64,000 nucleotides of DNA from an uncultured Chloroflexia bacterium (GTDB lineage: Bacteria > Chloroflexota > Limnocylindria > Limnocylindrales > CSP1-4), in the NCBI GenBank assembly GCA_963713975.1, contig OY970218.1, forward strand, positions 1,216,001 through 1,280,000. The letters run 5' to 3'. Numbering within the stretch: position 1 is the stretch's first letter; each line of letters begins with the position of its first letter. The notes beneath the pieces are model-generated. The model was not told the DNA's origin, made no database searches, and saw only the letters and a list, made by a program, of their open reading frames with translations. The position numbers and the translations under genes are program-made. Shown here one piece after another: positions 1-64,000 of this stretch.

Positions 1-2655
1 GAGCAACTGGCGGACGGACTGGCCCGCCGGGCGACGCTGCTGCGCGACGCCATCCGGACGCTCATCGGCGCGTCCCTGCCCGAGGGCGAAGCGCTGCGGC
101 GTCTCTGGGACTTCTACAAGCGCAGCCTGATGTCGGACATGGACGCGGACGACTTCGCGGACACGTACGCCCAGACGCTGACCTACGCGCTGTTCCTCAC
201 CCGCCTCGAGAAGGGGCCGATCACCGATCTCGAGGCGGCCTGGAAGGCGATCCCGACGGACGTCCCGATCATGAAGTCGGCGATCGAGCCGCTCCGTGCC
301 GCGGGCAAGATCCCCGACCCGCTGGCTGTCTGGCTCGAGGACTCGCTGCACCTGCTGGCCGCTACGCCGGACTCGGTCATCGAGACGATCGGCCACCCGA
401 GCGCCGGCAAGTCCGACCCGATCCTGTACTTCTACGAGCACTTCCTCGCGGCCTACGACAAGGTCGAGCGGATCAAGAAGGGCGTCTACTACACGCCCCG
501 CCCGCTGGTCGACTACTTGGTCCGGGCGGTGGACGACACCCTCCGCGCCTCCTTTGGCAAGCCACTGGGCCTCGCCGACAAGGACGTGCGGCTCCTGGAC
601 CCGGCCCTCGGGACCGGCACGTTCCTCCTCGCCGGCGCCCAGAAGGCGGCAGACGAGACGGAAGCCGCTCTCGGCTCCGGCGCGGTCAAGGGGGTCCTCG
701 AGGACCACGTCCTGCGCCACTTCTACGGGTTCGAGTTGCTGCCGGCGCCGTACACGATCTCGCACCTCAAACTCGCCCTCTTCGCCCGCGACCACAACGT
801 CAAGTTCCTCGACAAGCGCGCCCAGGTCTTCCTGACCAACACGCTCGGCGACCCGGTCCAGCGCGCCGACGATGGCGGCCTGCTCGCGTTCTTCGTGCCG
901 GGGCTCATCGAGGAGGCGGCGGCTGCCGAGCGGGTCAAGGCCGACCAGCCGATCCTCGTGGTCATCGGCAATCCGCCCTGGTCCGCGACGAGTCACAACA
1001 AGCAGCCCGAGATCGAGCGCCTCTTCGACGCCTGGAAGAACGTCGACGGTCGACCCGGGAGCCCGAAGATCAAGGACGCCCGGATCGCGCTCAACGACGA
1101 CTACCTGAAGTTCCTGCGCTGGGCGGTCTGGAAGGTCGTGGAGCAGCCCGGCGGCGCACGCCACGGCATCGTCGCCTTCGTCACGAACCACGGCTTCATC
1201 AACAACCGTGTCCACCGCGGCGTCCGCAAGGCGCTCCTCGATGCCTTTGACGACATCTACGTCCTCAACCTCCAGGGCAACCAGCGCCTGTGGGTCAAGG
1301 GCGTCGTCGACGAGAAGGTGTTCCCCGACGTGCAGCAGGGCGTCGCGATGACGGTCCTGGTACGGCGGGATGTCGAGAAGACCGGCCTGGCGAAGGTGCG
1401 CTATCGCGACCGACGCGGAACACGCGCCGAGAAGTACGACACGGCGAATAGCGCAAGGCTCGACGATGACGGGTGGGTTCACGTCCCGCAATCGGCCCCG
1501 TACTGGTCATTCGCCCCGGCGGACGCGCCGGTGGAGGGGGAGGAAGCCGGCTCCTACGACACTTGGCCGTCCGTCGTGGACATCTTCCCTGTGTCGAGTT
1601 CGGGGATCCAGTCCTCACACGACGACCTGGTGTCCGACTTCAGCGCTGCCGCCGTCGGGAACAAGATCGCCGAGGTAGCCGATCGGTCGATCTCCGACGA
1701 CACGCTTCGCGAGCGCTACAAGATCAAGGAGAACGATCGCTGGCGGTGGGCCGTCCAGCGCAAGGCGTTCGCGGGGCTCGACTCCGCGAAGGTGATTCCC
1801 TGGCTCTACCGCCTCTTCGACCGACGCTACGTGTACTGGGATCCGCTGTTCGTACAGTGGCCTCGAACGAAGGTGATGCGCCACCTGCTCCCTCGCCCGA
1901 TCGGTCTCGGCGGCGACAAGCGGCTGGCGCTCGTGGTGCAGCGCGCCCGTCCGATCACCACGATCGCGACCGTCGTCCGTGGCCCCGCGACGGCGCATGT
2001 CACGAGCGAGTGGTGCCACGTCTACCCGCTGAGGCTGTCTGACGCGACTGAGGAGGAAGTCCTCCTGCCCGCGCCCGACGAGTGGCGAGAGAACCTGAAC
2101 GCCGACCTCTCCAAGCGCCTCGCTGCGGCATACGGCCGGCGCCCGTCGGTCGACGAGGTGGCCTGGTACGTCTTCGCGATCCTGTCTGCTCCGTCGTACC
2201 GTCGCCAATTCGCGGCTGCGCTGGCGATCGACCATCCTCGAATCCCGTTCGCGTCCGCCGAGGCGACCTTCAGGATCGGCGCATCACTGGGCGAGAAACT
2301 TGGCCGCGTCCACCTCCTCGAGGCCGAGGTATCGCCCGACATTCGCTTCGTTGGCAGCGGCACGAACGTGATCGAGGGAGTCCGCTACGACCAAGAGTGC
2401 GAGCGAGTCTGGGTGAATGCCACCCAGGCCTTCACGGGCGTCCCGAACGAAGCCTGGATCTGGGGCGAGCACTTCCGACCTCTCGAGCACTTCCTTGATG
2501 ACCGTCAGGGGCGACGGCTCGACACGGAGCAGATCGGCGCCTTCCAGTCGGCTATCCACGCTGTCCGCGAGTGCATCCGCCTTGGCCCGATCCTGGACGC
2601 GGCGCTGGACAGCGTTCTGTCAGAACCACTCGACGTCACCGAGCCCTTGGTTTAG
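1..2655 (+). CDS. Type IIG/type ISP-like restriction-modification enzyme (N6-adenine methyltransferase plus C-terminal specificity domain), 5'-truncated
   Basis: Frame is open from base 1 (EQLADGLARRATLLRDAI...). SAM-binding motif DPALGTGTFL, catalytic NPPW, GVYYTP, YGFELLPAPY and C-terminal DHPRIPF are typical of this family. Confidence 0.9.
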   Translation, partial: EQLADGLARRATLLRDAIRTLIGASLPEGEALRRLWDFYKRSLMSDMDADDFADTYAQTLTYALFLTRLEKGPITDLEAAWKAIPTDVPIMKSAIEPLRAAGKIPDPLAVWLEDSLHLLAATPDSVIETIGHPSAGKSDPILYFYEHFLAAYDKVERIKKGVYYTPRPLVDYLVRAVDDTLRASFGKPLGLADKDVRLLDPALGTGTFLLAGAQKAADETEAALGSGAVKGVLEDHVLRHFYGFELLPAPYTISHLKLALFARDHNVKFLDKRAQVFLTNTLGDPVQRADDGGLLAFFVPGLIEEAAAAERVKADQPILVVIGNPPWSATSHNKQPEIERLFDAWKNVDGRPGSPKIKDARIALNDDYLKFLRWAVWKVVEQPGGARHGIVAFVTNHGFINNRVHRGVRKALLDAFDDIYVLNLQGNQRLWVKGVVDEKVFPDVQQGVAMTVLVRRDVEKTGLAKVRYRDRRGTRAEKYDTANSARLDDDGWVHVPQSAPYWSFAPADAPVEGEEAGSYDTWPSVVDIFPVSSSGIQSSHDDLVSDFSAAAVGNKIAEVADRSISDDTLRERYKIKENDRWRWAVQRKAFAGLDSAKVIPWLYRLFDRRYVYWDPLFVQWPRTKVMRHLLPRPIGLGGDKRLALVVQRARPITTIATVVRGPATAHVTSEWCHVYPLRLSDATEEEVLLPAPDEWRENLNADLSKRLAAAYGRRPSVDEVAWYVFAILSAPSYRRQFAAALAIDHPRIPFASAEATFRIGASLGEKLGRVHLLEAEVSPDIRFVGSGTNVIEGVRYDQECERVWVNATQAFTGVPNEAWIWGEHFRPLEHFLDDRQGRRLDTEQIGAFQSAIHAVRECIRLGPILDAALDSVLSEPLDVTEPLV

Positions 2656-2657
2656 CC

Positions 2658-3358
2658 GTGTCGATTCGGCCGAAGCCGGAGGACATAGAGGAGTTGGCAC
2701 GGCTCATGGAGATCCGTGACAGCGCCCACCTGGCCGGCCACCGGCTGGACCCCTTCACGCTGTTCAACTTCAGCGGGACCGAAGCCCTGTTGGTGAGTCC
2801 CGGGCGGACCCAGGGGGACAGCGTCTCGAAGGTAGCGATGCGCAGACTCGAGGACCTCGACTTGTTCCGGGTGATCGACCGGTCGGAGAAGGGCTTCACG
2901 TTCGACCTCGTCGATGATGTCAGCGATCGCCTCGAGGAGATGCGCGTCGAGGTGGGGCTTCCCTCGCGCATGGGCGAACTCGAGGCGTCGGTCCTGCGGA
3001 GGCTGCGAGGAAGTCGGCCGAGGCGGCGACGGAGGCCCTTGAGGCCCGCGTCGGGGACGACCGGCGGGCGCGAGCGGAGCGCCGGACGGCATTCGCACAC
3101 CGAGTAGGCCGCTGGGCTCGATGGCTGACGCGGATCGCGCTGGGCCTCCTGTACGTCGGCGTCGTCGTGGTCGCCGGCTACTTCGTGTCCTCGAACCTGC
3201 CGCTCGCGCTCGTCGTGGGCGTTGTCGGGGTTGCCGTCGTCCTGGCGGCGCTCGACTGGCTGCTGCACGTCGACGGCTTCGCGCTCGCCGCTGCGCTCGA
3301 GGCGCGGGTGGTCAAGCGCGTCACCGGGTGGCTCGAGTCCTTCGATCCGGGGTCGTGA
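2658..3358 (+). pseudogene. Frameshifted membrane protein (soluble N-domain, coiled coil, two TM helices)
   Basis: GTG start 2 nt after the RM stop. A -1 shift near 2995 (gtc ct gcg gag) continues as AEAARKSAEAATEALEAR...IALGLLYVGVVVVAGYF into the 3167..3358 ORF. Confidence 0.6.
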
Positions 3359-3403
3359 TCCGCGGCGTCCTGAGGCCCGCAGACAGCCTCGAGGGCAGGC
3401 CGG

Positions 3404-4489
3404 TTGCCTCAACGCCTCTCGCACGGCGACTATGTGCCAGTGAAGTACGTCGAGTGGGTCCAGGTCGTGGCCGATGCGTACGCCTCGGACCCTGGCGGCT
3501 CGCACGACCTCGTCGGCAGTGATCGCATCGCCAAGCGGCTCAACATCGCCGCCGACGACCGTGCTCGTGATGATGCCCTGACCAATGCACTGGACGACCT
3601 CCGCGGGATCAGCGCGTTGGCGTTCACCGACTACGGGTGGATCGAGCCGACCGCAGCGACCTGGCAGACCCGAGAGGGCGTCCGCCTTCAGAGCGGATGG
3701 CCGACCCTGGTTCGCGCGCCGCTGAACACCGAACGAGAAGAGGTTCTGGCCGCGGCAGTGCGGCTGTCGGAGACGCGGCACGATGACTGGGCGGACATGA
3801 CGTGGACGACAGGACAAGAAGTCCGAGTTGAACTCGGGTGGTCCGAGGATGAGCACGACATCCACCTGATCGCGCACGACCTCGAGGCCGCCGGACTGAT
3901 CGAACTGACCGCAATGGCTGGCGGAGACGCCTCTCTCCACATCCGTCCGACGTACGCGGGCGTCGTGCGGGCAACCGAGCGGATCTCCACGGAGTGGGAT
4001 ATCCGTCTGCGCGAGATGGTCGCTGAGTGGGAAACGACGACCGTCGAGTTCAAGCGCACGGTCGAACTCGGAACGACGGCCAGAAACGCCGAGTTCGCCA
4101 AGGACATCGACTCCCTGGCGAACACGAAGTCGAGCGGATCAGCCCGGCACCTGATCGTCGGATACGACCCGAAGACGCACGAGTTCGCCTACCCAGTCGA
4201 CCCCGCACAACTGCAGCAGGACCGTCTGGAGCAGATCCTGAACCCATACGCGACGCCGGCGCACGACATTCGGTCATTCACCCTCGAACACGAATCCGGC
4301 AAGGGCCTGGTCGGCATCATCGAGGTCAGGCGCGATCCAACCAAGTTGCCCCATCGGATCGCCAAGGCGGGAGGCAACGTGGTCGTCGGCACCATTCATG
4401 TCCGGCACGGCAGCCAGGTCGAACCGGCGACGCCGGTTGAGGAGTTGGCTCTCATCGCGGAGGGCAAGGCAGCCCGCGCCGAAGCCTAG
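3404..4489 (+). CDS. Schlafen/AlbA_2 domain protein with N-terminal winged-helix-like repeats
   Basis: C-terminal WETTTVEFKR...FAKDIDSLANT...HLIVGYD...VRHGS matches the AlbA_2 signature. Start uncertain (GTG at 3434 or 3440 possible). Confidence 0.8.
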   Translation: MPQRLSHGDYVPVKYVEWVQVVADAYASDPGGSHDLVGSDRIAKRLNIAADDRARDDALTNALDDLRGISALAFTDYGWIEPTAATWQTREGVRLQSGWPTLVRAPLNTEREEVLAAAVRLSETRHDDWADMTWTTGQEVRVELGWSEDEHDIHLIAHDLEAAGLIELTAMAGGDASLHIRPTYAGVVRATERISTEWDIRLREMVAEWETTTVEFKRTVELGTTARNAEFAKDIDSLANTKSSGSARHLIVGYDPKTHEFAYPVDPAQLQQDRLEQILNPYATPAHDIRSFTLEHESGKGLVGIIEVRRDPTKLPHRIAKAGGNVVVGTIHVRHGSQVEPATPVEELALIAEGKAARAEA

Positions 4490-4659
4490 CCGAGCCAGCA
4501 GGCCCACCTGGACGTGCGCAGGCTGGATGCCCGACGAGATAAGCGCCAGCAAAGTGGCCGCCCCTAGGCTGGCGTCCGGCCGCGCTCCGGTTCAGGTAAG
4601 CGTCGGTCCGGCGGGGCTCAGAACCCGACCGGACGCCTGGTCCTGGCCGACGCGGCCGA

Positions 4660-4878
4660 CTACTCGTTTGCCGGGGCGCGCCACTGGTGGAGGACGACCT
4701 CGCCGCAGTCGCGGCAGACCCAGGTGCTCCGGTACGACTTGGGCTGGCCGTCATTGAGGACCGGGATCGTGCGGTCCATCCGGACCCAGCGCTCGCCGTG
4801 GCGGTGCTCGAGGCGCGGGGTCTGCTCGCCCAGGACTCTGAACTGCGCCGCGTGGATCACCGAGGCCTCCGGAGACAT
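4660..4878 (-). CDS. Small protein with CxxC motif (zinc-ribbon-like)
   Basis: 72 aa with HRH and WVCRDCGE. Minus-strand -10 TATCAT lies 8 nt upstream of the ATG. Confidence 0.6.
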   Translation of the reverse strand: MSPEASVIHAAQFRVLGEQTPRLEHRHGERWVRMDRTIPVLNDGQPKSYRSTWVCRDCGEVVLHQWRAPANE

Positions 4879-4893
4879 TGGCCTCGATGATAC

Positions 4894-4907
4894 CGAACGG
4901 GTGTTCT
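4894..4907. promoter_or_regulatory. LexA (SOS) box, GAAC-N4-GTTC type
   Basis: CGAACGGGTGTTCT directly upstream of the minus-strand -10 (4887-4892) of the 4660..4878 gene. Confidence 0.7.
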
Positions 4908-4926
4908 ATCGAGGTCTGCCGAACGG

Positions 4927-5166
4927 CTAGTCCGACAGGGCGATGTCGCCCCGGCGCAGGAAGCCGCGCTCGGCGGCATCGGTGAAGGTTGCGGCCCAGC
5001 CGGCCCGCGGCGCAGGAATGCCGAGGCGCGATGGGCTCTCGCGGTCCCAGGTGCGAGCGATCAGGATGATCTGCGCGACGCGATCCGGGAACCGCTGCGG
5101 CAGCGCTCGCGACCGCGCGCGGGTTCGGCTCGCCTGAGCCTGCTCGGTGACCATCGGATTATCCAT
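4927..5166 (-). CDS. Hypothetical protein
   Basis: Short ORF co-oriented with its neighbours; no recognisable motif. Confidence 0.3.
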   Translation of the reverse strand: MDNPMVTEQAQASRTRARSRALPQRFPDRVAQIILIARTWDRESPSRLGIPAPRAGWAATFTDAAERGFLRRGDIALSD

Positions 5167-5261
5167 GGGTGGGTCACCCACCTTCCGGCCGACGCCGTCC
5201 GGGCGATACCGACCAGAAGGCCTATGCCTCCGGCCGCCGGCCGCTCTGGATTCGCAAGACC

Positions 5262-6455
5262 CTACCGCTTCGTGGCGGCCCGGCGCACGAGGACCATCAG
5301 GTCACGCGCCATGGCCGGCCGCTGTTGGCTCAGGTCGTCGCGTGTCTGCGCTGGCGCTGAGAGGTGACTGACGATCCGGTCGCCACCGCTCATGTTCATG
5401 GTCATGGAGGTCGGGCTGGCTTCCTGCTCCGCGCGAGTCCGCCAGGCCGTGTAGGAGGCGCCGAGGAGGGCTGCAACGAGGACCACGTGGCTCGCCCGCC
5501 GGCCGGCATCTATCCGCTCGAGGACTCGGTCCACGAAGGTCAGATCCGCCTCCAGGTCGTCCAGCACCTCCTCCTCGACGATTCCGCGGAGGTACATGCC
5601 GCGTTCCGCAGTACGGATGACGGGGCGCGTGACGACGACGGTGCCCTCCTCGTCGATGGCGACCCAGCCACGGGATTGGCGGGCCACCAGGCTGTTGCCG
5701 CTGATGCCGGTGGTTGTTCCTTCACCCCGCTCGAGGACCGGTCGGTCGCCGTAGAGCGCCTCCCGCTCGAGCCAGGACGCGAGGGTCGGGTCCTCGAGTT
5801 CGGACGGCCGAAGGAGTGCGGAACGAGGCGTGGCCGTCCCGACCAACACGAGCGTGGCCTCGCCGACTGTGTTCCGGGCCTGCGGCACCAGAGCGAGCGC
5901 TCGCTCGAGCCCGTCCTTGGCCGCCTCCGCCGCGAGGGCCGGGGCGGCACCTGCGCGCGGTGGCGCGGATCGGGTGGGCGTGGCGAGCGGCTCGTCGACG
6001 GCATCCGGGACATCGACGTCGAAACCCCAGGCCTTGAGTTGTTCGAGCGCCGCCGCGAAGGCCGGTTCGGGATGTTCAGGGTCGAGGTGGCGGTACACCG
6101 GATTGGTGTTGCTGGCCAGGGTGACCCCGCTCTGCTTCAACACGCAGATGCGACTGCGCAGGCGCGGCATTGTGCGGGCACGAGCAATCTCGTCGGCGAT
6201 GTTCGGTCGGGTGAACTTGCCGGCCTCCTGGTCGACGGTCGCGAACACGACCACCGCCTGCGATCGCTCGAGGTATGCGTTCACGTTGTCTTCAGGGGAG
6301 TACGCATCGTCGATCAGGGGCAGATCAGACACGATGTAGCCCTGAACGCTGGGGCGAAGCAGATCCCGGAACGGTCGCGCCAAGGCAGCCTTCTGTCCCT
6401 CGGTGACGCTGAGGAATACCGCTGGTCGCGCCCGCACGCCCGCATCCGTTGTCAT
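5262..6455 (-). CDS. TIR-like (CAP12/Pycsar-type) domain protein with unknown C-terminal domain
   Basis: AVFLS...SQAVVVFAT...RPNIADEIARA...ICVLKQSGVTLASNTNPVY follows the CAP12-type TIR pattern and keeps the conserved Glu. Start set at MTTDAG (6455). Confidence 0.65.
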   Translation of the reverse strand: MTTDAGVRARPAVFLSVTEGQKAALARPFRDLLRPSVQGYIVSDLPLIDDAYSPEDNVNAYLERSQAVVVFATVDQEAGKFTRPNIADEIARARTMPRLRSRICVLKQSGVTLASNTNPVYRHLDPEHPEPAFAAALEQLKAWGFDVDVPDAVDEPLATPTRSAPPRAGAAPALAAEAAKDGLERALALVPQARNTVGEATLVLVGTATPRSALLRPSELEDPTLASWLEREALYGDRPVLERGEGTTTGISGNSLVARQSRGWVAIDEEGTVVVTRPVIRTAERGMYLRGIVEEEVLDDLEADLTFVDRVLERIDAGRRASHVVLVAALLGASYTAWRTRAEQEASPTSMTMNMSGGDRIVSHLSAPAQTRDDLSQQRPAMARDLMVLVRRAATKR

Positions 6456-6497
6456 GGCCACATCGTCGCATCCCGACGCCGACGTACGCTTGCATCC

Positions 6498-7379
6498 ATG
6501 ACGGATGCACTGCTCGACGCGATCAAGAAGGGGGTTGCCGACCCGGCCCAAGCGCCGGCGATCCACGACCTCATGCACCAGCAGGTCGCGGACGTGGTCA
6601 AGGTCATCGGGACGGACGAGCGGTTCGCGATCGGCATCGCTTTCTCAGACGAGGAACTGGCGCGCCGAACGGATGCCCTCGAGGAAGTCGCGGCTCCCAT
6701 CGTCCGAGCGGCCGCGTGGGGTGGCTTCTACGGCGCTGCGAATACGCGCCCGTTGTGGCCCGGGCTCGTCGGACGGCTCGCCAACGGCGTCGACCGGACC
6801 CGGAAGAACCCCGCGCACGACGTCTGGCCATTGCTCGACCTGCACCCCGCGGTTCTCCTCTCGTACGCGGCAGGAGTCGGCGCGATGGCGGGCGGTCGTC
6901 CAGACCTACTCGGCGCTTTGCTCGCCGGCCGCACCGTGCTGGAGGGAAACGAACTTCGCGCCGTCGGCCTGCAGATCCACGCGACGACGCCCTTCCTCAA
7001 CGACAGCATCGCCAACCGTCTGCCGGGACGAAGGACAACAACGCCGGCAAGCGATCGGGTCTACCAGGCGTTGGCGTCAGCCTTCGATGGTCTGGTCGTT
7101 GACGAGTCTGTGCTCGCCCATGCCTTCGACCGATACGAGTACGTCCTCAGCCTGATGCGGTTCGACGCGTCGAGAGGCGACGGCGACCGAGGCTGGGCAC
7201 CCGCTGGCAGATTCGCTTGGCGACGCGAGGACGGCAGCCGCGTCATGGACGAGATGAAGGCAGAGATCGAGGCGAGGGGCACGGAGTGGCCGCTCCTCCG
7301 CGAAGGGCTATTCAAGGGTTCGTCGGACCGACTGGCGACCGCCGTCGAGGGGCTCGGAAAGACACTCCAGCGCTGGTAG
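6498..7379 (+). CDS. Hypothetical helical protein resembling the C-terminal domain of SIR2/caspase-family proteins
   Basis: PAVLLSYAAGVGA...TPASDRV...FDRYEYVL...WAPAGRFAW...WPLLREGLF. -10 TACGCT 7 nt before the ATG at 6498. Confidence 0.6.
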   Translation: MTDALLDAIKKGVADPAQAPAIHDLMHQQVADVVKVIGTDERFAIGIAFSDEELARRTDALEEVAAPIVRAAAWGGFYGAANTRPLWPGLVGRLANGVDRTRKNPAHDVWPLLDLHPAVLLSYAAGVGAMAGGRPDLLGALLAGRTVLEGNELRAVGLQIHATTPFLNDSIANRLPGRRTTTPASDRVYQALASAFDGLVVDESVLAHAFDRYEYVLSLMRFDASRGDGDRGWAPAGRFAWRREDGSRVMDEMKAEIEARGTEWPLLREGLFKGSSDRLATAVEGLGKTLQRW

Positions 7380-7385
7380 CCGCGC

Positions 7386-8297
7386 CTAGCTGTTGGACTC
7401 GAGTGCCTCCTCGAGAACTGGCCGCTGGAAGTCGTACCCAGCGGCCAGCGCCTTCGCCGGCCAGACACGTCGGCTCCCCAGTGCCAACGTGGCCTGATCC
7501 CGAAGCAGTAGCCGCACAATCCATGCAGGCGTGCGGAACTGAGCCGGACGATGCAACGCCGCCGCCAGCGCGCGTGCGTAGGCCACCTGAGGCCGCGGGT
7601 CTGGTGCTGACACGTTGAGGGGTCCGTTGATCGATCCCGACTCGATCGCAAGCAGGTAGAGACCCACCGCGTCGACGAGATCGACCCAACTCACCCACTG
7701 GCGTCCTGACCCGATCCGCCCGCCGACGAGCAGCCGGTAGGGCAGCGAGATGACGCGAAGGTAGGGCGCGTCGTGGGCGATAACGGAACTTGTGCGGAGA
7801 AACACGACGCGTACGCCGAGAGCCTCCGCCTCGGCGGCCTCGGCCTCCCAGTCAAGGCAGAGCGTTGCGAGGAACGACCGGCCGGGTGGGGTGTCCTCAC
7901 CCGCCGGTGTCTCGTCCCGGCCCTCGTACACATCGGTCCCGGACGCATTGAGAAGGACTCGGGGCCGCGCGTGGTCCGGCAACCCAGCGAGGACTCCGAC
8001 GATGGTCCGCGTGGCCGACAAACGACTGTCGCGCAAGACCTGCTTCCGCCGTGACGTCCATGGCCAACGCCCGATGGACGCTCCGGCGAGGTTGACGATC
8101 GCGTCCGCACGTGCGATCTCTGCCGTCCACGCGCCGCGGTTCGGTGGGTCCCAGACAACCGCACGGACTCCCGGCAACGGCGTCGCCGGTTCGGTCGTGC
8201 CGCGCGTGAGGATGACGACTTCGTGGCCGGCCGTGGAGAGAGCGCTGGAGAGGGCGCGGCCGATCAGGCCAGAGCCTCCGGCGATCACGACCTTCAT
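7386..8297 (-). CDS. TIGR01777-family NAD-dependent epimerase/oxidoreductase
   Basis: MKVVIAGGSGLIG, VNLAGASI, GSGRQWVSWV, GSRRVWPAKALAAGYDF. Confidence 0.9.
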   Translation of the reverse strand: MKVVIAGGSGLIGRALSSALSTAGHEVVILTRGTTEPATPLPGVRAVVWDPPNRGAWTAEIARADAIVNLAGASIGRWPWTSRRKQVLRDSRLSATRTIVGVLAGLPDHARPRVLLNASGTDVYEGRDETPAGEDTPPGRSFLATLCLDWEAEAAEAEALGVRVVFLRTSSVIAHDAPYLRVISLPYRLLVGGRIGSGRQWVSWVDLVDAVGLYLLAIESGSINGPLNVSAPDPRPQVAYARALAAALHRPAQFRTPAWIVRLLLRDQATLALGSRRVWPAKALAAGYDFQRPVLEEALESNS

Positions 8298-8301
8298 CCA
8301 G

Positions 8302-9207
8302 TCAGGCTCGGAATGCCACGACGGCAAGCAGGACCGCCATCGAGTTGAGGGCGCCGTGGGTTCGCACCATCGTGTCGAGGTCAACGAACGACTGCCCGGT
8401 CAAGATCGCCAGTGACCAGGCGATGCCCATATGCACCCCGACGAGCAGTGCCATGCCGGCGGTGCGCGATAGCCAGTCCGCTCGCACTTCGATATGTCGG
8501 CTCAGGAGTGCGATCCCGACGCCGATCCCGGAGGACCCGACGATGAGGGCTCCGACTGCGTTGATCGGGTTGCTCGAGAGGATGAAACCGAGCGCCGTGA
8601 GCGGGATCCCGATGATGAGCCCGAGCACCGACACGCGTAGCCACGGACGGGACGCGGCGAGAAGGCTGGCGACGGCGAGCAGTCCGAACCCGGCGAAGTG
8701 GAAGTGGGTCGCAGTCAGCAGGACGATCACCGGCGAGAAGCCAGTATCGACTCCCAGGCGGTCCATCAGGGCAAACGTGGCACCCACGCTCCAGAACCCG
8801 AGAGCGACGTCGATCCCGAGGTCTGGGAGGTGGCGCGGGAGAAGGATCGACGGCACATGCACTAGGCCATGCCGGATCGCCGCCGCCGTGCCAATCAGTG
8901 CGAGACCCAACCATGGAAGCGCGAATGCTGCGGCCAGCGGCCCTGGGGTCAGTGAGAACGCGATCACGAGAGGCAACGCCGCGATGAGCGACCCCCATCG
9001 ACCGATGCTGCCGATCCACGGTCGCGCCGGCAGCAGCGGGACCAGACGCGGCAGGACAACGAGCGGCGCAAGGAGCAGGATGCGGGCCGCCAGCGGAGCC
9101 GGTGCCAGCACGAGGGCCGCGAGCCAGGTTGCCAGCCCCAGCAGGAGCGGCAGCGAATTCTTGGGTGCCAGCGTCGGCGTCACGGGATCCGCGTCTGGAT
9201 GGAGCAT
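8302..9207 (-). CDS. YndJ-family membrane protein
   Basis: Multi-TM protein with LLTATHFHFAGF and MVRTHGALNS. Confidence 0.8.
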   Translation of the reverse strand: MLHPDADPVTPTLAPKNSLPLLLGLATWLAALVLAPAPLAARILLLAPLVVLPRLVPLLPARPWIGSIGRWGSLIAALPLVIAFSLTPGPLAAAFALPWLGLALIGTAAAIRHGLVHVPSILLPRHLPDLGIDVALGFWSVGATFALMDRLGVDTGFSPVIVLLTATHFHFAGFGLLAVASLLAASRPWLRVSVLGLIIGIPLTALGFILSSNPINAVGALIVGSSGIGVGIALLSRHIEVRADWLSRTAGMALLVGVHMGIAWSLAILTGQSFVDLDTMVRTHGALNSMAVLLAVVAFRA

Positions 9208-9581
9208 GCGTCCTCACCCAGGAGACGACTGATCCGATGGCGATTGCCGGCAACCCGGGCATAGGTCCACTCCACGAACCGAGCCACGACTGGGTTGCGG
9301 GCAACGATTGCGATGGGTCGAAGCAGCGGAATCTCCTCCGCGATCCTGGTGCAAGCGGCGCCGGCCGAGGTCCAACGGCCTTCCGGATCCCGGACATGCA
9401 TCGCGTCGAGAAGCAACTCGACAGGCGGCGCATCCGCGATCTGGCTGCCTGCCTGGAGCGGGAGGAGTCGCAGATGCCGCGCCCTGTCGAGGCGGCGCAG
9501 CAGCCTCGCGGAACGACTGCATATCCCGCAGTCAGCGTCGTACAGGACGAGGAGTCGTCGGTCGGCAGGCATCGTGGTCAC
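9180..9581 (-). CDS. DCC1-like thiol-disulfide oxidoreductase (DUF393)
   Basis: VLYDADCGIC and YARVAGNRHR motifs. Confidence 0.85.
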   Translation of the reverse strand: MTTMPADRRLLVLYDADCGICSRSARLLRRLDRARHLRLLPLQAGSQIADAPPVELLLDAMHVRDPEGRWTSAGAACTRIAEEIPLLRPIAIVARNPVVARFVEWTYARVAGNRHRISRLLGEDACSIQTRIP

Positions 9582-10030
9582 CGGGTCTCAGCGGCTTGCT
9601 TGAGCGCCTCGTTACGGATGACCAGGAGGGACCGCATGTATCGGCCGAGCACGCCCCGATCCACCAGCCGGCCGAGTGGACCAAGTGGCGACCGGTGTTC
9701 CCAGTGGTCGTGCATCCTCGTCAGGCCGCCGTGCGCCTCAAAGCGATGCTCGTGACGGAACCAGGCGAACGGCCCGCGCTCCTGGACATCCTCGAAGCGC
9801 ATGGGCGCCTCGACCGCCGTGATCCGGCTGGTCAACGACCACCAAAGCCCGAAGTGGCGGGCGCGCCACGTGACCATGTCGCCGACCTCGACCCGGCCGG
9901 TCGTCCGACCGGCGATTGCCTGTTCACCGGTGTGCGCCATCGATGACGCGTGAAGGTCGAGATCCCGGGCAAGGTCGAAGACGCGCTCGATGGGCGCGTC
10001 GATGTCCGTCGTGAGGTCGATGACGGTCAT
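9578..10030 (-). CDS. SRPBCC-family protein
   Basis: IDAPIERVFDLARDLDLH...VTWRARHFG...GPFAWFRHEHRF. ATGA overlap with the upstream gene. Confidence 0.85.
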   Translation of the reverse strand: MTVIDLTTDIDAPIERVFDLARDLDLHASSMAHTGEQAIAGRTTGRVEVGDMVTWRARHFGLWWSLTSRITAVEAPMRFEDVQERGPFAWFRHEHRFEAHGGLTRMHDHWEHRSPLGPLGRLVDRGVLGRYMRSLLVIRNEALKQAAETR

Positions 10031-10956
10031 GCCCGACACCAGCGGAGGTCGCGGCAGCCGAAGGCACCGGCTTTCGGCAGCCCGGCGCGAATGACGTCGG
10101 CGGAGAACGGCGTCTGCGGCATGAGGTCGGTCGGTGGCTCCGGCGCCGGCGGTGATGTCTCGACCACCCCCTCGGCGAGGATGTGAACCTGCGCGAGGGA
10201 GATCAGCGGCACATCCATCACGGCCTCGCAGACCCTCGCCAGGGCGAGGTGGGCAAGGATCGGGAGTCGCACATAGACGGGACGGCGCCCGATCGTGTCG
10301 GCGACTCGACGGACGGCATCCTCGAGTCGCATCTCCTCGGGTCCCAGGACAGCGATCGTCTGGTTCCGCAGGCGTTCGTCGCCCGTGGCCGCTGCTTCGA
10401 GGATCCGCGCGACATCATCGACCGCCACGGGTCGGACCGGCTGCTCGTGCATCCCGACGAGGCCGAAGACCGGGAACGTGTAGAGGGCGTGGCTGAGGTG
10501 GTCGAGCATGTGGTCGCCACGACCATGGATGACGCCGGCCTTCAACACTGTGTAGGGGATACCGCTCTCGCGGATCAGAGCCTCGGCCGTCCACTTGGTC
10601 CGGTGGTACGCGGTGGGCCCGTCGGGACGGGCGCGAAGGAAACTCAGGACGCTGATGTGTCGGACTCCAGCGGAGCGCGAAGCCTCGATGAGCGCCTGAG
10701 TCCCGCGGACATGGACCGTGTCGAACGTCTGGGGGCCGATCTCACGGTTGATCCCGGCGCAATGGACGACGGCGCTGCAGCCGTTCAAGGCGTCACGAAG
10801 CGCGGCGGGGTCGGGCCAGCCGAGGTCGGTTCCCGTTCGACGGGAGAGGGAGAGAACCTCGTGACCGGCGAGTTCCAGGCGTCGGACAACCTGTCGGCCA
10901 ACGAAGCCGGTTGCCCCGGTCACCGCGATCCGCTTCGACTTCTCGTCGACGCTCAT
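10027..10956 (-). CDS. NAD(P)-dependent epimerase/SDR (NDUFA9-like)
   Basis: IAVTGATGFVG and YHRTK (YxxxK). Confidence 0.85.
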   Translation of the reverse strand: MSVDEKSKRIAVTGATGFVGRQVVRRLELAGHEVLSLSRRTGTDLGWPDPAALRDALNGCSAVVHCAGINREIGPQTFDTVHVRGTQALIEASRSAGVRHISVLSFLRARPDGPTAYHRTKWTAEALIRESGIPYTVLKAGVIHGRGDHMLDHLSHALYTFPVFGLVGMHEQPVRPVAVDDVARILEAAATGDERLRNQTIAVLGPEEMRLEDAVRRVADTIGRRPVYVRLPILAHLALARVCEAVMDVPLISLAQVHILAEGVVETSPPAPEPPTDLMPQTPFSADVIRAGLPKAGAFGCRDLRWCRA

Positions 10957-10986
10957 GCCATCCCAACGTGCTACTGGTGGAGCGCA

Positions 10987-11016
10987 AGTATCTGCCTGAG
11001 AACTAGCTACTGTCAA
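10987..11016 (-). promoter_or_regulatory. Sigma70-type promoter of the SDR-SRPBCC-DCC1-YndJ operon
   Basis: TTGACA-N18-GATACT on the minus strand, upstream of 10956. Confidence 0.5.
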
Positions 11017-11120
11017 GTGGCATGTTTGGCTTGGGGCTTGGCCGGAGAGCCATATGTGTGCTGCCCGTCAAGGCGCGAGTCGCTCGCCGACCGAGGCGCA
11101 GGCGACCCGGTGGCCGCCTT

Positions 11121-12335
11121 TCAGCGAATGCCGTGCGCGTTCGCCCAGGCGTACGGTCCGGACACGATCGAGGCGCCGACCCGGGAGATGGCGCCGATGT
11201 CCATCGCGGCTACGGCGGCGAGCCCATCGACCTGCCCCTCGTCGAGCAGCCTCGCTGCCCCCGTCCACCCGGTGGGGCGTGTGTGCTGCTTGTTCGCACC
11301 CACGAGGAGTGCCGCCCACGCGAGGGCTGCCTGACGGAAAGGATCGCCTGGCGCGGCGGCTTCCATGTCGCGGACTCGGCACCGGTTGAAGAGCGCGTCC
11401 GCGATGGCGATCAGCCGCTCGACCGTCAGACCCTCGACGAGCCCCCTCGTCAGCGCAGCAATATTCGGATCCCGGCTCAAGAGGACGCCCGCCGAGGTCG
11501 GGGAGCCAGGCCGCAAGATCTCGGGCCAGCCGGGAGCGCCGCCAGGCGTCGTCGGTCGAGAGCGGGGTCGCGGCTCCAGAGTCCGCGCCGTGGCTGCGGG
11601 TGGGTCGGCTGAGAGCCCCTTGTCCACGTCGAGCCTGCCGTCCGGAGCTGGGTCGCCGTGCCCGATCGGCGCGTCCGCGAGACGCCAGAACTCGTCCCAG
11701 ATCGAGCCGTAGCGCTCGCGGTAGTACGCGGCGGCGCTCGCGAGCATCCCGGCGTCGCCGCTGACGTCGATCCACGCCGCAGGCTTCTTGGGCACGTAGA
11801 AGACGTTGAGCGGGTGGACGTTCCGCACAAACCGCCAGGCCGCGGTCTGCCTCGCCCAGTCCGCCCAGGCGACGTCGCGGTTCTTGACGCCGAGGATGTG
11901 CGCGACGTACCAGCCCTTGGCGTTCAGGGTCTCTCGGCCATTCGGCGCCTTGAACATGTGGAACGGCGTCGCGGCGATGTACGAGGCAAACACCGCGGGG
12001 TCGAGCAGGTCGTTGTAGAGCACCGCGTGCCACCACCAGGCCGGGGAGTTGTCGCCGGGGATGAGCCTGCTGCCATCGCGGGCCGTGACCGGGACTCCGC
12101 GCTCCAGCCCTGCGACGGCACGGACGAGGTGCAGCGTGTCAGGCCGGCCGAGGTAGCCGACGAGCGCCCGATGGAACGCCTCGACCACGCGGACATCGGG
12201 GAGGAGTGGCTCGAGGTGGCGCTCGATGTACTGCGACCTCGCGCCGTGGAAAGCGGACGGAGCGAACGGGATCGGCCGCCTCGACAGGTCGTCACGGGAT
12301 GTGCCGGCGGGTCCCGAACCGTTTGCGCTCGCCAT
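11121..12335 (-). CDS. Hypothetical protein with HNH-like nuclease motif
   Basis: GWYVAHI...FVRNVHPLNVFYVPK. Its ATG overlaps the stop of the repaired GNAT gene (TGATG). Confidence 0.55.
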   Translation of the reverse strand: MASANGSGPAGTSRDDLSRRPIPFAPSAFHGARSQYIERHLEPLLPDVRVVEAFHRALVGYLGRPDTLHLVRAVAGLERGVPVTARDGSRLIPGDNSPAWWWHAVLYNDLLDPAVFASYIAATPFHMFKAPNGRETLNAKGWYVAHILGVKNRDVAWADWARQTAAWRFVRNVHPLNVFYVPKKPAAWIDVSGDAGMLASAAAYYRERYGSIWDEFWRLADAPIGHGDPAPDGRLDVDKGLSADPPAATARTLEPRPRSRPTTPGGAPGWPEILRPGSPTSAGVLLSRDPNIAALTRGLVEGLTVERLIAIADALFNRCRVRDMEAAAPGDPFRQAALAWAALLVGANKQHTRPTGWTGAARLLDEGQVDGLAAVAAMDIGAISRVGASIVSGPYAWANAHGIR

Positions 12336-12855
12336 CACGGCTGCGGCCCACAAGCCGGACACACGCCGGCAGTCGCGACGATCTTGGCCTCAGCGTCGGG
12401 ATCGCTCCGGCGACGCCGACTGCGCATGAAGATGTAGCCGAGGGGCGTCATCGTCCGATGAGCAAGGGACGCGGCCGACCCCGCCTCCATGTCGATGCCA
12501 GGGCCTCGAGGGCGGCGTACAGGGCGGTGCCAAAGCCCCGGCCCTGTCGAGCGGGGTCGATGGCCACATCGATCGAGACGGGATGGTCCGGGCCGATGGA
12601 TCCGACGATCGCGCCACCGAGGACCCGGCCACGATCATCCCTGAGCACCCACCAGTCTTCGCGCTCCTGGGTGACGCCCGGCTTGCCCTTGCCGTACTCC
12701 TTGAACTTCGGGAACAACGGCTCGTCGTCGTTGTCCGGGATTAGGCGCTCGGCGATGACGGCCGGGAGGGGTGCAATTGGCCGCTCGGCGTCATGTGTCG
12801 AGCGGCCGCGTGAGTGACCTCGTTCCCGGACGATCGCGGCGCGGAGTCGATCCAT
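12335..12855 (-). pseudogene. GNAT acetyltransferase with C-terminal CxxC, one-base frameshift
   Basis: Motif A VAIDPARQGRGFGTALY. Adding one base near 12500 gives GIDMEAGS...AGVCPACGPQP*, whose TGA overlaps the next ATG. Confidence 0.65.
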
Positions 12856-12864
12856 GGTCGGGAC

Positions 12865-13272
12865 CTATTGCACGCCAGCGCGTTCCATGATCTCGACGAT
12901 GTGGTGCAGGCCACGTTCTTCGAGCGCCTGACGGAACTGCGGCCACGGCGGCCGGTTGCTTCTGTAGGCGTTGGGTCCCGTTGAGAGTCCGCCGCCCGGT
13001 CCGGTCGAGAGACCACCGCGAGGCCCCGTTGAGAGACCACCGCCCGGCCCGGTCGAGAGGCCCCCGCCTGGACCTGTCGAGAGGCCGCCTCCGGGCCCCG
13101 TTGAGAGCCCGCCCCCCGGTCCAGTCGACATGCCGCCTCCGGGCCCCGTCGAGAGCCCGCCGCCCGGTCCGGTCGATGCACCGCCGCCCGGGCCCGTAGA
13201 GAGCCCGCCCCCCGGGCCTGTCGAGAGTCCGCCACCAGGACCGGTGCTGCGATTGCGCGGCCACGTCGCCAT
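12865..13272 (-). CDS. Glycine-rich STGPGGGL-repeat protein
   Basis: 11 full octapeptide repeats plus STGP, then [19 protein letters not shown]. Alternative start at 13317. Confidence 0.75.
12973..13248 (-). repeat. 24-bp degenerate coding tandem repeat (11.5 units)
   Basis: Units differ mostly at synonymous positions. Confidence 0.9.
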
Positions 13273-13335
13273 GAGTACCCCCGTCATCGCTAGGGCAGTT
13301 CGCCCCGTCACGTCCATTGTCGCTCCGCGCGACCT

Positions 13336-14337
13336 CTACCAGAGGTGCGTACGCGCCAGGGCCGAGGCGGCTTTGAGTGAGCCCGGGATCGGAACGGCAC
13401 TCGCGCAGGCCGCGAGGTTCGCGGCGCCAGTGTGGTGCGCGAGGTAGATCTCAACGGTCACGAGGGTCGCGGCGACGATGTCGCACAGCGCGGCATGGAA
13501 GTCCGCGGCGTCCTCGGCCGAGAGTGCGCCCGAGAGGAACGCGTCGCCCTCCTTGTAGTTCGAGCGGATCCGCAACCGCCAGAGCAGGTCGAACAGGGTC
13601 GTTGGCCGCATCTTCGTCGCGTTCGCGGTCAGCGCCGCGGTCGCCAGCGTCTTGCGCTTCGTGCCGGACTTGGTCGGCGGCTGCGCGCGGATCCACCCGT
13701 CGCGGCTGTCCGCGATCTGATCGCGCCTCGTCGTCCTGAGGGCCATCGCCAGCAGCGATGGTGCCGTCGCGGCTGTGACCGCCTTCAGGTTGCTGATCTT
13801 GAGGTCGAGCGGGTCGGGACCGAAGTCCTGATAGGTCCAGGCGCTCGGCGGCCCGCCGACCCTGGCCGTCCACGGCACGACGAACGGGGTCCTCGTTCCT
13901 GCCGCCGCTGTCGCGGCCCACGTCAGCAGTTTCGCGTGCGTCAGCGGCGGGTTGGGCGTGACGACGTGCGTCAGGGCGGTGATCGCGTTGAAGACCGCGT
14001 AGTACGCCTGCACCGGCGCCCACAGGTTCGCGAAGGACACCAGATCGCCCCCGCCGAGGGTCCGCGGGGCGTTGAGCAGGACCTCGGTCGCCCAGGCGTT
14101 CCGCAGGACCTCGCCGGCGCGGGCCGAGAGCACCTTCGTGCGCGGCGGGTCCGACCGCCACGGCTTCGACTTCACGGACTGCGCCACGCCAGCGACCATC
14201 CCGTCCGGATGCGGGTGGAGGGCGGTCGCCCACACGCAGACGGCCTCGAGGTAGCCGCGGAACGTGTGGAACGTCATCTCCTCGTCCGAGCCGGTTGGGA
14301 TCCGGATCGAACTCAAATTGATCGTCACGATGGGCAT
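13336..14337 (-). CDS. HEPN-like domain protein
   Basis: [13 protein letters not shown]...H and [10 protein letters not shown] match the YYAxF...H...RxxxDY pattern of HEPN. -10 TACCCT 6 nt upstream (leaderless). Confidence 0.6.
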
Positions 14338-14617
14338 GACCGCAGGGTAGAACGGAACTGGGTGACAAACATCGATCCGCCCGTCATCAGGGTGGGCATT
14401 GTGGTTGTAGGAGAGTGGGTCCTAGCCGCGGGATAGCCCATTCGGCCGGTCCTTGCGAGCGCAATTACCACGCATTTCACATGCCCCCCCGGCTCGCCCT
14501 ACGGATGGTTGTGGACGAGTGCGCGCCGTAGTGGGAGCGGCGCGGGTCGGCGCGATGGCCAGATGTCGAGAACCGGCCGGAGGCCAGCATGCGGGCATGA
14601 TCAGATCGAGCCGACGG

Positions 14618-14732
14618 AGGGAGACCGTCGGGGCGGGCTGTCCAGATCTCGTGGCCGCCGGCGATCAGTCCTCATCGCCGCCAACGTCCGGCTTCGTGTC
14701 CGCCTGCGTCCAGATTCCTATGGCCGCCGTCA
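14618..14732 (-). mobile_element. Solo IS21-family terminal remnant
   Basis: 14631-14732 aligns ungapped with 56952-57053 at 89/102 identity; no adjacent transposase. Confidence 0.85.
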
Positions 14733-14790
14733 GACATTCAGAACCGAGTCCCTTGACACCATGACGCCGGAAGAGCTACTCGGCCGGACC

Positions 14791-14839
14791 GTACACAATC
14801 CGGCTTGACTAGCGTCCACAGGCAGCGCAGCATGCCGCC
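14791..14839 (+). promoter_or_regulatory. Leaderless promoter with GTACACA box (Tad/T4SS operon)
   Basis: GTACACAATCCGGC-TTGACT-N17-CAGCAT-N6-ATG. First 29 nt are 25/29 identical to 39736-39764. Confidence 0.75.
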
Positions 14840-15148
14840 ATGCAGAACGTCATCGGCATCCGAACCCTTCGCCGGCAGGTGAACGAGTCGCTCCTGCGCG
14901 TGGCGCGCGGCGAGACGATCGTCATCGCCCGGCACGGGCGTCCGGTCGCAATCATGCGGCCGATCACCGACGGCGACACGGGCCGGCGGGTATCGGTCAC
15001 GACGTTCCGCCGCAACCTGCGGCGGGCCCTGGTCGTGACGCGACGCCGGCCGATCGTGCTCACCTGGTATGGCGACGGGGCCGCGGTCATCGCGCCCGTG
15101 CCCCCGGAGCTTGAGATCGCGTACGACGACGAAGAGGAGCTGGAATGA
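14840..15148 (+). CDS. Tandem Phd/YefM-domain protein
   Basis: IGIRTLRRQVNESLLRVARGETIVIARHGRPVAIM, then a second unit VSVTTFRRNL...PIVLTWYGDGAAVI. Confidence 0.8.
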   Translation: MQNVIGIRTLRRQVNESLLRVARGETIVIARHGRPVAIMRPITDGDTGRRVSVTTFRRNLRRALVVTRRRPIVLTWYGDGAAVIAPVPPELEIAYDDEEELE

Positions 15149-15744
15149 CGGCGGGCGGCATGATCCAGGCGCTCGGGATGCGCGAGGTCCGCGGCAACAT
15201 GCGCGCGGTCGTGGCCCGGGTCGAAGAGGGCGAGGCGCTCGTCGTCCTGCGCGACGGCCAGCCGAGTGCTGTCATGCTCGCCTTCGCGGAGGCGCAGCGC
15301 TGGCAGCAGATCGAGCGCGCCCTGTCCGCGTTCCACGGCCTCGAGATCTACCCGGAGCTCGCCCGCGACACGCCCGAGCTGGCCCGGATCGTTCGGCGCG
15401 AGACCCGGCCGTCGGGTGCCGCGGTGCGCCGGCTCGCTGACCAGTCGCGCGACATCCTTGCGCCGCTGCGGACGATGGGGATCACGGACGCCCGCACGAC
15501 GTTTGCAGCGATCCTCGACGAGATCGAGGCCGGGCGGACACTCACGATCGTGTCGTCGGGCCGGTTCGCCGCGACGCTCGTGGCCCCCCGGGAGTTCGAC
15601 CGTCTGCGAACGCTCGACCGCACCGTGAGCTGGTTCCGCGCGGCCGGCCTCGACCTCAGCATCGCCGACGAGGCCGCTGTCGGTGCCTTCGTCCGGGAGT
15701 TCGCGACTCGGTCGGCTGCCTCCGACGCCGCGGCGGCCGGGTAG
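15145..15744 (+). CDS. Tandem Phd/YefM-domain protein
   Basis: LGMREVRGNMRAVVARVEEGEALVVLRDGQPSAVM and MGITDARTTFAAILDEIEAGRTLTIVSSGRFAATL. ATGA overlap with the previous gene. Confidence 0.8.
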   Translation: MTAGGMIQALGMREVRGNMRAVVARVEEGEALVVLRDGQPSAVMLAFAEAQRWQQIERALSAFHGLEIYPELARDTPELARIVRRETRPSGAAVRRLADQSRDILAPLRTMGITDARTTFAAILDEIEAGRTLTIVSSGRFAATLVAPREFDRLRTLDRTVSWFRAAGLDLSIADEAAVGAFVREFATRSAASDAAAAG

Positions 15745-15752
15745 GGACGGCG

Positions 15753-16148
15753 ATGATGCGGCGGTTCCCGCGCCACGCGATGGTCGCCCGCCTGTGGGTC
15801 GCGGCCCCCTTCGTCGTCGTGCTCCTGTGGCTCGCCGCCGGGTCGACCGTCCTCGGCGCGGACAGCGTCCCGCGGGGCGCCAAGGAGGCGCTCGCGCCGG
15901 TGACGAAGATGATCGGGACCCTGGTCGCGATCGCGATCGGCTTGGGGATCGCGATCTGCGGCGCGGTGATCGTCTGGGGCGGGATCGAGAAGACGCTCGC
16001 GGGCGCGAACCAGGACGCCGAGCATCGCGCCTCGCGGCGGATCCAGAACGGGATCCACGGCCTCGTCTGGATGATCCTGGCGTCCGTCATCGTGTCCACG
16101 ATCACGGCGATCGCGGTCGCCTACGGGCTTATCAACACGCCCTTCTGA
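15753..16148 (+). CDS. VirB2/TrbC-like T4SS pilin
   Basis: Signal-like N-terminus and two TM helices around WGGIEKTLAGANQDAEHRASRRIQNGIHGL. Confidence 0.7.
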   Translation: MMRRFPRHAMVARLWVAAPFVVVLLWLAAGSTVLGADSVPRGAKEALAPVTKMIGTLVAIAIGLGIAICGAVIVWGGIEKTLAGANQDAEHRASRRIQNGIHGLVWMILASVIVSTITAIAVAYGLINTPF

Positions 16149-16161
16149 GGTACCCCTGAGC

Positions 16162-17295
16162 ATGCTGACGACCGGGGGCTTGGTTCCCCATGCCCTCCAG
16201 AGCCCGGAGACGGGTGCCGATGCGACCTGGCAGGTGCCGCCTGTGGGCCTCGCCCTCGCCCTTCTCGCGGTCCTGGGGCTTGGGCTCGCGCTGCTCGGGC
16301 AGGCCATGCCGTCGCCGATCGCACCCGTGCCGACAACGGCGGAGCGCGCCGCGCCCCAGGCGCCGGTCGGCGACATCCCGATCCTGGGCGATCCGGTCCG
16401 CGACCTCACGGTCTGGTACTCGGACCGCGTGCGCGACGCCAACCGCGCGGCGCTCGACAACCTGCGGGGCCAACTCCTCACGCCGATCGACCCGCTGAAC
16501 GACAAGGTCACCCGCACCCTGTACGGCCCGATGGTGCTGATCACGATCCCGCTGCTGACGTTCGGCGGCCTCGTCCTGGGCTACCTGATCATGGTCAGCG
16601 GGACGAGCGGGGAGACGGCGTACGCGGCCCGCTCGGTCGCACCGCGGTTCGTCGTGGGGGCGACGCTCGCGATCCTGGGCATCTTCCTCGTGTCGGTGAT
16701 CACCCAGTTCGTCTCGGCGCTCGACGCGGCGATGGTCGGCGTCGCGCTGCCGGCGTCGGCGGTTGGCGATGCGGCCGCCTGGCCATCGACCGGCGGTGTG
16801 TTCCTCGTCCTCCAGCAGGGCGGCTTTGATCCCCAGGTCGCCCAGGGGCCCGACAACTGGAACAGCGGGGCGTGGCTCTCGTCGGGGCTGCTCGCGGGGA
16901 TCCTGACGACGTGCCTCGCGATGCTGAACTGGCTGTTGGCCGGGGTCGAGCGGCTCCTCGTGCTCGTCGGGCCGCTGTGTCTGGCCGCCTACGCGATCCC
17001 GGCCACCGAGCGCGTGACGAGGCTCTGGTTCAAGGTGCTCATCGTCGTCCTGGCGATGCGGTTCGCCTGGGCGATCACGTTCGTCCTGTTCAGCCTCCAG
17101 GCGGGCGCCTACATGGGCGCTTCGGGGGCGCCGGCGACGGTGGCCGACATGAATGTCCTGCTCGGCCTGGCCGCGGGTGCGGCGGCGATGATGCTCGGCC
17201 TCCCGCTGGTGCTGATCCCGGTCGCACTTGCGGGGCCGCAGATCCTCGACGTCGGGAGCGCCGCGCGGACCGTCGCCGCGCTGCGGTACCTCTAG
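16162..17295 (+). CDS. VirB6/TrbL-like polytopic membrane protein
   Basis: Multiple TM helices with ERLLVLVGPLCLAAYAIPATERVTRLWFK. Lies between the pilin and PrgI genes. Confidence 0.65.
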   Translation: MLTTGGLVPHALQSPETGADATWQVPPVGLALALLAVLGLGLALLGQAMPSPIAPVPTTAERAAPQAPVGDIPILGDPVRDLTVWYSDRVRDANRAALDNLRGQLLTPIDPLNDKVTRTLYGPMVLITIPLLTFGGLVLGYLIMVSGTSGETAYAARSVAPRFVVGATLAILGIFLVSVITQFVSALDAAMVGVALPASAVGDAAAWPSTGGVFLVLQQGGFDPQVAQGPDNWNSGAWLSSGLLAGILTTCLAMLNWLLAGVERLLVLVGPLCLAAYAIPATERVTRLWFKVLIVVLAMRFAWAITFVLFSLQAGAYMGASGAPATVADMNVLLGLAAGAAAMMLGLPLVLIPVALAGPQILDVGSAARTVAALRYL

Positions 17296-17297
17296 CG

Positions 17298-18725
17298 ATG
17301 CCGAACCTCGTCGACGTGCCCGAGAACGCCGTCCGCGAGGAGCCGCTGGCGTTTGGGCTCACGGCGCCACAGCTGCTGATCTGCGGGATCGCGGTGGCGA
17401 TCGGCGCGGTGATCCAGCTCATCCCCATGTGGTTACCTCTCCAGATCCTGTTGACGGTGCTGCTCGCGGGCCCGGTGCTGCTCGCGGCGATCCTGCCGAT
17501 CCGGGGTGAACCGGCCTACCGGTGGTTGCTTCGCTGGGTCCGCTACCGGCGCGGTCCGCGCACCTGGCACGCCGTGCTCGGTCCGGATCCACATAAGTCG
17601 CAGATAAGTGAGGAGGCGCACCCTGTCGTGGCTCCGCCCCTCGCGGCCGCAAGCGCGAATACGGCAAGTCTCGGACTTGACGGCAGGGAGGGACAGGTAG
17701 ACCTTGCGGGGGATTCGGCTCCGAGCGTCCAGGAGCAGACATCGATGGGTGAGCGCACCGTCCGACTCCGGGTCGTCGAACTTGACGACGAGGGTCCGGC
17801 GCCCGACCGTTCGAACACGGAAGGCGCGCCACACGAGCGACCCTCGGCAATCCCGCACGTGCTCCCTGGCCTGCGCGTCGTCGCCATCACGAGCTTTGCC
17901 GGTGGGGTGGGCAAGACCACGCTCGCGGTCGAGGTCGCGACGCTGGTCGCGTCCCGTGCCCGGATCCGCTCGCTCGAGGGCACAGAACAGGCGGTCCGTG
18001 TCCTGATCCTCGACGCGTCGCGACTCGCGAGCGCCGTCGGCCTGCGCCTGGGGCTCGACCCGGCCGCCCTGGCAGCCGCCTGGAGCCATCGGATCTGGCG
18101 TGATCCCTCCGCCATCGGGGACCTCGCTGCGGGCACGCGGTGGGGGGTTGATGTGCTCACCCTGCCGCCCCACCCCCAGCTCACCGCGCACGACGGACAG
18201 GCCGACCCACGAGCTGGGGTCTTCGGTGCTGTCGAAGCCGACGCGCTCCTCGAGGGCGTCCAGCGCGCGGGGTATCACCTGCTGGTGACGGACCTGGGCG
18301 GCGTGCTGGAGGACGGCCACCGCCAGCTCATCGACCAGGCCGATGTCGTCCTTGGCGTTGTCCGACCGACCCTCGAGTCGCTCCCGGACGTGTTCCGGCT
18401 CGCGACCGTGCTTCGGCTCCAGGGGATGGGTCGCAAGCTCGGGATCGTCGCCAACGGCGCGGACGACGACACCGAGGTCAAGCGGCTGGCGCGCGAGGCC
18501 GACGTGCCGCTGCTCGGGCGCGTCGGCATCGATCCGGTGTTCACGGTCGCGGCCGACCGCGGCGAGCCCGCCTGGTCCATCGCACCGGCGCGGACGGGCG
18601 AGCTCGTCGGTGTCGCGCGGGCCGCTTGGCCGCTGCTCTCCGATGCGCCCGGGCGCATGACGCGCAGGCGCTCGGTGCTGCGTGCCGTCCGCGACGCGAT
18701 GCCGGCTCCCGGAGGCAACCAGTGA
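17298..18725 (+). CDS. PrgI (VirB3-like) domain fused to a TadZ/CpaE/MinD-like P-loop ATPase
   Basis: N-terminal VDVPENAVREEPLAFGLTAPQLL plus two TM helices; C-terminal SFAGGVGKTTLA, LILDA, VTDLG, ADVVLGVVRP. Confidence 0.75.
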   Translation: MPNLVDVPENAVREEPLAFGLTAPQLLICGIAVAIGAVIQLIPMWLPLQILLTVLLAGPVLLAAILPIRGEPAYRWLLRWVRYRRGPRTWHAVLGPDPHKSQISEEAHPVVAPPLAAASANTASLGLDGREGQVDLAGDSAPSVQEQTSMGERTVRLRVVELDDEGPAPDRSNTEGAPHERPSAIPHVLPGLRVVAITSFAGGVGKTTLAVEVATLVASRARIRSLEGTEQAVRVLILDASRLASAVGLRLGLDPAALAAAWSHRIWRDPSAIGDLAAGTRWGVDVLTLPPHPQLTAHDGQADPRAGVFGAVEADALLEGVQRAGYHLLVTDLGGVLEDGHRQLIDQADVVLGVVRPTLESLPDVFRLATVLRLQGMGRKLGIVANGADDDTEVKRLAREADVPLLGRVGIDPVFTVAADRGEPAWSIAPARTGELVGVARAAWPLLSDAPGRMTRRRSVLRAVRDAMPAPGGNQ

Positions 18726-20026
18726 GCACGGAACAGTCACCAGGGTTCGCCCGTGCCCCGCTCTCGTCGGCCACGCTGGGGACCGTCCGGCGGATGCTCG
18801 TCGCGCGCCTCGCGCCCGAAGTGCTCAACCCGTTCGGGCGCACCGAGGAACAGGAGGCGACGCTCCGTCGGACGATCGGCGAGATCCTGGCCGAGCCAGA
18901 GCTCGACCTCGACACGTCGCCGGCACTCGTCGCTGCGGTCGAGGCCGCCGTCTGTGGCCTCGGGCCGCTGCAGCCGCTCGTCGATGACCCGCTGATCGGG
19001 GACATCCTGGTCAACGGCCCAGGAGAGATCTTCATCGAACGCGAGGGCCGCCTCGAGCCGACCGCCGTCACGCTCGGATCCGCCCGAGAGGTCATCGAGC
19101 TTTCCGAGCGGATCGCCGCCCTGGCCGGGCGCGAGCTCTCCGTCGCCCACCCGGTGGTCGATGCCCGGATGCCCGACGGGTCGCGGGTCAACGCCGTCAT
19201 CCCGCCGGTCGGCGGCCCGTACCTCTCGATCCGCAAGTTCAACCGGCTGCGACTCGACCTCGTGCCGGGCGGCCGGCATGGTCGCAACTGGGTCGCCGAG
19301 GGCGGCCTCGATCCCGCCATGGCCGACCTCATCGCCCGTCTCGTGCGAGCGCGCGCGAACATCCTGGTGGCGGGCGAGACGGGCGCCGGCAAGACGACGT
19401 TCCTGCGCTCGGTGACCGACCTGTTCGATCCGGCCGAGCGCATCGGTGTGGTCGAGGACACCGCTGAGCTCGCGCTCGAGAACCCCGACCGGTTCAACCT
19501 CGAGACGCTCCACCCGCACGACCTCACGGGGGGCGAGGCGGACGCGCGCCTGCTCGACGTCGGGGACCTCGTCGCGAACGCCCTGCGGATGCGGCCCGAC
19601 CGGCTGATCGTGGGCGAGATCCGCCTCCCCAAGGAGGCGTTCTACACGCTCCAGGCGCTCCACACAGGACACGACGGATCGGCCACGACCATCCACGCCA
19701 GCAGTGCCGAGGATGCCCTGTTCCGGCTCGAGCTCCTGGCGCGCCAGAGCATGCGCGACCTCACGATCGTCGACCTGCGGACCTACATCGCGCGCGTGTT
19801 CGACCTCGTCGTCGTGCTGCGCCGCCTGCGGTCGGGCCGGCGCATCGTCCGCCAACTGACCGCGGTCGACGGCCTCGCCCCCGACGGGGGCTACCGCCTC
19901 GTCGACGTGTTCCGTGCCGAGGCCTCGCAGGGGTCAGAGGTGATCCGGTTCGTGCGCGACCTCGAATGGCGGCCATCGCCGCGGCTCCTGGCGCGTTTCG
20001 AGATCGAGGGCGAACGATGGAGCTGA
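18722..20026 (+). CDS. tadA: Tad pilus assembly ATPase TadA/CpaF
   Basis: GLGPLQPLVDDP, DARMPDGSRVNAV, GETGAGKTT, ALRMRPDRLIVGE, TGHDGSATTIHA. Confidence 0.92.
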   Translation: MSTEQSPGFARAPLSSATLGTVRRMLVARLAPEVLNPFGRTEEQEATLRRTIGEILAEPELDLDTSPALVAAVEAAVCGLGPLQPLVDDPLIGDILVNGPGEIFIEREGRLEPTAVTLGSAREVIELSERIAALAGRELSVAHPVVDARMPDGSRVNAVIPPVGGPYLSIRKFNRLRLDLVPGGRHGRNWVAEGGLDPAMADLIARLVRARANILVAGETGAGKTTFLRSVTDLFDPAERIGVVEDTAELALENPDRFNLETLHPHDLTGGEADARLLDVGDLVANALRMRPDRLIVGEIRLPKEAFYTLQALHTGHDGSATTIHASSAEDALFRLELLARQSMRDLTIVDLRTYIARVFDLVVVLRRLRSGRRIVRQLTAVDGLAPDGGYRLVDVFRAEASQGSEVIRFVRDLEWRPSPRLLARFEIEGERWS

Positions 20027-20892
20027 TCGGGGCCCTCGCGGTCGGTGTCGCGGTGTTCGCGGCCCTGATGGCGTTGCTGCCATCGCGGGCGCAACCTTCG
20101 CTTGGACTCGGGATGCGGTTGCGAGTGGCGTACGCGGCACGGATCGAGGCGGCCGCGTCACTGCTCGGCCGGGCCCGCTTGGAGATCTCGCCACGCAGCT
20201 ACCTCGCGCTCTCGGTCGCGGCCCCGGTCGCCCTGGGACTCCTGGGGCTGCTGCTCTCGGTGCCGATGGGGATCCTGGGGGTCATCGTCGGCGGCCTCGT
20301 CCCGCGCTGGTACGTCCGCTATCTCGTGGGCTCCGAGGCACGCGCCGCGGCCGACGATGCGCCACGGGTCCTGCGCGCCATGGTCAACCGGGCAGCGTCC
20401 GGCGGCACGTATCCGGACCTGTTCGCGGCGGCGGCCGAGGCGGCCCGCCACCGCTGGGTGAAGGCCGACTTCGAGGAAATTCTCGGTCGCTACTACGCGA
20501 ACGAGCCCCCGGCAGAGGTGCTCATCGACGTCCGCCGGCGCCAGGCGGGGCGGAACCTCGCCCTCGTCTACGACGCGCTGATCACCCTCACCCGGACCCA
20601 TCAGCCGGTCTCGGCCGCGGCCGACGTCCTGGGCTCGCTCGGCGAGGCGGCGCGCGCGAACCAGTCCATCGCCCGCCAGGCCGCCGCCGAGAGCAAGGGG
20701 CTGCGGCTCCAGGCGGCGATCCTCGCGATCGTCATCCCTGCCCTGTTCCTGTACCTCACGCTGGTCAACGGGGAACTGATTGCGCCCGTCATGGCGACCC
20801 CGCTCGGGCGCTACGTCCTGCTGCCCGCAGCCGCCCTGCTCGAAGTCGCAGGCATCGTCCTGTCCTGGCGCGTCACGAGGCTGGAGGCGTAG
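20017..20892 (+). CDS. tadB: Tad pilus inner-membrane platform protein TadB
   Basis: T2SSF-like topology directly after tadA. Confidence 0.8.
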   Translation: MELIGALAVGVAVFAALMALLPSRAQPSLGLGMRLRVAYAARIEAAASLLGRARLEISPRSYLALSVAAPVALGLLGLLLSVPMGILGVIVGGLVPRWYVRYLVGSEARAAADDAPRVLRAMVNRAASGGTYPDLFAAAAEAARHRWVKADFEEILGRYYANEPPAEVLIDVRRRQAGRNLALVYDALITLTRTHQPVSAAADVLGSLGEAARANQSIARQAAAESKGLRLQAAILAIVIPALFLYLTLVNGELIAPVMATPLGRYVLLPAAALLEVAGIVLSWRVTRLEA

Positions 20893-20896
20893 GGCG

Positions 20897-21802
20897 ATGG
20901 AGCTCGTGGGAACGGCCGCGGTTGCACTCGCGGTGTTCTGCCTGTGCATGGCGGTGTTCGGCGGATCGCTGCTCACGCCGCGGCGACTCGACGCGATCCG
21001 CGCGGTCGCGCTTCCGAGGCAGCAGTACGAGCGCCTCGTGTCGGACGACCAGCCGCTCTGGGAGCGGATCCTGCGCCCCGTCGCGGTGCGCCTCGCCGCC
21101 AGGGCGCCCGCATTCGCGTCCCAGGTGAGCGAGCGCGACCTCATCCGGGCTGGGTTCGACCCGCAGGTCCTCACTCCCGCCGAGGTCTACGCCGCCAAGG
21201 TGGTGCTTGCTGCCGCCATCCTCGCGGTCGGCTTCGCCCTCACCCCGCTGTTCTCCGCGGCGCTGCTGGTCGCGCTCCCGATCGCCTTTGTGGGCTACGT
21301 GTTCCCGACCGAGTACCTGGCGTCTCGCGCCAAGGCGCGCCAGGCCCAGATCGGGCGCGAGCTCCCGGACTTCCTGGCGCTCGTGCGTCCGCTCGCCGCG
21401 AAGCACGGCCTCGAGCACGCGGTGGCGGACGTGGCCGACGCGCTCCACGAGGCGTCCGGCGGCGGCAACCTGCTCGCCCGCCAGATCCGCGGCGCCGTGG
21501 CGGCGTACGGCACGGGCACGGATCTGTACGCCGCGTTGCGCGACGTCGCGGCGGCATCGGACATCGAGGCGCTCGACGAGCTGGCCGCTGCCCTGGCGCA
21601 GTCACGAAAGCTCGGCAAGGGCGTCGGCGAGACCCTCGGCGAACACGAACGTTCGCTCCGCGACGCCGAGCGCAACCGGCTCATCGGTGCCGCCTCGACG
21701 GTGCAGCCGAAGCTTGCCGCAATCCTGGCCGGGATCTATCTGCCCGCGTTCGTCCTGCTCATCGTGGTCCCGCTGTTCGCCTCGACACTCGGTCGAATCT
21801 AG
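20897..21802 (+). CDS. tadC: Tad pilus inner-membrane platform protein TadC
   Basis: RQAQIGRELPDFLAL, ALAQSRKLGKGVGETL; second T2SSF paralog. Confidence 0.85.
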   Translation: MELVGTAAVALAVFCLCMAVFGGSLLTPRRLDAIRAVALPRQQYERLVSDDQPLWERILRPVAVRLAARAPAFASQVSERDLIRAGFDPQVLTPAEVYAAKVVLAAAILAVGFALTPLFSAALLVALPIAFVGYVFPTEYLASRAKARQAQIGRELPDFLALVRPLAAKHGLEHAVADVADALHEASGGGNLLARQIRGAVAAYGTGTDLYAALRDVAAASDIEALDELAAALAQSRKLGKGVGETLGEHERSLRDAERNRLIGAASTVQPKLAAILAGIYLPAFVLLIVVPLFASTLGRI

Positions 21803-21818
21803 TTACCGGAGGTGCGCC

Positions 21819-22016
21819 ATGAACCTAACTGACCTGCGACACCTGCTCCGGCGGATCTGGGCCGCGGTCCACGCCGATGAACGGGGCCTGACGACGCTCG
21901 AGTACGTGATTGCGGCCGGGATCATCCTCGTCGTGCTGGCGGCGGCGATCCTCGCCTGGAACAACGGGCTCGCCGCGAAGATCGGCGATCTCGTTCGTCA
22001 GCTGTCGGGGTCATGA
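21819..22016 (+). CDS. flp: Flp type IVb pilin
   Basis: DERG/LTTLEY prepilin cleavage motif followed by a hydrophobic helix; GGAGG RBS. Confidence 0.9.
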   Translation: MNLTDLRHLLRRIWAAVHADERGLTTLEYVIAAGIILVVLAAAILAWNNGLAAKIGDLVRQLSGS

Positions 22017-22438
22017 GACCGCCACGGAACGCGCTGCCGGCGTGGCAGCGGCGACGAGGCGAGGCGGGAGCGGCGGCGGTCGAGGCGGTCCTCGTCGTGC
22101 CGCTCGTGCTGATCCCGGTTCTGTTTGCGGTCTTCATCTTCGGTCGTCTCGCGCACACCCGGATCGTGCTCGACGCCGCCGCTGCGGCGGGGGCGCGCCA
22201 GGCTGCCGTCGCAGGCGCAGACACGCCGACCGTCCGTGGCCGCATCGCGACCGAGCTGCGCGACGGGGGATTGAATCCGGCCCATGTCAGTGTGACCATC
22301 GAGCCATCGGTGGCCGGCTGGGGCGAGCCGATCCACATCCGCCTCGCGACCGACGAGGAGGCCGGCATCCCGTTCCTGGGCACCTGGCCCATTCCGATGT
22401 CGTCGGAGTTCGTCACCCGGAGCGAGGTGACCCACTGA
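22013..22438 (+). CDS. tadE: TadE-like pseudopilin
   Basis: EAG/AAAVEAVLVVP and AAAAGARQAAV. Confidence 0.85.
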   Translation: MRPPRNALPAWQRRRGEAGAAAVEAVLVVPLVLIPVLFAVFIFGRLAHTRIVLDAAAAAGARQAAVAGADTPTVRGRIATELRDGGLNPAHVSVTIEPSVAGWGEPIHIRLATDEEAGIPFLGTWPIPMSSEFVTRSEVTH

Positions 22439-22935
22439 TGACGCGATCGCGGACCCGGGTCGGCGAGCGTGGCCAGGTCGCCGTCTACGCGATCCTGCTG
22501 TTCCCGCTGCTCATGCTCGTCCTCACGCTGGTGCTCGCGGTCGGTTCGATCGAGGGCCTGCGGACCCGGATCCGGGCGCAGCTCGACATGGCGGCGCTCA
22601 CCGCCACCCAGGCGCTCGACATCGCCGCGCTCGCGCGCGGTGGTGAGCCCGTGCTGGACGCCGCTACAGCCGACGCGCTTGCCCGTGAGTACCTCGCCCG
22701 GAACCTCGCCACCCTCGGTGATCAGATCGTCGCGTCGCCGACGTCGATTGCCGCCGCGGCCGAGGTCGTGGTCACGAACTCAGCAGGCGTCGACCCCATC
22801 ACCGGCGCCTCCAATACCGCGCCGACGGTGAGCATCCGTATCAGGGTGCCGGCACGCATTCCGCTGCTCGGCCTCGCCGGGCTGGACACCACCGTCGAGC
22901 TGACGCTCACCGGCTCGGCGGCTGCGAGGAGCTGA
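22438..22935 (+). CDS. TadG-like pseudopilin
   Basis: ERG/QVAVYAILLFP...LDMAALTATQ; TGATG coupling. Confidence 0.75.
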   Translation: MTRSRTRVGERGQVAVYAILLFPLLMLVLTLVLAVGSIEGLRTRIRAQLDMAALTATQALDIAALARGGEPVLDAATADALAREYLARNLATLGDQIVASPTSIAAAAEVVVTNSAGVDPITGASNTAPTVSIRIRVPARIPLLGLAGLDTTVELTLTGSAAARS

Positions 22936-22937
22936 CG

Positions 22938-23504
22938 ATGACGACCCCCAGCCGCATTCGGACCCCGATCCTGGCAGTGGCAGCGATCGCTCTCGGGCTC
23001 GCGGTCGTCGGCGGAATTCTGCTCGCCGGCCGGGTGGGCGTGTCCGATGCCACGCCTTCGCCGTCGATCGCGACATCGGCGGCGCCGACCGCGACGCCGA
23101 CGCCCGCCCCGACGGATCCGCTCTCGAGCCCCGAGGGGGCGGTTCGCGCGTTCTTCGCGGCTTTCGGCGAGGCTCGACGAACCGATGATCCGTCGGCGCT
23201 CGTGGCACTCGTCACCAGCACCGACTCCTCGGCCTACCTCACGGCATCGGGGTTCCTCGCGGGTCAGAAGGCGGACGGGAAGGCGTCGGTCTTGACGACC
23301 AACGAGATCCGCGACCTGGTCGTCGTCCCCGATGGTGATCGAGCGACCGTGACGTTCCTCCACCACCAGGTTGGCTTCGACATCGACCTCGCGACCGGCG
23401 AGCCGAAGGAGAGCCCAACTGCCCTGCCCGACGCCACCGTGCGGGTCGTCGTCGTCCGAACTGGCGATCGATGGCTCGTGGACTCCTTCGAGAACGTCCC
23501 ATGA
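22938..23504 (+). CDS. Membrane-anchored extracytoplasmic protein (NTF2-like fold suspected)
   Basis: N-terminal TM, Pro/Thr linker, SPEGAVRAFF...GDRWLV. Confidence 0.65.
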   Translation: MTTPSRIRTPILAVAAIALGLAVVGGILLAGRVGVSDATPSPSIATSAAPTATPTPAPTDPLSSPEGAVRAFFAAFGEARRTDDPSALVALVTSTDSSAYLTASGFLAGQKADGKASVLTTNEIRDLVVVPDGDRATVTFLHHQVGFDIDLATGEPKESPTALPDATVRVVVVRTGDRWLVDSFENVP

Positions 23505-24706
23505 GGCGGCGGCTCCTATGGCTCGGAGCTGTGGTCGCAGCCACGGCGCTCGCCCTTGTGCCGCAGGGCAGCGCCCTTGCCATTGACGATGTCAGCGTCA
23601 CGGTCAAGACCTGGCACGCGGGCGCCGGCCGCGCCTACGTCGGCGTCCAGACGGCCGGGCAGTGGGCGCCCCCGAACAGGCGGTCCTGCGTCGGCTACTA
23701 CTCGACCTGGGACCACATCGCAAGGATCGACACCCGACCGGTCCGCGACGAGTGGTACGTCAAAGCGCACACGTGCTCCGGCAGCACCGTGAACCCCTTG
23801 AGTCCGACGATGGTGCTCACGAGTCGCACAAGCCCGGGCATCGGGATCCGGCGTGAGACAACGGGACGGCTCCGGCTCGACCTCGGGGTCGCAGTCGACC
23901 CTGTGACTGCTCCCGCAGGCACGGTCCGGACGGTCACGGCAGCGCTTGCCGGCGACTGGTTGGACGCGATCGGGGACGAGATCAGCGCCTACGTCATCCG
24001 CGACTCCGTCCGCGTCCGGCGCTGGACGGTCGACTTCGGGGACGGCACGGTGCGGACCATCGCGCCCGATCCTGCTGCGCCCACTCGGCTCGCGACGACG
24101 CATCCCTATGGCCCAGGCGAGTTCCAGGTGACGGTGACGGCGCGCGTCACGGGCACTGCCTACGGCGCCTTCTTCACGCCCGCCGGAACCCCGTTCGAGG
24201 ACAGTGTCCCGTTCGCGCTCGACCTCACCAATGCCGCCACGGGGATCGCGGGGCTGCCGATCGAGTACGTCCCGCCGGTCGTCACCGTCGGTGGCAGCCC
24301 GTCGGGCTCCCTGCCGGACGGCACCACAGCCACGCCCGATGCTACCGGGCACGCGGCGATCTTCTGGCCCCGGGGCCTGCCGTGTGACCTCTTCGTCCGC
24401 CCAATCATCGAGCGGGAGGGCTTCATGCGATCGGGTGGCGTGGTCATCGGCGGCGGCAGGACGCGGCTCGTCGGGTACCGCTACACAGCCGGCACCAACG
24501 ATGCTGTCGATGCAAGCAGGAACGGCGTGTATCCCGCCGCTGTGCCCATCCGGATCCAGTGGAACACGCCGCTGCCTGGGACAAGGTCATACCCCGTCCG
24601 GCTCGTGCTCGACCTCGAGACGACCTATGACGACGGGACCGTTCGTGCCTCGCAGGTCTCAGGGACGGTGGACGTGACCGTCGTTTACTCCGCGGTCAGC
24701 CAGTAG
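23501..24706 (+). CDS. Secreted beta-rich protein with PKD-like domain (candidate pilus adhesin)
   Basis: Signal peptide; WTVDFGDG...THPYGPGEFQVTVT PKD-like motif; lies inside the Tad operon. Confidence 0.65.
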   Translation: MRRRLLWLGAVVAATALALVPQGSALAIDDVSVTVKTWHAGAGRAYVGVQTAGQWAPPNRRSCVGYYSTWDHIARIDTRPVRDEWYVKAHTCSGSTVNPLSPTMVLTSRTSPGIGIRRETTGRLRLDLGVAVDPVTAPAGTVRTVTAALAGDWLDAIGDEISAYVIRDSVRVRRWTVDFGDGTVRTIAPDPAAPTRLATTHPYGPGEFQVTVTARVTGTAYGAFFTPAGTPFEDSVPFALDLTNAATGIAGLPIEYVPPVVTVGGSPSGSLPDGTTATPDATGHAAIFWPRGLPCDLFVRPIIEREGFMRSGGVVIGGGRTRLVGYRYTAGTNDAVDASRNGVYPAAVPIRIQWNTPLPGTRSYPVRLVLDLETTYDDGTVRASQVSGTVDVTVVYSAVSQ

Positions 24707-24719
24707 GGGAGGTGCCACC

Positions 24720-25412
24720 ATGCGTGCCCGCCGGACCGTCTACATCGTCATCTTCGTCGCGGCGAGCCTGATCGCCGCGGGCGCCTACTACCTTGCCCAG
24801 CCGCGCATCGACGTGGTGCGTGCCCGCCAGGACATCGCGGTGCTCACCCCGATCAGCGCCGACATGGTCGAGCTCGTCCGGGTCAGCCCGCTCGGTGCCC
24901 CATCCTCCTCGGCCCGCTCGCTCGACGCCGTCGTCGGGCAATATGCGGCGCTGCCGATCCTCGCCGGTCAGGACGTCGATACCCGGGCGATCGAGGTGAC
25001 GCCCGGGTCGCAAGCCTTCGGCTTCGGAGCACCGCTCGGTCCCGGCGAGGTCGCCTTCGCGCTCCCTGTCGCTGCCGACCAGGCGGTCGGCGGTGCGTTG
25101 TCGCCTGGTGCCCGTGTCGACGTCATCGCCGTCCCCAACGAGCTCAAGACCGGCTTGGCTGCGGCGAGTCCCGGGCCCGGCGCGGTCACGATGGGCCAGG
25201 GTCTCACGATCCTTGCGCTGCGGACGAGCGACGGACACCAGCTCACCGATGTGGCAGCCGGCGGATCGACGGCGGTCGTCCCGCCGAAGCTCGGCTCCGT
25301 GGTCGTCGCCATTCCCGCAGAGCGAGTCGCCGACTTCGCGACCGCGGCGCTGACCTCGACGTTCTACCTGGCCCTCGACCCGGGACAGCCGGGGGCGGCG
25401 GCGGTGCCGTGA
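24720..25412 (+). CDS. cpaB: Flp pilus assembly protein CpaB/RcpC (SAF domain)
   Basis: VVRARQDIAVLTPI, VGGALSPGARVDVI. Confidence 0.85.
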   Translation: MRARRTVYIVIFVAASLIAAGAYYLAQPRIDVVRARQDIAVLTPISADMVELVRVSPLGAPSSSARSLDAVVGQYAALPILAGQDVDTRAIEVTPGSQAFGFGAPLGPGEVAFALPVAADQAVGGALSPGARVDVIAVPNELKTGLAAASPGPGAVTMGQGLTILALRTSDGHQLTDVAAGGSTAVVPPKLGSVVVAIPAERVADFATAALTSTFYLALDPGQPGAAAVP

Positions 25413-25559
25413 CCAGAACCTTGCGCTGATTGGTCGTCGAGCCCGCTGGCCCTGAGGATCGGGCACCTGCCGGTCCGCTGACCGGCGATCTGCCTGGGAC
25501 CAGCCGCGGGTCGGCCAGGCCCTCGCGGAGCGCAACGCGAGACGGAGGCGTCCTGCCTG

Positions 25560-25696
25560 CTATCGCAGGATCGACGCGACCGCCTGCTCCCTCTTCTTTG
25601 AGAGCGCGCCGATCTGATCTCGCGGATGTTGCCGTCCGCGCTGATGAAGATGTGCGTCGGGATCCCCGCGAAACGGTAGGCGCCGCCGATGGTCGC
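25560..25696 (-). pseudogene. Decayed 3' fragment of a TlpA/ResA redoxin
   Basis: ATIGGAYRFAGIPTHIFISADGNIREI / IGALSKKREQAVASILR parallels the C-terminus of 36870..37466. Confidence 0.75.
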
Positions 25697-25957
25697 CCCC
25701 CGGACGCGGATCAGGGTGAGGATCGCGGACGATCAGGGACCGGGGAAGGGCCGTTGAGAGGATCGAGCGACGCCGGATGGCGGGTGGCTGTGTGCGGTCT
25801 GTCAGTCCGGCGCGTCCATAGGCCCGGGCCGGTGCCCGCTCGCGGCCGCGAGGCTGTCCGGTCGACCGCCCGCACCCCGTGAAACGGTTTGGCTCTGACA
25901 GGTACCAACCCAGGTAGAGGGCGCGACCCGCGCCCCGACGCATGGGACGGGACCACG

Positions 25958-26407
25958 GTGAACGATCGGATCTGGCGGAGCGTTTCGGGGGCGGCCGTGG
26001 CCGCGTCCCTTGTTGCAGCGGGCGCCATCGGCGCCACGGCCATCGGCGCCGATGCCGACTCCTCGGGGCAGCAGGCCCCGGTGCGAGCCGTGGTCGCAGC
26101 GCCGGTCACCGCGAGCCCCGGGCTCCAGGCGCCGGTGCCGACGCCGATGACGTGGCCCGCTCTCACCGACCGCGAGGACCACGCGGCCATCCCGGCCCCG
26201 AGTGCCACCCCGCGGGCGACGAACAAGCCTGCGCCCGCCTGGACCCACCACCCGGCCGCGACGCCGCGCGTCACGCATCATCCCGACCCCACGCCGCGCG
26301 CGACGCACCATCCGCGCGCCACGCCCCATCCGCGCGCCACGCCCCATCCCACTGAGGCGCCGCATCACGGTGGAGATCATGGCGGCGGTCATGGCGGCGA
26401 CGACTGA
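25958..26407 (+). CDS. Secreted Pro/His-rich low-complexity protein
   Basis: Signal peptide, THHP/TPHP repeats, HHGGDHGGGHGGDD tail. ECF-like TGAAAC at 25880 upstream. Confidence 0.65.
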   Translation: MNDRIWRSVSGAAVAASLVAAGAIGATAIGADADSSGQQAPVRAVVAAPVTASPGLQAPVPTPMTWPALTDREDHAAIPAPSATPRATNKPAPAWTHHPAATPRVTHHPDPTPRATHHPRATPHPRATPHPTEAPHHGGDHGGGHGGDD

Positions 26408-26410
26408 GGC

Positions 26411-27225
26411 ATGGCCAACAGGGGCCGGACGGGCCCGGTCAACTGGCCTCAAGGCCCCTGTGCCGGCTCGCCAGCTCCCGTGACGATGTCGCCGGCCTCA
26501 CCGTCGCACACGCTGGCGGTCCGTCCCGGGCCGGGAGGGCACCAACGATCCGCACGACCATCACCGCCCCCGCTGATGACGCCCTCCCGGTCGTCGAGTG
26601 CGACGAGGATGCGCGCCGTGTCGTCAGAGCCGTCCTTGCCGGTGACCGCGACGCCTTCGCCCGCCTCGTTGATCGCGAGATCGGCAACGTCAACCGTGTC
26701 TGCTACCGGGTGCTGGGCGACCGTCATGATGCCGAGGAAGCCGCCCAGGAGGCCTTCGTGAGCGCTTACCGCACGCTCCCGGCCTGGCGGGGGGACGGAC
26801 CCTTCGGCGCCTGGGTGGCCCGGATCGCGCTGCACATCGCCCTCCGCCGCCGCAAGAACGCGCGTCCAGTCGTCTGGATCGACCCAGCGGCGCTGGACGG
26901 CCCGGACCCGCTCTCGGCGGGCGCCGATGGCGGCGGCCAGCGGAGGGTCACCAGGCACTTCCGGGACGCGTCGGTCGAGGCGGCACGGACGAACGATCCC
27001 GCCGAGATCGCTGTCACGATGGAGCGCGAGGCCTCCGTCCGCGACGCGCTGCTGGCCCTCGACGAGCCCTACCGCGAGACGGTCGCGCTCCGCTACTTCG
27101 CCGGGCTCACCGTCCCCGAGATCGCCGAGGTCTGTGCCCGGCCCCAGGGCACCGTGAAGACCCACCTCCACCGGGGCCTGCTGCGCCTGCGGGGCCATCT
27201 CGACGACGCGGGGGCCGACCGATGA
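26411..27225 (+). CDS. ECF sigma factor (start unresolved)
   Basis: AGDRDAFARLV...DAEEAAQEAFV...FGAWVARIA and region 4 EIAEVCARPQGTVKTHLHRG. The frame runs upstream of 26710 with no ATG/GTG, implying a frameshift from ATG 26411 or a CTG start. Confidence 0.85.
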
Positions 27226-27923
27226 CCGGCCGCGGTGCCGTGAACAACCCCTGGGAGGCCGACCCTGTTGCACCTGCCGACGCCGAACACATGCGGTCGG
27301 CGGCTGCCGAGCTCGAGCGGTTCGCGCTGGCGACCGACATCGCGCCGCGGGTGGGGTTCGGCGCCCAGATCATGGCGGCCCTCGAGGCGGATCCTGTTCC
27401 CGCGCCGCTGACGGCGCTCGGCGCCGCCACGCGACGGAGGCACCTTCGCGCCATGCTGGCCGCGCTGGGCGACGCGTGGCGGGTGGCCTGGAGCGGCGGC
27501 CGGCCGGCGGCAATCCGGTTGTCCGCGGCGATGACCGTGCTGGTGCTGGTCGTGGCGGCCGGGTCGCTGGGCAGCCTCGCCGCGGTCGGCGCATGGAGCG
27601 CCCTCCAGCCGCCCCAGCCAACTCCAACCCCATCGCTGCCGGTGGACCTGGTCCCGGTCATCGTGCCGCCGGCAGACCCGCGACCCTCGCCCAGCGAGGC
27701 GCCCGCGACGGCGGCGCCAAGCGGGTCCTCCACACCGTCCCAATTGCCGCGCCTCACACCGTCGGCGGTCCCGGTGCGCACACCCCGGCCCACCGTGAAG
27801 CCGAAGCCGACGCCGAGGCCCACTGCGAGGCCGACGCCGCGCCCGACACACCATCCTGAGCCGACGGCCGTGCCGGAGGCGACGCATCACCCCGAATCGA
27901 CCCACGCTGCCGGAGGCGACTGA
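27222..27923 (+). CDS. Putative membrane anti-sigma factor with Pro-rich THHP tail
   Basis: ATGA-coupled to the ECF gene; single TM helix; Pro/Thr-rich C-terminus. Confidence 0.65.
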   Translation: MTGRGAVNNPWEADPVAPADAEHMRSAAAELERFALATDIAPRVGFGAQIMAALEADPVPAPLTALGAATRRRHLRAMLAALGDAWRVAWSGGRPAAIRLSAAMTVLVLVVAAGSLGSLAAVGAWSALQPPQPTPTPSLPVDLVPVIVPPADPRPSPSEAPATAAPSGSSTPSQLPRLTPSAVPVRTPRPTVKPKPTPRPTARPTPRPTHHPEPTAVPEATHHPESTHAAGGD

Positions 27924-27967
27924 GCAGGCGGAGGAGAGCTGACCCGTCCGCTAGCTGTGATGACCGC

Positions 27968-29080
27968 CTACCGGGTCGCCGACGTCGCCGCCTCGTGGTG
28001 CCGCAGCTCTTCATGCGGGTCGGACCCGTCGTGGCCGCACGGGTTCACGTGGATGACCGCCGTGTCGAGCTTCGGGACGTCGTGCAGCAGCCGGTGCCGG
28101 ACGTCCTCCGACACGCGGTGCCCCTCGGTCACCGTCATGTCGCAGTCCACGGTGATGGCCAGCGACGCCTCGAGGGCGTGGCCCACCCAGCGGAGCCGCA
28201 GCCGCGTCACGTCCTGCACGTCCGCCACGGACCGCGCGGTCCGCTCGACGTCGTCGACGAGCTCTGGCTCCACGGCGTCCATCAGGCGCCCGAGCATCTG
28301 GGCGGTCGCCTGCTTGAGCACGACCAGGATCGCGACGGTGATGAGGAGGCCGACCAGGGGATCTGCGATCGGGAACCCGAGGGCGACGCCGATGGCGCCC
28401 GCCACCACCGCCAGCGACGTCAACCCGTCGGTCCGGGCGTGGTAGCCGTCCGCGACCAGGGCGGCCGAGCCGATCTCGCGCCCGACGCGGATGCGGTACA
28501 GCGCGACGAGCTCGTTGCCGGCGAAACCGATGATGCCGGCGGCGATGACCATCGGGATGTTGGTGATCACGACGGGGTTGATGAGCCGGGTGATTGACTC
28601 GTAGGCGGCGAGCGCCGCGGACCCGAGGATCATGAGCAGGACGAACAGCCCCGCGAGGTCCTCGGCCCGGCGGTAGCCGAAGGTGTAGCGGCGCGTCGCC
28701 GCCCGCGCGCCGACGACGAACGCGATCCACAGCGGGATCGCCGTCAGGGCGTCGCTGAAGTTGTGGATCGTGTCGGCCAGCAGGGCGACGGAGCCCGAGA
28801 CGATCACGACCCCGAGCTGGAGGACGGCGGTGATCCCGAGCCCGACCAGCGAGACCTTGACCGCCCGGATGCCGCGCGCGTTGCTGGTCAGCGCCTCGTC
28901 GACGGCGTCGGCGGGATCGTGGCTGTGGCCCACGATCGAGGCCAGGAACCCCGCGAGACCTCCGTGGGCGTGGCCGTGCTCGTGGTCATGGGGATCCGCA
29001 GGGGCGTGCCCGTGGGCCGGATCCGGCTCCTGTGGGTGGGGATGGTCATGCGGGTGGTCATGGTCGTGCGGCAGGGTCAC
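27968..29080 (-). CDS. Cation diffusion facilitator transporter with His-rich N-terminus
   Basis: SGSVALLADTIHNFSD, ADGYHARTD, C-terminal dimerisation domain. Confidence 0.9.
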   Translation of the reverse strand: MTLPHDHDHPHDHPHPQEPDPAHGHAPADPHDHEHGHAHGGLAGFLASIVGHSHDPADAVDEALTSNARGIRAVKVSLVGLGITAVLQLGVVIVSGSVALLADTIHNFSDALTAIPLWIAFVVGARAATRRYTFGYRRAEDLAGLFVLLMILGSAALAAYESITRLINPVVITNIPMVIAAGIIGFAGNELVALYRIRVGREIGSAALVADGYHARTDGLTSLAVVAGAIGVALGFPIADPLVGLLITVAILVVLKQATAQMLGRLMDAVEPELVDDVERTARSVADVQDVTRLRLRWVGHALEASLAITVDCDMTVTEGHRVSEDVRHRLLHDVPKLDTAVIHVNPCGHDGSDPHEELRHHEAATSATR

Positions 29081-29155
29081 CGGCGTAGTCTCGGCAGGAC
29101 ACCTTGGCGGCGCAAGGACACACGGCCCGCGTCCGTCGGCCAACCGACCCGCGCG

Positions 29156-30343
29156 TCACTCGGCATCGGTCAGCCTCACCGCCGTTCGCAGACCCTCGAC
29201 GACGCCGAACCGCACGCTGATCGGGGTCCCGGTCGCCATGTGCTCCCGGAGGTGACCCGCGTTGAAGCCACCGTCTGTGAGGTCGAGCGTGCCGACCCCG
29301 AACTCGATCTCCTCGCCGGCGTTCGTGCGCAGCGTGAACGAGTTCACCTTGGCGACCGACGCCTGGTCGACGGCGGTCACCAGGCCCTCGACGCTCCCGT
29401 TCGCCGGGGCAACCGTGTCGAAGGCGTCGCGCAGCTCGTCCTCCGCGACGGCGCCCTCGAACTTGGCCGTGACCTTGCCGTTGCCGTCGATGACGAAGAT
29501 CCAGGGCTCGCTGCGTAGCCCCCAGGCATCGGTCCAGGCCGCGGCCTGGAGCTGGCCGTCCGCGAGCACTGGCTGGAGCCGACCCTCGGTGAAGGCCATC
29601 ATGTACGGCTCGACGTTGATGAACGTCAGGGTCGGGTAGTCGGCGGCGACCGTCTTGACGTTCTCGAGCAAGGGGCCGCACATCGCCGTCTGGCAGAACG
29701 CCGGTGTCGCGAAGGCGAGGACGAACGGCTCCCGCGCCGTCAGCGCGTCGGCGACCGAGGTCCGGTAGAAGGCCGGGTCGGGTGCCTGGTCCGTCGAGAC
29801 CCTGGCGAGGTCCCCGCCGACGTCGGCCGCCGTGGGCGTGTCGATGGACACCACCGGGGCGCCGATCGCGAGCGTCGGGCCCGATTCGGCGACATCGAAG
29901 TCGGCGCGCACCTGCTCGCTGCGTCCGTCGGGGAAGATTGCGGTGAAACGCGCGCCCCAGCGGCCGGCCGTCGGGAACTCGACATCGGCGGCGTACAGCC
30001 CGCGCTGGCCCTCGATCGCCCATAGGAAGCGCGAGTCGGTGGTGAAGGCGACCTGGTTCTCGTCCGCCGCAACATCGAAGAACTCGAGCGTGACCGGCAC
30101 GTCCGGCGCCGCGACGAGCTTGTTCGCGGCATCGGTGAGCGAGAACAGGAAGCGGTTCTTCCCGGCGAGGATCTCGGACGAGACGAAGATCGGGTAGATG
30201 TTCGGCTCGCCGGCGGCCGGAGTCGACGCGATGGGTGCGCCAGGGGTCGACGGGGCACTCGACGGACTCACAGGCGTTGATCCACCGCACGCCGCCGCGA
30301 CCAGCGCGACGGCGGTGAGGAACACCGGCATCAATCCACGCAT
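29156..30343 (-). CDS. Thioredoxin-fold lipoprotein
   Basis: Lipobox VAAAC; FATPAFCQTAMCGP and SEPWIFVID. Confidence 0.75.
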   Translation of the reverse strand: MRGLMPVFLTAVALVAAACGGSTPVSPSSAPSTPGAPIASTPAAGEPNIYPIFVSSEILAGKNRFLFSLTDAANKLVAAPDVPVTLEFFDVAADENQVAFTTDSRFLWAIEGQRGLYAADVEFPTAGRWGARFTAIFPDGRSEQVRADFDVAESGPTLAIGAPVVSIDTPTAADVGGDLARVSTDQAPDPAFYRTSVADALTAREPFVLAFATPAFCQTAMCGPLLENVKTVAADYPTLTFINVEPYMMAFTEGRLQPVLADGQLQAAAWTDAWGLRSEPWIFVIDGNGKVTAKFEGAVAEDELRDAFDTVAPANGSVEGLVTAVDQASVAKVNSFTLRTNAGEEIEFGVGTLDLTDGGFNAGHLREHMATGTPISVRFGVVEGLRTAVRLTDAE

Positions 30344-30380
30344 TGGACTCCTCCATGAGGGCGGCGGCACCCGGGCGCCG

Positions 30381-31022
30381 TCAGCAACAGTCGTCCTCGC
30401 CGCGCCAGGCCTCGCGTGCCTCCTTCGTGATGAACACGGTCATCCCAAGGGCCGCGACCGGGTCGGCCCACCACCACCCGAGCAGGGCGTTGAGGCTGAT
30501 CCCCACGAGCATCACGAGCGAGAGCCAGAAACAGGCGTTGGTCTGGAACGCGTCGGCCGTCATCGCCCGAGACCCCAGCGCGATCGCGACCCGCCGCTTC
30601 GCGCGCGCGAGCCACCACATTGCCAGCAGCGACGCCACGGCGAGCGCGATGCCCACGACCGACGGCTGCGGCCGCTCGCCCGCGAGCAGTGAGGTGACCG
30701 CGTCCCAGGCGATGTAGGCCGCGAGCAGGGCCAGCGACCCCGCCACGAGCTGCTGGGCCCGGCGCTCGACGTGCTCGACGCGCTCGTGATCCGTCGCCCG
30801 GCGCTCTGCGTGCAGCCGCCAGATCATCACGGAACCCGAGGCGGACTCCACGAACGAGTCCACCCCGAAGCCGATGAGCGCCACCGACCCCGCGGCCGCG
30901 CCGGCGGCGATCGCGACGACCCCCTCGACCAGGTTCCAGCCGACGGTGAGGTACTCGAGGCGCAGCGCCCGGCGGAGCAGCGCGGGGCGGCCGGGCTCGA
31001 CGGCGGCGGCGATGGTCGTCAT
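30381..31022 (-). CDS. CDF-related cation transporter (TM domain only)
   Basis: LEYLTVGWNLVEG, GFGVDSFVE, WWWADP, terminal CC. Confidence 0.85.
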   Translation of the reverse strand: MTTIAAAVEPGRPALLRRALRLEYLTVGWNLVEGVVAIAAGAAAGSVALIGFGVDSFVESASGSVMIWRLHAERRATDHERVEHVERRAQQLVAGSLALLAAYIAWDAVTSLLAGERPQPSVVGIALAVASLLAMWWLARAKRRVAIALGSRAMTADAFQTNACFWLSLVMLVGISLNALLGWWWADPVAALGMTVFITKEAREAWRGEDDCC

Positions 31023-31912
31023 GCGTGGCTCCGTTCCTCGAGTCGCCGCCGGTCGGCGGTCTCGAGCTGGAAGGTGGAGTGCTCAATGTCGAAGTCGTCC
31101 GACAGGCAGGCGCACAGCGCGTCAAGCGCCGTCGCCGGGTCCGCCCCGTCGCCGAGGACGATGTGGGCCGACACGACGTTCATCCCCGACGTGATTGTCC
31201 AGGCGTGGAGGTCGTGGCAGTCGGCGACCCCGGGTGCCTCGAGGATGTGCCGTCGGACGCGCTCCATGTCCACGCCCTTCGGGGTGGCCTCGAGGAGCAC
31301 GTTGGTCGCGTCGCGCAGGAGCGAGAACGTGCGCGGCAGGATCAGCAGCCCGATCAGGACCGAGGCCACGATGTCCGCGCCCGTCCAGCCGGTCAACGCG
31401 ATCACGACCGCGGCGACGATGACCGCGACGGATCCCGCGAGGTCGCCCATGACCTCGAGGTACGCGCCCCGCATGTTGAGGCTTTCCTTCTGTGCATCCC
31501 GGAGGAGCACCAGCGAGACGAGGTTGGCCACGAGGCCGACGGCCGCGAACGCGAGCATCGCCCCCGAGGCGATCTCCGCTGGCTCGGACAGCCGCCGCCA
31601 CGCCTCGTACAGGACGAACGCCGCGATCCCGAACAGGAGGAACGCGTTGGTCACGGCAGCCAGGATCTCGAGGCGCAGGTAGCCGAAGGTGCGGCCGCTG
31701 GTGGGGGGGCGCTGCGCGAACCAGATGGCGGCGAGCGCGAGGGCGACACCCACGACGTCGGTCAGGACGTGGCCGGCATCCGCGAGCAGCGCGAGGCTGT
31801 TGGTGACGACTGAGCCGACGACCTCGACGACGAGGATCGTGAGGCTCAGCGCCAGGACTGCGACCAGGCGTCCCCGGTGGTTGGCGGCGGCCGACCCGTG
31901 GTCGTGGCCCAT
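31019..31912 (-). CDS. czcD: CzcD/ZitB-type Co/Zn/Cd CDF transporter
   Basis: SLALLADAGHVLTD, SLNMRGAYLEVMGD, HDLHAWTITSG. Confidence 0.88.
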   Translation of the reverse strand: MGHDHGSAAANHRGRLVAVLALSLTILVVEVVGSVVTNSLALLADAGHVLTDVVGVALALAAIWFAQRPPTSGRTFGYLRLEILAAVTNAFLLFGIAAFVLYEAWRRLSEPAEIASGAMLAFAAVGLVANLVSLVLLRDAQKESLNMRGAYLEVMGDLAGSVAVIVAAVVIALTGWTGADIVASVLIGLLILPRTFSLLRDATNVLLEATPKGVDMERVRRHILEAPGVADCHDLHAWTITSGMNVVSAHIVLGDGADPATALDALCACLSDDFDIEHSTFQLETADRRRLEERSHA

Positions 31913-31952
31913 CAGGACACCGGACCAAGCAGGGCAGCGGGTCTCGCCAGCA

Positions 31953-32429
31953 TCACGTGACCGTCACCGCGCCGGCCATGTAGGGATGCGGGTCGCAGGT
32001 GAAGTGGTGGACGCCACGCGGCAGCCCCGGGACGTCGTAGGTGACGATGTCGGGGCCGCTGAAGATCTCGCCCCGGAACAGCGCCGGGCCATCGGCGTCG
32101 GAGTCGTAGATCGCCACGTTGTGCGGGATCTTCACGTCGCGGTGATCGAACTCGATCTGGAACGGCGTGTCGGCGGGGACCGAGAATCCCGCGAGATCGA
32201 ACGCGAAGTTCTCGGCGACGATCCTGATGAGCAGGCCGGCCGCGGGACGCCCTGCGGCAGACGATCCCGTTGGGCGAGGCGGCAGCGATCCGGCGGGCGG
32301 AGCGAAGGTCCAGCTCGGGGCGCGGGGGGCGGCGCAGGCCGCCATCACCAGGCTGAGACCCACGAGCACCGACGCTCCAAGGAGGTCTCGCCGGCTGACG
32401 GGCGGGGCCGGCGAGCCGGACGCCGTCAC
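31953..32429 (-). CDS. Cupredoxin-domain lipoprotein with Tat signal
   Basis: SRRDLLG, MAAC lipobox, type-1 Cu ligands HNV...CDPHPYM. GTGA overlap with the ArsR gene. Confidence 0.8.
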   Translation of the reverse strand: MTASGSPAPPVSRRDLLGASVLVGLSLVMAACAAPRAPSWTFAPPAGSLPPRPTGSSAAGRPAAGLLIRIVAENFAFDLAGFSVPADTPFQIEFDHRDVKIPHNVAIYDSDADGPALFRGEIFSGPDIVTYDVPGLPRGVHHFTCDPHPYMAGAVTVT

Positions 32430-32812
32430 TGGCGCTCGGCGACGTGGGTCGCGGCGCCGACAACGAGGTCGCGAAGGTGGTCGTCGACGAGGCGGTACCA
32501 GGCGACGCGGCCGACCTTGCGGCGCTCCACGGCGCCCCGCTCGCGCAGGAATCGGAGCTGGTGCGAGAGCGCGGACACGCTCATCCCGATGACGAGCGCC
32601 ATGTCGCACACGCACAGCTCTCCGTCGGTGATCGCGAGCAGGTGCAGGATCCGGGCGCGTGACGGGTCCGCGAGCGTCCCGAAGAGCTCCGCGACCTCGC
32701 GTGCGCCGTGCGCCCCGAGCGACCGCCCGAGGAGCGGTTCGATGACCGCGGGATGGCGGCAGTCGGTCGAGCAGGCCTCGGCATCGATGTCGGATTCAAA
32801 CACTTGAGCCAT
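32426..32812 (-). CDS. ArsR/SmtB metal-sensing repressor (CadC/ZiaR-like)
   Basis: LADPSRARIL, ELCVCDMA, SALSHQLRFLR, N-terminal CSTDC. Confidence 0.92.
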   Translation of the reverse strand: MAQVFESDIDAEACSTDCRHPAVIEPLLGRSLGAHGAREVAELFGTLADPSRARILHLLAITDGELCVCDMALVIGMSVSALSHQLRFLRERGAVERRKVGRVAWYRLVDDHLRDLVVGAATHVAERQ

Positions 32813-32821
32813 GCCTCAAGT
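32802..32821. promoter_or_regulatory. Putative SmtB/ArsR operator
   Basis: Inverted repeat ACTTGAG-N6-CTCAAGT overlapping the ArsR start codon. Confidence 0.6.
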
Positions 32822-32863
32822 ATGAACCCGGACCCGCGGATCGCGCCATGTGCCAGACGATAC

Positions 32864-32879
32864 ACGACACCCCTGTCGT
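32864..32879. promoter_or_regulatory. Putative BlaI/CopY-family operator copy 1
   Basis: ACGACA-N4-TGTCGT, also present at 36097 and 37975. Confidence 0.65.
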
Positions 32880-32888
32880 AAGAAGCCC

Positions 32889-33950
32889 TCAGCGCAACCC
32901 GTCGACGTCCACCAGGCCGTCGTGGCGGCTGCCGCCGAAGATCATGGTCGGGATCTTGCGCGTGCCGATGGTCTCACGAACAACCACCTGGTTGGCCTCG
33001 ATGATCGAGGCCACGCGCTCCGAATCCGCCTCCGCCACGATCGCCTCGATGGCAGCTTCGTCGAGCCCGAACTCGACGAGCCAGCCCCGCAGAAGCCCGG
33101 TGGCTTCCCGTGGTGTCGCCCGGTTGACGACGGCCTGCCACGCCTCGCCTGAAGGGTCGGTTCCGGACAGGATCAGCTCCAGGAGCTGCCAGTCCAGTGG
33201 CACCTCGGCTCCGGCGACCGGGTGGAGTCGCAGTGCCTCGAGGTAGCGCACGACCATTCCCGAGTTCGGGAACTTGGTGCCGGTCAGGTCCGGGATCGGG
33301 TAGGCGATGTATCCCAGGTTGTAGCGGTCGGCGAACCCGGCCTCGCGGATGTTCGCGGCGAGCTGCGCGCAGACCGAGCAGCCGGGATCGATGATCTCGA
33401 GGGCCGTGGGCCGGGCAGGGTCGAAGCCCGTCCGCCACGAGACGTTCGGGGGCAGATACTCGGCCGCGTCCCACGTCCGCAGCCTGTCAGGGATCGCGCC
33501 GATGGTCTCGGCGACGTCGGAGACCTCGCCGCCGATCGCGTCCACGAAGTCCAGCGCCACAACCTTGTCGAGAAATGTGGCCTCGAGCGCACCGATCGAG
33601 CACGCCTGGGCGCCCAGCGCGCAGCCCTGCGCGTTTGCCTTGTCGCAGGTCCCGTACACCCACAGGTTGAGGGCGCCCTTGGCCACCACGTAGGCGCTGA
33701 GGATCGTGGTGACGATGATCAGCAACGCCGCGACCTCGATGGCGATGGCCGCCGGGCGGACGAGGCCGAGCCGCCGGGCGGCGACGGGTGCCAACAGGTG
33801 GTCCTTGATGTCCTGACTAAACGAGGTGTCGCAGGGCCGGAACGTGACCCGACGCACCGTGCAGCTCCACGCGCGGCGAAGGTACCCGCGATAGCGAGCG
33901 GAGAAGGCGCCCAGGACGAGCAGGACGAGGAAGGCGGCAATGCAGAACAC
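32889..33950 (-). CDS. Cys-rich membrane protein with C-terminal thioredoxin/DsbA-like domain
   Basis: Two TM helices, GTCDKANAQGCALGAQAC, IIDPGCSVC, KIPT. Confidence 0.7.
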   Translation of the reverse strand: MFCIAAFLVLLVLGAFSARYRGYLRRAWSCTVRRVTFRPCDTSFSQDIKDHLLAPVAARRLGLVRPAAIAIEVAALLIIVTTILSAYVVAKGALNLWVYGTCDKANAQGCALGAQACSIGALEATFLDKVVALDFVDAIGGEVSDVAETIGAIPDRLRTWDAAEYLPPNVSWRTGFDPARPTALEIIDPGCSVCAQLAANIREAGFADRYNLGYIAYPIPDLTGTKFPNSGMVVRYLEALRLHPVAGAEVPLDWQLLELILSGTDPSGEAWQAVVNRATPREATGLLRGWLVEFGLDEAAIEAIVAEADSERVASIIEANQVVVRETIGTRKIPTMIFGGSRHDGLVDVDGLR

Positions 33951-33960
33951 GGGTGATCCT

Positions 33961-35181
33961 CTAGCCCAGGCCCCGGACGAGCCGGTCCAGCGCGCCGACC
34001 GCGGCGTCGACGTCGGCGGTGGTGTTGTGGAGGCCCACCGAGAAGCGGAGCAGCGGCGGGAGCGCGAGACGCTCGCGCAGCCAGTGGTGGGCGCAGAAGT
34101 AGCCGCTGCGGACCATGATCCGCTGCTTCGACAGGAACACCGCGAGCCGATGGGCGTCCTGCCGCTGCACGTACAGGCTGACGATGGGGCTCGGCCCGGC
34201 GTTGAGGAGGGTGACCCCGGGGATCGCCGCCAGGCCCACGAACAGGCGCGCGCCGAGCATGTCCACGTGCTCTGATGGTGAGCGGCCGTCGATCCGCAGC
34301 CCGCCCAGCCAGCCGAGGGCGGCGCGCAGGCCGACGATCTCGCCCCAGGCCTGGAGCCCGGGCTCGAGGCGCGTCCACGGCTCGTCGGCCAGGAGGTCGT
34401 AGTCGTCCTCCCTCACCTCGGACACCATGCCGCCGCCGATGAAACCTACCTCGAGGCGGGTGAGGAGATCCTGGCGCGCCACGACCACGCCGAGCGTCGG
34501 CGCGTAGGCCTTGTGCCCGGAGAAGCAGATCGCGTCGGCACCGGTGCTGTGGAGGAGATCCACCTTGTGCGGCACGGCCTGGGCCGCGTCGAGGAGCACG
34601 ACGCCGCCCCGCTCGTGGGCGTCTCGCACCAGCTCAGCGAGGTTGCCGAGTCGCGAGCCGTCGACGTTGGAGACCGCGTTGACGACGACCACGGCGCGCT
34701 CGAGCTGGGCGGGCCCGTAGGCGAGGGTGCCGTCCGTCGACCGGTCCAGCACGAGGCGTTCGACGCCCAGCCGACGTGCGGCGGTCATCGTCGACAGGAA
34801 CACCGAGTTGTGCTCGGTGTGGCTGGTCACAACACGTTCGAACGTCGCCGACGGCAGCTGCCCGAGCAGGAGGTTGAGCCCGTACGTCGTGTTGAGCGTG
34901 AACGACACCGCGTGCGACCGGCGGGACAGGCCGAGGAGCGCGAGGACCGCGTTGCGGGCGCCATCCACCTCCAGGTCCACCCGGCTGCCCCAGGCGTACT
35001 TCACCCGGCCCCCGCAGGCGCCGAAGGCCGTGTAGTACTCGGTGAGCGCGTCGATGACGGGTCGCGGGCGCAGGCTCTGGCACGCGGCGTCGAGATAGAC
35101 CTCGCGGGCGTCGAGCCAGGCGAAGCCGTCGGGGCGATTGCTTGTCTCGAGCTCGGGGGACTGGCTCCGTCTGAACCGCAT
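33961..35181 (-). CDS. Cysteine desulfurase/selenocysteine lyase (SufS-like class V aminotransferase)
   Basis: YLDAACQS, EHNS, DAAQ, FSGHK, VRSGYFCAH. Confidence 0.88.
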   Translation of the reverse strand: MRFRRSQSPELETSNRPDGFAWLDAREVYLDAACQSLRPRPVIDALTEYYTAFGACGGRVKYAWGSRVDLEVDGARNAVLALLGLSRRSHAVSFTLNTTYGLNLLLGQLPSATFERVVTSHTEHNSVFLSTMTAARRLGVERLVLDRSTDGTLAYGPAQLERAVVVVNAVSNVDGSRLGNLAELVRDAHERGGVVLLDAAQAVPHKVDLLHSTGADAICFSGHKAYAPTLGVVVARQDLLTRLEVGFIGGGMVSEVREDDYDLLADEPWTRLEPGLQAWGEIVGLRAALGWLGGLRIDGRSPSEHVDMLGARLFVGLAAIPGVTLLNAGPSPIVSLYVQRQDAHRLAVFLSKQRIMVRSGYFCAHHWLRERLALPPLLRFSVGLHNTTADVDAAVGALDRLVRGLG

Positions 35182-35867
35182 CAGCGGCCCAGGGCGGCGT
35201 CGATCGCGGCGCGCAGCCCGTCGGGTGAGCGGTCTGTGACCATGACGCCGTTCACGAAGAACTCCGGCGTGCCTTCGACGCCCGCCTTTCGCGCATCCGC
35301 GAGGTCTCGATCCAGGATCGTCGTGTCGCCCGCGATCATCGCCGCCTCGATCGCCGCGGTGTCGAGCCCGACGTCCGCTGCCGCATCGAGGAACGCCTGC
35401 GTTTGCGGGTCCTGCCGCTCGCCCCACTCCGGCTGGCGCTCGTACAGAAGATCCAGCAGTGCCCAGTACCCATCGTCGCTCTGCTTTCGCGCTGCTTCGA
35501 GCGCGAGCACGGCGAGCGTCGAGTTCGCGTGGCCTGGGACGTAGCGGACGACGAGGCGGACCTGGTCGCCGTACTCGCCAACGATCTGCTTGGTGAAGGG
35601 ATTGAAGGCGCGACACGACTCGCACTCGGGGTCGAAGAACTCGACGATCGTGACGGGCGCATCGGGGCGACCAAGCGTCGGGCTGTCCGCGCGGACCAGG
35701 ATTCCATCCGCAGGCTTCGAGCCGCCGAGCGCGGCGGCCGCGACCAGGACCAGCAGCACGAGGGCCGGGATGCCGATGAGCACCAGGCGAGGGATGCGAC
35801 CGCGCGACGCGCCACCGGTCCGTGCGGTCGCGGGGCGCTTCGACGTGGATGTGGACCGGTTAGGCAT
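35181..35867 (-). CDS. DsbA/BdbD-family thiol-disulfide oxidoreductase
   Basis: APVTIVEFFDPECESC, GVEGTPEFFVNG. Confidence 0.88.
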   Translation of the reverse strand: MPNRSTSTSKRPATARTGGASRGRIPRLVLIGIPALVLLVLVAAAALGGSKPADGILVRADSPTLGRPDAPVTIVEFFDPECESCRAFNPFTKQIVGEYGDQVRLVVRYVPGHANSTLAVLALEAARKQSDDGYWALLDLLYERQPEWGERQDPQTQAFLDAAADVGLDTAAIEAAMIAGDTTILDRDLADARKAGVEGTPEFFVNGVMVTDRSPDGLRAAIDAALGR

Positions 35868-36008
35868 GGGGGCTACTCCAGCGGTGAGCAAGACGGAGGG
35901 CCGTGAGCGTCGAGGCCGCAGCCCTCACCTCACCTGGCCGGCGCGGGGTCGAACGCAGGCGCGTGTCGTGTCGGCCGCAAGGCGGCCGGCGCGCAGGTCG
36001 TTGGCACA

Positions 36009-36116
36009 CCTCGCCTTCGATCTCGGATCCGAACACGTGAGCCACAGGTCAAGTATGTCCGCCGATGGCCTGGACCCGCCATGTGTCAGACGATACACGA
36101 CACCCCTGTCGTAAGA
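36009..36116 (-). repeat. Degenerate direct copy of the ArsR 5' end and promoter (32776-32883)
   Basis: MAHVFGSEIEGE versus MAQVFESDIDAE; shared tcaagtatg and cagacgatacacgacacccctgtcgtaaga. Includes operator copy 2 (36097-36112). Confidence 0.85.
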
Positions 36117-36210
36117 CGGATGGCGAATCGTTGAGCCGCGGCTCAAGAATGAACAGCGAACCGGCGAACCACGTTCCCGCTGATCGCCGCACCGGTAAGG
36201 AACACGAACG

Positions 36211-36750
36211 ATGCGTCTCATGCTCTCCCGGCGAACCACGGCGCCGGCGCTCCTCGCCTTCACCATGCTGCTTGGTGGCACGACCGCTGCCTGTTCGGGC
36301 ACGGCCCCCAGCGACGCGACCATCGCCGGCGATGGGGCCGCGGCGGTCGAGGCCATCGTCCCGTCGGGCAACGTCGTCATCCCGACCGATGCTGAGATCG
36401 CCGCCGCCTGGGACCGCCGGCCCGAGTACGTGCGGGCGCTGCCCGAGGACTGGCAGGCCGCCTACAAGTTCGCCCTGGCGCGACCGGATGTCATCGGCTG
36501 GATGCCCTGCAACTGCGGCTGCGGCGCTGACGGCCACCGCAGCAATCTCGACTGCTTCTTCGACCGCCGCGAGAGCGGGGAGATCACTTTCCAGGAGCAC
36601 GGCTCCTTCTGCGATATCTGCGTCGAGACGTCCAACCTCGCAGCCAAGCTCCTCGACGAGGGCAAGTCGATGGCCGAGATTCGGGCCGCGGTCGACGCCA
36701 CGTTCGGCGGTGGCGGGCACAGCACCGACACGCCCCTGCCGCCGGCCTGA
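36211..36750 (+). CDS. PCYCGC-motif lipoprotein
   Basis: TAAC lipobox, MPCNCGC, HRSNLDCF, HGSFCDIC. Confidence 0.85.
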   Translation: MRLMLSRRTTAPALLAFTMLLGGTTAACSGTAPSDATIAGDGAAAVEAIVPSGNVVIPTDAEIAAAWDRRPEYVRALPEDWQAAYKFALARPDVIGWMPCNCGCGADGHRSNLDCFFDRRESGEITFQEHGSFCDICVETSNLAAKLLDEGKSMAEIRAAVDATFGGGGHSTDTPLPPA

Positions 36751-36869
36751 GCGTCCCATCTACTGCCGGCCCGCGCGTCCCCCGGGCCGGCCGTCCCGCA
36801 CCCGCGAGTCCCGCGCGAAGGTGTCCGCGCGGCACTCGCGTGGTGCGGGCCTACCAGAAGGAGGAAAGC

Positions 36870-37466
36870 ATGGGCCTCGTGACGAACACCGTCCGTTCTG
36901 GGCGCTCGACGGCAGGCCGCCTCCAGACGATCGTCGTGGCGGCCATCGCCGTCGTCGTGATCGCGGTCCTCGCCTGGTCCGCCATGGGCGGGTCCGGCGA
37001 CGGCTTCACCAAGGTCGAGATCGCGCCCGACACGGGTGTCACGGCGCCGGAGGTCGGGCGTCCGCCGACGCCCTTCTCGGGGCTCACCTACGACGGCAAG
37101 CCGGCCTCGCTCGCGGACTACGCGGGCAAGCCCTTGTGGCTGACCTTCGGCGGCTCCTGGTGCAGCGACTGCCGGGTCGAGATGCCCGAGCTCGTCGAGA
37201 CCTACAACCGCTACAGCGCCGAAGGCCTCAGTGTCCTGGGCGTCTTCATCAATGAGCCGGCATCCGACACCGGCACCTATGCGCAGCGGGTCGGCATCCC
37301 CTTCCCGATCATCAGCGACGCGAGCGGCAAGATCGCGAGCGCCTACCGGCTGATGGGCGTGCCCACGCACGTGTTCATCGGTCGCGACGGCCTGATCAAG
37401 GACATCAAGATCGGCGCCCTCGCGAAGAACGAGATGGAGGCGGCGGTCCAGGCGATTCTTCGGTAG
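36870..37466 (+). CDS. TlpA/ResA-family thiol-disulfide reductase
   Basis: TM anchor, SWCSDCRVEMP, GVPTHVFI; AGGAGG RBS. Confidence 0.88.
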   Translation: MGLVTNTVRSGRSTAGRLQTIVVAAIAVVVIAVLAWSAMGGSGDGFTKVEIAPDTGVTAPEVGRPPTPFSGLTYDGKPASLADYAGKPLWLTFGGSWCSDCRVEMPELVETYNRYSAEGLSVLGVFINEPASDTGTYAQRVGIPFPIISDASGKIASAYRLMGVPTHVFIGRDGLIKDIKIGALAKNEMEAAVQAILR

Positions 37467-37490
37467 GGCGGGGCGACGAGCATGTCTCGG

Positions 37491-37790
37491 TCAGGACCGG
37501 CGGTCTGCGTCGTCCGGCCTCTGCTGTCCACGAGTCACGCGCACGTACACCGCGGTGCTGATTGCCGAAACTGCGCCGATGGCGATGACCATGACGATCG
37601 CCATTCCCGGGTCACCCGCGAACCCGGGGCCCTCCCCCACGCTTCGAGGATCCCCGATCGGCTCGGGCGTCGCAGCGCGAGCGACCGCGGCTCCCAGGTG
37701 CCACGCCAGGCCGAGTGCTCCCGCAGAGATGGAGCTGATGCGGTTCAGCAGCCGGCCGGCACTCAGCGAGAGGAGCACTCGAGATGACAT
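37491..37790 (-). CDS. Small membrane protein
   Basis: Signal-like N-terminus, GDPRSVGEGPG linker, C-terminal TM; GGGAG RBS. Confidence 0.5.
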   Translation of the reverse strand: MSSRVLLSLSAGRLLNRISSISAGALGLAWHLGAAVARAATPEPIGDPRSVGEGPGFAGDPGMAIVMVIAIGAVSAISTAVYVRVTRGQQRPDDADRRS

Positions 37791-37973
37791 GTAGCTGCTC
37801 CCGCCTGGGCGGCGTCGCGTGGGGAATGGTGTGGGGCGGGGGGCGGCCCGCCCCGCGCCGACACCTTGGACGCGGGGCGGGCTCGACGATGAGGCGCCGT
37901 GATGGCGAAGGCGGGTGCCACCACGGGGGGGGACGCGGTGACACCCGCCTGCGGGAGGAGATCCCGGCCATTC

Positions 37974-37991
37974 TACGACAGCAGTGTCGTA
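37974..37991. promoter_or_regulatory. Putative BlaI/CopY-family operator copy 3
   Basis: Perfect TACGACA-GCAG-TGTCGTA about 40 nt upstream of the repressor gene. Confidence 0.7.
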
Positions 37992-38032
37992 TCAACAAGG
38001 ATGCGCTTGCTGATGCCGGGTAGAGTCATCAC

Positions 38033-38443
38033 ATGACAGGCATTGATCCGGTCCGCAAGTCGACGGTCGAGGATGTCCTGGGACCGCTCGGGGCTGCCGT
38101 AATGCGTGTGGTGTGGGAGCAGGGCGAGGCGACGGTCGGGTCCGTCGCCACAACGCTCGCCGAGGAACATGACAACACCTCGGCCTACACCACGATCATG
38201 ACCATCATGGGCCGACTCCATGATCGCGGGCTGCTCGCTCGCGAGAAGCACGGGCGACAATTCGTGTACCACGCCGTGGCCGATGAGGATGCCCTGATCG
38301 AACGCCTCAGCGAGGATGCCCTCGATCAGCTCATTGCCCGCTTCGGAGCGACCGCCTATCGGCAGTTCGCCGTCCGACTGACAGACCTGGACCCCGCGCT
38401 CCGCCAGCGCCTCCTCGATCTCGCGGCCGGTGGCGACGAGTGA
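38033..38443 (+). CDS. BlaI/MecI/CopY-family transcriptional repressor
   Basis: LGPLGAAVMRVVW, AYTTIMTIMGRLHDRGLLAREKHGRQFVY. Confidence 0.9.
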   Translation: MTGIDPVRKSTVEDVLGPLGAAVMRVVWEQGEATVGSVATTLAEEHDNTSAYTTIMTIMGRLHDRGLLAREKHGRQFVYHAVADEDALIERLSEDALDQLIARFGATAYRQFAVRLTDLDPALRQRLLDLAAGGDE

Positions 38444-39156
38444 CGTCGATCCGGGCCACGATCCTGTTGATGCTCGGCGCCGGAAGCGGATGCTTTCTGG
38501 TCTCGTTTGCCAGCCAGGCAGATCCGCTCTTCGCCATTGAGGCTGCCGGGGCGCTCGTTCTCTGTATCTGGGGCGCGACGGCCATCGCGCTGGCGCTCGG
38601 CTCGACGGCCCTCGCGCGGGGGTCGTCGGCCAGGAGCCGCGCCGACGACATCGCCGGGGTGCCATGCCAGGTAATCCAGGATCGCAGCCGCCAGGCGTTC
38701 GCCGCCGGCAGCTTGCGACCCACGGTGTACGTGACAACTGGTGCCATCGATGTGCTGACCGACGACGAGCTGCGCGCGGTATTGCTGCACGAGAGCCATC
38801 ACGCCCGCACTCGCGCACCGTTGCGGGCCGCGTTTGTCGAGGCCTGGTTCCGCATCGTGCGGCTGGCTCCGCCGATTCGGCGGCGCCTGGTGTCGAGGTT
38901 GGCCACGCTTGAGACCACAGCCGACCGCTTCGCCCTGGAGGCGGGGGCCACTCGCCGACAACTGGCGTCCGCCCTGGTGAAGCTCGACTCGTCGCCTGGC
39001 GTGAGCTTCTCGGGTCACGCAGACGCTCGCGTTGTCGCGCTCGTCGGTGGGAGCATCCCGGAGTCGGCGGGCGCACCGCTCGAGTGGGTCCCCCTGCTCC
39101 TCATCCTGGCGCTGGCTGCGGGCTGCCGCCTTGCTGGAACGGCCATGCCGGTATGA
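38440..39156 (+). CDS. M56-family (BlaR1-like) membrane metallopeptidase
   Basis: ELRAVLLHESHH (HExxH), ETTADRFA; coupled to the repressor gene. Confidence 0.85.
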   Translation: MTSIRATILLMLGAGSGCFLVSFASQADPLFAIEAAGALVLCIWGATAIALALGSTALARGSSARSRADDIAGVPCQVIQDRSRQAFAAGSLRPTVYVTTGAIDVLTDDELRAVLLHESHHARTRAPLRAAFVEAWFRIVRLAPPIRRRLVSRLATLETTADRFALEAGATRRQLASALVKLDSSPGVSFSGHADARVVALVGGSIPESAGAPLEWVPLLLILALAAGCRLAGTAMPV

Positions 39157-39525
39157 GTCATCGCGCAGCCCCGGGCTGCAGGCGCAAGCAGACTCCTGAT
39201 TGCCGAAGGGCGCAGCTGGTTTTCGCGACGCGCCCGGTCCGCCCGAGCGCCCCGGGGCGACGATCCGACTGACGGAGCCTCGGCTCTCTATCGCGGCCCA
39301 TCGTCCGGCCGAGTCACAGCCTTGTCGGAACCTTGACGGTCTCCTGACGGCCACTGGATGGACGCCCGATCGACCTCCGCCGACGATCGATGCCACGGCC
39401 GCCCCGCGTCCCCGGGCCCGGCCGCGTGGGGCTCGACGCCAACGATGACGAGGGCGCCTCAGGCTGGCCGCTGGACGGCCTCAAGATCGGCTCAAGTTGT
39501 GGGTGGACCTGCGGTCACCGGTCGG

Positions 39526-39608
39526 GTCTGAGGGCCTTCCTCGCCGGCTCGGACTCCTGCGCAGTGATCTCTCCGCGCGCGAACCGTTCGCCGAGGATCT
39601 GGCTCGGC
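39526..39608 (-). pseudogene. SHOCT-domain remnant
   Basis: PSQILGERFARGEITAQESEPARKAL with no intact gene around it. Confidence 0.55.
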
Positions 39609-39735
39609 TTTGGTCCCGACGAGCCTTGTAATGCTGGCCCACCGGCTCGTGAGGACGTCGTGACCAGCCGGAGGACGTGTCATGACTGGCCGTAACGTGG
39701 TCGACTCAGCTCCGCGCGGCTTGGCCAAATCACCT

Positions 39736-39784
39736 GTACACAATCTGGCTTGTCCAGCGACCACCCGCGGCCGATAGTGCGGGT
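39736..39784 (+). promoter_or_regulatory. Leaderless promoter with GTACACA box (virB4-virD4-relaxase operon)
   Basis: GTACACAATCTGGC-TTGTCC-N17-GATAGT-N6-ATG; same 49-nt offset to the ATG as at 14791. Confidence 0.75.
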
Positions 39785-42022
39785 ATGCGCACCATCATCT
39801 CGGCACCACTCGCCGACTCCAGCCGGCTGACCATCCGGCGGCCTCAGGTCCGGCCGCCAGCACCGGCACCGCAGGGTCCGATTGCAGGTGTCACGGATGG
39901 CCAATTCCGGATCGATGGCCGGTATGTCGCTGGGTTCGAGCTCGGCCCGGTCAATCTCGAGCTCATGGCCGAGGCGGAGCGGGACGCGGCCCTCCAGTCC
40001 CTCGCCGCCTTCTACGACACGATCGCACGACCGTTCCAGCTCGTCTCGATCCCCGCCGAGCGGAGCCCGGACGACCACCTGGCGGCGATGGAGGCGCGGG
40101 CTGAGGGCAAGCGGATCGTACGGGCGTTCGCCGCGTATGCCGCGCTGTACCGCGAGATCGCCGCCGCGCCCCGGCGGCCCCTGCGACGGACGTACCTGCT
40201 GCTCGACGCGGCGAGCGAGCCCGAGCTGCGGCGGATGATGACGAGCCTTGCCCGCACGGCCGAGGAGCGGGGCGTGACCGCGCGCGAGGTCGAACCCGCG
40301 GAGCTCGGCGCGTTGTGGGCCACCGTCGGCCGGGCGGGGATCGAGCACCGGATCGGCGCGTCGGTGATCACTGGCGAGCGACTGCTGACGGCCCTCGTGC
40401 CGACCCGCCGCTGGCCGGCGGAGGTCGAGCCCGGCTGGCTGACCGAACTCCTCGCAGTCCAGGGGGTTGGCCCGGTCGCAATCCGCATCCGGCCGCTCGG
40501 GCGCGCCGAGGCGATGGCGTTCATGACGACGAGGCTCCGCCAGGTCCGGGCCGCCGACCGGCTGGCCGCTGAGCGGGGCGAGCTCGGCGACGTGGAGCGC
40601 GAACGGGTGGGCGACACGGCGACCGCTGCGAGGCGTTCGGTCCAGGCGGGCCGCGGCCGGATCTACCTCGCCGATGTGGTCCTGCTCCTCGAGGCGGATG
40701 ACCGCGCGAGCATGAACGAGCGGATCGAGTCGCTGCGGCTCGAGGGCCGGGGCACAGGGCTCGAGCTCGAGGTCGCCACGTTCCGGCTCGCCGACGCCTG
40801 GCGGGCGGCCCTGCCGGGTCCGGCACCGCGGCCGCTCGCCGAGCGCAACCTCGACTCAGGCTCGCTCGCCGCGTCGCTCCTCCACGCAGCGTCGGATCTG
40901 TACGAGCCGACGGGGCACCTGTACGGGCGGACCAAGACCAGCGGCGCGCCGATCGTGCTCGACCGGTTTGCCCACGCGAGCCACAACGCGATCGTGCTCG
41001 GCCAGACCGGGACCGGCAAGACGATGTTCACGGGCGCCGAGATGAGCCGCTGTCTCATCCGCGGGATCCGGGTGCTCGCGGTGGATCCGCTGGGCGACTA
41101 CCGCCGGCTGGCGGACGAGCTCGGTGGCACGTACCTCGATCTCGGCGCACCCGGCGTGGGCCTCAACCCGTTCGCGTTCACCGGTCCCGCGACCGATGGC
41201 GCGCTCACCGCCAAGATCGCTGCCCTCACGCGGCTCGCCGCCGCGATGGCCGGTGGCCTCTCCCGCGACGAGCGTCCTGCCCTCGACCGGGCCCTGCGCA
41301 CGACCTATGACGATGCAGGCATCGGCCCCGATCCGGCGTCGCTCGATCGGGAGCCGCCGACCCTCGCCCACCTCGTCGAGCGGCTCTCGGGGTTCGCCGA
41401 CGGTGCCCCGCTCGCGCACCGTCTCGAGCGCTGGGCGGCAGGGTCGCTCGCGCACCTGTTCGCCGGCGGTGCGGCGCTCCCGCTCGACCGGCGAATGCTC
41501 GTCATCGGCCTCGCCGCTCTCTCGGACCCCGAGGTGCGCTCGGTCGCCCAGCTGGCCGCGCTGGGGCTGCTGTGGGATGCCGTGCGGCGCGACCTTGCGC
41601 CCAAGCTCGTCGTCGTCGACGAGGCGTGGAAGGTGATGCGCCAGCCCGCGGGCGCCGAGTTCATCGAGGAGCTGGCCCGTTCGGCCCGCCACTACCACGC
41701 GGGGCTCCAGCTCGCGACCCAGGACATCGTCGAGTTCCTGCGCAGTGACTTCGGCGAGTCGATCGTCAAGCAGTCCGACCTGCGGGTCCTGCTGGGGCAG
41801 ACGCCCGAGGGCGCCGACGCACTCACCCGCTACTTCGACCTGACGCCCGCCGAGCGGCGCTCGCTCGTCCACGCCAGCCCGGGCGAGGGGCTGCTGTTCG
41901 TGGGGCGGAGCCACGTGGCCTTCGAGGCCTCGGTCTCTCGCCGCGAGTACGCGATGCTCACCACGCGACCAGCCGATCTGCTGGCAGACCCACACAGGTA
42001 CGCGCCACCCGATACCGGGTGA
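39785..42022 (+). CDS. virB4: VirB4-like conjugation ATPase
   Basis: LGQTGTGKT, VDPLGDY, VVVDEAW, ARSARHY, ATQDIVEF. Confidence 0.88.
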   Translation: MRTIISAPLADSSRLTIRRPQVRPPAPAPQGPIAGVTDGQFRIDGRYVAGFELGPVNLELMAEAERDAALQSLAAFYDTIARPFQLVSIPAERSPDDHLAAMEARAEGKRIVRAFAAYAALYREIAAAPRRPLRRTYLLLDAASEPELRRMMTSLARTAEERGVTAREVEPAELGALWATVGRAGIEHRIGASVITGERLLTALVPTRRWPAEVEPGWLTELLAVQGVGPVAIRIRPLGRAEAMAFMTTRLRQVRAADRLAAERGELGDVERERVGDTATAARRSVQAGRGRIYLADVVLLLEADDRASMNERIESLRLEGRGTGLELEVATFRLADAWRAALPGPAPRPLAERNLDSGSLAASLLHAASDLYEPTGHLYGRTKTSGAPIVLDRFAHASHNAIVLGQTGTGKTMFTGAEMSRCLIRGIRVLAVDPLGDYRRLADELGGTYLDLGAPGVGLNPFAFTGPATDGALTAKIAALTRLAAAMAGGLSRDERPALDRALRTTYDDAGIGPDPASLDREPPTLAHLVERLSGFADGAPLAHRLERWAAGSLAHLFAGGAALPLDRRMLVIGLAALSDPEVRSVAQLAALGLLWDAVRRDLAPKLVVVDEAWKVMRQPAGAEFIEELARSARHYHAGLQLATQDIVEFLRSDFGESIVKQSDLRVLLGQTPEGADALTRYFDLTPAERRSLVHASPGEGLLFVGRSHVAFEASVSRREYAMLTTRPADLLADPHRYAPPDTG

Positions 42023-42972
42023 CCGCGCGGAGTGGCAGCGGTGCGGGCTGCGCCCTGGGCTGTGGCTGCGGCGGCCTGGTCATGGTCCTCGTTGCCGTCA
42101 TGGTCATGGGTGTCGCGGGCGCCCTCGCCGGCAGCTGGGCGGCGATGGCTGCTCCCTCGCCCGCCCGATCCGGCGATGCCGCCGCCATCCCGCCCGCGTA
42201 TCTCGCCCTCTACCAGGACGCGGCGGCCCGCTTCGAGCTCGACTGGGAGGTGCTGGCGGCGGTCGGGCGGGTCGAGACCAACCACGGGCGCAACCGCAAC
42301 GGGTGCGCGCCGAACTTTGCAGGCGCCCAGGGCCCGATGCAGTTCCTGCCGGCGACCTTCGCCCACGCTGCCAAGCTCGCCCACATCGCCGACCCCGACA
42401 TCTGCGATCCGGTCGACGCGATCCCGGCGGCCGCAGCGTACCTGCAGTCCAACGGCGCGCCGAAGCGCTGGGACCACGCCCTGTACCGGTACAACCCGGC
42501 CGACTGGTACCCGCCCCTCGTCATGGGCTGGGCCGTCCGCTACGGGTACGGCGCCTCGGTGGTGTGGCCCGCCGACGGGCGGATCTCCCAGCGCTTCGGC
42601 CCGACGAAGTTCACGGGCGAGCCGCCCCTCTGCTACGAGGGCACCTGCTACGCCCACTTCCACGACGGGCTCGACATCGCGGCACCGACAGGCACGCCAG
42701 TCCTCGCGATGGCGGCGGGGCGGGTCATCCTCGCGGGACGGGTGGCGGACGGCGCGGTCGTGGTGATGATCGACCACGGCGCGGGTGTCGAGACGCTGTA
42801 CGGCCACCTCGAGCCCGCGCTCGCGGTCAGCAAGGGCGACCAGGTCGCTGCGGGCCAGCTGCTCGGAACGGTGGGGCTCACCGGGCGTACGACCGGGCCG
42901 CACCTGCACTTCGAGCTGTGGCACGGGGCGAAGCCGATCGATCCGCTCACCATGCTCCCGGTGCGCCCGTGA
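42019..42972 (+). CDS. Lytic transglycosylase plus M23 peptidase (VirB1-like cell-wall hydrolase)
   Basis: LAAVGRVETNHG, AGAQGPMQFLP; HDGLD, YGHL, TTGPHLHFE. Confidence 0.9.
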   Translation: MTARSGSGAGCALGCGCGGLVMVLVAVMVMGVAGALAGSWAAMAAPSPARSGDAAAIPPAYLALYQDAAARFELDWEVLAAVGRVETNHGRNRNGCAPNFAGAQGPMQFLPATFAHAAKLAHIADPDICDPVDAIPAAAAYLQSNGAPKRWDHALYRYNPADWYPPLVMGWAVRYGYGASVVWPADGRISQRFGPTKFTGEPPLCYEGTCYAHFHDGLDIAAPTGTPVLAMAAGRVILAGRVADGAVVVMIDHGAGVETLYGHLEPALAVSKGDQVAAGQLLGTVGLTGRTTGPHLHFELWHGAKPIDPLTMLPVRP

Positions 42973-45341
42973 TCGTCGATCTCGGGTGGGTCGCAGGCTC
43001 GCTCGCATCGCTCGTGCCACTCGCCGCGGCGTTCGTGGGGCTCGCGCTCCTCTTCGTCCTCGTCCTGCGTCTCGTGCCCGTCGCGCGCCAGCGCGCCTAC
43101 GACCGGGTGTCGGCGCGGGAGACGGTCAGGCTCGTCGTCGCGCTGCCGGCGCGGGCCGCCGCCGACGCTGGGCTCGGGGTCGAGCTCATCCGGGCGCTCC
43201 ACCCCCGAGCACGTCGCGGCTTCGATGCCTGGCGCGTCGGCTGGCCGCGCATCGAGCTCCGGCTCGTCTGGCGCGATGGCTCCCTGGCCTTCGAGATCGA
43301 GACCAACAGCCAGGTCGCCGCCGTCGCCATGGCGCAGCTGCGCGCCCTGTATCCCGGGGTGGCCATCGAGACGACCGACGGTCGCGACCAACCCCCGGCC
43401 GCGACCGCGATCGGGCGGCTGGACGGCCCCCGGGGCTGGCCGCTGCGGGAGGTGGCGGCTCCCGAGGCCCGCATCCCCCGTGCCCTCGCCGCGGCGCTCG
43501 AGCATGCCCCCGCCGGTGCCGAGGTGCGGCTGCGGTGCGTCGCACGACCCGTGCCGCCCGAGGCCTGGCGGCGCGACCTCGGCGCCCCGGAGGATGCGAG
43601 CCCCGGATCGCTTCGATCCCTCATCGGGCGCGCGATCGTCGACGCCATCCTGCTCCGGCCGACCGCCGCGACCACGACTCAGTCTCCTGTCCGGACCTCG
43701 CCGGCAGAGCGTGAGGCCCAGGCCCGCAGACGCCGTGGCGTCGTCGGGTTCGACGTCGGCCTCCGCCTCGAGGTCGCGGGGATCGCAGGCCCGGCCGCCG
43801 AGGCGCTGCTGTGGCGGCTGGTCCATGTCACCGCCGAGCTCGACGACGGCCGCCAGGCGATCCGCTGGCAGATCCGGCGTGGCAGCGCCGGGGGAGCGCC
43901 CGCGGCGAGGCTCGCGGACTGGGAGCTCGCCCAGCTGTGGTCCCTGCCCGACGCGTCCTTCGACGAGGCCGGGTTCACTCGCGCGCGCCCGCTCGGGGCC
44001 GCGCCGCCGGCGTCGCCCGACGGCCTCGGGCTCGTGCTCGGCGAGAGCCGCGGTCGAGCGCTGGTGCTGCCCGCCGACGCCCTCGCCCGTCATCTGGCGG
44101 TGTTCGGCTCGACGGGATCGGGCAAGAGCACGCTCTTGCTCAACCTCGTGCTCGCACTGGCGGAATCGCCGATCGGGGCCACGGTCATCGATCCCCATGG
44201 CGACCTGACGACCGACATCCTCGAGCGGCTGCCCGAGAATGCGGCATCCAGGGTCCACGTCCTGCGGCTGGCCGATCGCGACCACCCGCGCGGGTTCAAC
44301 TTCCTCGAGCGCGCGTCGCCCGACGAGGCCCAGCTCGTGACGAGCGAGTTCGTCGAGCTGTTCGAGGACCTGTGGCCGAGGTTTTGCGGCCCCAAGATGC
44401 AGCACTACCTGCGGCACGCGCTCCTGACCCTGCTGGCTGCTCCTGAACCCGGGACGATCATCGAGCTCACCCGCATCCTGACCGACGACGCCTTCCGCGA
44501 GCCGTTGGTCGCCAAGGTCACCGACCCGCTCGTCGCCGCGTTCTGGCGGACCGAGTGGCCGGGGCCCAAGGAGCGCGAGCGCGACAGCTCGATCAAGGCG
44601 GTCCTCAACAAGCTCGGCGCCTTTGTGACCTATGCCTCGATCCGGAACGTGGTGGGGCAGGGGGTCTCGACGATCCGGCCGCGGGCGCTCATGGACCGGG
44701 GCGAGATCCTGCTCGTCGACCTCTCGGGCGTGGGCGGCGACAACGCGAACCTGTTCGGCGCGATGCTGATCAGCCGCTACCTGATCGACGCCACCGGGCG
44801 CCAGGGCACCCCGCGCGACCAGCGGCGCCAGCACGTGCTCGTGGTCGACGAGGCCCAGCGGTTCGACACGCGGGCGATGGGCAAGATCGCCGTGGAGGGT
44901 CGCAAGTTCGGCCTGGCCCTGGCGATCGCCTCGCAGTCGATGGGCGGCCTGGGGGAGCGGCTGCGCGAAACGGTCCTCACCAACGCCGCGTGCCTCGCGC
45001 TCCTCGCCCCGGGCGCCGACGACCTGCGCGGCCTCGGGCGCCTGGTGGCGCCGGTGTCGGTCGACGAGCTCAGCCGCATGCGCCGGTTCGAGGTGCTGCT
45101 CCGGATGCCCGGGCCCGACGGGCGCCCGGGTGTGTACGGCGGAACGGTCAGTGCACCTGGTCCGTCTGACCCTGCCACCGCGGCGGCGATCGTCGCACGG
45201 AGCGACGCGCGCGATGCGCGGCCGGTCGATGGGGTCCGCGCGGAGGTCCTCCGGCGGGCCGGCGGCGACGACGCGGTGCCCAGCAAGGCCGATGTCGCAA
45301 GCGCCGCACCGTCCGAGCAGCAACGCGGCCACCAGTCATGA
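42969..45341 (+). CDS. virD4: Type IV coupling protein (VirD4/TraD-like)
   Basis: N-terminal TM, RHLAVFGSTGSGKST, IDPHGD, VVDEAQRF, EGRKFG, ASQ. GTGA overlap with the previous gene. Confidence 0.88.
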   Translation: MIVDLGWVAGSLASLVPLAAAFVGLALLFVLVLRLVPVARQRAYDRVSARETVRLVVALPARAAADAGLGVELIRALHPRARRGFDAWRVGWPRIELRLVWRDGSLAFEIETNSQVAAVAMAQLRALYPGVAIETTDGRDQPPAATAIGRLDGPRGWPLREVAAPEARIPRALAAALEHAPAGAEVRLRCVARPVPPEAWRRDLGAPEDASPGSLRSLIGRAIVDAILLRPTAATTTQSPVRTSPAEREAQARRRRGVVGFDVGLRLEVAGIAGPAAEALLWRLVHVTAELDDGRQAIRWQIRRGSAGGAPAARLADWELAQLWSLPDASFDEAGFTRARPLGAAPPASPDGLGLVLGESRGRALVLPADALARHLAVFGSTGSGKSTLLLNLVLALAESPIGATVIDPHGDLTTDILERLPENAASRVHVLRLADRDHPRGFNFLERASPDEAQLVTSEFVELFEDLWPRFCGPKMQHYLRHALLTLLAAPEPGTIIELTRILTDDAFREPLVAKVTDPLVAAFWRTEWPGPKERERDSSIKAVLNKLGAFVTYASIRNVVGQGVSTIRPRALMDRGEILLVDLSGVGGDNANLFGAMLISRYLIDATGRQGTPRDQRRQHVLVVDEAQRFDTRAMGKIAVEGRKFGLALAIASQSMGGLGERLRETVLTNAACLALLAPGADDLRGLGRLVAPVSVDELSRMRRFEVLLRMPGPDGRPGVYGGTVSAPGPSDPATAAAIVARSDARDARPVDGVRAEVLRRAGGDDAVPSKADVASAAPSEQQRGHQS

Positions 45342-45356
45342 TCGGCCCGCTGACCG

Positions 45357-45410
45357 GGTGCGCCAGATGGGGCGCCAGATGGGGCGCCGAGACGCCCCTA
45401 TGGGCGCACC
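45357..45410. repeat. Candidate oriT-like repeat cluster
   Basis: GCGCCAGATGGG twice (45360-45383), bracketed by the inverted repeat GGTGCGCC/GGCGCACC, between the coupling protein and relaxase genes. Confidence 0.35.
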
Positions 45411-45453
45411 GATTCCGTGCTCGGGACGCGGGGTCACGGCGAAGGGACCTCAC

Positions 45454-46341
45454 GTGAGCGGACGCCGTGGACAGCCGGCCGCTGGCTCACGCACGCTCGG
45501 GGTCGACCTCGATGCCCTCCCGATCGCGGACAAGGCCGCCCTGCGCCTCCTCATCCGCGCCGATGCCGCCACCGCCTCACAGCTTGCCCGCCTCATCTAC
45601 CGCCGCGAGCGAACCGCCCAGGACCGGCTCCTCGAGCTCTGGCGCACAGGCGCGCTCGAACGATCCACCGACCCCCGCTCCGGCCGAGGAACCGCCACCC
45701 TGGCATACCGCACAAGCCAGATGACCCGAGCACACCTCGGCATTCGCGAGCCGCGTGCCAGCAGTTTGTACCTCCGCCACACCCTCGACATCGTCGAAGC
45801 CGTGTGCGCGCTCGCCGCTCCCGATCCGGCGGACGCACCTCGCGCGGTCCAGGCCTGGCTCACCGAGCGGATGAGCGCAGACCTGCCGGGTCCCGGGATC
45901 AGACCCGACAGCGTCGTCGCCCTGCAGGTGGGTGCACGCTCCGCCGTCCTGTGCCTCGAGATGGACGAGGGGACCCAGCACGCCCCGGTCATCCGGGCCC
46001 GCCTTGCCGCCTACGGCCGTTGGCTGCCCACGCGCGCCGGCTGGCACCTGCTGTTCGTCGTCCAGAGCGAGCAACGCACCCGCTGGTTGCGCCGCCTGGG
46101 GTCCTGGCATGGCCCGGCGTCGCTCGAAGGCCGGTCATGGGTCGTGCGGCTGGCCGACGTCCGCTCCGATGGACTCGACGCGCTGGCGGTGCCCATCGTC
46201 GGCGTGGAGTCAGCCGTGCCGGTCAGTGGCCTCACCCGGGATCCCGCCTCCCGTGAGTCCGCTGCGCCCGTAGGGTCGAACGCCTGGATCGAGCTCCTGG
46301 GCCAAGGCGGCGGTGAGGACCTCAGCCACGCGCTCCGATGA
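45454..46341 (+). CDS. Replication-relaxation (Replic_Relax) family putative relaxase
   Basis: N-terminal wHTH, LRHTLDIVE, IRPDSVV, LEMDEGT; follows the coupling protein. Start uncertain. Confidence 0.8.
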   Translation: MSGRRGQPAAGSRTLGVDLDALPIADKAALRLLIRADAATASQLARLIYRRERTAQDRLLELWRTGALERSTDPRSGRGTATLAYRTSQMTRAHLGIREPRASSLYLRHTLDIVEAVCALAAPDPADAPRAVQAWLTERMSADLPGPGIRPDSVVALQVGARSAVLCLEMDEGTQHAPVIRARLAAYGRWLPTRAGWHLLFVVQSEQRTRWLRRLGSWHGPASLEGRSWVVRLADVRSDGLDALAVPIVGVESAVPVSGLTRDPASRESAAPVGSNAWIELLGQGGGEDLSHALR

Positions 46342-46457
46342 CGCAGGGGAGCCCATGTGCTCGACGGGAACCTCGAGACCGGCGGAATGCCCTCTGGACG
46401 GCCGGCTCGGACAACCGTTCTCAAGACCGGACATCGGTTACAGCTCTTGCTGGCCTC

Positions 46458-48107
46458 TCATGGTCTCGCAGTGCCATGTACCGAGGCCTCGCGGATCAAG
46501 TCAGCCTCCGCCTGCTCGTCGGACAGGGGCTCGTAGGCCATCGCCTTGCAATACTCGTCGAAGCTCCAGCGGGCGAAGCTCGCGGCGAGGTAAGGGAACT
46601 GCTCGCTCGACTCCTCTGCGTACTCGGTGCGCGGGATCGCGTGCTGGTCGTGCAGCGGGTGGCGACAGCGCACGACGACGTAGTCCCCCAGAGCCGCCCA
46701 GTCGCCGTGCAGCGCGGAGCCCGCCGGGATCATGACCGAGTGGTACATGTCCTCCAGCCCAACCTCACGCGACATGTCAAGAAGTCCCTTGTCAGCGGCA
46801 AAGGTGCCCGCGGTGCTGATGTCCTGGAAGTCCTCGGAGACGCCGCGATTCACGTCCGCGCGCAGCTTCGGCAGGAGCCGCTCGAGGATCGCGTGCGGCT
46901 CCCCCTCGGTCCGACCGATAACCTCCTCCGTGTGGAGCATCAAGGCCTTGGTCCGCCCGCGACCGAAATTCTTGAACTCGTCCCAGATCGCCGGCCGCGA
47001 GCTCTCCACCGACAACATCCACTTCAGCTGCACGTAAGCTTCGAAGAGCGACCGGACGGACGGATAGCCGTGCTCCTCGGACCAGAGGGCCGGATGTGAC
47101 ACGAGATGGGCTGCGACCCTCAGAGCGCGCCAGACCACTCCCGTGAGGACGTCGTAGCGATCGTGGTTCCAGATGTCCGGGTCGATGTCGGCCGCCGCCC
47201 GCAGGAATTGGTAGTGCAGCCGGTACAGACGGGCAGCTCCCTGCGCGAGATGGTCCTGATCAGGGGGTGAAGCCTCGCCAGCCGGGACAGTGAGGCAGCG
47301 GAACAGGCGCCCGTTGGCGCGCCAGAACCGCTCGCACCACGCGCCGCCCGCTAGTGAGCCCTCGAGTTCTGCGGCCTGGAAGGAGAGGAACGACGCCCGG
47401 AGTGTCGTCTCGGCGAGCTTCCGCTCACCTTCGCTCACAGGGTTCTCGTAGTTGCGAAGCGCCTTGAAGCCGGGGTCGTCAGGGTGGAAGGAGATCCGCT
47501 GCGTCATGACCATGCCGCGGAGCCAAAGGTAGATGGCGTCGGTCGCGAGTTCCTGGTGCGAGTCGCCGCCGAGGCGCATCGTTTCCCAGAGGTGTTCCTC
47601 TGCTTCGACCAGGTCCGGCACGAGTCCGGCGTCGAAGTGGGGTTGGGCGAGCCATCGACCCGGCGCGTCGTCGTACGCGGCCAGGACGTGGGCGAGCGGC
47701 TCGGGCGAGATGGCGTCATAGATGCCAAGCCGCCTGAACTCGTCCACCAACTCGTTGCGCTCCCGGTCCGGGACACGCTCCCAGTCGGTCAGAAGGCCGT
47801 GGAAGACCGGCTCGCGGTCGCCGCCAAGCGCACCGCGTTCGTGGGCCCTATGGAAGGCGGCTTGCCCTGCATCCAGCGCCTGCGTCGTAGCGCCGCGGGC
47901 GAGGGGCCGGAGGCGAAGCATGGTCAGGAGCCACAGGAAGTCCGGAAAGGCAACCTTCCGGAATGGCCGCAAGGTGGGCGGGATCGGCAGATTGAGCATC
48001 GGCGGGACATGTCGCGTACCCAGCCGGTAGTGGCCGCGGAACGGAGACGGCCGGGATCCGCGATTCGACTTGCGCGAGTCCGCGTCCATCCCATCCATTT
48101 GGAACAT
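46458..48107 (-). CDS. DUF5677-like protein
   Basis: FPDFLWL; C-terminal VRSLFEAY...GSALHGDW pattern. Start uncertain. Confidence 0.6.
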   Translation of the reverse strand: MFQMDGMDADSRKSNRGSRPSPFRGHYRLGTRHVPPMLNLPIPPTLRPFRKVAFPDFLWLLTMLRLRPLARGATTQALDAGQAAFHRAHERGALGGDREPVFHGLLTDWERVPDRERNELVDEFRRLGIYDAISPEPLAHVLAAYDDAPGRWLAQPHFDAGLVPDLVEAEEHLWETMRLGGDSHQELATDAIYLWLRGMVMTQRISFHPDDPGFKALRNYENPVSEGERKLAETTLRASFLSFQAAELEGSLAGGAWCERFWRANGRLFRCLTVPAGEASPPDQDHLAQGAARLYRLHYQFLRAAADIDPDIWNHDRYDVLTGVVWRALRVAAHLVSHPALWSEEHGYPSVRSLFEAYVQLKWMLSVESSRPAIWDEFKNFGRGRTKALMLHTEEVIGRTEGEPHAILERLLPKLRADVNRGVSEDFQDISTAGTFAADKGLLDMSREVGLEDMYHSVMIPAGSALHGDWAALGDYVVVRCRHPLHDQHAIPRTEYAEESSEQFPYLAASFARWSFDEYCKAMAYEPLSDEQAEADLIREASVHGTARP

Positions 48108-48409
48108 GATGCCGTACGGGCCACCAAGGGCGAACGCGGGTGCCAGAGATCAGCGCAGCCGTGGCAAGGACGGCCATTGGCTGCTTGACGACCGCGAACA
48201 GCATGCCAGTAGTGCCGACGCACGCGAGTGCTTTGACAATGATCCAGAGGTATCCGATCAGGACCTACTTGTCCGTTGCGGCGCATCGTCAATCCAGCGA
48301 GGGTGGGTCAGCGCGGGCTCGGGCAGGGGGCGTTCAACTCGTACACCCAGGGTGACCCGGTGAGGCTCGTTGGCCAAAGGTGCCCCTCGTCCATCGGGAC
48401 TCTGCAAGG

Positions 48410-48464
48410 GTACACAAACACGTACACATATAGCATTGACCATGCTGCAGACCGAGCGCATCGT
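48410..48464 (+). promoter_or_regulatory. Promoter with tandem GTACACA boxes upstream of the RNA/ubiquitin-like operon
   Basis: GTACACAAACAC-GTACACATATAGCA-TTGACC-N17-CATCGT. Confidence 0.65.
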
Positions 48465-48470
48465 GCCCTT

Positions 48471-49080
48471 GGGCGACTGAGGCCAGTGGATGCGTACCTG
48501 AGTGCTTCAGTCGCCCGCCACGTTCGATGGTCGAACGGGCAGCGGGCTCCCCGGCACGAGCTCCCACGGCGGTTGCCGTGACCAGGCCAGCGCCGGCGTC
48601 GGGATCCTCTGGGATCTGCGGCGACTGAAGCACCTTACCAACCACATAGCGCTGCCAATCGCGCGCTCTTCGATGCGTGCGATCGCGCGAGGCGTGCCCG
48701 CCACCAGGGCGTGGGCGGAGTCCGACCGGGGGTCGGTCGTCGCGAGGAATTCTCCTCGACGATCCGCAACTCGGTCGTGTTCCGTCCTCGTTGGGCGCGG
48801 CACGACCGGTTTCGGTTCGTTCGGGCGTTGCTCGTCGACGGCTCGTCGTTCCTGGTCGGGACTCTCTCTCACGTTCGGGTGGCGGACGACATCCGCGCCG
48901 GAATGGAGGTGATGCCCCGAAGGGGTTCGATGACGTCGGCGGCCTGCGCGCCCGCCGGTGTTCGCAACTGTTGCGCACCAAAGGACAGGGGCCGATCCTC
49001 GCCGATCGCATCAAGACGGCAGGACGCCGCGCCTGCCTTCGTCTGCCCCGGTCCGCTTGTCATGCGGCGTTCGTTCCACA
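48471..49080 (+). ncRNA. Candidate large structured RNA or 5' leader
   Basis: Perfect 14-bp long-range stem (48502-48515 with 48620-48633), further closing stems and many hairpins; no convincing ORF. Confidence 0.5.
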
Positions 49081-49093
49081 TGGAGGTTTCACC

Positions 49094-49333
49094 GTGCAGA
49101 CGATGCAAGACGCCGAGACGACGAGGGTCGTGTACGGCGTCAACGAGCTCGAACTCGACCTGGCCGGCAAGACGGTCCACGGGATCTGGAAGGCCCTCGA
49201 ACAGGTCTTCAATATCCCGCGCGACGCGGTCATCACGGTCAACGGATCCCGGACCGACGACGAGTACGTCGTGCGCCCGGGCGACGAGATCGAATTCCAG
49301 AAGGCAGCCGGCGTGAAGGGCCAGGCGGTCTGA
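49094..49333 (+). CDS. Ubiquitin-like (ThiS/MoaD beta-grasp) protein with C-terminal extension
   Basis: GGAGG RBS; VITVNG...VVRPGDEIEFQKAAGVKG-QAV. Confidence 0.85.
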   Translation: MQTMQDAETTRVVYGVNELELDLAGKTVHGIWKALEQVFNIPRDAVITVNGSRTDDEYVVRPGDEIEFQKAAGVKGQAV

Positions 49334-49448
49334 CACGCGGGCTTCGGCCACACCTGCAGGGACTCCTGGGTCCGGCGACGCCCAAGCGGCGTGCCGGGCC
49401 CGGGGCCCTTTGGGTCACCGAAACGCCTCAGAAAGGAGCTCACGCAAC

Positions 49449-50219
49449 ATGCAGTCGCGCACGTACCTGCGCATCGAAGGCGATCTGGTGAGCCTGATCA
49501 GCGAGGTCATCGACCGTGAGGTCGCGCTTCCGGATCTCCTGGCCGAGCTCACCACCAACCAAGTTCAGCTGAGCCCGAGGCTGCCAACCGGCTGCCGCTT
49601 CTGGTTCCGTGCCGGGTCGACGGGCCGTACGGTCTTCGTCACCGAGCAGGCCCCGATGCGGCGGACGATCGAGTACCAGACGAGCCGGCGACCGGCGGGC
49701 GAGCCGATCACGTATCGGATCGCCCTGCCGTACGTCGTGTTCGTGGTCTCGACCTATGGCGAGCAGATCGAGGGCCTCGCGACCTACTTCCGACCGGCGC
49801 CCCTGCGCTCGATCGACGATGGGCTGTGCTGCTCGACCCTGCCGAACACGGACGACGATGGGACCGTCTGTCTCGGCTCGGTCAGGGTCAGCGGCGCCAC
49901 CGTTGGCGAACGCGTGGACGCCCTCGTCGGTGCGTTCTGGGCGAGTCGCTTCAATCAGGACCTGCGACGCCATCCGCTCTCGTTCCCCGGTGGCTTCCGG
50001 GCCTGGGCGGCTCGTTCGCGACGGGATCCCCTCGCGGCCCTCTCGATGGCCTACGACCCCTATTGGCGGACCCTCCGCCAGGTCACAGCGCAGATGGCCG
50101 GCGTGGCTCCCACGGACCTGCCGGCGGTCACGCCGATCCCCAGCGAGGCGCCCGAGACCGACGTCCGGACGCCAGACCCGGTGGTCGAGGGAGGTGAGGC
50201 AGATGACCTCGCTGCCTGA
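49449..50219 (+). CDS. Prokaryotic E2 family D (ubiquitin-conjugating-like) protein
   Basis: ALPYVVF, LPNTDDDGTVCLG (candidate catalytic Cys), FWASRFNQDL; AAGGAG RBS. Confidence 0.82.
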   Translation: MQSRTYLRIEGDLVSLISEVIDREVALPDLLAELTTNQVQLSPRLPTGCRFWFRAGSTGRTVFVTEQAPMRRTIEYQTSRRPAGEPITYRIALPYVVFVVSTYGEQIEGLATYFRPAPLRSIDDGLCCSTLPNTDDDGTVCLGSVRVSGATVGERVDALVGAFWASRFNQDLRRHPLSFPGGFRAWAARSRRDPLAALSMAYDPYWRTLRQVTAQMAGVAPTDLPAVTPIPSEAPETDVRTPDPVVEGGEADDLAA

Positions 50220-50466
50220 CACCATCCGGGGACTGCCGGTCGCCCGACCGAGCGATCTCGGGAGCCTGCTGGCGCCGCATCTCAGGGTCGCCGATCCTGA
50301 GAACCCGCTCGTCGGGCTCGAAGCGTCGGCCCTGGCGATCGCGGTGGCGATCCTCAAGGCATCCGGACGAGTCCTGCGCGAGGAGCTGACCCGCGAGCGA
50401 TCGCGGTCCCGCGAACTCGAGCACCTCGTCTACCGCCTGCCGGTGGCCGAGCGGGAGGGGGACTGA
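50203..50466 (+). CDS. Small helical protein within the ubiquitin-like operon
   Basis: 87 aa, GGAGGTGA RBS, overlaps the E2 stop and abuts the JAB start. Confidence 0.7.
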   Translation: MTSLPDTIRGLPVARPSDLGSLLAPHLRVADPENPLVGLEASALAIAVAILKASGRVLREELTRERSRSRELEHLVYRLPVAEREGD

Positions 50467-50467
50467 C

Positions 50468-51301
50468 ATGTTCCCGATCCTTCCTGCGGGCTCACCGGCG
50501 GCGGCCGACACCTCGCTGCCGGCCTTCCTCGTCGCCCATGACGGGCTGTATCTGCGCAAGCGGAGCCTGCTCGGTGTGAGCCAGACGAGGGTCAATGGGG
50601 CCGAGCATCTGCCCCCTGCGACGGAGTACGTCGAGTACGCGCTGCCGAGGATCTCAGCGGACCAGATGGCCCGCGTCGTCGGCTTCTTCCGCTCCATCTA
50701 CCGGGCGCAGCGGACCGAGGCGCTCGTCCTCCTGCTCTGGGCGGGCGAGGGCTTCGAGCTGTTCGTCCCGGACCAGAAGGTGAGCCCCGCCTCGGTGAGC
50801 CACACGCTCGACGCGGCGAGACTGCCGGCCGGATCCCGCGTCGTCGGGTCGATCCACTCTCACGGTGCCTTCGGCGCCCCGGCGAGTGCGATCGACGAAG
50901 ACGACGAGGCGGAGTTCGACGGGCTGCACATCGTCGTCGGGCGCTTCGATCGGCGTCCGTCCTATTCGGCGGCCATCGCCGTCGACGGACGCCGCTTCCG
51001 TATTCCAGTGGCCGATGTCCTGGAACGGCCCCGGAGGCTCGTCGAGCCGCCGGAGGAGTGGTGTCAGCGAGTGACACTCCTGCCGCCGCCGCGGCCGTCG
51101 AAGGACAAGGGCCACCGACCCTCGTCCACCGGCGCTCCGGTGCCGCTCCCTCATCGAGGGGCCCACCGGGTCAGCCGCGTCGATCTCGACGTGGCGCTCG
51201 CCCGGGCGGATGGCCTGGCCTCACAGCTTGGGCTCCACCTCAGCTTCTCGCTCGCCCCGGTCTCCGGGTCGGGTCGGAAGGTGGGTGGCGCCGATGCCTG
51301 A
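50468..51301 (+). CDS. JAB/JAMM metallopeptidase (Prok-JAB, PRTRC protein A-like)
   Basis: RTEALVLL plus SIHSHGAFGAPASAIDEDDE JAMM motif. Confidence 0.88.
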   Translation: MFPILPAGSPAAADTSLPAFLVAHDGLYLRKRSLLGVSQTRVNGAEHLPPATEYVEYALPRISADQMARVVGFFRSIYRAQRTEALVLLLWAGEGFELFVPDQKVSPASVSHTLDAARLPAGSRVVGSIHSHGAFGAPASAIDEDDEAEFDGLHIVVGRFDRRPSYSAAIAVDGRRFRIPVADVLERPRRLVEPPEEWCQRVTLLPPPRPSKDKGHRPSSTGAPVPLPHRGAHRVSRVDLDVALARADGLASQLGLHLSFSLAPVSGSGRKVGGADA

Positions 51302-51995
51302 CCGGGTCGTGCTCATCGGCCTCGGCGGCATCGGGAGCCAGCTCGCACCCTCGCTCGTCCGATACCTCTCATTCCGCCCGGAGCCGCGCCCGCTCCTGGT
51401 CCTCGTCGACGGTGACGCCTACGAGATCTCGAACCGGTCGCGGCAACTCTTCCCCGATGACGCCCTGGGCACGAACAAGGCCGAGGCCTTGGCCCAGGTG
51501 TTCCGCGGGGGTGGGCTTGCGGTCCAGGCGATCGCCGGGTACGTGAGCGCCGACAACGTCGGGCTCGTCGTCCGCGAAGGGGACGTCTGTCTCCTCGCGG
51601 TCGACAACCACCCGACGCGGGCGCTCGTCGACCGGCACATCGCCGCTCTTTCGGACGTGACGCTCATCAGCGGTGGCAACGACGAGACGGACGGCAACGT
51701 CCAGCTCGTCCGTCGCCGCGACGGGTACAGCGTCGATGGCCACCTGGTCGAGATCCACCCGGAGATCGGCCAGGCGGCAGGTGCAGACGTCATGCCGGGT
51801 ACCGGCTGTGCGGCCCTCGCGCCCATTCGGCCCCAGCTCGTCGTGACCAATCTGATGGTCGCAAGCGCGATGCTCAACTGCCTCTGGGCGGTCACCGAGC
51901 AGGGCAGCGTCCCCTACAGCGAGGTCTACCTCGACGTGGTCCATAACGCGGCGCGTAGCCGCAGCTGGCTCCGCGTCCAGGACGGCGCGCAGTAG
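51294..51995 (+). CDS. E1-like ThiF adenylyltransferase
   Basis: LIGLGGIG, VDGDAYEISNRSRQ, NKA, AVDNHPTR, ISGGN, GTGCAA (candidate catalytic Cys). Confidence 0.9.
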   Translation: MPDRVVLIGLGGIGSQLAPSLVRYLSFRPEPRPLLVLVDGDAYEISNRSRQLFPDDALGTNKAEALAQVFRGGGLAVQAIAGYVSADNVGLVVREGDVCLLAVDNHPTRALVDRHIAALSDVTLISGGNDETDGNVQLVRRRDGYSVDGHLVEIHPEIGQAAGADVMPGTGCAALAPIRPQLVVTNLMVASAMLNCLWAVTEQGSVPYSEVYLDVVHNAARSRSWLRVQDGAQ

Positions 51996-52239
51996 GGGAA
52001 TGTGGAGTCAACAGGTGCAATAGCCTGCCGGGGATGCGCCATGCGGCGCTCCCCGGCCGAACCATCTCTGCGGCTCGAAGTGCTGGAGCTGTGGTCAGGG
52101 CGTCTATGTGCGATCCGGCCCCGACGGCCTCCGCTACCTCCTCCAGGAGGTCGACCTGCCAGTCATCGAGGCTGCCTGGGCGGAGTCCAACGCCCGGGAC
52201 TAGACGCGCACCCACTCAGGCGCAGCTGACACTCCCGCC

Positions 52240-52764
52240 ATGACAGCGGCGACCATGTTCACGATCGGCTACCAGGGCTCGTCCCTAGAACACCTGATCG
52301 ACGCGCTCGCGGCCGCGGACGTCTCGGTGCTCGTGGACACCCGCGAGACGCCGATGAGCCGGCGGGCCGAGTTCCGACCCAAGATGCTCCAGGCGGCGCT
52401 CGCCGAGGCTGGCATTGAGTACCGCTCCATCCGAGCGCTCGGTGCGCCGAAGGCGCTGCGGGCTCTGGCGACGGACGACTGGGTCAGGTTCGCTGACGGC
52501 TACCGCGAGCGCCTACTCCTCGCCCGGGAAGAGCTCCATGACCTGGTGCCCCTGATCGAGACCGAGCGCGTCTGCCTGCTCTGCTTCGAGGCCGACCCCG
52601 AAGCCTGCCACCGGTCGCTGCTCGCCCATGAGATCCAGGGACTCCTGGACGAAGCCGCCGTCCATCACCTTCGGCCGGGGCGGCCGGACGAGGCCGATGA
52701 TCTCGAACGTGCGGCGCCGCTTGGCGAGGTTGCCAACCACGAAGTGCAGGTCGCGGGCCGGTAG
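52240..52764 (+). CDS. DUF488-family protein
   Basis: FTIGYQG, LVDTRETPMSR, CLLCFEADPEACHRSLLA. Confidence 0.88.
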   Translation: MTAATMFTIGYQGSSLEHLIDALAAADVSVLVDTRETPMSRRAEFRPKMLQAALAEAGIEYRSIRALGAPKALRALATDDWVRFADGYRERLLLAREELHDLVPLIETERVCLLCFEADPEACHRSLLAHEIQGLLDEAAVHHLRPGRPDEADDLERAAPLGEVANHEVQVAGR

Positions 52765-53448
52765 CTCGATCTCGTACCGCTCGCGAAGCTTCTCCTCCCA
52801 GCGGTCACCGTACTCGCGCACCCACCGGCGGTACGACTCGCCGATCTCCCAGTCGAGGATCCCGATCTCGTGGCCACGACAGCGGTCGTCGTTGCAGGTG
52901 AACTCGTAGGCGAACGACCACGGGATCTGCTCGAGGTCGGCGAGCTCGGCCAGCTCGGTCTCGCCCAGGCCAAGGCGTTGCTGGAGCAGCGCCGCGCGCT
53001 GGCGCTCACTCCACGGCTTCGCCTTCCGCTTCACGAGACGCGTGATCTCCTTTGGCCGGAACATGCCGAGGCTGGTCCCGTCTCGGCGCTGCGCTTCCTG
53101 GATCGCCTCGAGCGAGCGTGCCGGGGGCGGCAGCAGGGCCATCCGCCTTCGCCAGCCGCGGTCGCCAGCGGGCATCGGCCCGTCGAGGAGTGCGATCGTG
53201 TCTTGGTCGACATGGAGGCTCTCCGGGCGGTTGTCGCCGCGGGGTCGGCCGACGACACAGGTGATGACCTGGTACTTCGCGAACCTCTTGTCCGCGAGCC
53301 GGCGGAATGTGACCGGGTACATCCGCACCCACGACCGGGAGTCGAGGTCGACGCCAGCGCAGCAGACGGTCTCGACGTACGACTGGCTGGGGTTGGGATA
53401 CGTCTTGACAACGACCAGGATCCGCCGCTTCGGTGCCCCTGGAATCAC
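52513..53448 (-). CDS. Conserved hypothetical protein (dual-OB-like, DUF488-associated)
   Basis: VVKTYPNPSQSYVETVCCAG, WVRMYPVTFR, DNRPES, ILDWE; AGGAGGT RBS. Confidence 0.7.
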   Translation of the reverse strand: MIPGAPKRRILVVVKTYPNPSQSYVETVCCAGVDLDSRSWVRMYPVTFRRLADKRFAKYQVITCVVGRPRGDNRPESLHVDQDTIALLDGPMPAGDRGWRRRMALLPPPARSLEAIQEAQRRDGTSLGMFRPKEITRLVKRKAKPWSERQRAALLQQRLGLGETELAELADLEQIPWSFAYEFTCNDDRCRGHEIGILDWEIGESYRRWVREYGDRWEEKLRERYEIELPARDLHFVVGNLAKRRRTFEIIGLVRPPRPKVMDGGFVQESLDLMGEQRPVAGFGVGLEAEQADALGLDQGHQVMELFPGEE

Positions 53449-54143
53449 GCCCACCTCCTATCGACGGTGCGAGCCACCATGGGCTCCAGAGTAGGGCCGC
53501 CGGCGGCCGCTCTGCCTCGAGATCGATCCAGCGAGCACCTTCGCTCGGAACTGGTCGTCGCGTCGAAGACGCTTGATGAAGCAACGGCCGCGACGTGCTC
53601 GGCAAGTTGCCGCCGTCGATCCGCCAGGATGGCGTCCGCCTGAGCTGATCCAGCCTGGGGATCGTCGCGCAGATGTACAGGCACAGGCGCGAACATGCGA
53701 TCCATGATCAGCCCGCCGCGCTCGGCGTCCGCTCCTGACGCCGGCCCATTGTGCTCCTCGGCCATGCTGAAGTTGGACGCGCCCGCAGGTGCTGCGCAGG
53801 TTCTCCATCGCAGTGGAATCTCCTGCGATGTGGTCGATTTCGGGCGCGGGATCTCCGCAGATCACGCACCTGTGCTCGTCCCGGCTGAAGACCTGTTCCC
53901 GGATCGTTGCAGGCCCCGGCGCTGGGTCTCGTGGTAGCCGCCGGCGAGGATGTGGGCGAGCCTCCTCCGCCAGGCATCCTCGATCCTCGGATCCGCTAGC
54001 CAGCGGCCGTCGGCGATGGTGGCGCGCGCATAGCGAATCAGCTTGACCGTCTGGCGGCACGCGGGCGAGCAGTAGAGCTTGGCCCGGCCCGTGAGCTCGA
54101 TCGGCGCACCGCACTCGACGCACTCGACGACGACCGGTCGCAT
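53445..54143 (-). pseudogene. HNH endonuclease with N-terminal Zn finger, two compensating frameshifts
   Basis: CVECG...YCSPACR, then (shift near 53914) VFSRDEHRCVICG...EIDHI...NLRSTC, then (shift near 53780) NFSMAEE... ending in a GTGA overlap with the next gene. Confidence 0.7.
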
Positions 54144-54474
54144 GAGGTCGTCCACGACCGTGATCACTCGAGCGTCGAGTCCTGGTTCCACGTGCTCATA
54201 GTCGCGGACCACGGACGAGGCGGAAAGGGCGCGGAAGTACCAACGCGCCGACGGCGCCGGAGAGACATCCCGCAGAGGCACGGCGCGGAAGCGCGCGCAA
54301 TCTTCCTCACCTCCTGCCCCCTGTCAAGGGACAGGTGAATCTGGACGGAGACGGTCACGAGATCTGGACGCTGGCGGACGCCGGAGCTGGACGCTGGCGG
54401 CCATGAGAACTGGACACCGTCCGTTCTCTCTCCCTCGGTGACGCTGAGTGGAGTCGCGCTGCGTCCAGCGGGCG

Positions 54475-55365
54475 TCAGCCGCCCTCGCCCGCGGACAGGG
54501 CCTGGACCCCGCGCCCGTCGAGCGCCTCGGCGAGGCGATGTGACCGGCCCTCGGTGACGATGACGTGGGCGTGGTGGAGCAGCCGGTCGACCGCTGCGGT
54601 GGCCAGGCCCTTGGGGAAGATGGTGTCGAAGCGGGCCGGGTGGAGGTTCGAGGTCAGGATCAGCGAGCGCTTCTCGTACGCCGCGTCGACGAGACGGTAG
54701 AGGGCCTCGGCCTCGTCCGCCCCGGCGGGCAGGAGGCCGATGTCATCGATCACGACCAGCTCCGAGCGCACGATCCGCTCGACGACCTTGCCGGTGGTGG
54801 CGTCGATCCGCGACCGGGCGATGGTGGCGGTCAGGGTCTCGAGGCTGAACCAGCTGACCCGCAGGTCGCGGTCGATCGCGGCATGGGCGATCGCCTCGGC
54901 GAAGTGGCTCTTGCCGGTCCCTGACGGTCCGACCAGGACGAGGTTTTCGGCGCGCCCGATCCAGTCGAGGCTCCGGAGCGCCCATTGGGCGTCGCCCGGG
55001 ATCGCCGAGGCCGCAGGATCCCAGGCATCGAACGTCTTGCCCGAGGGCAGCCTCGCTGCCTTGCGGTGGAGCTCCCGGGTCGACCGGTCGCGGCCGGCCG
55101 CCTCCTCCGCGAGCAGGACCTTGAGCACCCGGGCATGGTCCCAGCCCTCGTCGCGCGCCCGGGCCAGGACCGCGGGTCCCGCCAGCCGGACGTAGCGCAG
55201 GCGGAGCCTGTGGAGCAGCCGTGCGATATCGGGCGGCAGCGGCGGTGGCGCGACCGGCTGCAGGCGGGGTGGCAGCTCGCGCCATTGGGCGAACTCGTCG
55301 GCGGCCTCGGCGCCCTGGAGCCGGCTGCGGGTCTCGTAGGCATCGTGCGACGGGCCGCCGGTCAC
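54475..55365 (-). CDS. istB: IS21 helper ATPase IstB
   Basis: GPSGTGKSH, VVIDDIG, LTSN, VDRLLHHA; GTGA overlap with istA. Confidence 0.95.
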   Translation of the reverse strand: MTGGPSHDAYETRSRLQGAEAADEFAQWRELPPRLQPVAPPPLPPDIARLLHRLRLRYVRLAGPAVLARARDEGWDHARVLKVLLAEEAAGRDRSTRELHRKAARLPSGKTFDAWDPAASAIPGDAQWALRSLDWIGRAENLVLVGPSGTGKSHFAEAIAHAAIDRDLRVSWFSLETLTATIARSRIDATTGKVVERIVRSELVVIDDIGLLPAGADEAEALYRLVDAAYEKRSLILTSNLHPARFDTIFPKGLATAAVDRLLHHAHVIVTEGRSHRLAEALDGRGVQALSAGEGG

Positions 55366-56855
55366 CGGCCCAGGTCCTCCCAAGCGCCCGTGCCCGGTTG
55401 GAGCGTGTCATCGGCGTCACCCGATCCGAGGCGCTCGCCCGCCCGGTCGCCCATGAGCCGGCGGTGGTCGAGGATCGACTCGAGGTCGCCCTCGGCGAAG
55501 CGGCCCGCCTCGGCCGCGAGGGCCAGGGCCTCGTCGACCGGGACGGCACCGACGAGGGCGGCAAGCTCGGTCGCCCGGCGCATCTTGGTCCGGATCCGCT
55601 CGGTGCCCGAGGCGGCGGCGAGGATCAGCCAGCGCTCGGCACCCTCGCCGAGCCCGAGGAACGCGGTCTCCTCGGGGCTCACGGCCCGCGGCCGCGGGTT
55701 GAGCGGATCGGTCGTGCGCTCGGGATAGTGGGCCGGATCGATCCGGGGGTTGCCGGGCGTCGTGAGCGGGTGGCGGGCGACCTCGCGGGCTCCCGGCGGT
55801 CCCTGGTGGACGACGACGAGCTCGTCGCCGTCGACCCGCACCCAGACCCGCTCGCCGACGAGCTTGTGCGGCACCGAGTAGCGGGCGGAGCCGTGGCGGA
55901 CCGTCGACTCGTCGTCGACGACCCGGGTCAGCCCGAAGGCGACCGTGTACGGCTCGACGGGGACGGGGTGGAGCCGCCGGCGCTCGTCGGCGAGCAGCTC
56001 GAGGGGTGGCCGCCGGGTCTCGCGATGGGGGCGCTCGTTGACTTGCGTGCAGAACGCGGCGCAGGCGACCCGGAGGGCCGTGAACGAGGGGTAGGCCTCG
56101 AGCAGGTTCGCGTCGGTCGGGACCAGATCGGCCTTGGCGATCTTGACCGTGCTCTCCGAGCCGCCCTTGGACGCCGGGTCGGCCGGCACGCAGGCGTGGA
56201 TGACGAGCCCGTAGTGGCGGGCGGCGGCGACGAGGATCGGGTGCTTCACCGCGATCCCGGCCACCCGGTCGACCGTGACCGTCCGCTCGTTGTCGGTGAG
56301 GGCGTACGTGGGGGCACCGCCGAACCGGCGGAGGGTCTCGTCGAGACAGGCGATCACGGTCGGCAGCGTCCGGTCCCAGGTCGGGATGATCACCCGGTAC
56401 CGGCTCCAGGCGAGCCAGGCGCACCACAGCAGCGTGTCGCGGCCGGCGATCACGGGACCCTTGCCCCAGTCGAACTGGAACCACATGCCGGGCTCGGGGA
56501 TCCAGGGTCGGAAGACGCGCCGGTGGCCCGCCGCATACGCGTGCTTGATGTCGGCGACTGCCCGTCGGGTGGTCCGCTCGGAGCCGTCGAAGCCGAGCGC
56601 GAGCAGCTTCTCGTGGGCGATGTCGGCGCGGACCCGGCCATGGCTGCGCTCGACCCACTCCTCGAGCTTGGCGAGGTACGGATCGACGATCTGGTCACGA
56701 CGCACCGGGTCAGGGGCGACCTGGCCTCGCTCGCGCAGTCGGACATAGCGGGCAACCGTCATCGGCGAGCAGCCGGTGAGGCGTGCCGCCTCGCGCAGGC
56801 TGCCCGTCAGGTCGAACGCCTCGAGGATCTCCACCACGTCTCCGGCATGCTTCAC
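55362..56855 (-). CDS. istA: IS21 transposase IstA
   Basis: HTH (SLREAARLTGCSPMTV); DDE residues in QFDWG, LTDNE, SKGGSE; GAGGAGG RBS. Confidence 0.95.
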   Translation of the reverse strand: MKHAGDVVEILEAFDLTGSLREAARLTGCSPMTVARYVRLRERGQVAPDPVRRDQIVDPYLAKLEEWVERSHGRVRADIAHEKLLALGFDGSERTTRRAVADIKHAYAAGHRRVFRPWIPEPGMWFQFDWGKGPVIAGRDTLLWCAWLAWSRYRVIIPTWDRTLPTVIACLDETLRRFGGAPTYALTDNERTVTVDRVAGIAVKHPILVAAARHYGLVIHACVPADPASKGGSESTVKIAKADLVPTDANLLEAYPSFTALRVACAAFCTQVNERPHRETRRPPLELLADERRRLHPVPVEPYTVAFGLTRVVDDESTVRHGSARYSVPHKLVGERVWVRVDGDELVVVHQGPPGAREVARHPLTTPGNPRIDPAHYPERTTDPLNPRPRAVSPEETAFLGLGEGAERWLILAAASGTERIRTKMRRATELAALVGAVPVDEALALAAEAGRFAEGDLESILDHRRLMGDRAGERLGSGDADDTLQPGTGAWEDLGR

Positions 56856-57843
56856 CACGTCCCTCCTCTGCTCACCCTGGGTTGTCTCAGCAACCCCCAG
56901 CGTGCGTGGGGAGGGACGCTTGATGTTCACGGTGTCCGTGAGGGGACCGTGGGGCGGGCTGTCCAGATCGCGTGGCCGGCGGCGTTCAGATCTCGTGGCC
57001 GCCGGCGTCCAGCTTCCTGTCCGCCTGCGTCCAGATTCCCATGGCCGCTGTCACCCCCGGCCACCGTCGGTCGAGATCCCGAGCGCGATCCAGCTGTGGG
57101 ACCGAGCTCTCGATTGGATGTACACGAATACGTACGCGCCCCGAAGGGGCCGCTGAGCCTCGTCTTCCCCGGCAACTCCTAGTCACAACCTATTCAATCT
57201 CCAGGAGATTCATCTGGGGGGCTACAGGGAACGCCGCAGCCTCTCGCGGTAGCTGGTGCTCGACCGGGCCCACAGGGACAACGGCGAGCCACTCGGTCAC
57301 AGGCTGTAGCTGGGTCAGGGCGGCCAGGACGCGGTGCAAGTCGTAGGTCCGGCCTGCCGACCGCGGGCGCCGCGGTCACCGGAAGCTCCCGATGACACGA
57401 GGCTTGGGCGGCGGGGGTGGTTCGAGCATGGCCATGGCGATCGCGCGGACCATCGCGCCCGCCGCGGTGTTCAGTTCGACCCGCGACGAGCCGGCACCTG
57501 TCTGTGCGCGACCGTTGGGGTCAACTTCCTCGTCACGCCGGCGACGCTCCTGCACGCGCGGATTGGCGCGGTCAGCGGTATGGGGCCGTCGGTCGTGAAC
57601 GCCGTGGCTCCGTCAGCATCCGCGTGACGGCTCGGGCCGAGCGCTGGGGGCAAGGTCCCCGCCGCTGCGGACGGAAGCGCATGCGCTTCCCGATCGGGGA
57701 CCCGTCGGAGCGTGGGCAACCGACGGCGCACCTGCTCTGGGAGCTGGCGGCCCCGTGCGGGCAGGGCCGCGACCCTGAGCGTTGGACGTCCAGCGGTGCG
57801 GGCGTCGACGATCGTGCGCTTCGGAGCACACGAGTGTCCTGCA

Positions 57844-58578
57844 TCAAGAGGTGACGGAGGCCGCCGGCTGGGACCGGAGTTCAAGCCCGTCAAGCATCAG
57901 GTCGAGCCCGAATGCGAATTGCTCGTCGCTGGCGTGGAGGCCATCGTTCGCAAAGCGCAGGAGGAACGCCGTGTTGGCGGCGACTCGCGGGACGAGTTCC
58001 GGCGTGATGCCGCCCAGCGGGTCCGCGACGGCCCCGTCGTTGGGATGGAGGTCGTAGTCGGTCTCCGCCATCGAGTAGCCGAGCGTGTAGTTGGCCAGCG
58101 CATGAGCGAACCGGATCCCGGTCTCGTCCGGCAGGCCGACATCGCGGAGCGCGGCGATGATCGCGTCCGTCACGGGGATGACGGCCGGGAACACCGACGA
58201 GCGGTGGGCAAAGCACAGGGCGGCTGCGTGCGGGTGGGCGCGCAGCACACGGCGGAGCTCGAAGCCGGCGTGGCGGAGTCGCGCTCGCGGGGGCCAGTCA
58301 CCATCGGGCAGCGCCATCTCGGAGAGCACCACCTGGGCGACTCCGCGAAGCAGGTTGTCCTTGTCGGCAACATGCCGGTACAGGGCACGCGGCGTCACGC
58401 CGAGCCGCGTCGCCAGGGCCTGCATCGTGCACGCCCTGATCCCCTGTTCGTCGATGAGCTCGATTGCGGTCGCGAAGATCAGCGGCCGCCCAATCGCACG
58501 TCGGCGCACGCGCCGGTCATCCGTCGCGAGCAGGTCCCTGACATGGGTCACATGGGGCTTGACGACCGTGGCAGGCAT
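57844..58578 (-). CDS. TetR-family regulator (TetR_C-type)
   Basis: TMQALATRLGVTPRALYRHVADK; FAFGLDLMLDGL. Confidence 0.88.
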   Translation of the reverse strand: MPATVVKPHVTHVRDLLATDDRRVRRRAIGRPLIFATAIELIDEQGIRACTMQALATRLGVTPRALYRHVADKDNLLRGVAQVVLSEMALPDGDWPPRARLRHAGFELRRVLRAHPHAAALCFAHRSSVFPAVIPVTDAIIAALRDVGLPDETGIRFAHALANYTLGYSMAETDYDLHPNDGAVADPLGGITPELVPRVAANTAFLLRFANDGLHASDEQFAFGLDLMLDGLELRSQPAASVTS

Positions 58579-58601
58579 GTGGCAACTATACGGCGGTCCG
58601 T

Positions 58602-58626
58602 GCTAAGTCCATCCGAGTGACTTAGC
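58602..58626. promoter_or_regulatory. Inverted repeat in the divergent tetR/methyltransferase intergenic region (candidate operator)
   Basis: GCTAAGTC-N9-GACTTAGC. Confidence 0.4.
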
Positions 58627-58673
58627 GGGATCACCCATTCGGGCAGGAATCGGGCAGGGAAGGAGTCGCGGGC

Positions 58674-59798
58674 GTGGACTCACAGGAGCGGATCGACCGG
58701 GCCGTAGCCCTCAAGCCGGCGGCACCGGGCGAGACCCCCGTCGCCCCGCTGCTCATCCACTACACGGCGAAGCTCGCGGGCGTGAAGCAGGCCGACATCT
58801 TCGGCAGCGTCGGCGGGTGGCGGGACGCGGTCGATCGGGCCGCGGACCGCATCCCGTTCGACATGAGTTTCGCCCTGTGGCCCACGGACGTCGCGTTCTC
58901 CGAGGGTCTCAAGCACAGGCTCCCGGGGCGCGAGCTCGGCGACGACGAGATGTTCCAGATGCTCGAGGAGGAGGTGATGACCACCGACGACTACGAGCTC
59001 CTGGTCCAGCAGGGCTACAGCCGGTGGTTCATGGACTACATGGTCCGGGTGCAGCCCCAGCTCCGGCCCGGTCGACTCTCCCGTGTCCGCACGACGGCCC
59101 ACTTCATCCAGCTCGGCTGGCGGATCCGGGGCAACGCGAGACGGCTCGAGAAGCGGGGCATCGTGCCCGCGTTCTATGCCGCCGGCTACCCGCCGTTCGA
59201 CTTCTTCAGCCTGGCCCGCACCTTCGCCAAGTTCTCCGAGGACCTGTATGACATCCCGGACCTGATCGCCAAGGCGTGCGATGCCAGCGTCGAGCCGATC
59301 ATCGCGACCATACTCCAGCCGCTGATGATGAGTCGGGGCAAGCGGGTGGAGATCTACCCGATGCGCTGCAGCACCACCTTCATCTCGCCCAGGATGTTCG
59401 AGGAGCGGGCGCTCAAGCACCTGGTCCAGATGGTCGAGGCCTTCGTCGCCAAGGGCATCACGCCCGCGCTCCATTGCGATGCCAACTGGACGCCGCTGCT
59501 CGGGTACTTCCGGGAGATGCCGCAGGGCAAGTGCATCCTCGAGCTCGACCAGGACACCGACATCTACCGGGCCAAGGAGATCCTGGGCGACTGGATGTCC
59601 ATCCGCGGCAACGTCTCGCCGACCCTGCTGGCGTTCGGCGAGGCCGCCGAGGTCGAGGCCGAGTGCGAGCGCCTCATCCGCGAGGTGGGCCATGAGGGCG
59701 GCTTCATCCTCGGCTCCGGCTGCGAGGTGCCCCTGAACGCCAAGCTCGAGAACGTCGAGGCGATGTACCGCGTCGCGCGTGCTGCGGCGCCCGCATGA
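58674..59798 (+). CDS. Uroporphyrinogen-decarboxylase-family protein (MtaA/CmuA-like methyltransferase)
   Basis: FISPRMFEE, LHCD, GNVSP, GFILGSGCEVP; adjacent corrinoid protein. Confidence 0.85.
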   Translation: MDSQERIDRAVALKPAAPGETPVAPLLIHYTAKLAGVKQADIFGSVGGWRDAVDRAADRIPFDMSFALWPTDVAFSEGLKHRLPGRELGDDEMFQMLEEEVMTTDDYELLVQQGYSRWFMDYMVRVQPQLRPGRLSRVRTTAHFIQLGWRIRGNARRLEKRGIVPAFYAAGYPPFDFFSLARTFAKFSEDLYDIPDLIAKACDASVEPIIATILQPLMMSRGKRVEIYPMRCSTTFISPRMFEERALKHLVQMVEAFVAKGITPALHCDANWTPLLGYFREMPQGKCILELDQDTDIYRAKEILGDWMSIRGNVSPTLLAFGEAAEVEAECERLIREVGHEGGFILGSGCEVPLNAKLENVEAMYRVARAAAPA

Positions 59799-59824
59799 CC
59801 AGCGATCACATGAGGAGACAGCCC

Positions 59825-60451
59825 ATGGCCAACCTGGCCGCCCTCACCGCCGCCGTCGAGGAAGGCAACCGCAAGGATGCCGCGGCTCTGACCCAGGCCG
59901 CCCTCGACGAAGGCGTGGACCCCAAGACGGTGCTCGACGCCATGACCGCTGCCATGGACGTGGTGGGCCGCAAGTTCCAGGAGGGCGAGCTGTACGTGCC
60001 CGAGATGCTGATCGCCGCCCGGGCGATGAAGGCAGGCACCGAGATCCTGGAGCCCGTGCTCGCGGCCGCGGGCGTGGTGCCCGAGTTCCGCGCGGTGGTG
60101 GGCACGGTCGAGGGCGACCTCCACGACATCGGCAAGAACCTCGTGGGCATGATGTGGAAGGGCGGCGGGATCGAGGTCATCGATCTTGGGGTCAACGTGG
60201 CCCCGGCCGCATTTGTCGAGGCCGCCCGCGAGCACGATGCGCACCTGATCGGCGTGTCCGCGCTCCTGACCACGACCATGCCCAACATGCGCGCCGTGGT
60301 GGAGGCCGTGCGGGCCGCCGGGCTCTCGACCAGGGTGGTCATCGGCGGGGCTCCGGTCACCCCCGAGTATGCCGCCCAGATCGGCGCCGATGGCTACGCC
60401 CCCGACGCCGGGTCCGCTGTGGACCTGGCCCGCGGCCTGCTGGCCGGCTGA
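59825..60451 (+). CDS. Corrinoid (B12-binding) methyl-carrier protein
   Basis: GDLHDIGKNLV, SALLTTTM, IGGAP; GAGGAG RBS. Confidence 0.92.
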   Translation: MANLAALTAAVEEGNRKDAAALTQAALDEGVDPKTVLDAMTAAMDVVGRKFQEGELYVPEMLIAARAMKAGTEILEPVLAAAGVVPEFRAVVGTVEGDLHDIGKNLVGMMWKGGGIEVIDLGVNVAPAAFVEAAREHDAHLIGVSALLTTTMPNMRAVVEAVRAAGLSTRVVIGGAPVTPEYAAQIGADGYAPDAGSAVDLARGLLAG

Positions 60452-60489
60452 GCCGGAACTGGTCCGCGGGGGCGAGGCGGGCGGACTGG

Positions 60490-60639
60490 GCGCACCGCCT
60501 CGGCCTGTCCCGCTCGGCCGCCAAGCACCACCTGGCGCACGCGCGGTCCAAGGTCGGTGTGGCGATGACGGCGCCGCTCGTGTGGATCCTGACGGAGCAG
60601 CTGCCGGAGCCGGCACGCACAGCGAAGCCGGAGGAGTAG
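60490..60639 (+). pseudogene. LuxR-type HTH remnant
   Basis: AHRLGLSRSAAKHHLAHARSKVGV with no start codon or N-terminus. Confidence 0.55.
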
Positions 60640-60728
60640 GCCGCAGTTCTGGAGTTGCTGACAGCCCGTGTTGACGTGCCGCCGCCGAAACCGCCAGCGC
60701 AGCGAGACCGGAGGGACACAATGGGAGG

Positions 60729-61262
60729 ATGCACGAAGACCCCACCCGCGCGGAACACCTCGCACAGCTCGATGCAATCCTGGAGGAGTTCCTCGCCGTC
60801 GTTGAACGGGCACCCTCGCCCACCCAGTTGGTCGATGGGGAGTGGAACGTGCACGACGTCGTCGGCCACATCGGGTTCTGGCAGGCGAGCTTCGCCCGCA
60901 ACGTCGACGACCTGGTCGGCGGCCAGCAGCCGCGTCCGCTTCGCGGCCGGCTCGCGGACCTCAACGAGCGCGGCGTCGCCGAAGCACGGCCGCTCCCCTT
61001 CAACCGCGTCGTGGCCGAGCTGCGCGCGTCGCAGGCCGTGATCCGGAGTCGCATCCTTCAGCCGTCGCTCGGTCCGATCCCCTACCGCGTGGGCTCGCGG
61101 GCGTACCTCCCTGATGAGCACCTCGATATCGTGCGCGACCACGTTCGGGGGCACCTGCGGCTCGTCGAGCGCGCGCTTGACGGGGCAGCACGGCAGGAGA
61201 GGGGCGGCGTTCCGCGGCTTCTAGTTGGCCGATTCGGCCCCAGGCGCCCGACCGCATTGTGA
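60729..61262 (+). CDS. DinB-like four-helix-bundle protein
   Basis: WNVHDVVGHIGFW...HVRGH; GGGAGG RBS. Confidence 0.7.
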   Translation: MHEDPTRAEHLAQLDAILEEFLAVVERAPSPTQLVDGEWNVHDVVGHIGFWQASFARNVDDLVGGQQPRPLRGRLADLNERGVAEARPLPFNRVVAELRASQAVIRSRILQPSLGPIPYRVGSRAYLPDEHLDIVRDHVRGHLRLVERALDGAARQERGGVPRLLVGRFGPRRPTAL

Positions 61263-61303
61263 TACGCTCCTGCATCGTAATCAGATGCAGGAGAAGACCA
61301 CAC

Positions 61304-61810
61304 GTGGCGGAGTCGGGCAAGGCATTCACCGAGACGCGCCAGTTCAAACTCATGCGGACCGTCATCGGCGCGGGGAACCCGCTCATGCGGCACCTGCTCG
61401 ACTCACGGTTCGCGGGGCCGATGGGCAAGAACCTCCTGCTCCTGCGGTACCGCGGCCGGAAGTCGGGTCGGACGATCACCACCCCGGTCGGCTACGTCCG
61501 CGACGGTGACCGCGTCGTCATGGTCACCTCGCCCACCTACCGCTGGTGGCCCAACTTCGTGGGCGGAGCCGAGGCGGAGCTGCGCCTGCCGGAGGGCTGG
61601 CGGACGGGGCTGGTCGAGATCGTGATGCCCGACGACCCGCGCTACGACGAGGTCGTCGCCTTCCAGGTCGCCCGCCGCGGTCCGGGCATGCTCCGCGGCT
61701 TTGGCCTTGAGATCGACGACGAGGGACGTGTCGGGCCCGAGACGAAGGCGACCGCGACCACCAAGGCACACCTCGTCCTCGTCACGCTGGCGCCCACGGA
61801 CACCCAATGA
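61304..61810 (+). CDS. Deazaflavin (F420)-dependent nitroreductase-family oxidoreductase
   Basis: LLLRYRGRKSGRTITTPV, WWPNF. Confidence 0.75.
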   Translation: MAESGKAFTETRQFKLMRTVIGAGNPLMRHLLDSRFAGPMGKNLLLLRYRGRKSGRTITTPVGYVRDGDRVVMVTSPTYRWWPNFVGGAEAELRLPEGWRTGLVEIVMPDDPRYDEVVAFQVARRGPGMLRGFGLEIDDEGRVGPETKATATTKAHLVLVTLAPTDTQ

Positions 61811-62421
61811 GCGCAGGTGCGGCCGCGACGCCCGAGTCCCGCGGCCGGCCCCGGGACGCCCGGATCGACGAGGCCATCCTGGGTGCGACCCTCCGCCTCC
61901 TTGACGAGCACGGCTACCAGCGGATGTCGATCGCCGCGGTCGCCGAGGCGGCGGGTGTCGGCCGACCCGCCCTGTACCGCCGGTACGCCTCGAAGGCCGA
62001 TCTCGTGGTGGACGCCATCTCGCACATGGCACCGGGTCCCGAGCCTTCGCTCCCGGACGACAGCCGCGATGCCGTCGGCCGGCTGCTCACCGCGGCGGGC
62101 GGCGTGTTCGCGTCACCGGGCGGGGCAGCAATCCTCGGCTCGCTCCTCGCGGAGCTGCGCCGCGACCCCGAGCTGCTGGCAGCCTTCCGGGCGCGGATCT
62201 TCGAGCCTCGCCGGGCGGCCGTCCACCGGGTGCTTGAGCGCGGGGTGGCCCGCGGTGACGTCGCTGCCGACGTCGACCGAGAGGCTGTCGACGGTCTTCT
62301 CTTCGGCGGGTTGCTCGCCCGGGCGATCCTCGGCGAGACCGTCGACACCGATTGGATCGACCGGACCCTCGACCAGGTGTGGCGCGGCATCGCGGCACAG
62401 CCCCAGGACATCGCACGATGA
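61807..62421 (+). CDS. TetR/AcrR-family regulator
   Basis: GRPRD, SIAAVAEAAGVGRPALYRRYASK. Confidence 0.9.
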   Translation: MSAGAAATPESRGRPRDARIDEAILGATLRLLDEHGYQRMSIAAVAEAAGVGRPALYRRYASKADLVVDAISHMAPGPEPSLPDDSRDAVGRLLTAAGGVFASPGGAAILGSLLAELRRDPELLAAFRARIFEPRRAAVHRVLERGVARGDVAADVDREAVDGLLFGGLLARAILGETVDTDWIDRTLDQVWRGIAAQPQDIAR

Positions 62422-63296
62422 CCGCCCCCGTCCTCGTCACCGGCGCCCCGGGCAACGTCGGCACGCCACTCGTCGAGGAGCTCCTGCGCCTCGGCGCGGA
62501 TGTCCGCGTCGCAGCCTGGGACGTTGACGTCGCCGGGAATGCCTTCGGCGACGCCGTCGAGGTCGTCCCCTTCGACTTCACGCGTCCCGAGTCATTTGGC
62601 CCCGCGTTCCGGGACGTGGAGCGGGTGTTCCTCCTGCGCCCGCCCCAGATCGCGGATGTGGACGGCGTCATCGTGCCCGCGCTCGAGGCCGCCCGCGCAG
62701 CCGGCATCCGGCACGTCGTGTTCCTCTCGATCCAGGGGGCTGACAAGAACCGCCTCGTCCCGCACCGCAAGATCGAGGACCGCCTGCGGGCGTCGGGCAT
62801 GGCCTGGACGTTCGTCCGGGCCGCGTACTTCATGCAGAACCTCTCGACCACCCACGCACTCGAGGTCCGCGAGCGCGACGAGATCTGGGTGCCGGCGGGA
62901 CGCCGCTCGCGGACGGCCCACGTGGACGCCCGGGACGTCGCGGCGATCGCTGCTCGGGCGCTGACCGAGGACGGGCACGAGGGGCAGGCCTACACGCCGA
63001 CGGGTCCGGCCGCGCTCACCTACGATGAGATCGCCGAGATGCTGACCGACGAGCTTGGGCGACCCATCCGCTACGCGAACCCCAACCTGCTCGCCTACTG
63101 GCGCCGGATGCGCTGGCGCGGGATGCCTCGAGCGATGGTCGGGGTGACGCTCGGCATCTACACGGCCGCGCGGTTCGGCTTGGCCAACGGCCTGACTGAC
63201 GACGTCAAGCGGATCACCGGGCGCCCACCGATCCCGATGCGCCAGTTCGTCCACGCTGCGCGCGATGCATGGCTGGCGCCAGCTGGGGGCCACTGA
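62418..63296 (+). CDS. NmrA-like/SDR NAD(P)-binding oxidoreductase
   Basis: VLVTGAPGNVG, HRKIE, YFMQN, VDARDVA. Confidence 0.88.
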   Translation: MTAPVLVTGAPGNVGTPLVEELLRLGADVRVAAWDVDVAGNAFGDAVEVVPFDFTRPESFGPAFRDVERVFLLRPPQIADVDGVIVPALEAARAAGIRHVVFLSIQGADKNRLVPHRKIEDRLRASGMAWTFVRAAYFMQNLSTTHALEVRERDEIWVPAGRRSRTAHVDARDVAAIAARALTEDGHEGQAYTPTGPAALTYDEIAEMLTDELGRPIRYANPNLLAYWRRMRWRGMPRAMVGVTLGIYTAARFGLANGLTDDVKRITGRPPIPMRQFVHAARDAWLAPAGGH

Positions 63297-63390
63297 GCGG
63301 TTCTGCCGACACGAGTTTCCCTCGCCGGCTAGCGTTCCGCAGGTCCCGGGTTGGGGACCGATGTCTCCCGCGGGCAGGCGGCCCGAGCGC

Positions 63391-63798
63391 CTACGCTTCC
63401 TCCAGGGCCTGTGCACGACGTGCGGCGGCCTGGATGAGCCCCTTCTCGAAGGCGTCCTCGATCGCGCCGTCGCCGAAGCGCTCGGCGCGGATGACCGCTA
63501 TCAGGACCCGCGAGACCTCCTCGCCCGTGGCGTCCGCGAGCGCGTCCGGGTCGGTGAGCAGCTCGTGCCCGCGCGGCGTCTCGGCCCACTGCATCCAGTC
63601 GAAGGACTGGACCATCTTGACGCGGTACATGTCCGCCACGAACGCGTCGAGCCGCTCGGTGTAGGTCACGTAGGGCATCTGGATCACGCCGTCGGCGTCG
63701 GGCGTGCCACCCTCCCACGTCGCGGTCGCGAAGCCGGGCTCGCTGATCTCGTCGGCCCAGCCGGCCAGAGCGACGAGCGGCGCACGGGCGACCCTCAC
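63391..63798 (-). CDS. DUF6508-like protein
   Basis: QMPY, FDWMQW, VIRAERFGDG; GTGA overlap with the upstream partial gene. Confidence 0.65.
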   Translation of the reverse strand: MRVARAPLVALAGWADEISEPGFATATWEGGTPDADGVIQMPYVTYTERLDAFVADMYRVKMVQSFDWMQWAETPRGHELLTDPDALADATGEEVSRVLIAVIRAERFGDGAIEDAFEKGLIQAAARRAQALEEA

Positions 63799-64000
63799 CG
63801 CAGGGCCTCCAGCATCCCGTCGGACCACGCCGCGAGCTCGTCGAGGCGAGCGGCCCACGCCGGGTCCTGCCAGGCGCGCAGGTCGTCGAGCATCTCCTCG
63901 AGCGAGAGGATGTCGTGGAACCCGAAGGCCTGGCGCACCTCGTCGCGCCGGTCGGGGTCGACCGCGCCCCAGACGAGGATGGCGCCGTCGACCGTGACCG
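63795..64000 (-). CDS. Hypothetical protein, partial (runs off the window)
   Basis: Open frame VTVDGAILVWGA...WSDGMLEALR* whose stop overlaps the next start. Confidence 0.6.
   Translation of the reverse strand, partial: VTVDGAILVWGAVDPDRRDEVRQAFGFHDILSLEEMLDDLRAWQDPAWAARLDELAAWSDGMLEALR

Follow-up and report, generated by a model that had tools for sequence, protein, structure and literature searches.

On balance, we read the five co-oriented plus-strand genes at 49094-51995 as probably encoding a full ubiquitin-like conjugation pathway, which would be a constant module in the backbone of integrative conjugative elements from Chloroflexota and most likely serve the element itself. We start from what is directly observed, namely the gene content, the invariant catalytic residues, the masked glycine of the ubiquitin-like protein (Ubl), a UBC-like model of the E2, the backbone synteny and a structured leader coupled to the cassette, and from these we infer the chemistry of each step, the targets and what the operon does biologically. 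Coordinates throughout are positions in the window, the whole 64,000-nt stretch of DNA that was analysed, with position 1 as its first letter.

Gene content of the operon

An earlier note on this DNA had claimed five co-oriented genes in the order Ubl, E2, 87-aa ORF, JAB and E1, the last four overlapping or abutting, and these are indeed present, preceded by a non-coding element:

48500..49093, plus strand: conserved structured non-coding element of ~590 nt directly upstream of the Ubl gene, probable 5' leader RNA
49094..49333, plus strand: Ubl precursor, 79 aa; GTG start with GGAGG 7 nt upstream; C-terminus ...AGVKG-QAV
49449..50219, plus strand: E2-like protein, 256 aa; carries DDGTVCLG
50203..50466, plus strand: small ORF, 87 aa; ATG 17 nt inside the E2 gene
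50468..51301, plus strand: JAB/JAMM metallopeptidase, 277 aa; starts 1 nt past the small-ORF stop
51294..51995, plus strand: minimal ThiF-type E1, 233 aa; ATG overlaps the JAB stop by 8 nt

The same five-gene cassette was found in 52 loci of other genomes, nearly all of them Chloroflexota MAGs; genomes carry several copies, and many of these lie at the ends of contigs. Every catalytic residue of the E2, JAB and E1 is invariant in the alignments of their relatives, and this, together with the order kept in 52 loci, is far beyond chance. The family matches and the conserved order thus uphold the claim of an E1/E2/JAB/Ubl operon.

The pathway that the operon would encode begins with the JAB peptidase, which would cut off the tail of 1-3 residues from the ThiS-like Ubl (79 aa) and expose Gly76. 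The minimal ThiF-type E1 would adenylate Gly76 and then load the Ubl onto Cys172, from where it would pass to Cys141 of the UBC-fold E2 and be joined to a target. Because the operon encodes no E3, target choice may fall to the E2 itself, with the 87-aa protein perhaps serving as adaptor or regulator, and the JAB peptidase could also reverse the mark.

For the Ubl, the match to Pfam ThiS lies just below the cut-off (E 2.6e-4, 21.9 bits; cut-off 22.5), and ThiS is found in 21-44% of the members of its nearest ESM Atlas clusters (score 0.97-0.98); the protein is ThiS-like and not a PRTRC_C or Prok_Ub. Residues F68, K70, A72, G73, V74, K75 and G76 are invariant in 28 sequences. The masking of the C-terminal Gly by QAV, as noted earlier, recurs in 44 of 45 relatives, where AGVKG is kept and 1-3 variable residues come after it. 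This is a hallmark of precursors that are cut behind Gly76, and we therefore predict a mature end at Gly76 with the QAV tail removed. Two observations count against this protein being a Ubl for conjugation: its profile matches an S4 RNA-binding domain in the PDB (E 0.006), and its C-terminus is a single Gly after Lys, not Gly-Gly.

The profile searches proposed in the earlier note (Prok-E2_D, Prok-JAB, ThiF and the PRTRC models) gave a mixed outcome. The E1 is well above the Pfam ThiF cut-off (59.8 bits versus 28.1), the E2 and JAB fall just under theirs (22.9 and 22.1 bits, each against a cut-off of 25), and the PRTRC models score far under. That three of the four Pfam matches of the window's own proteins are just under the cut-offs speaks against a conjugation pathway. 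Among its family members, however, Prok-E2_D matches all 19 E2 sequences at E<=0.01 (best 6.2e-7). The putative catalytic Cys141 of the E2 lies within LPN-x7-C (DDGTVCLG), the classical His of the HPN motif being absent; it never varies among 19 close sequences and retains at least 90% conservation in a set of 48 that takes in remote ones. A His C-terminal to it, H175, is invariant in the close family only. The protein is extended at its N-terminus and ends in an acidic C-terminal tail, and its identity across 120 clusters is 67-96%. The earlier note had also asked whether the E2 has a UBC fold. In the AlphaFold2 model (pLDDT 85.2) the core appears UBC-like, and VIA-align lists E2 enzymes, going by their titles, in each of its first 20 rows, the best of which aligns 111 residues (Z 5.1, rmsd 3.6 A, model residues 42-203); the bacterial structures 8hsb (CdnG-E2 complex) and 9eav (Citrobacter BubCD-BubB-BubA) appear lower, both at Z 3.7. 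The match is modest, and Foldseek returned nothing at E<=0.001, which counts against the assignment.

The E1 carries the motifs GLGGIG, NRSRQ and GTGCAAL, and G9, G11, G12, G14, D39, N47, R50, Q51, K62, D104 and C172 are invariant in 27 sequences; the putative catalytic Cys172, in a variable loop, is the sole invariant Cys. Its best solved relatives are MoeB, MccB, Uba4 and Uba1 (E 1e-8 to 3e-7). The JAB protein has an HSH-x7-S-xx-D motif with Glu84 upstream, an N-terminal extension of ~80 residues and a variable C-terminal region, and E84, H130, S131, H132, S140 and D143, as well as R30, W91 and W198, are invariant in 27 sequences. Its profile reaches Rpn11 and AfJAMM at only E ~0.3, and we predict it to be both the Ubl-processing and the deconjugating enzyme.

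An ORF of 85-102 aa fills the slot of the 87-aa ORF in 37 of 42 loci, with 26-87% identity to the window copy and a GC3 of 0.66-0.99 (0.66 in the frame-shifted locus L006, at least 0.70 in the other 36). In ten relatives, differences are distributed 447/330/995 over the three codon positions, and 783 codon changes are synonymous against 604 non-synonymous. M1 and A43 are invariant, and L4, P25, E40, E60, L62, L72, R78 and P80 are at least 90% conserved. With 28 members as queries, neither Pfam nor NCBIfam returned a match even at E<=10, and there is no such ORF between E2_D and JAB in remote cassettes. Judged by these patterns, the ORF is a real coding gene, fast-evolving and clade-specific, and by its 17-nt overlap with the E2 gene and 1-nt gap to the JAB gene it is translationally coupled to both.

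The structured element upstream of the Ubl gene

The element at 48500..49093 recurs ahead of the Ubl gene in 44 of 52 loci, with a nucleotide identity of 67-88%. It is not coding, since all six frames score alike in tblastn. RNAalifold predicts 115 pairs, 26 of them with compensatory changes, and consensus energies of -131.9 on the plus and -108.0 on the minus strand, whereas shuffling the columns gave -30 to -47. Within the 5' half, pairing holds in 97.0% of cells, as opposed to 32-45% with the partners slid, and the 64 double-change cells were reached by none of 500 shuffles. A covariance model has one match in its own genome and matches in 11 of 151 genomes of the class, 10 of which share the strand of the E2 gene and precede it by 0.7-0.95 kb; an Rfam search gave no family at E<=1. 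The element, with its strong covariation, is thus strictly coupled to the cassette.

We suggest that the operon would be transcribed behind this structured leader of ~600 nt, which probably gates expression. A possible -35 (TTGACC) is located at 48446-48451 and a possible -10 (CATCGT) at 48469-48474, and RNA-library contigs begin at 48481/48482 and cover the leader. Libraries from four studies contain contigs of relatives that span leader and operon, and one contig of 1225 nt extends from the leader into the E2 gene. Since DNA carry-over is possible in these libraries, they are a weak hint of transcription. Alternatively, the element could be a DNA site, either an origin of transfer or an Frpo/ssi-type single-strand promoter or initiation site, in which case the operon would lie in the leading region and be expressed early in the recipient. 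Its placement between the Replic_Relax gene and the operon, its multiple conserved hairpins, the only moderate strand preference of the consensus fold (single sequences favour the plus strand in only 7 of 22 cases) and the Frpo elements and early leading-region expression described in PMC11541004 would all agree with such a site. We nevertheless consider it unlikely: the element is far longer than known Frpo/ssi elements, which PMC11541004 describes as searched within 50-350-bp regions, it keeps a fixed distance from the cassette and not from the relaxase gene, with variable cargo in between, its plus strand is rich in G-U pairs, and it contains no sigma-70-like hexamer pair. The RNA-library contigs, which start at its 5' edge and continue into the genes, weakly point the same way.

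Place in the conjugative element and possible roles

The elements that carry the cassette are found in soil and sediment Chloroflexota, and their spread is sporadic: the cassette is present in 17 of 301 genomes of the class (one, G296, unpublished) and absent from all 11 other genomes of the genus. Its surroundings in the window are as follows:

15441-16148: T4SS pilin (profile match)
39686..46341, plus strand: conjugation backbone, as context (Pfam, NCBIfam and PADLOC matches)
39686-42022, plus strand: VirB4/TraG-like ATPase (profile match)
41749-42972, plus strand: M23/SLT cell-wall hydrolase (profile match)
within 42303-45341, plus strand: HerA/FtsK-type coupling ATPase (profile match)
45130-46341, plus strand: Replic_Relax protein (profile match)
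46458..48107, minus strand: DUF5677 protein, variable cargo (PADLOC DitA, E 5.1e-27; Pfam DUF5677, 30.3 bits)
51997..52116, plus strand: AAA_16 ATPase remnant of ~40 codons (tblastn with the ATPase of locus L003)
52240-52764, plus strand: DUF488 protein, variable cargo (PADLOC candidate system PDC-M19A/B)
52513-53454, minus strand: partner of the DUF488 protein, variable cargo (PADLOC candidate system PDC-M19A/B)

Within the 6-kb flank fetched, a coupling ATPase and/or Replic_Relax gene lies upstream of the cassette in 12 of 52 loci, and in two of five further records transfer genes on the strand of the cassette precede it by 10 and 27 kb. The visibility of transfer genes in only these 12 loci counts against a backbone location, as does another of the five records, where the sole coupling-ATPase match has a position past the end of the cassette's contig and hence is on a different one. 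Downstream, 33 of 53 loci (the window being counted among the loci) have an AAA_16 ATPase gene (~414 aa, Pfam AAA_16 51.1 bits) next after E1, itself followed by a tyrosine integrase in 10 loci and a serine recombinase in 7. With this gene and the conserved leader, the operon is not the "minimal" one it had been called. More than 20 loci share conserved sequence over the first ~70 nt past the E1 stop. In the window, the L003 ATPase matches over 40 aa (47.5% identity, E 8e-5) and nothing beyond, and no recombinase gene was recognised downstream of E1; an IS21 lies 2.5 kb downstream. With the ATPase gene truncated, the window's own element may be decaying, which also weighs against the reading.

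E2 and E1 are 66-96% identical between elements with differing neighbours. The DitA-type gene is absent from the same position in relatives, and the PDC-M19 pair (PDC-M19A E 1.8e-30 and PDC-M19B E 2.7e-48 over 52240..53454) was not found adjoining their cassettes. The cassette is thus constant between T4SS, coupling and relaxase genes on one side and the AAA ATPase and recombinase on the other while cargo varies, which argues for a part of the element backbone. The earlier description of an operon beside a conjugation module was right about the conjugative setting, but it is the flanking DitA and DUF488/PDC-M19 genes that are cargo. Since the cassette travels with transfer genes and recombinase while cargo turns over, it most likely serves the element itself. 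Protein conjugation would then act in transfer, establishment or control: the cassette would control transfer or excision, aid establishment in a new host (including counter-defence), or stabilise the element.

The main rival is that the cassette is a Bil-type anti-phage system carried by the element, its Ubl tagging a phage protein and blocking virion assembly. Its constant position would then merely be a favoured slot in a defence island. The same four activities occur in BilABCD, as described in preprints of the Corbett laboratory, and in PADLOC the E1 is matched best by BilD and next by Cap2-type E1-E2 models. Defence genes are common among the neighbours (DitA and PDC-M19 matches flank the cassette in the window, and Shedu, AbiEii, SoFic, pAgo and others flank its relatives, 24 of 120 flank ORFs at E<=1e-5), so a defence role fits as well; a STAND-like AAA_16 ATPase is often next after the cassette. 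Yet the BilA, BilB and BilC models have no match at E<=0.1, the BilD match amounts to 30.5 bits over ~118 residues, and the E1 is a 233-aa single domain as opposed to the multidomain BilD of ~450 aa. True defence cargo is exchanged around the cassette, which itself stays at the same spot and in the same orientation with respect to the backbone. Its E2, the presumed reader of the target, is unusually conserved, unlike fast-evolving defence specificity factors, and the queries used detected no copy of the cassette in PLSDB plasmids or IMG/VR contigs. We accordingly regard a defence system as improbable, though worth keeping in mind. Far less probable still is a sulfur-carrier pathway, in which a ThiS-like protein trimmed by a JAMM peptidase is adenylated and thiocarboxylated to deliver sulfur to a cofactor or small molecule. 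JAMM peptidases that unmask a carrier C-terminus are known from such pathways (CysO/Mec, QbsE/QbsD), ThiS is the only family signal of the Ubl, and ThiF and MoeB are the best named matches of the E1. Against this stand the predicted UBC-fold protein with an invariant Cys, translationally linked in the operon, the VKG instead of GG terminus and the mobile-element setting. The recurrent neighbours in the 52 loci are AAA_16 ATPase, recombinases, coupling ATPase and Replic_Relax; rhodanese, thiazole, molybdopterin and cysteine-synthase genes are not among them (non-recurrent neighbours are partly annotated). We therefore retain protein conjugation in the service of the element as the preferred reading.

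Comparison with known systems

The cassette most resembles operon class 6d of Iyer, Burroughs and Aravind (2006, Genome Biol 7:R60, PMC1779556), which corresponds to Pfam Prok-E2_D, Prok-JAB and Prok_Ub and for which our literature searches found no functional study. As described there, the class shares with our cassette an operon on mobile DNA in which the Ubl, E2-like, JAB and E1-like proteins each have their own gene, an E2-like protein with a conserved Cys but without the HPN histidine (LPN here), an extra N-terminal region on the JAB and an additional rapidly diverging small protein. It differs in that our Ubl is ThiS-like with no Prok_Ub match, that H175 is invariant only in the close family, and that neither a structured leader nor a fixed place in a Chloroflexota conjugative element has been described for it. 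True Prok-E2_D cassettes of the same phylum (E2_D 58-88 bits versus 22.9 here) run Prok_Ub, unknown ORF of ~290 aa, E2_D, JAB and ThiF, whereas here the 87-aa ORF sits between E2 and JAB and nothing between Ubl and E2.

The earlier note had seen a PRTRC-like variant (PRTRC, ParB-related, ThiF-related cassette; NCBIfam TIGR03734-TIGR03738 and others). PRTRC_B, PRTRC_A and PRTRC_ThiF are indeed the best or near-best NCBIfam matches of E2, JAB and E1, and PRTRC cassettes are also mentioned, at annotation level, on ICEs and plasmids. However, these matches reach 24.0, 21.8 and 47.7 bits where the cut-offs lie at 131.45, 101.8 and 144.75 (PRTRC_ThiF covering residues 32-244 of the searched 261-aa E1 ORF). 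No ParB or other PRTRC accessory gene accompanies the cassette, as had been noted, and in the whole genome PRTRC_C has no match and PRTRC_parB only two generic, sub-cut-off ParB-domain matches far from the window. A 2026 preprint describes retroelement-driven diversification of a PRTRC protein B, unlike the highly conserved E2 here. Scores 3- to 5-fold below curated cut-offs, a ThiS-like Ubl and another gene order argue for a separate 6d lineage and not a reduced PRTRC; by these sequence criteria the cassette is a distant relative, or separate lineage, of the uncharacterised 6d class and not a PRTRC member.

With ThiS/ThiF and MoaD/MoeB the cassette shares a ThiS-like Ubl and an E1 with a single ThiF-type adenylation domain, closest among solved structures to MoeB. 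MoeB and ThiF carry zinc-binding Cys pairs, whereas a single Cys is invariant in our E1; the cassette also differs in its E2 and JAB peptidase, in its masked C-terminus with a single terminal Gly and in its mobile context.

BilABCD (Types I and II, Type II being class 6C/CEHH) and Bub (class 6E) likewise combine Ubl, E2, peptidase and E1 in one operon. Pre-processing of the Ubl by the JAB peptidase, predicted here, is reported for Bil (10.1101/2023.09.26.559546), and the Corbett-laboratory preprints propose that the E2 picks targets without an E3. The E1 of Bil is multidomain with a separate Cys domain, unlike ours, and Bub is described as using Ser and Tyr oxyesters and a DUF6527 protease, whereas here both Cys are invariant and DUF6527 was not found in the cassette. 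Bil and Bub reside in defence islands; our cassette, in contrast, is part of a conjugative-element backbone, and to the earlier picture it adds the 87-aa ORF as a real gene, a covarying element of ~590 nt coupled to the operon and, if our reading is right, a bacterial ubiquitin-like tagging operon as a conserved, fixed part of self-transmissible Chloroflexota elements.

Gene content, family matches and distribution of the cassette

The window has a G+C content of about 70% and carries, in one operon, separate genes for a ubiquitin-like protein (Ubl), an E2-like protein, a JAB peptidase and an E1-like protein, together with a small ORF of 87 aa. This arrangement is syntenic in 52 loci.

Genes of the cassette
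49094-49333, + strand: Ubl, 79 aa; GTG start, GGAGG 7 nt upstream
49449-50219, + strand: E2-like protein, 256 aa
50203-50466, + strand: 87-aa ORF (small ORF); ATG 17 nt inside the E2 gene
50468-51301, + strand: JAB/JAMM peptidase, 277 aa; start 1 nt past the stop of the small ORF
51294-51995, + strand: ThiF-type E1, 233 aa; 8-nt overlap with the JAB stop

An earlier note had read these genes as an operon for ubiquitin-like conjugation. All of the motifs that it quoted were found in the sequence, and a family profile search of the cassette agrees with it at the level of Pfam, though weakly for three of the four families. The E1 is a member of the ThiF family (59.8 bits, cut-off 28.1). The E2 scores 22.9 bits against Prok-E2_D (PF14460) and the JAB protein 22.1 bits against Prok-JAB, in both cases below the cut-off of 25, and the sole Pfam match of the Ubl is ThiS, at 21.9 bits and below the cut-off of 22.5. 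Prok-E2_D was matched by all 19 of the 19 E2 family members at E<=0.01 (best 6.2e-7). Among the NCBIfam models, the sole match of the E2 is PRTRC_B and that of the JAB protein is PRTRC_A, while the E1 matches ThiF first and PRTRC_ThiF second. PADLOC recognised only the E1 among the cassette proteins, as BilD (30.5 bits) and then by Cap2-type E1-E2 models.

The 52 cassette loci come from a scan of one genome per species, and the order Ubl, E2, a slot of ~245 nt, JAB and E1 was found by tblastn in every locus of sufficient length. By record title, 49 of them are in Chloroflexota MAGs (Limnocylindria and 'Chloroflexia' bins); of the other three, two are in an Acidimicrobiia bin and the third is on a contig of 1.9 kb from a bin with the title Legionella. 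A single bin can have as many as five loci, and many of the loci are at contig ends, as is expected of a repeated mobile element. At the 90%-cluster level the E2 has 237 relatives, the best 120 of which are 67-96% identical to it and nearly all unnamed. The E2 is present in 17 of 301 sampled genomes of the class (one of them, G296, unpublished). The other members of the window's genus, 11 genomes, lack it, and the window's own genome of 3.62 Mb has one copy. No E2 match was obtained by tblastn in the PLSDB plasmids, nor any relative in IMG/VR by a pattern scan with the close-family E2 alignment. To our knowledge, no cultured host of the element exists.

Identity of the cassette proteins of relatives to the window protein (alignment)
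E2: 67-90%
Ubl: 58-95%
JAB: 51-92%
E1: 66-96%
Small ORF: 26-87%

Conserved residues, the E2 fold and the small ORF

The residues that a conjugation pathway would use are invariant among the relatives. In the E2 this is Cys141, which stands within LPN-x7-C, a motif that resembles HPN...C in eukaryotic E2s; H175 shows no variation among 19 close sequences and falls outside the conserved columns of a 48-sequence alignment that includes remote relatives. In the JAB protein, Glu84, His130, Ser131, His132, Ser140 and Asp143 are invariant, as are R30 and W91, and about 80 residues precede the JAMM Glu; its sequence profile gave only weak Rpn11/AfJAMM matches in the PDB (E about 0.3). Invariant in the E1 are the Gly-loop, Asp39, Asn47, Arg50, Gln51, Lys62, Asp104 and Cys172, the last of these in a loop that is otherwise variable. 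The catalytic cysteines of E1s stand in the crossover loop.

The earlier note had also proposed that the C-terminal Gly of the Ubl is masked by a short tail, and this is supported by a conserved AGVKG core, a variable tail and a JAMM peptidase in the operon. AGVKG ends the core in 44 of the 45 relatives with a traceable frame, the exception, locus L046, having a broken frame. Beyond it the tail varies in sequence and length, with three residues in most relatives and a single Arg in five. In a 28-sequence alignment F68, K70, A72, G73, V74, K75 and G76 are invariant and later columns are not. A conserved core that ends at Gly and is followed by a free tail is the pattern of a processed precursor, and this supports the prediction that the Ubl is processed after the Gly. 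Against the PDB, the sequence profile of the Ubl gave an S4 domain at E 0.006, and neither ThiS nor ubiquitin.

The fold of the E2 was modelled twice. A first model from 19 close sequences was unusable (pLDDT 53.7), and the sequence profile of the E2 found nothing meaningful in the PDB. A profile search of 1.84 billion representatives returned 1556 relatives at E<=0.001, 546 of them at E<=1e-10, and a model from 48 sequences that included remote relatives reached pLDDT 85.2 and pTM 0.73. With this model, Foldseek found nothing in the PDB at E<=0.001. VIA-align against 48,161 representative chains placed an E2 enzyme in each of the first 20 rows (Z 5.1-4.2, 98-124 residues aligned, rmsd 3.6-4.8 A), the best of them being UBE2D2 (8jwu_A; Z 5.1, rmsd 3.6 A over 111 residues, model residues 42-203). 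Below these rows came UEV domains and two bacterial entries, the CdnG-E2 complex (8hsb_B) and the Citrobacter Bub complex (9eav_D), both at Z 3.7. Because the Z values are modest, the assignment of a UBC fold relies on the uniform list of matches, the Pfam signal and the motif in combination. The earlier reading depended on such a fold, and the core of the model superposes on solved E2 enzymes; the predicted core of the E2 is UBC-like.

Many of the remote E2 relatives (P0152-P0270) are long fused forms of 350-860 aa that have the E2_D-like domain in the middle of the protein or at its C-terminus. Their N-terminal parts are mostly without a Pfam match, one of them having a weak match to the CysZ/EI24 membrane domain (23.5 bits, cut-off 32), and a cluster look-up of ten remote relatives gave no informative names.

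In 37 of 42 loci the slot between the E2 and JAB genes is filled by an ORF 85-102 aa long; of the other five loci, one has a truncated ORF (64 aa) and four have frame-shifts in adjacent genes as well. GC3 of the small ORF is 0.66 in the frame-shifted locus L006 and ranges from 0.70 to 0.99 in the remaining 36. A comparison of ten equally long relatives gave 447, 330 and 995 differences at codon positions 1, 2 and 3, with 783 synonymous and 604 non-synonymous codon changes. Both the occupancy of the slot and the codon pattern indicate that the small ORF is a real gene. The window ORF has no Pfam, NCBIfam or PADLOC match, and a search with the small ORF and 27 relatives gave no family, NCBIfam included, even at E<=10. 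The ESM Atlas was uninformative for the 87-aa protein, its best scores of 0.85 being to unnamed clusters. The small ORF is clade-specific: true Prok-E2_D cassettes elsewhere in the Chloroflexota have E2_D and JAB genes that directly overlap or abut. A four-chain complex prediction of E2, JAB, E1 and the 87-aa protein, run with no controls, gave ipSAE 0.00 twice and is uninformative on binding.

The putative structured leader and the genomic setting

The Ubl gene is preceded by a leader of ~590 nt (48500-49093, + strand) that is conserved at 67-88% DNA identity in 44 of the 52 loci, the remainder mostly being without upstream flank. We rejected a coding reading of this element, since six-frame tblastn scores are equal in all frames, and the leader is accordingly taken as non-coding. 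An invariant GGAGGTGATG inside it has no conserved frame after it. RNAalifold on 22 leader sequences predicted 115 pairs, 26 of them with compensatory double changes. The consensus fold has an energy of -131.9 on the + strand and -108.0 on the - strand, compared with -30 to -47 in five column shuffles; single-sequence energies did not separate the strands. In the 5' half (window 48510-48761), 97.0% of the cells pair, vs 32-45% when the partners are slid, and double changes occur in 16 pairs and 64 cells; 0 of 500 shuffles attained this cell count or the covariation score. Counts of this kind are, by a warning of the tool, inflated when sequences are related.

A covariance model of the leader (254 positions, 56 pairs) has one match in its own genome, at the window's site, and matches in 11 of 151 genomes across the class. 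For ten of these 11 matches the E2 gene lies 0.7-0.95 kb downstream in the same orientation, and the remaining match is at a contig end, a distribution that indicates strict coupling of the leader to the cassette. A search of Rfam over 45000-54500 at E<=1 gave none for the leader, the sole match being a chance CRISPR-repeat inside a gene. In four metatranscriptome runs, the leader and genes are covered by contigs of relatives (85-99% alike). One contig, 1225 nt long, starts at 48481 and extends into the E2 gene; in two of the runs there are contigs that start at 48481/48482. Shares of sampled words in the runs were small (0.10-0.15), and we read nothing into uncovered parts in single runs. Read by eye, a pair TTGACC-17 nt-CATCGT has its end 7 nt ahead of 48481; a scan of 48000-52400 for promoters and terminators returned no promoter-like and a single terminator-like site, at chance level. 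Because DNA carry-over and assembly ends are possible, we regard the RNA-library and promoter points as weak hints. The leader could instead be a DNA element of the transfer machinery; as an RNA, it is a candidate for a new large regulatory RNA, hitherto unreported and with good covariation support.

Upstream of the cassette, the window contains a T4SS pilin, Tad-like pilus genes, a VirB4/TraG-like ATPase and an M23/SLT hydrolase, and further genes on this side encode a HerA/FtsK-type coupling ATPase and a Replic_Relax protein. The genes nearest to the cassette are as follows.

Neighbours of the cassette in the window
46458-48107, - strand: DUF5677 gene between Replic_Relax and the cassette; PADLOC DitA, E 5e-27
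52240-53454, downstream of the cassette: DUF488 gene and partner, matching the candidate system PDC-M19A/B
54475-56930, - strand: IS21-family element, istA/istB, 2.5 kb downstream of the cassette

In the window, then, the cassette has defence-type cargo to either side, the DitA match upstream and the PDC-M19 pair downstream. The reading frames of this pair have a convergent overlap of about 250 nt, so that one start or end is probably mis-set. IS21 copies with 79-91% protein identity are found 2-4 kb upstream of the cassette in three other loci (L030, L033, L035).

In the relatives, the coupling ATPase and/or Replic_Relax is encoded in the 6-kb upstream flank of 12 of the 52 loci. In two of five further records these genes are found on the strand of the cassette, 10 and 27 kb upstream; the sole match of a third is on another contig (at a position beyond the length of the cassette contig), and two gave no match. 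On the other side, the gene after E1 encodes an AAA_16/STAND-like ATPase (~414 aa) in 33 of 53 loci, the window included (for example at 3550-4791 of locus L003), and is itself followed by a tyrosine integrase in 10 loci or a serine recombinase in 7. At 51997-52116 of the window only the first ~40 codons of this gene are left; the window's element has evidently lost it. Between these fixed points the DNA varies by locus. The cassette is accordingly part of the backbone of the element, and its flanks are cargo slots. PADLOC matches at E<=1e-5 were obtained for 24 of 120 flank ORFs of relatives (the longest 120 of 189 candidates), including Shedu, AbiEii, SoFic, pAgo and RmrA/CapP-like regulators.

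Cargo adjoining the cassette in relatives includes a short pAgo (L036:5924-7027), a Shedu (SduA) nuclease (L003:5864-7630), SoFic (L024:3659-4849) and AbiEii (L022:3285-4904), and the slots on both sides therefore act as defence-gene hotspots. Other parts of the window add to the inventory. The left edge of the window cuts into a Type ISP-like restriction-modification enzyme (N6_Mtase + Type_ISP_C), which is followed by a Schlafen/AlbA_2 protein (1-4489). In the stretches 14813-15744 and 15441-17295, two reading frames with Phd/YefM antitoxin domains stand just before a T4SS pilin gene, after which come Tad-like pilus genes (T2SSF, 20780-21802; RcpC/CpaB, 24678-25412) and an ECF-type sigma factor (26356-27225). 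A metal/redox cargo block inside the element (27968-37466) has three cation-efflux (CDF) genes, an ArsR regulator, and DsbA/thioredoxin-like, PCYCGC and AhpC/TSA-like proteins.

Function and comparison with known systems

The most likely interpretation is that the cassette is a working Ubl-conjugation pathway which the conjugative element keeps for its own use and switches through the leader. The fixed position in the backbone argues for such a role in the element's own life cycle. The main rival is that the cassette is a defence system, as its defence-rich neighbourhood would suggest; that same fixed position speaks against this, as do the high conservation of the E2 and the absence of Bil-type features from the cassette. 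A sulfur-carrier pathway is unlikely because of the E2. Moreover, sulfur carriers of the ThiS/ThiF kind end in Gly-Gly and have cofactor-biosynthesis genes as neighbours, whereas the window Ubl ends in VKG plus a tail and the recurrent neighbours of the cassette are transfer and recombination genes (the non-recurrent ones are partly annotated).

A more specific scenario, which we consider a long shot, is an element-borne Ubl tagging machine under the control of a large, signal-sensing RNA. A signal from the cell or related to transfer would be sensed by the leader, upon which the operon would be switched on. Under the guidance of the fast-evolving 87-aa protein, the E1-E2 pair would next attach the tag to proteins of the host or recipient, for instance defence or repair factors, or to the element's own regulators, and this tagging would secure transfer or establishment of the element. 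If true, this would be the first case of a ubiquitin-like system that serves a mobile element instead of opposing it, and the leader would represent a new class of large regulatory RNA, undescribed before. Confirmation of a life-cycle role would in itself mean that ubiquitin-like tagging is used by mobile DNA. Bacterial E1/E2/JAB/Ubl operons were predicted in 2006 (PMC1779556), and protein conjugation has since been demonstrated for three classes (CBASS type II, Bil and Bub), all in an immunity setting. 6d/PRTRC is the class most tied to conjugative elements, and the present lineage offers a clean entry point, with a very small E1, an obvious Ubl processing site, high gene conservation and a fixed backbone position.

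As for the reading in the earlier note, its observations hold and its interpretation is supported in part: the conjugation operon with a masked Gly stands, membership of PRTRC does not. The note had called the cassette a PRTRC-like variant in which no ParB or other accessory gene is recognised. The latter is correct for the cassette, and all of the NCBI PRTRC models score far below their cut-offs. The E2 reaches 24.0 bits against PRTRC_B (TIGR03737; cut-off 131.45), the best of 19 sampled remote relatives reaching 31.8; the JAB protein reaches 21.8 bits against PRTRC_A (TIGR03735; cut-off 101.8), and the E1 47.7 bits against PRTRC_ThiF (TIGR03736; cut-off 144.75) in a nearly full-length alignment. 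The Ubl has no match to PRTRC_C at E<=0.1, and this model (TIGR03738) finds nothing in the whole genome, which is 92% complete. PRTRC ParB is not in the cassette: TIGR03734 gives two partial matches, both outside the window and to the N-terminal part of ParB only (131.7 and 118.7 bits, cut-off 278.6). PRTRC accessory families, whose further members we take to be the proteins D, E and F, were found in none of the ten cassette and flank proteins scanned. Judged by the NCBI models, then, the cassette is not a PRTRC member.

The Corbett laboratory papers report conjugation by CBASS type II, Bil (Type II = 6C) and Bub (6E), and refer to further families as uncharacterised. In BilABCD, the E1 is multidomain, with inactive and active adenylation domains and a Cys domain, whereas the window E1 has 233 aa. 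The BilD match, at 30.5 bits, spans residues 26-143 of the searched E1 ORF, and the BilA, BilB and BilC models have no match in the cassette at E<=0.1. Bub (6E/DUF6527) has a DUF6527 protease and an E1 and E2 without catalytic Cys, in contrast to the invariant C172 and C141 of the window proteins, and DUF6527 is matched by none of the five cassette proteins. For PRTRC and Prok-E2_D/PF14460, our literature search returned annotation-level mentions only and no functional study, though supplements may list 6d operons; a 2026 preprint deals with diversification of a PRTRC protein B.

The closest comparison is with class 6d, which Iyer, Burroughs and Aravind (2006; PMC1779556) defined by a Ubl, a JAB, an E1-like and an E2-like protein on mobile DNA. 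In their account the class also has a rapidly diverging alpha-helical protein, an E2 without the classical His and a JAB with an extra N-terminal domain. Further marks of the class are an absolutely conserved His C-terminal to the catalytic Cys of the E2, and a conserved Arg and Trp in the alpha+beta N-terminal domain of the JAB; the candidates for these in the window proteins are H175, invariant in the close family only, and R30 with W91. The window cassette fits the gene content of 6d, and its E2 has the conserved Cys141 and the motif LPN. It differs in Ubl type, gene order and small ORF. Genuine Prok-E2_D cassettes of other Chloroflexota consist, in this order, of Prok_Ub, an unknown ORF of ~290 aa without a Pfam family, E2_D (58-88 bits), JAB and ThiF. 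The Ubl of these remote cassettes matches Prok_Ub (PF14454) at 43-52 bits, while the window Ubl matches ThiS only, and the fast-diverging 87-aa ORF differs in size and position from the ~290-aa ORF between Prok_Ub and E2_D. We considered the 87-aa ORF as the alpha-helical protein of 6d, which its size and position do not support. Classical Prok_Ub/E2_D cassettes occur in other families of the phylum (loci L074-L082), with radical-SAM neighbours in L075 and L081 and an integrase in L078. Taken as a whole, the cassette belongs to a known, functionally unexplored kind, and here it comes with a structured leader that had not been reported.
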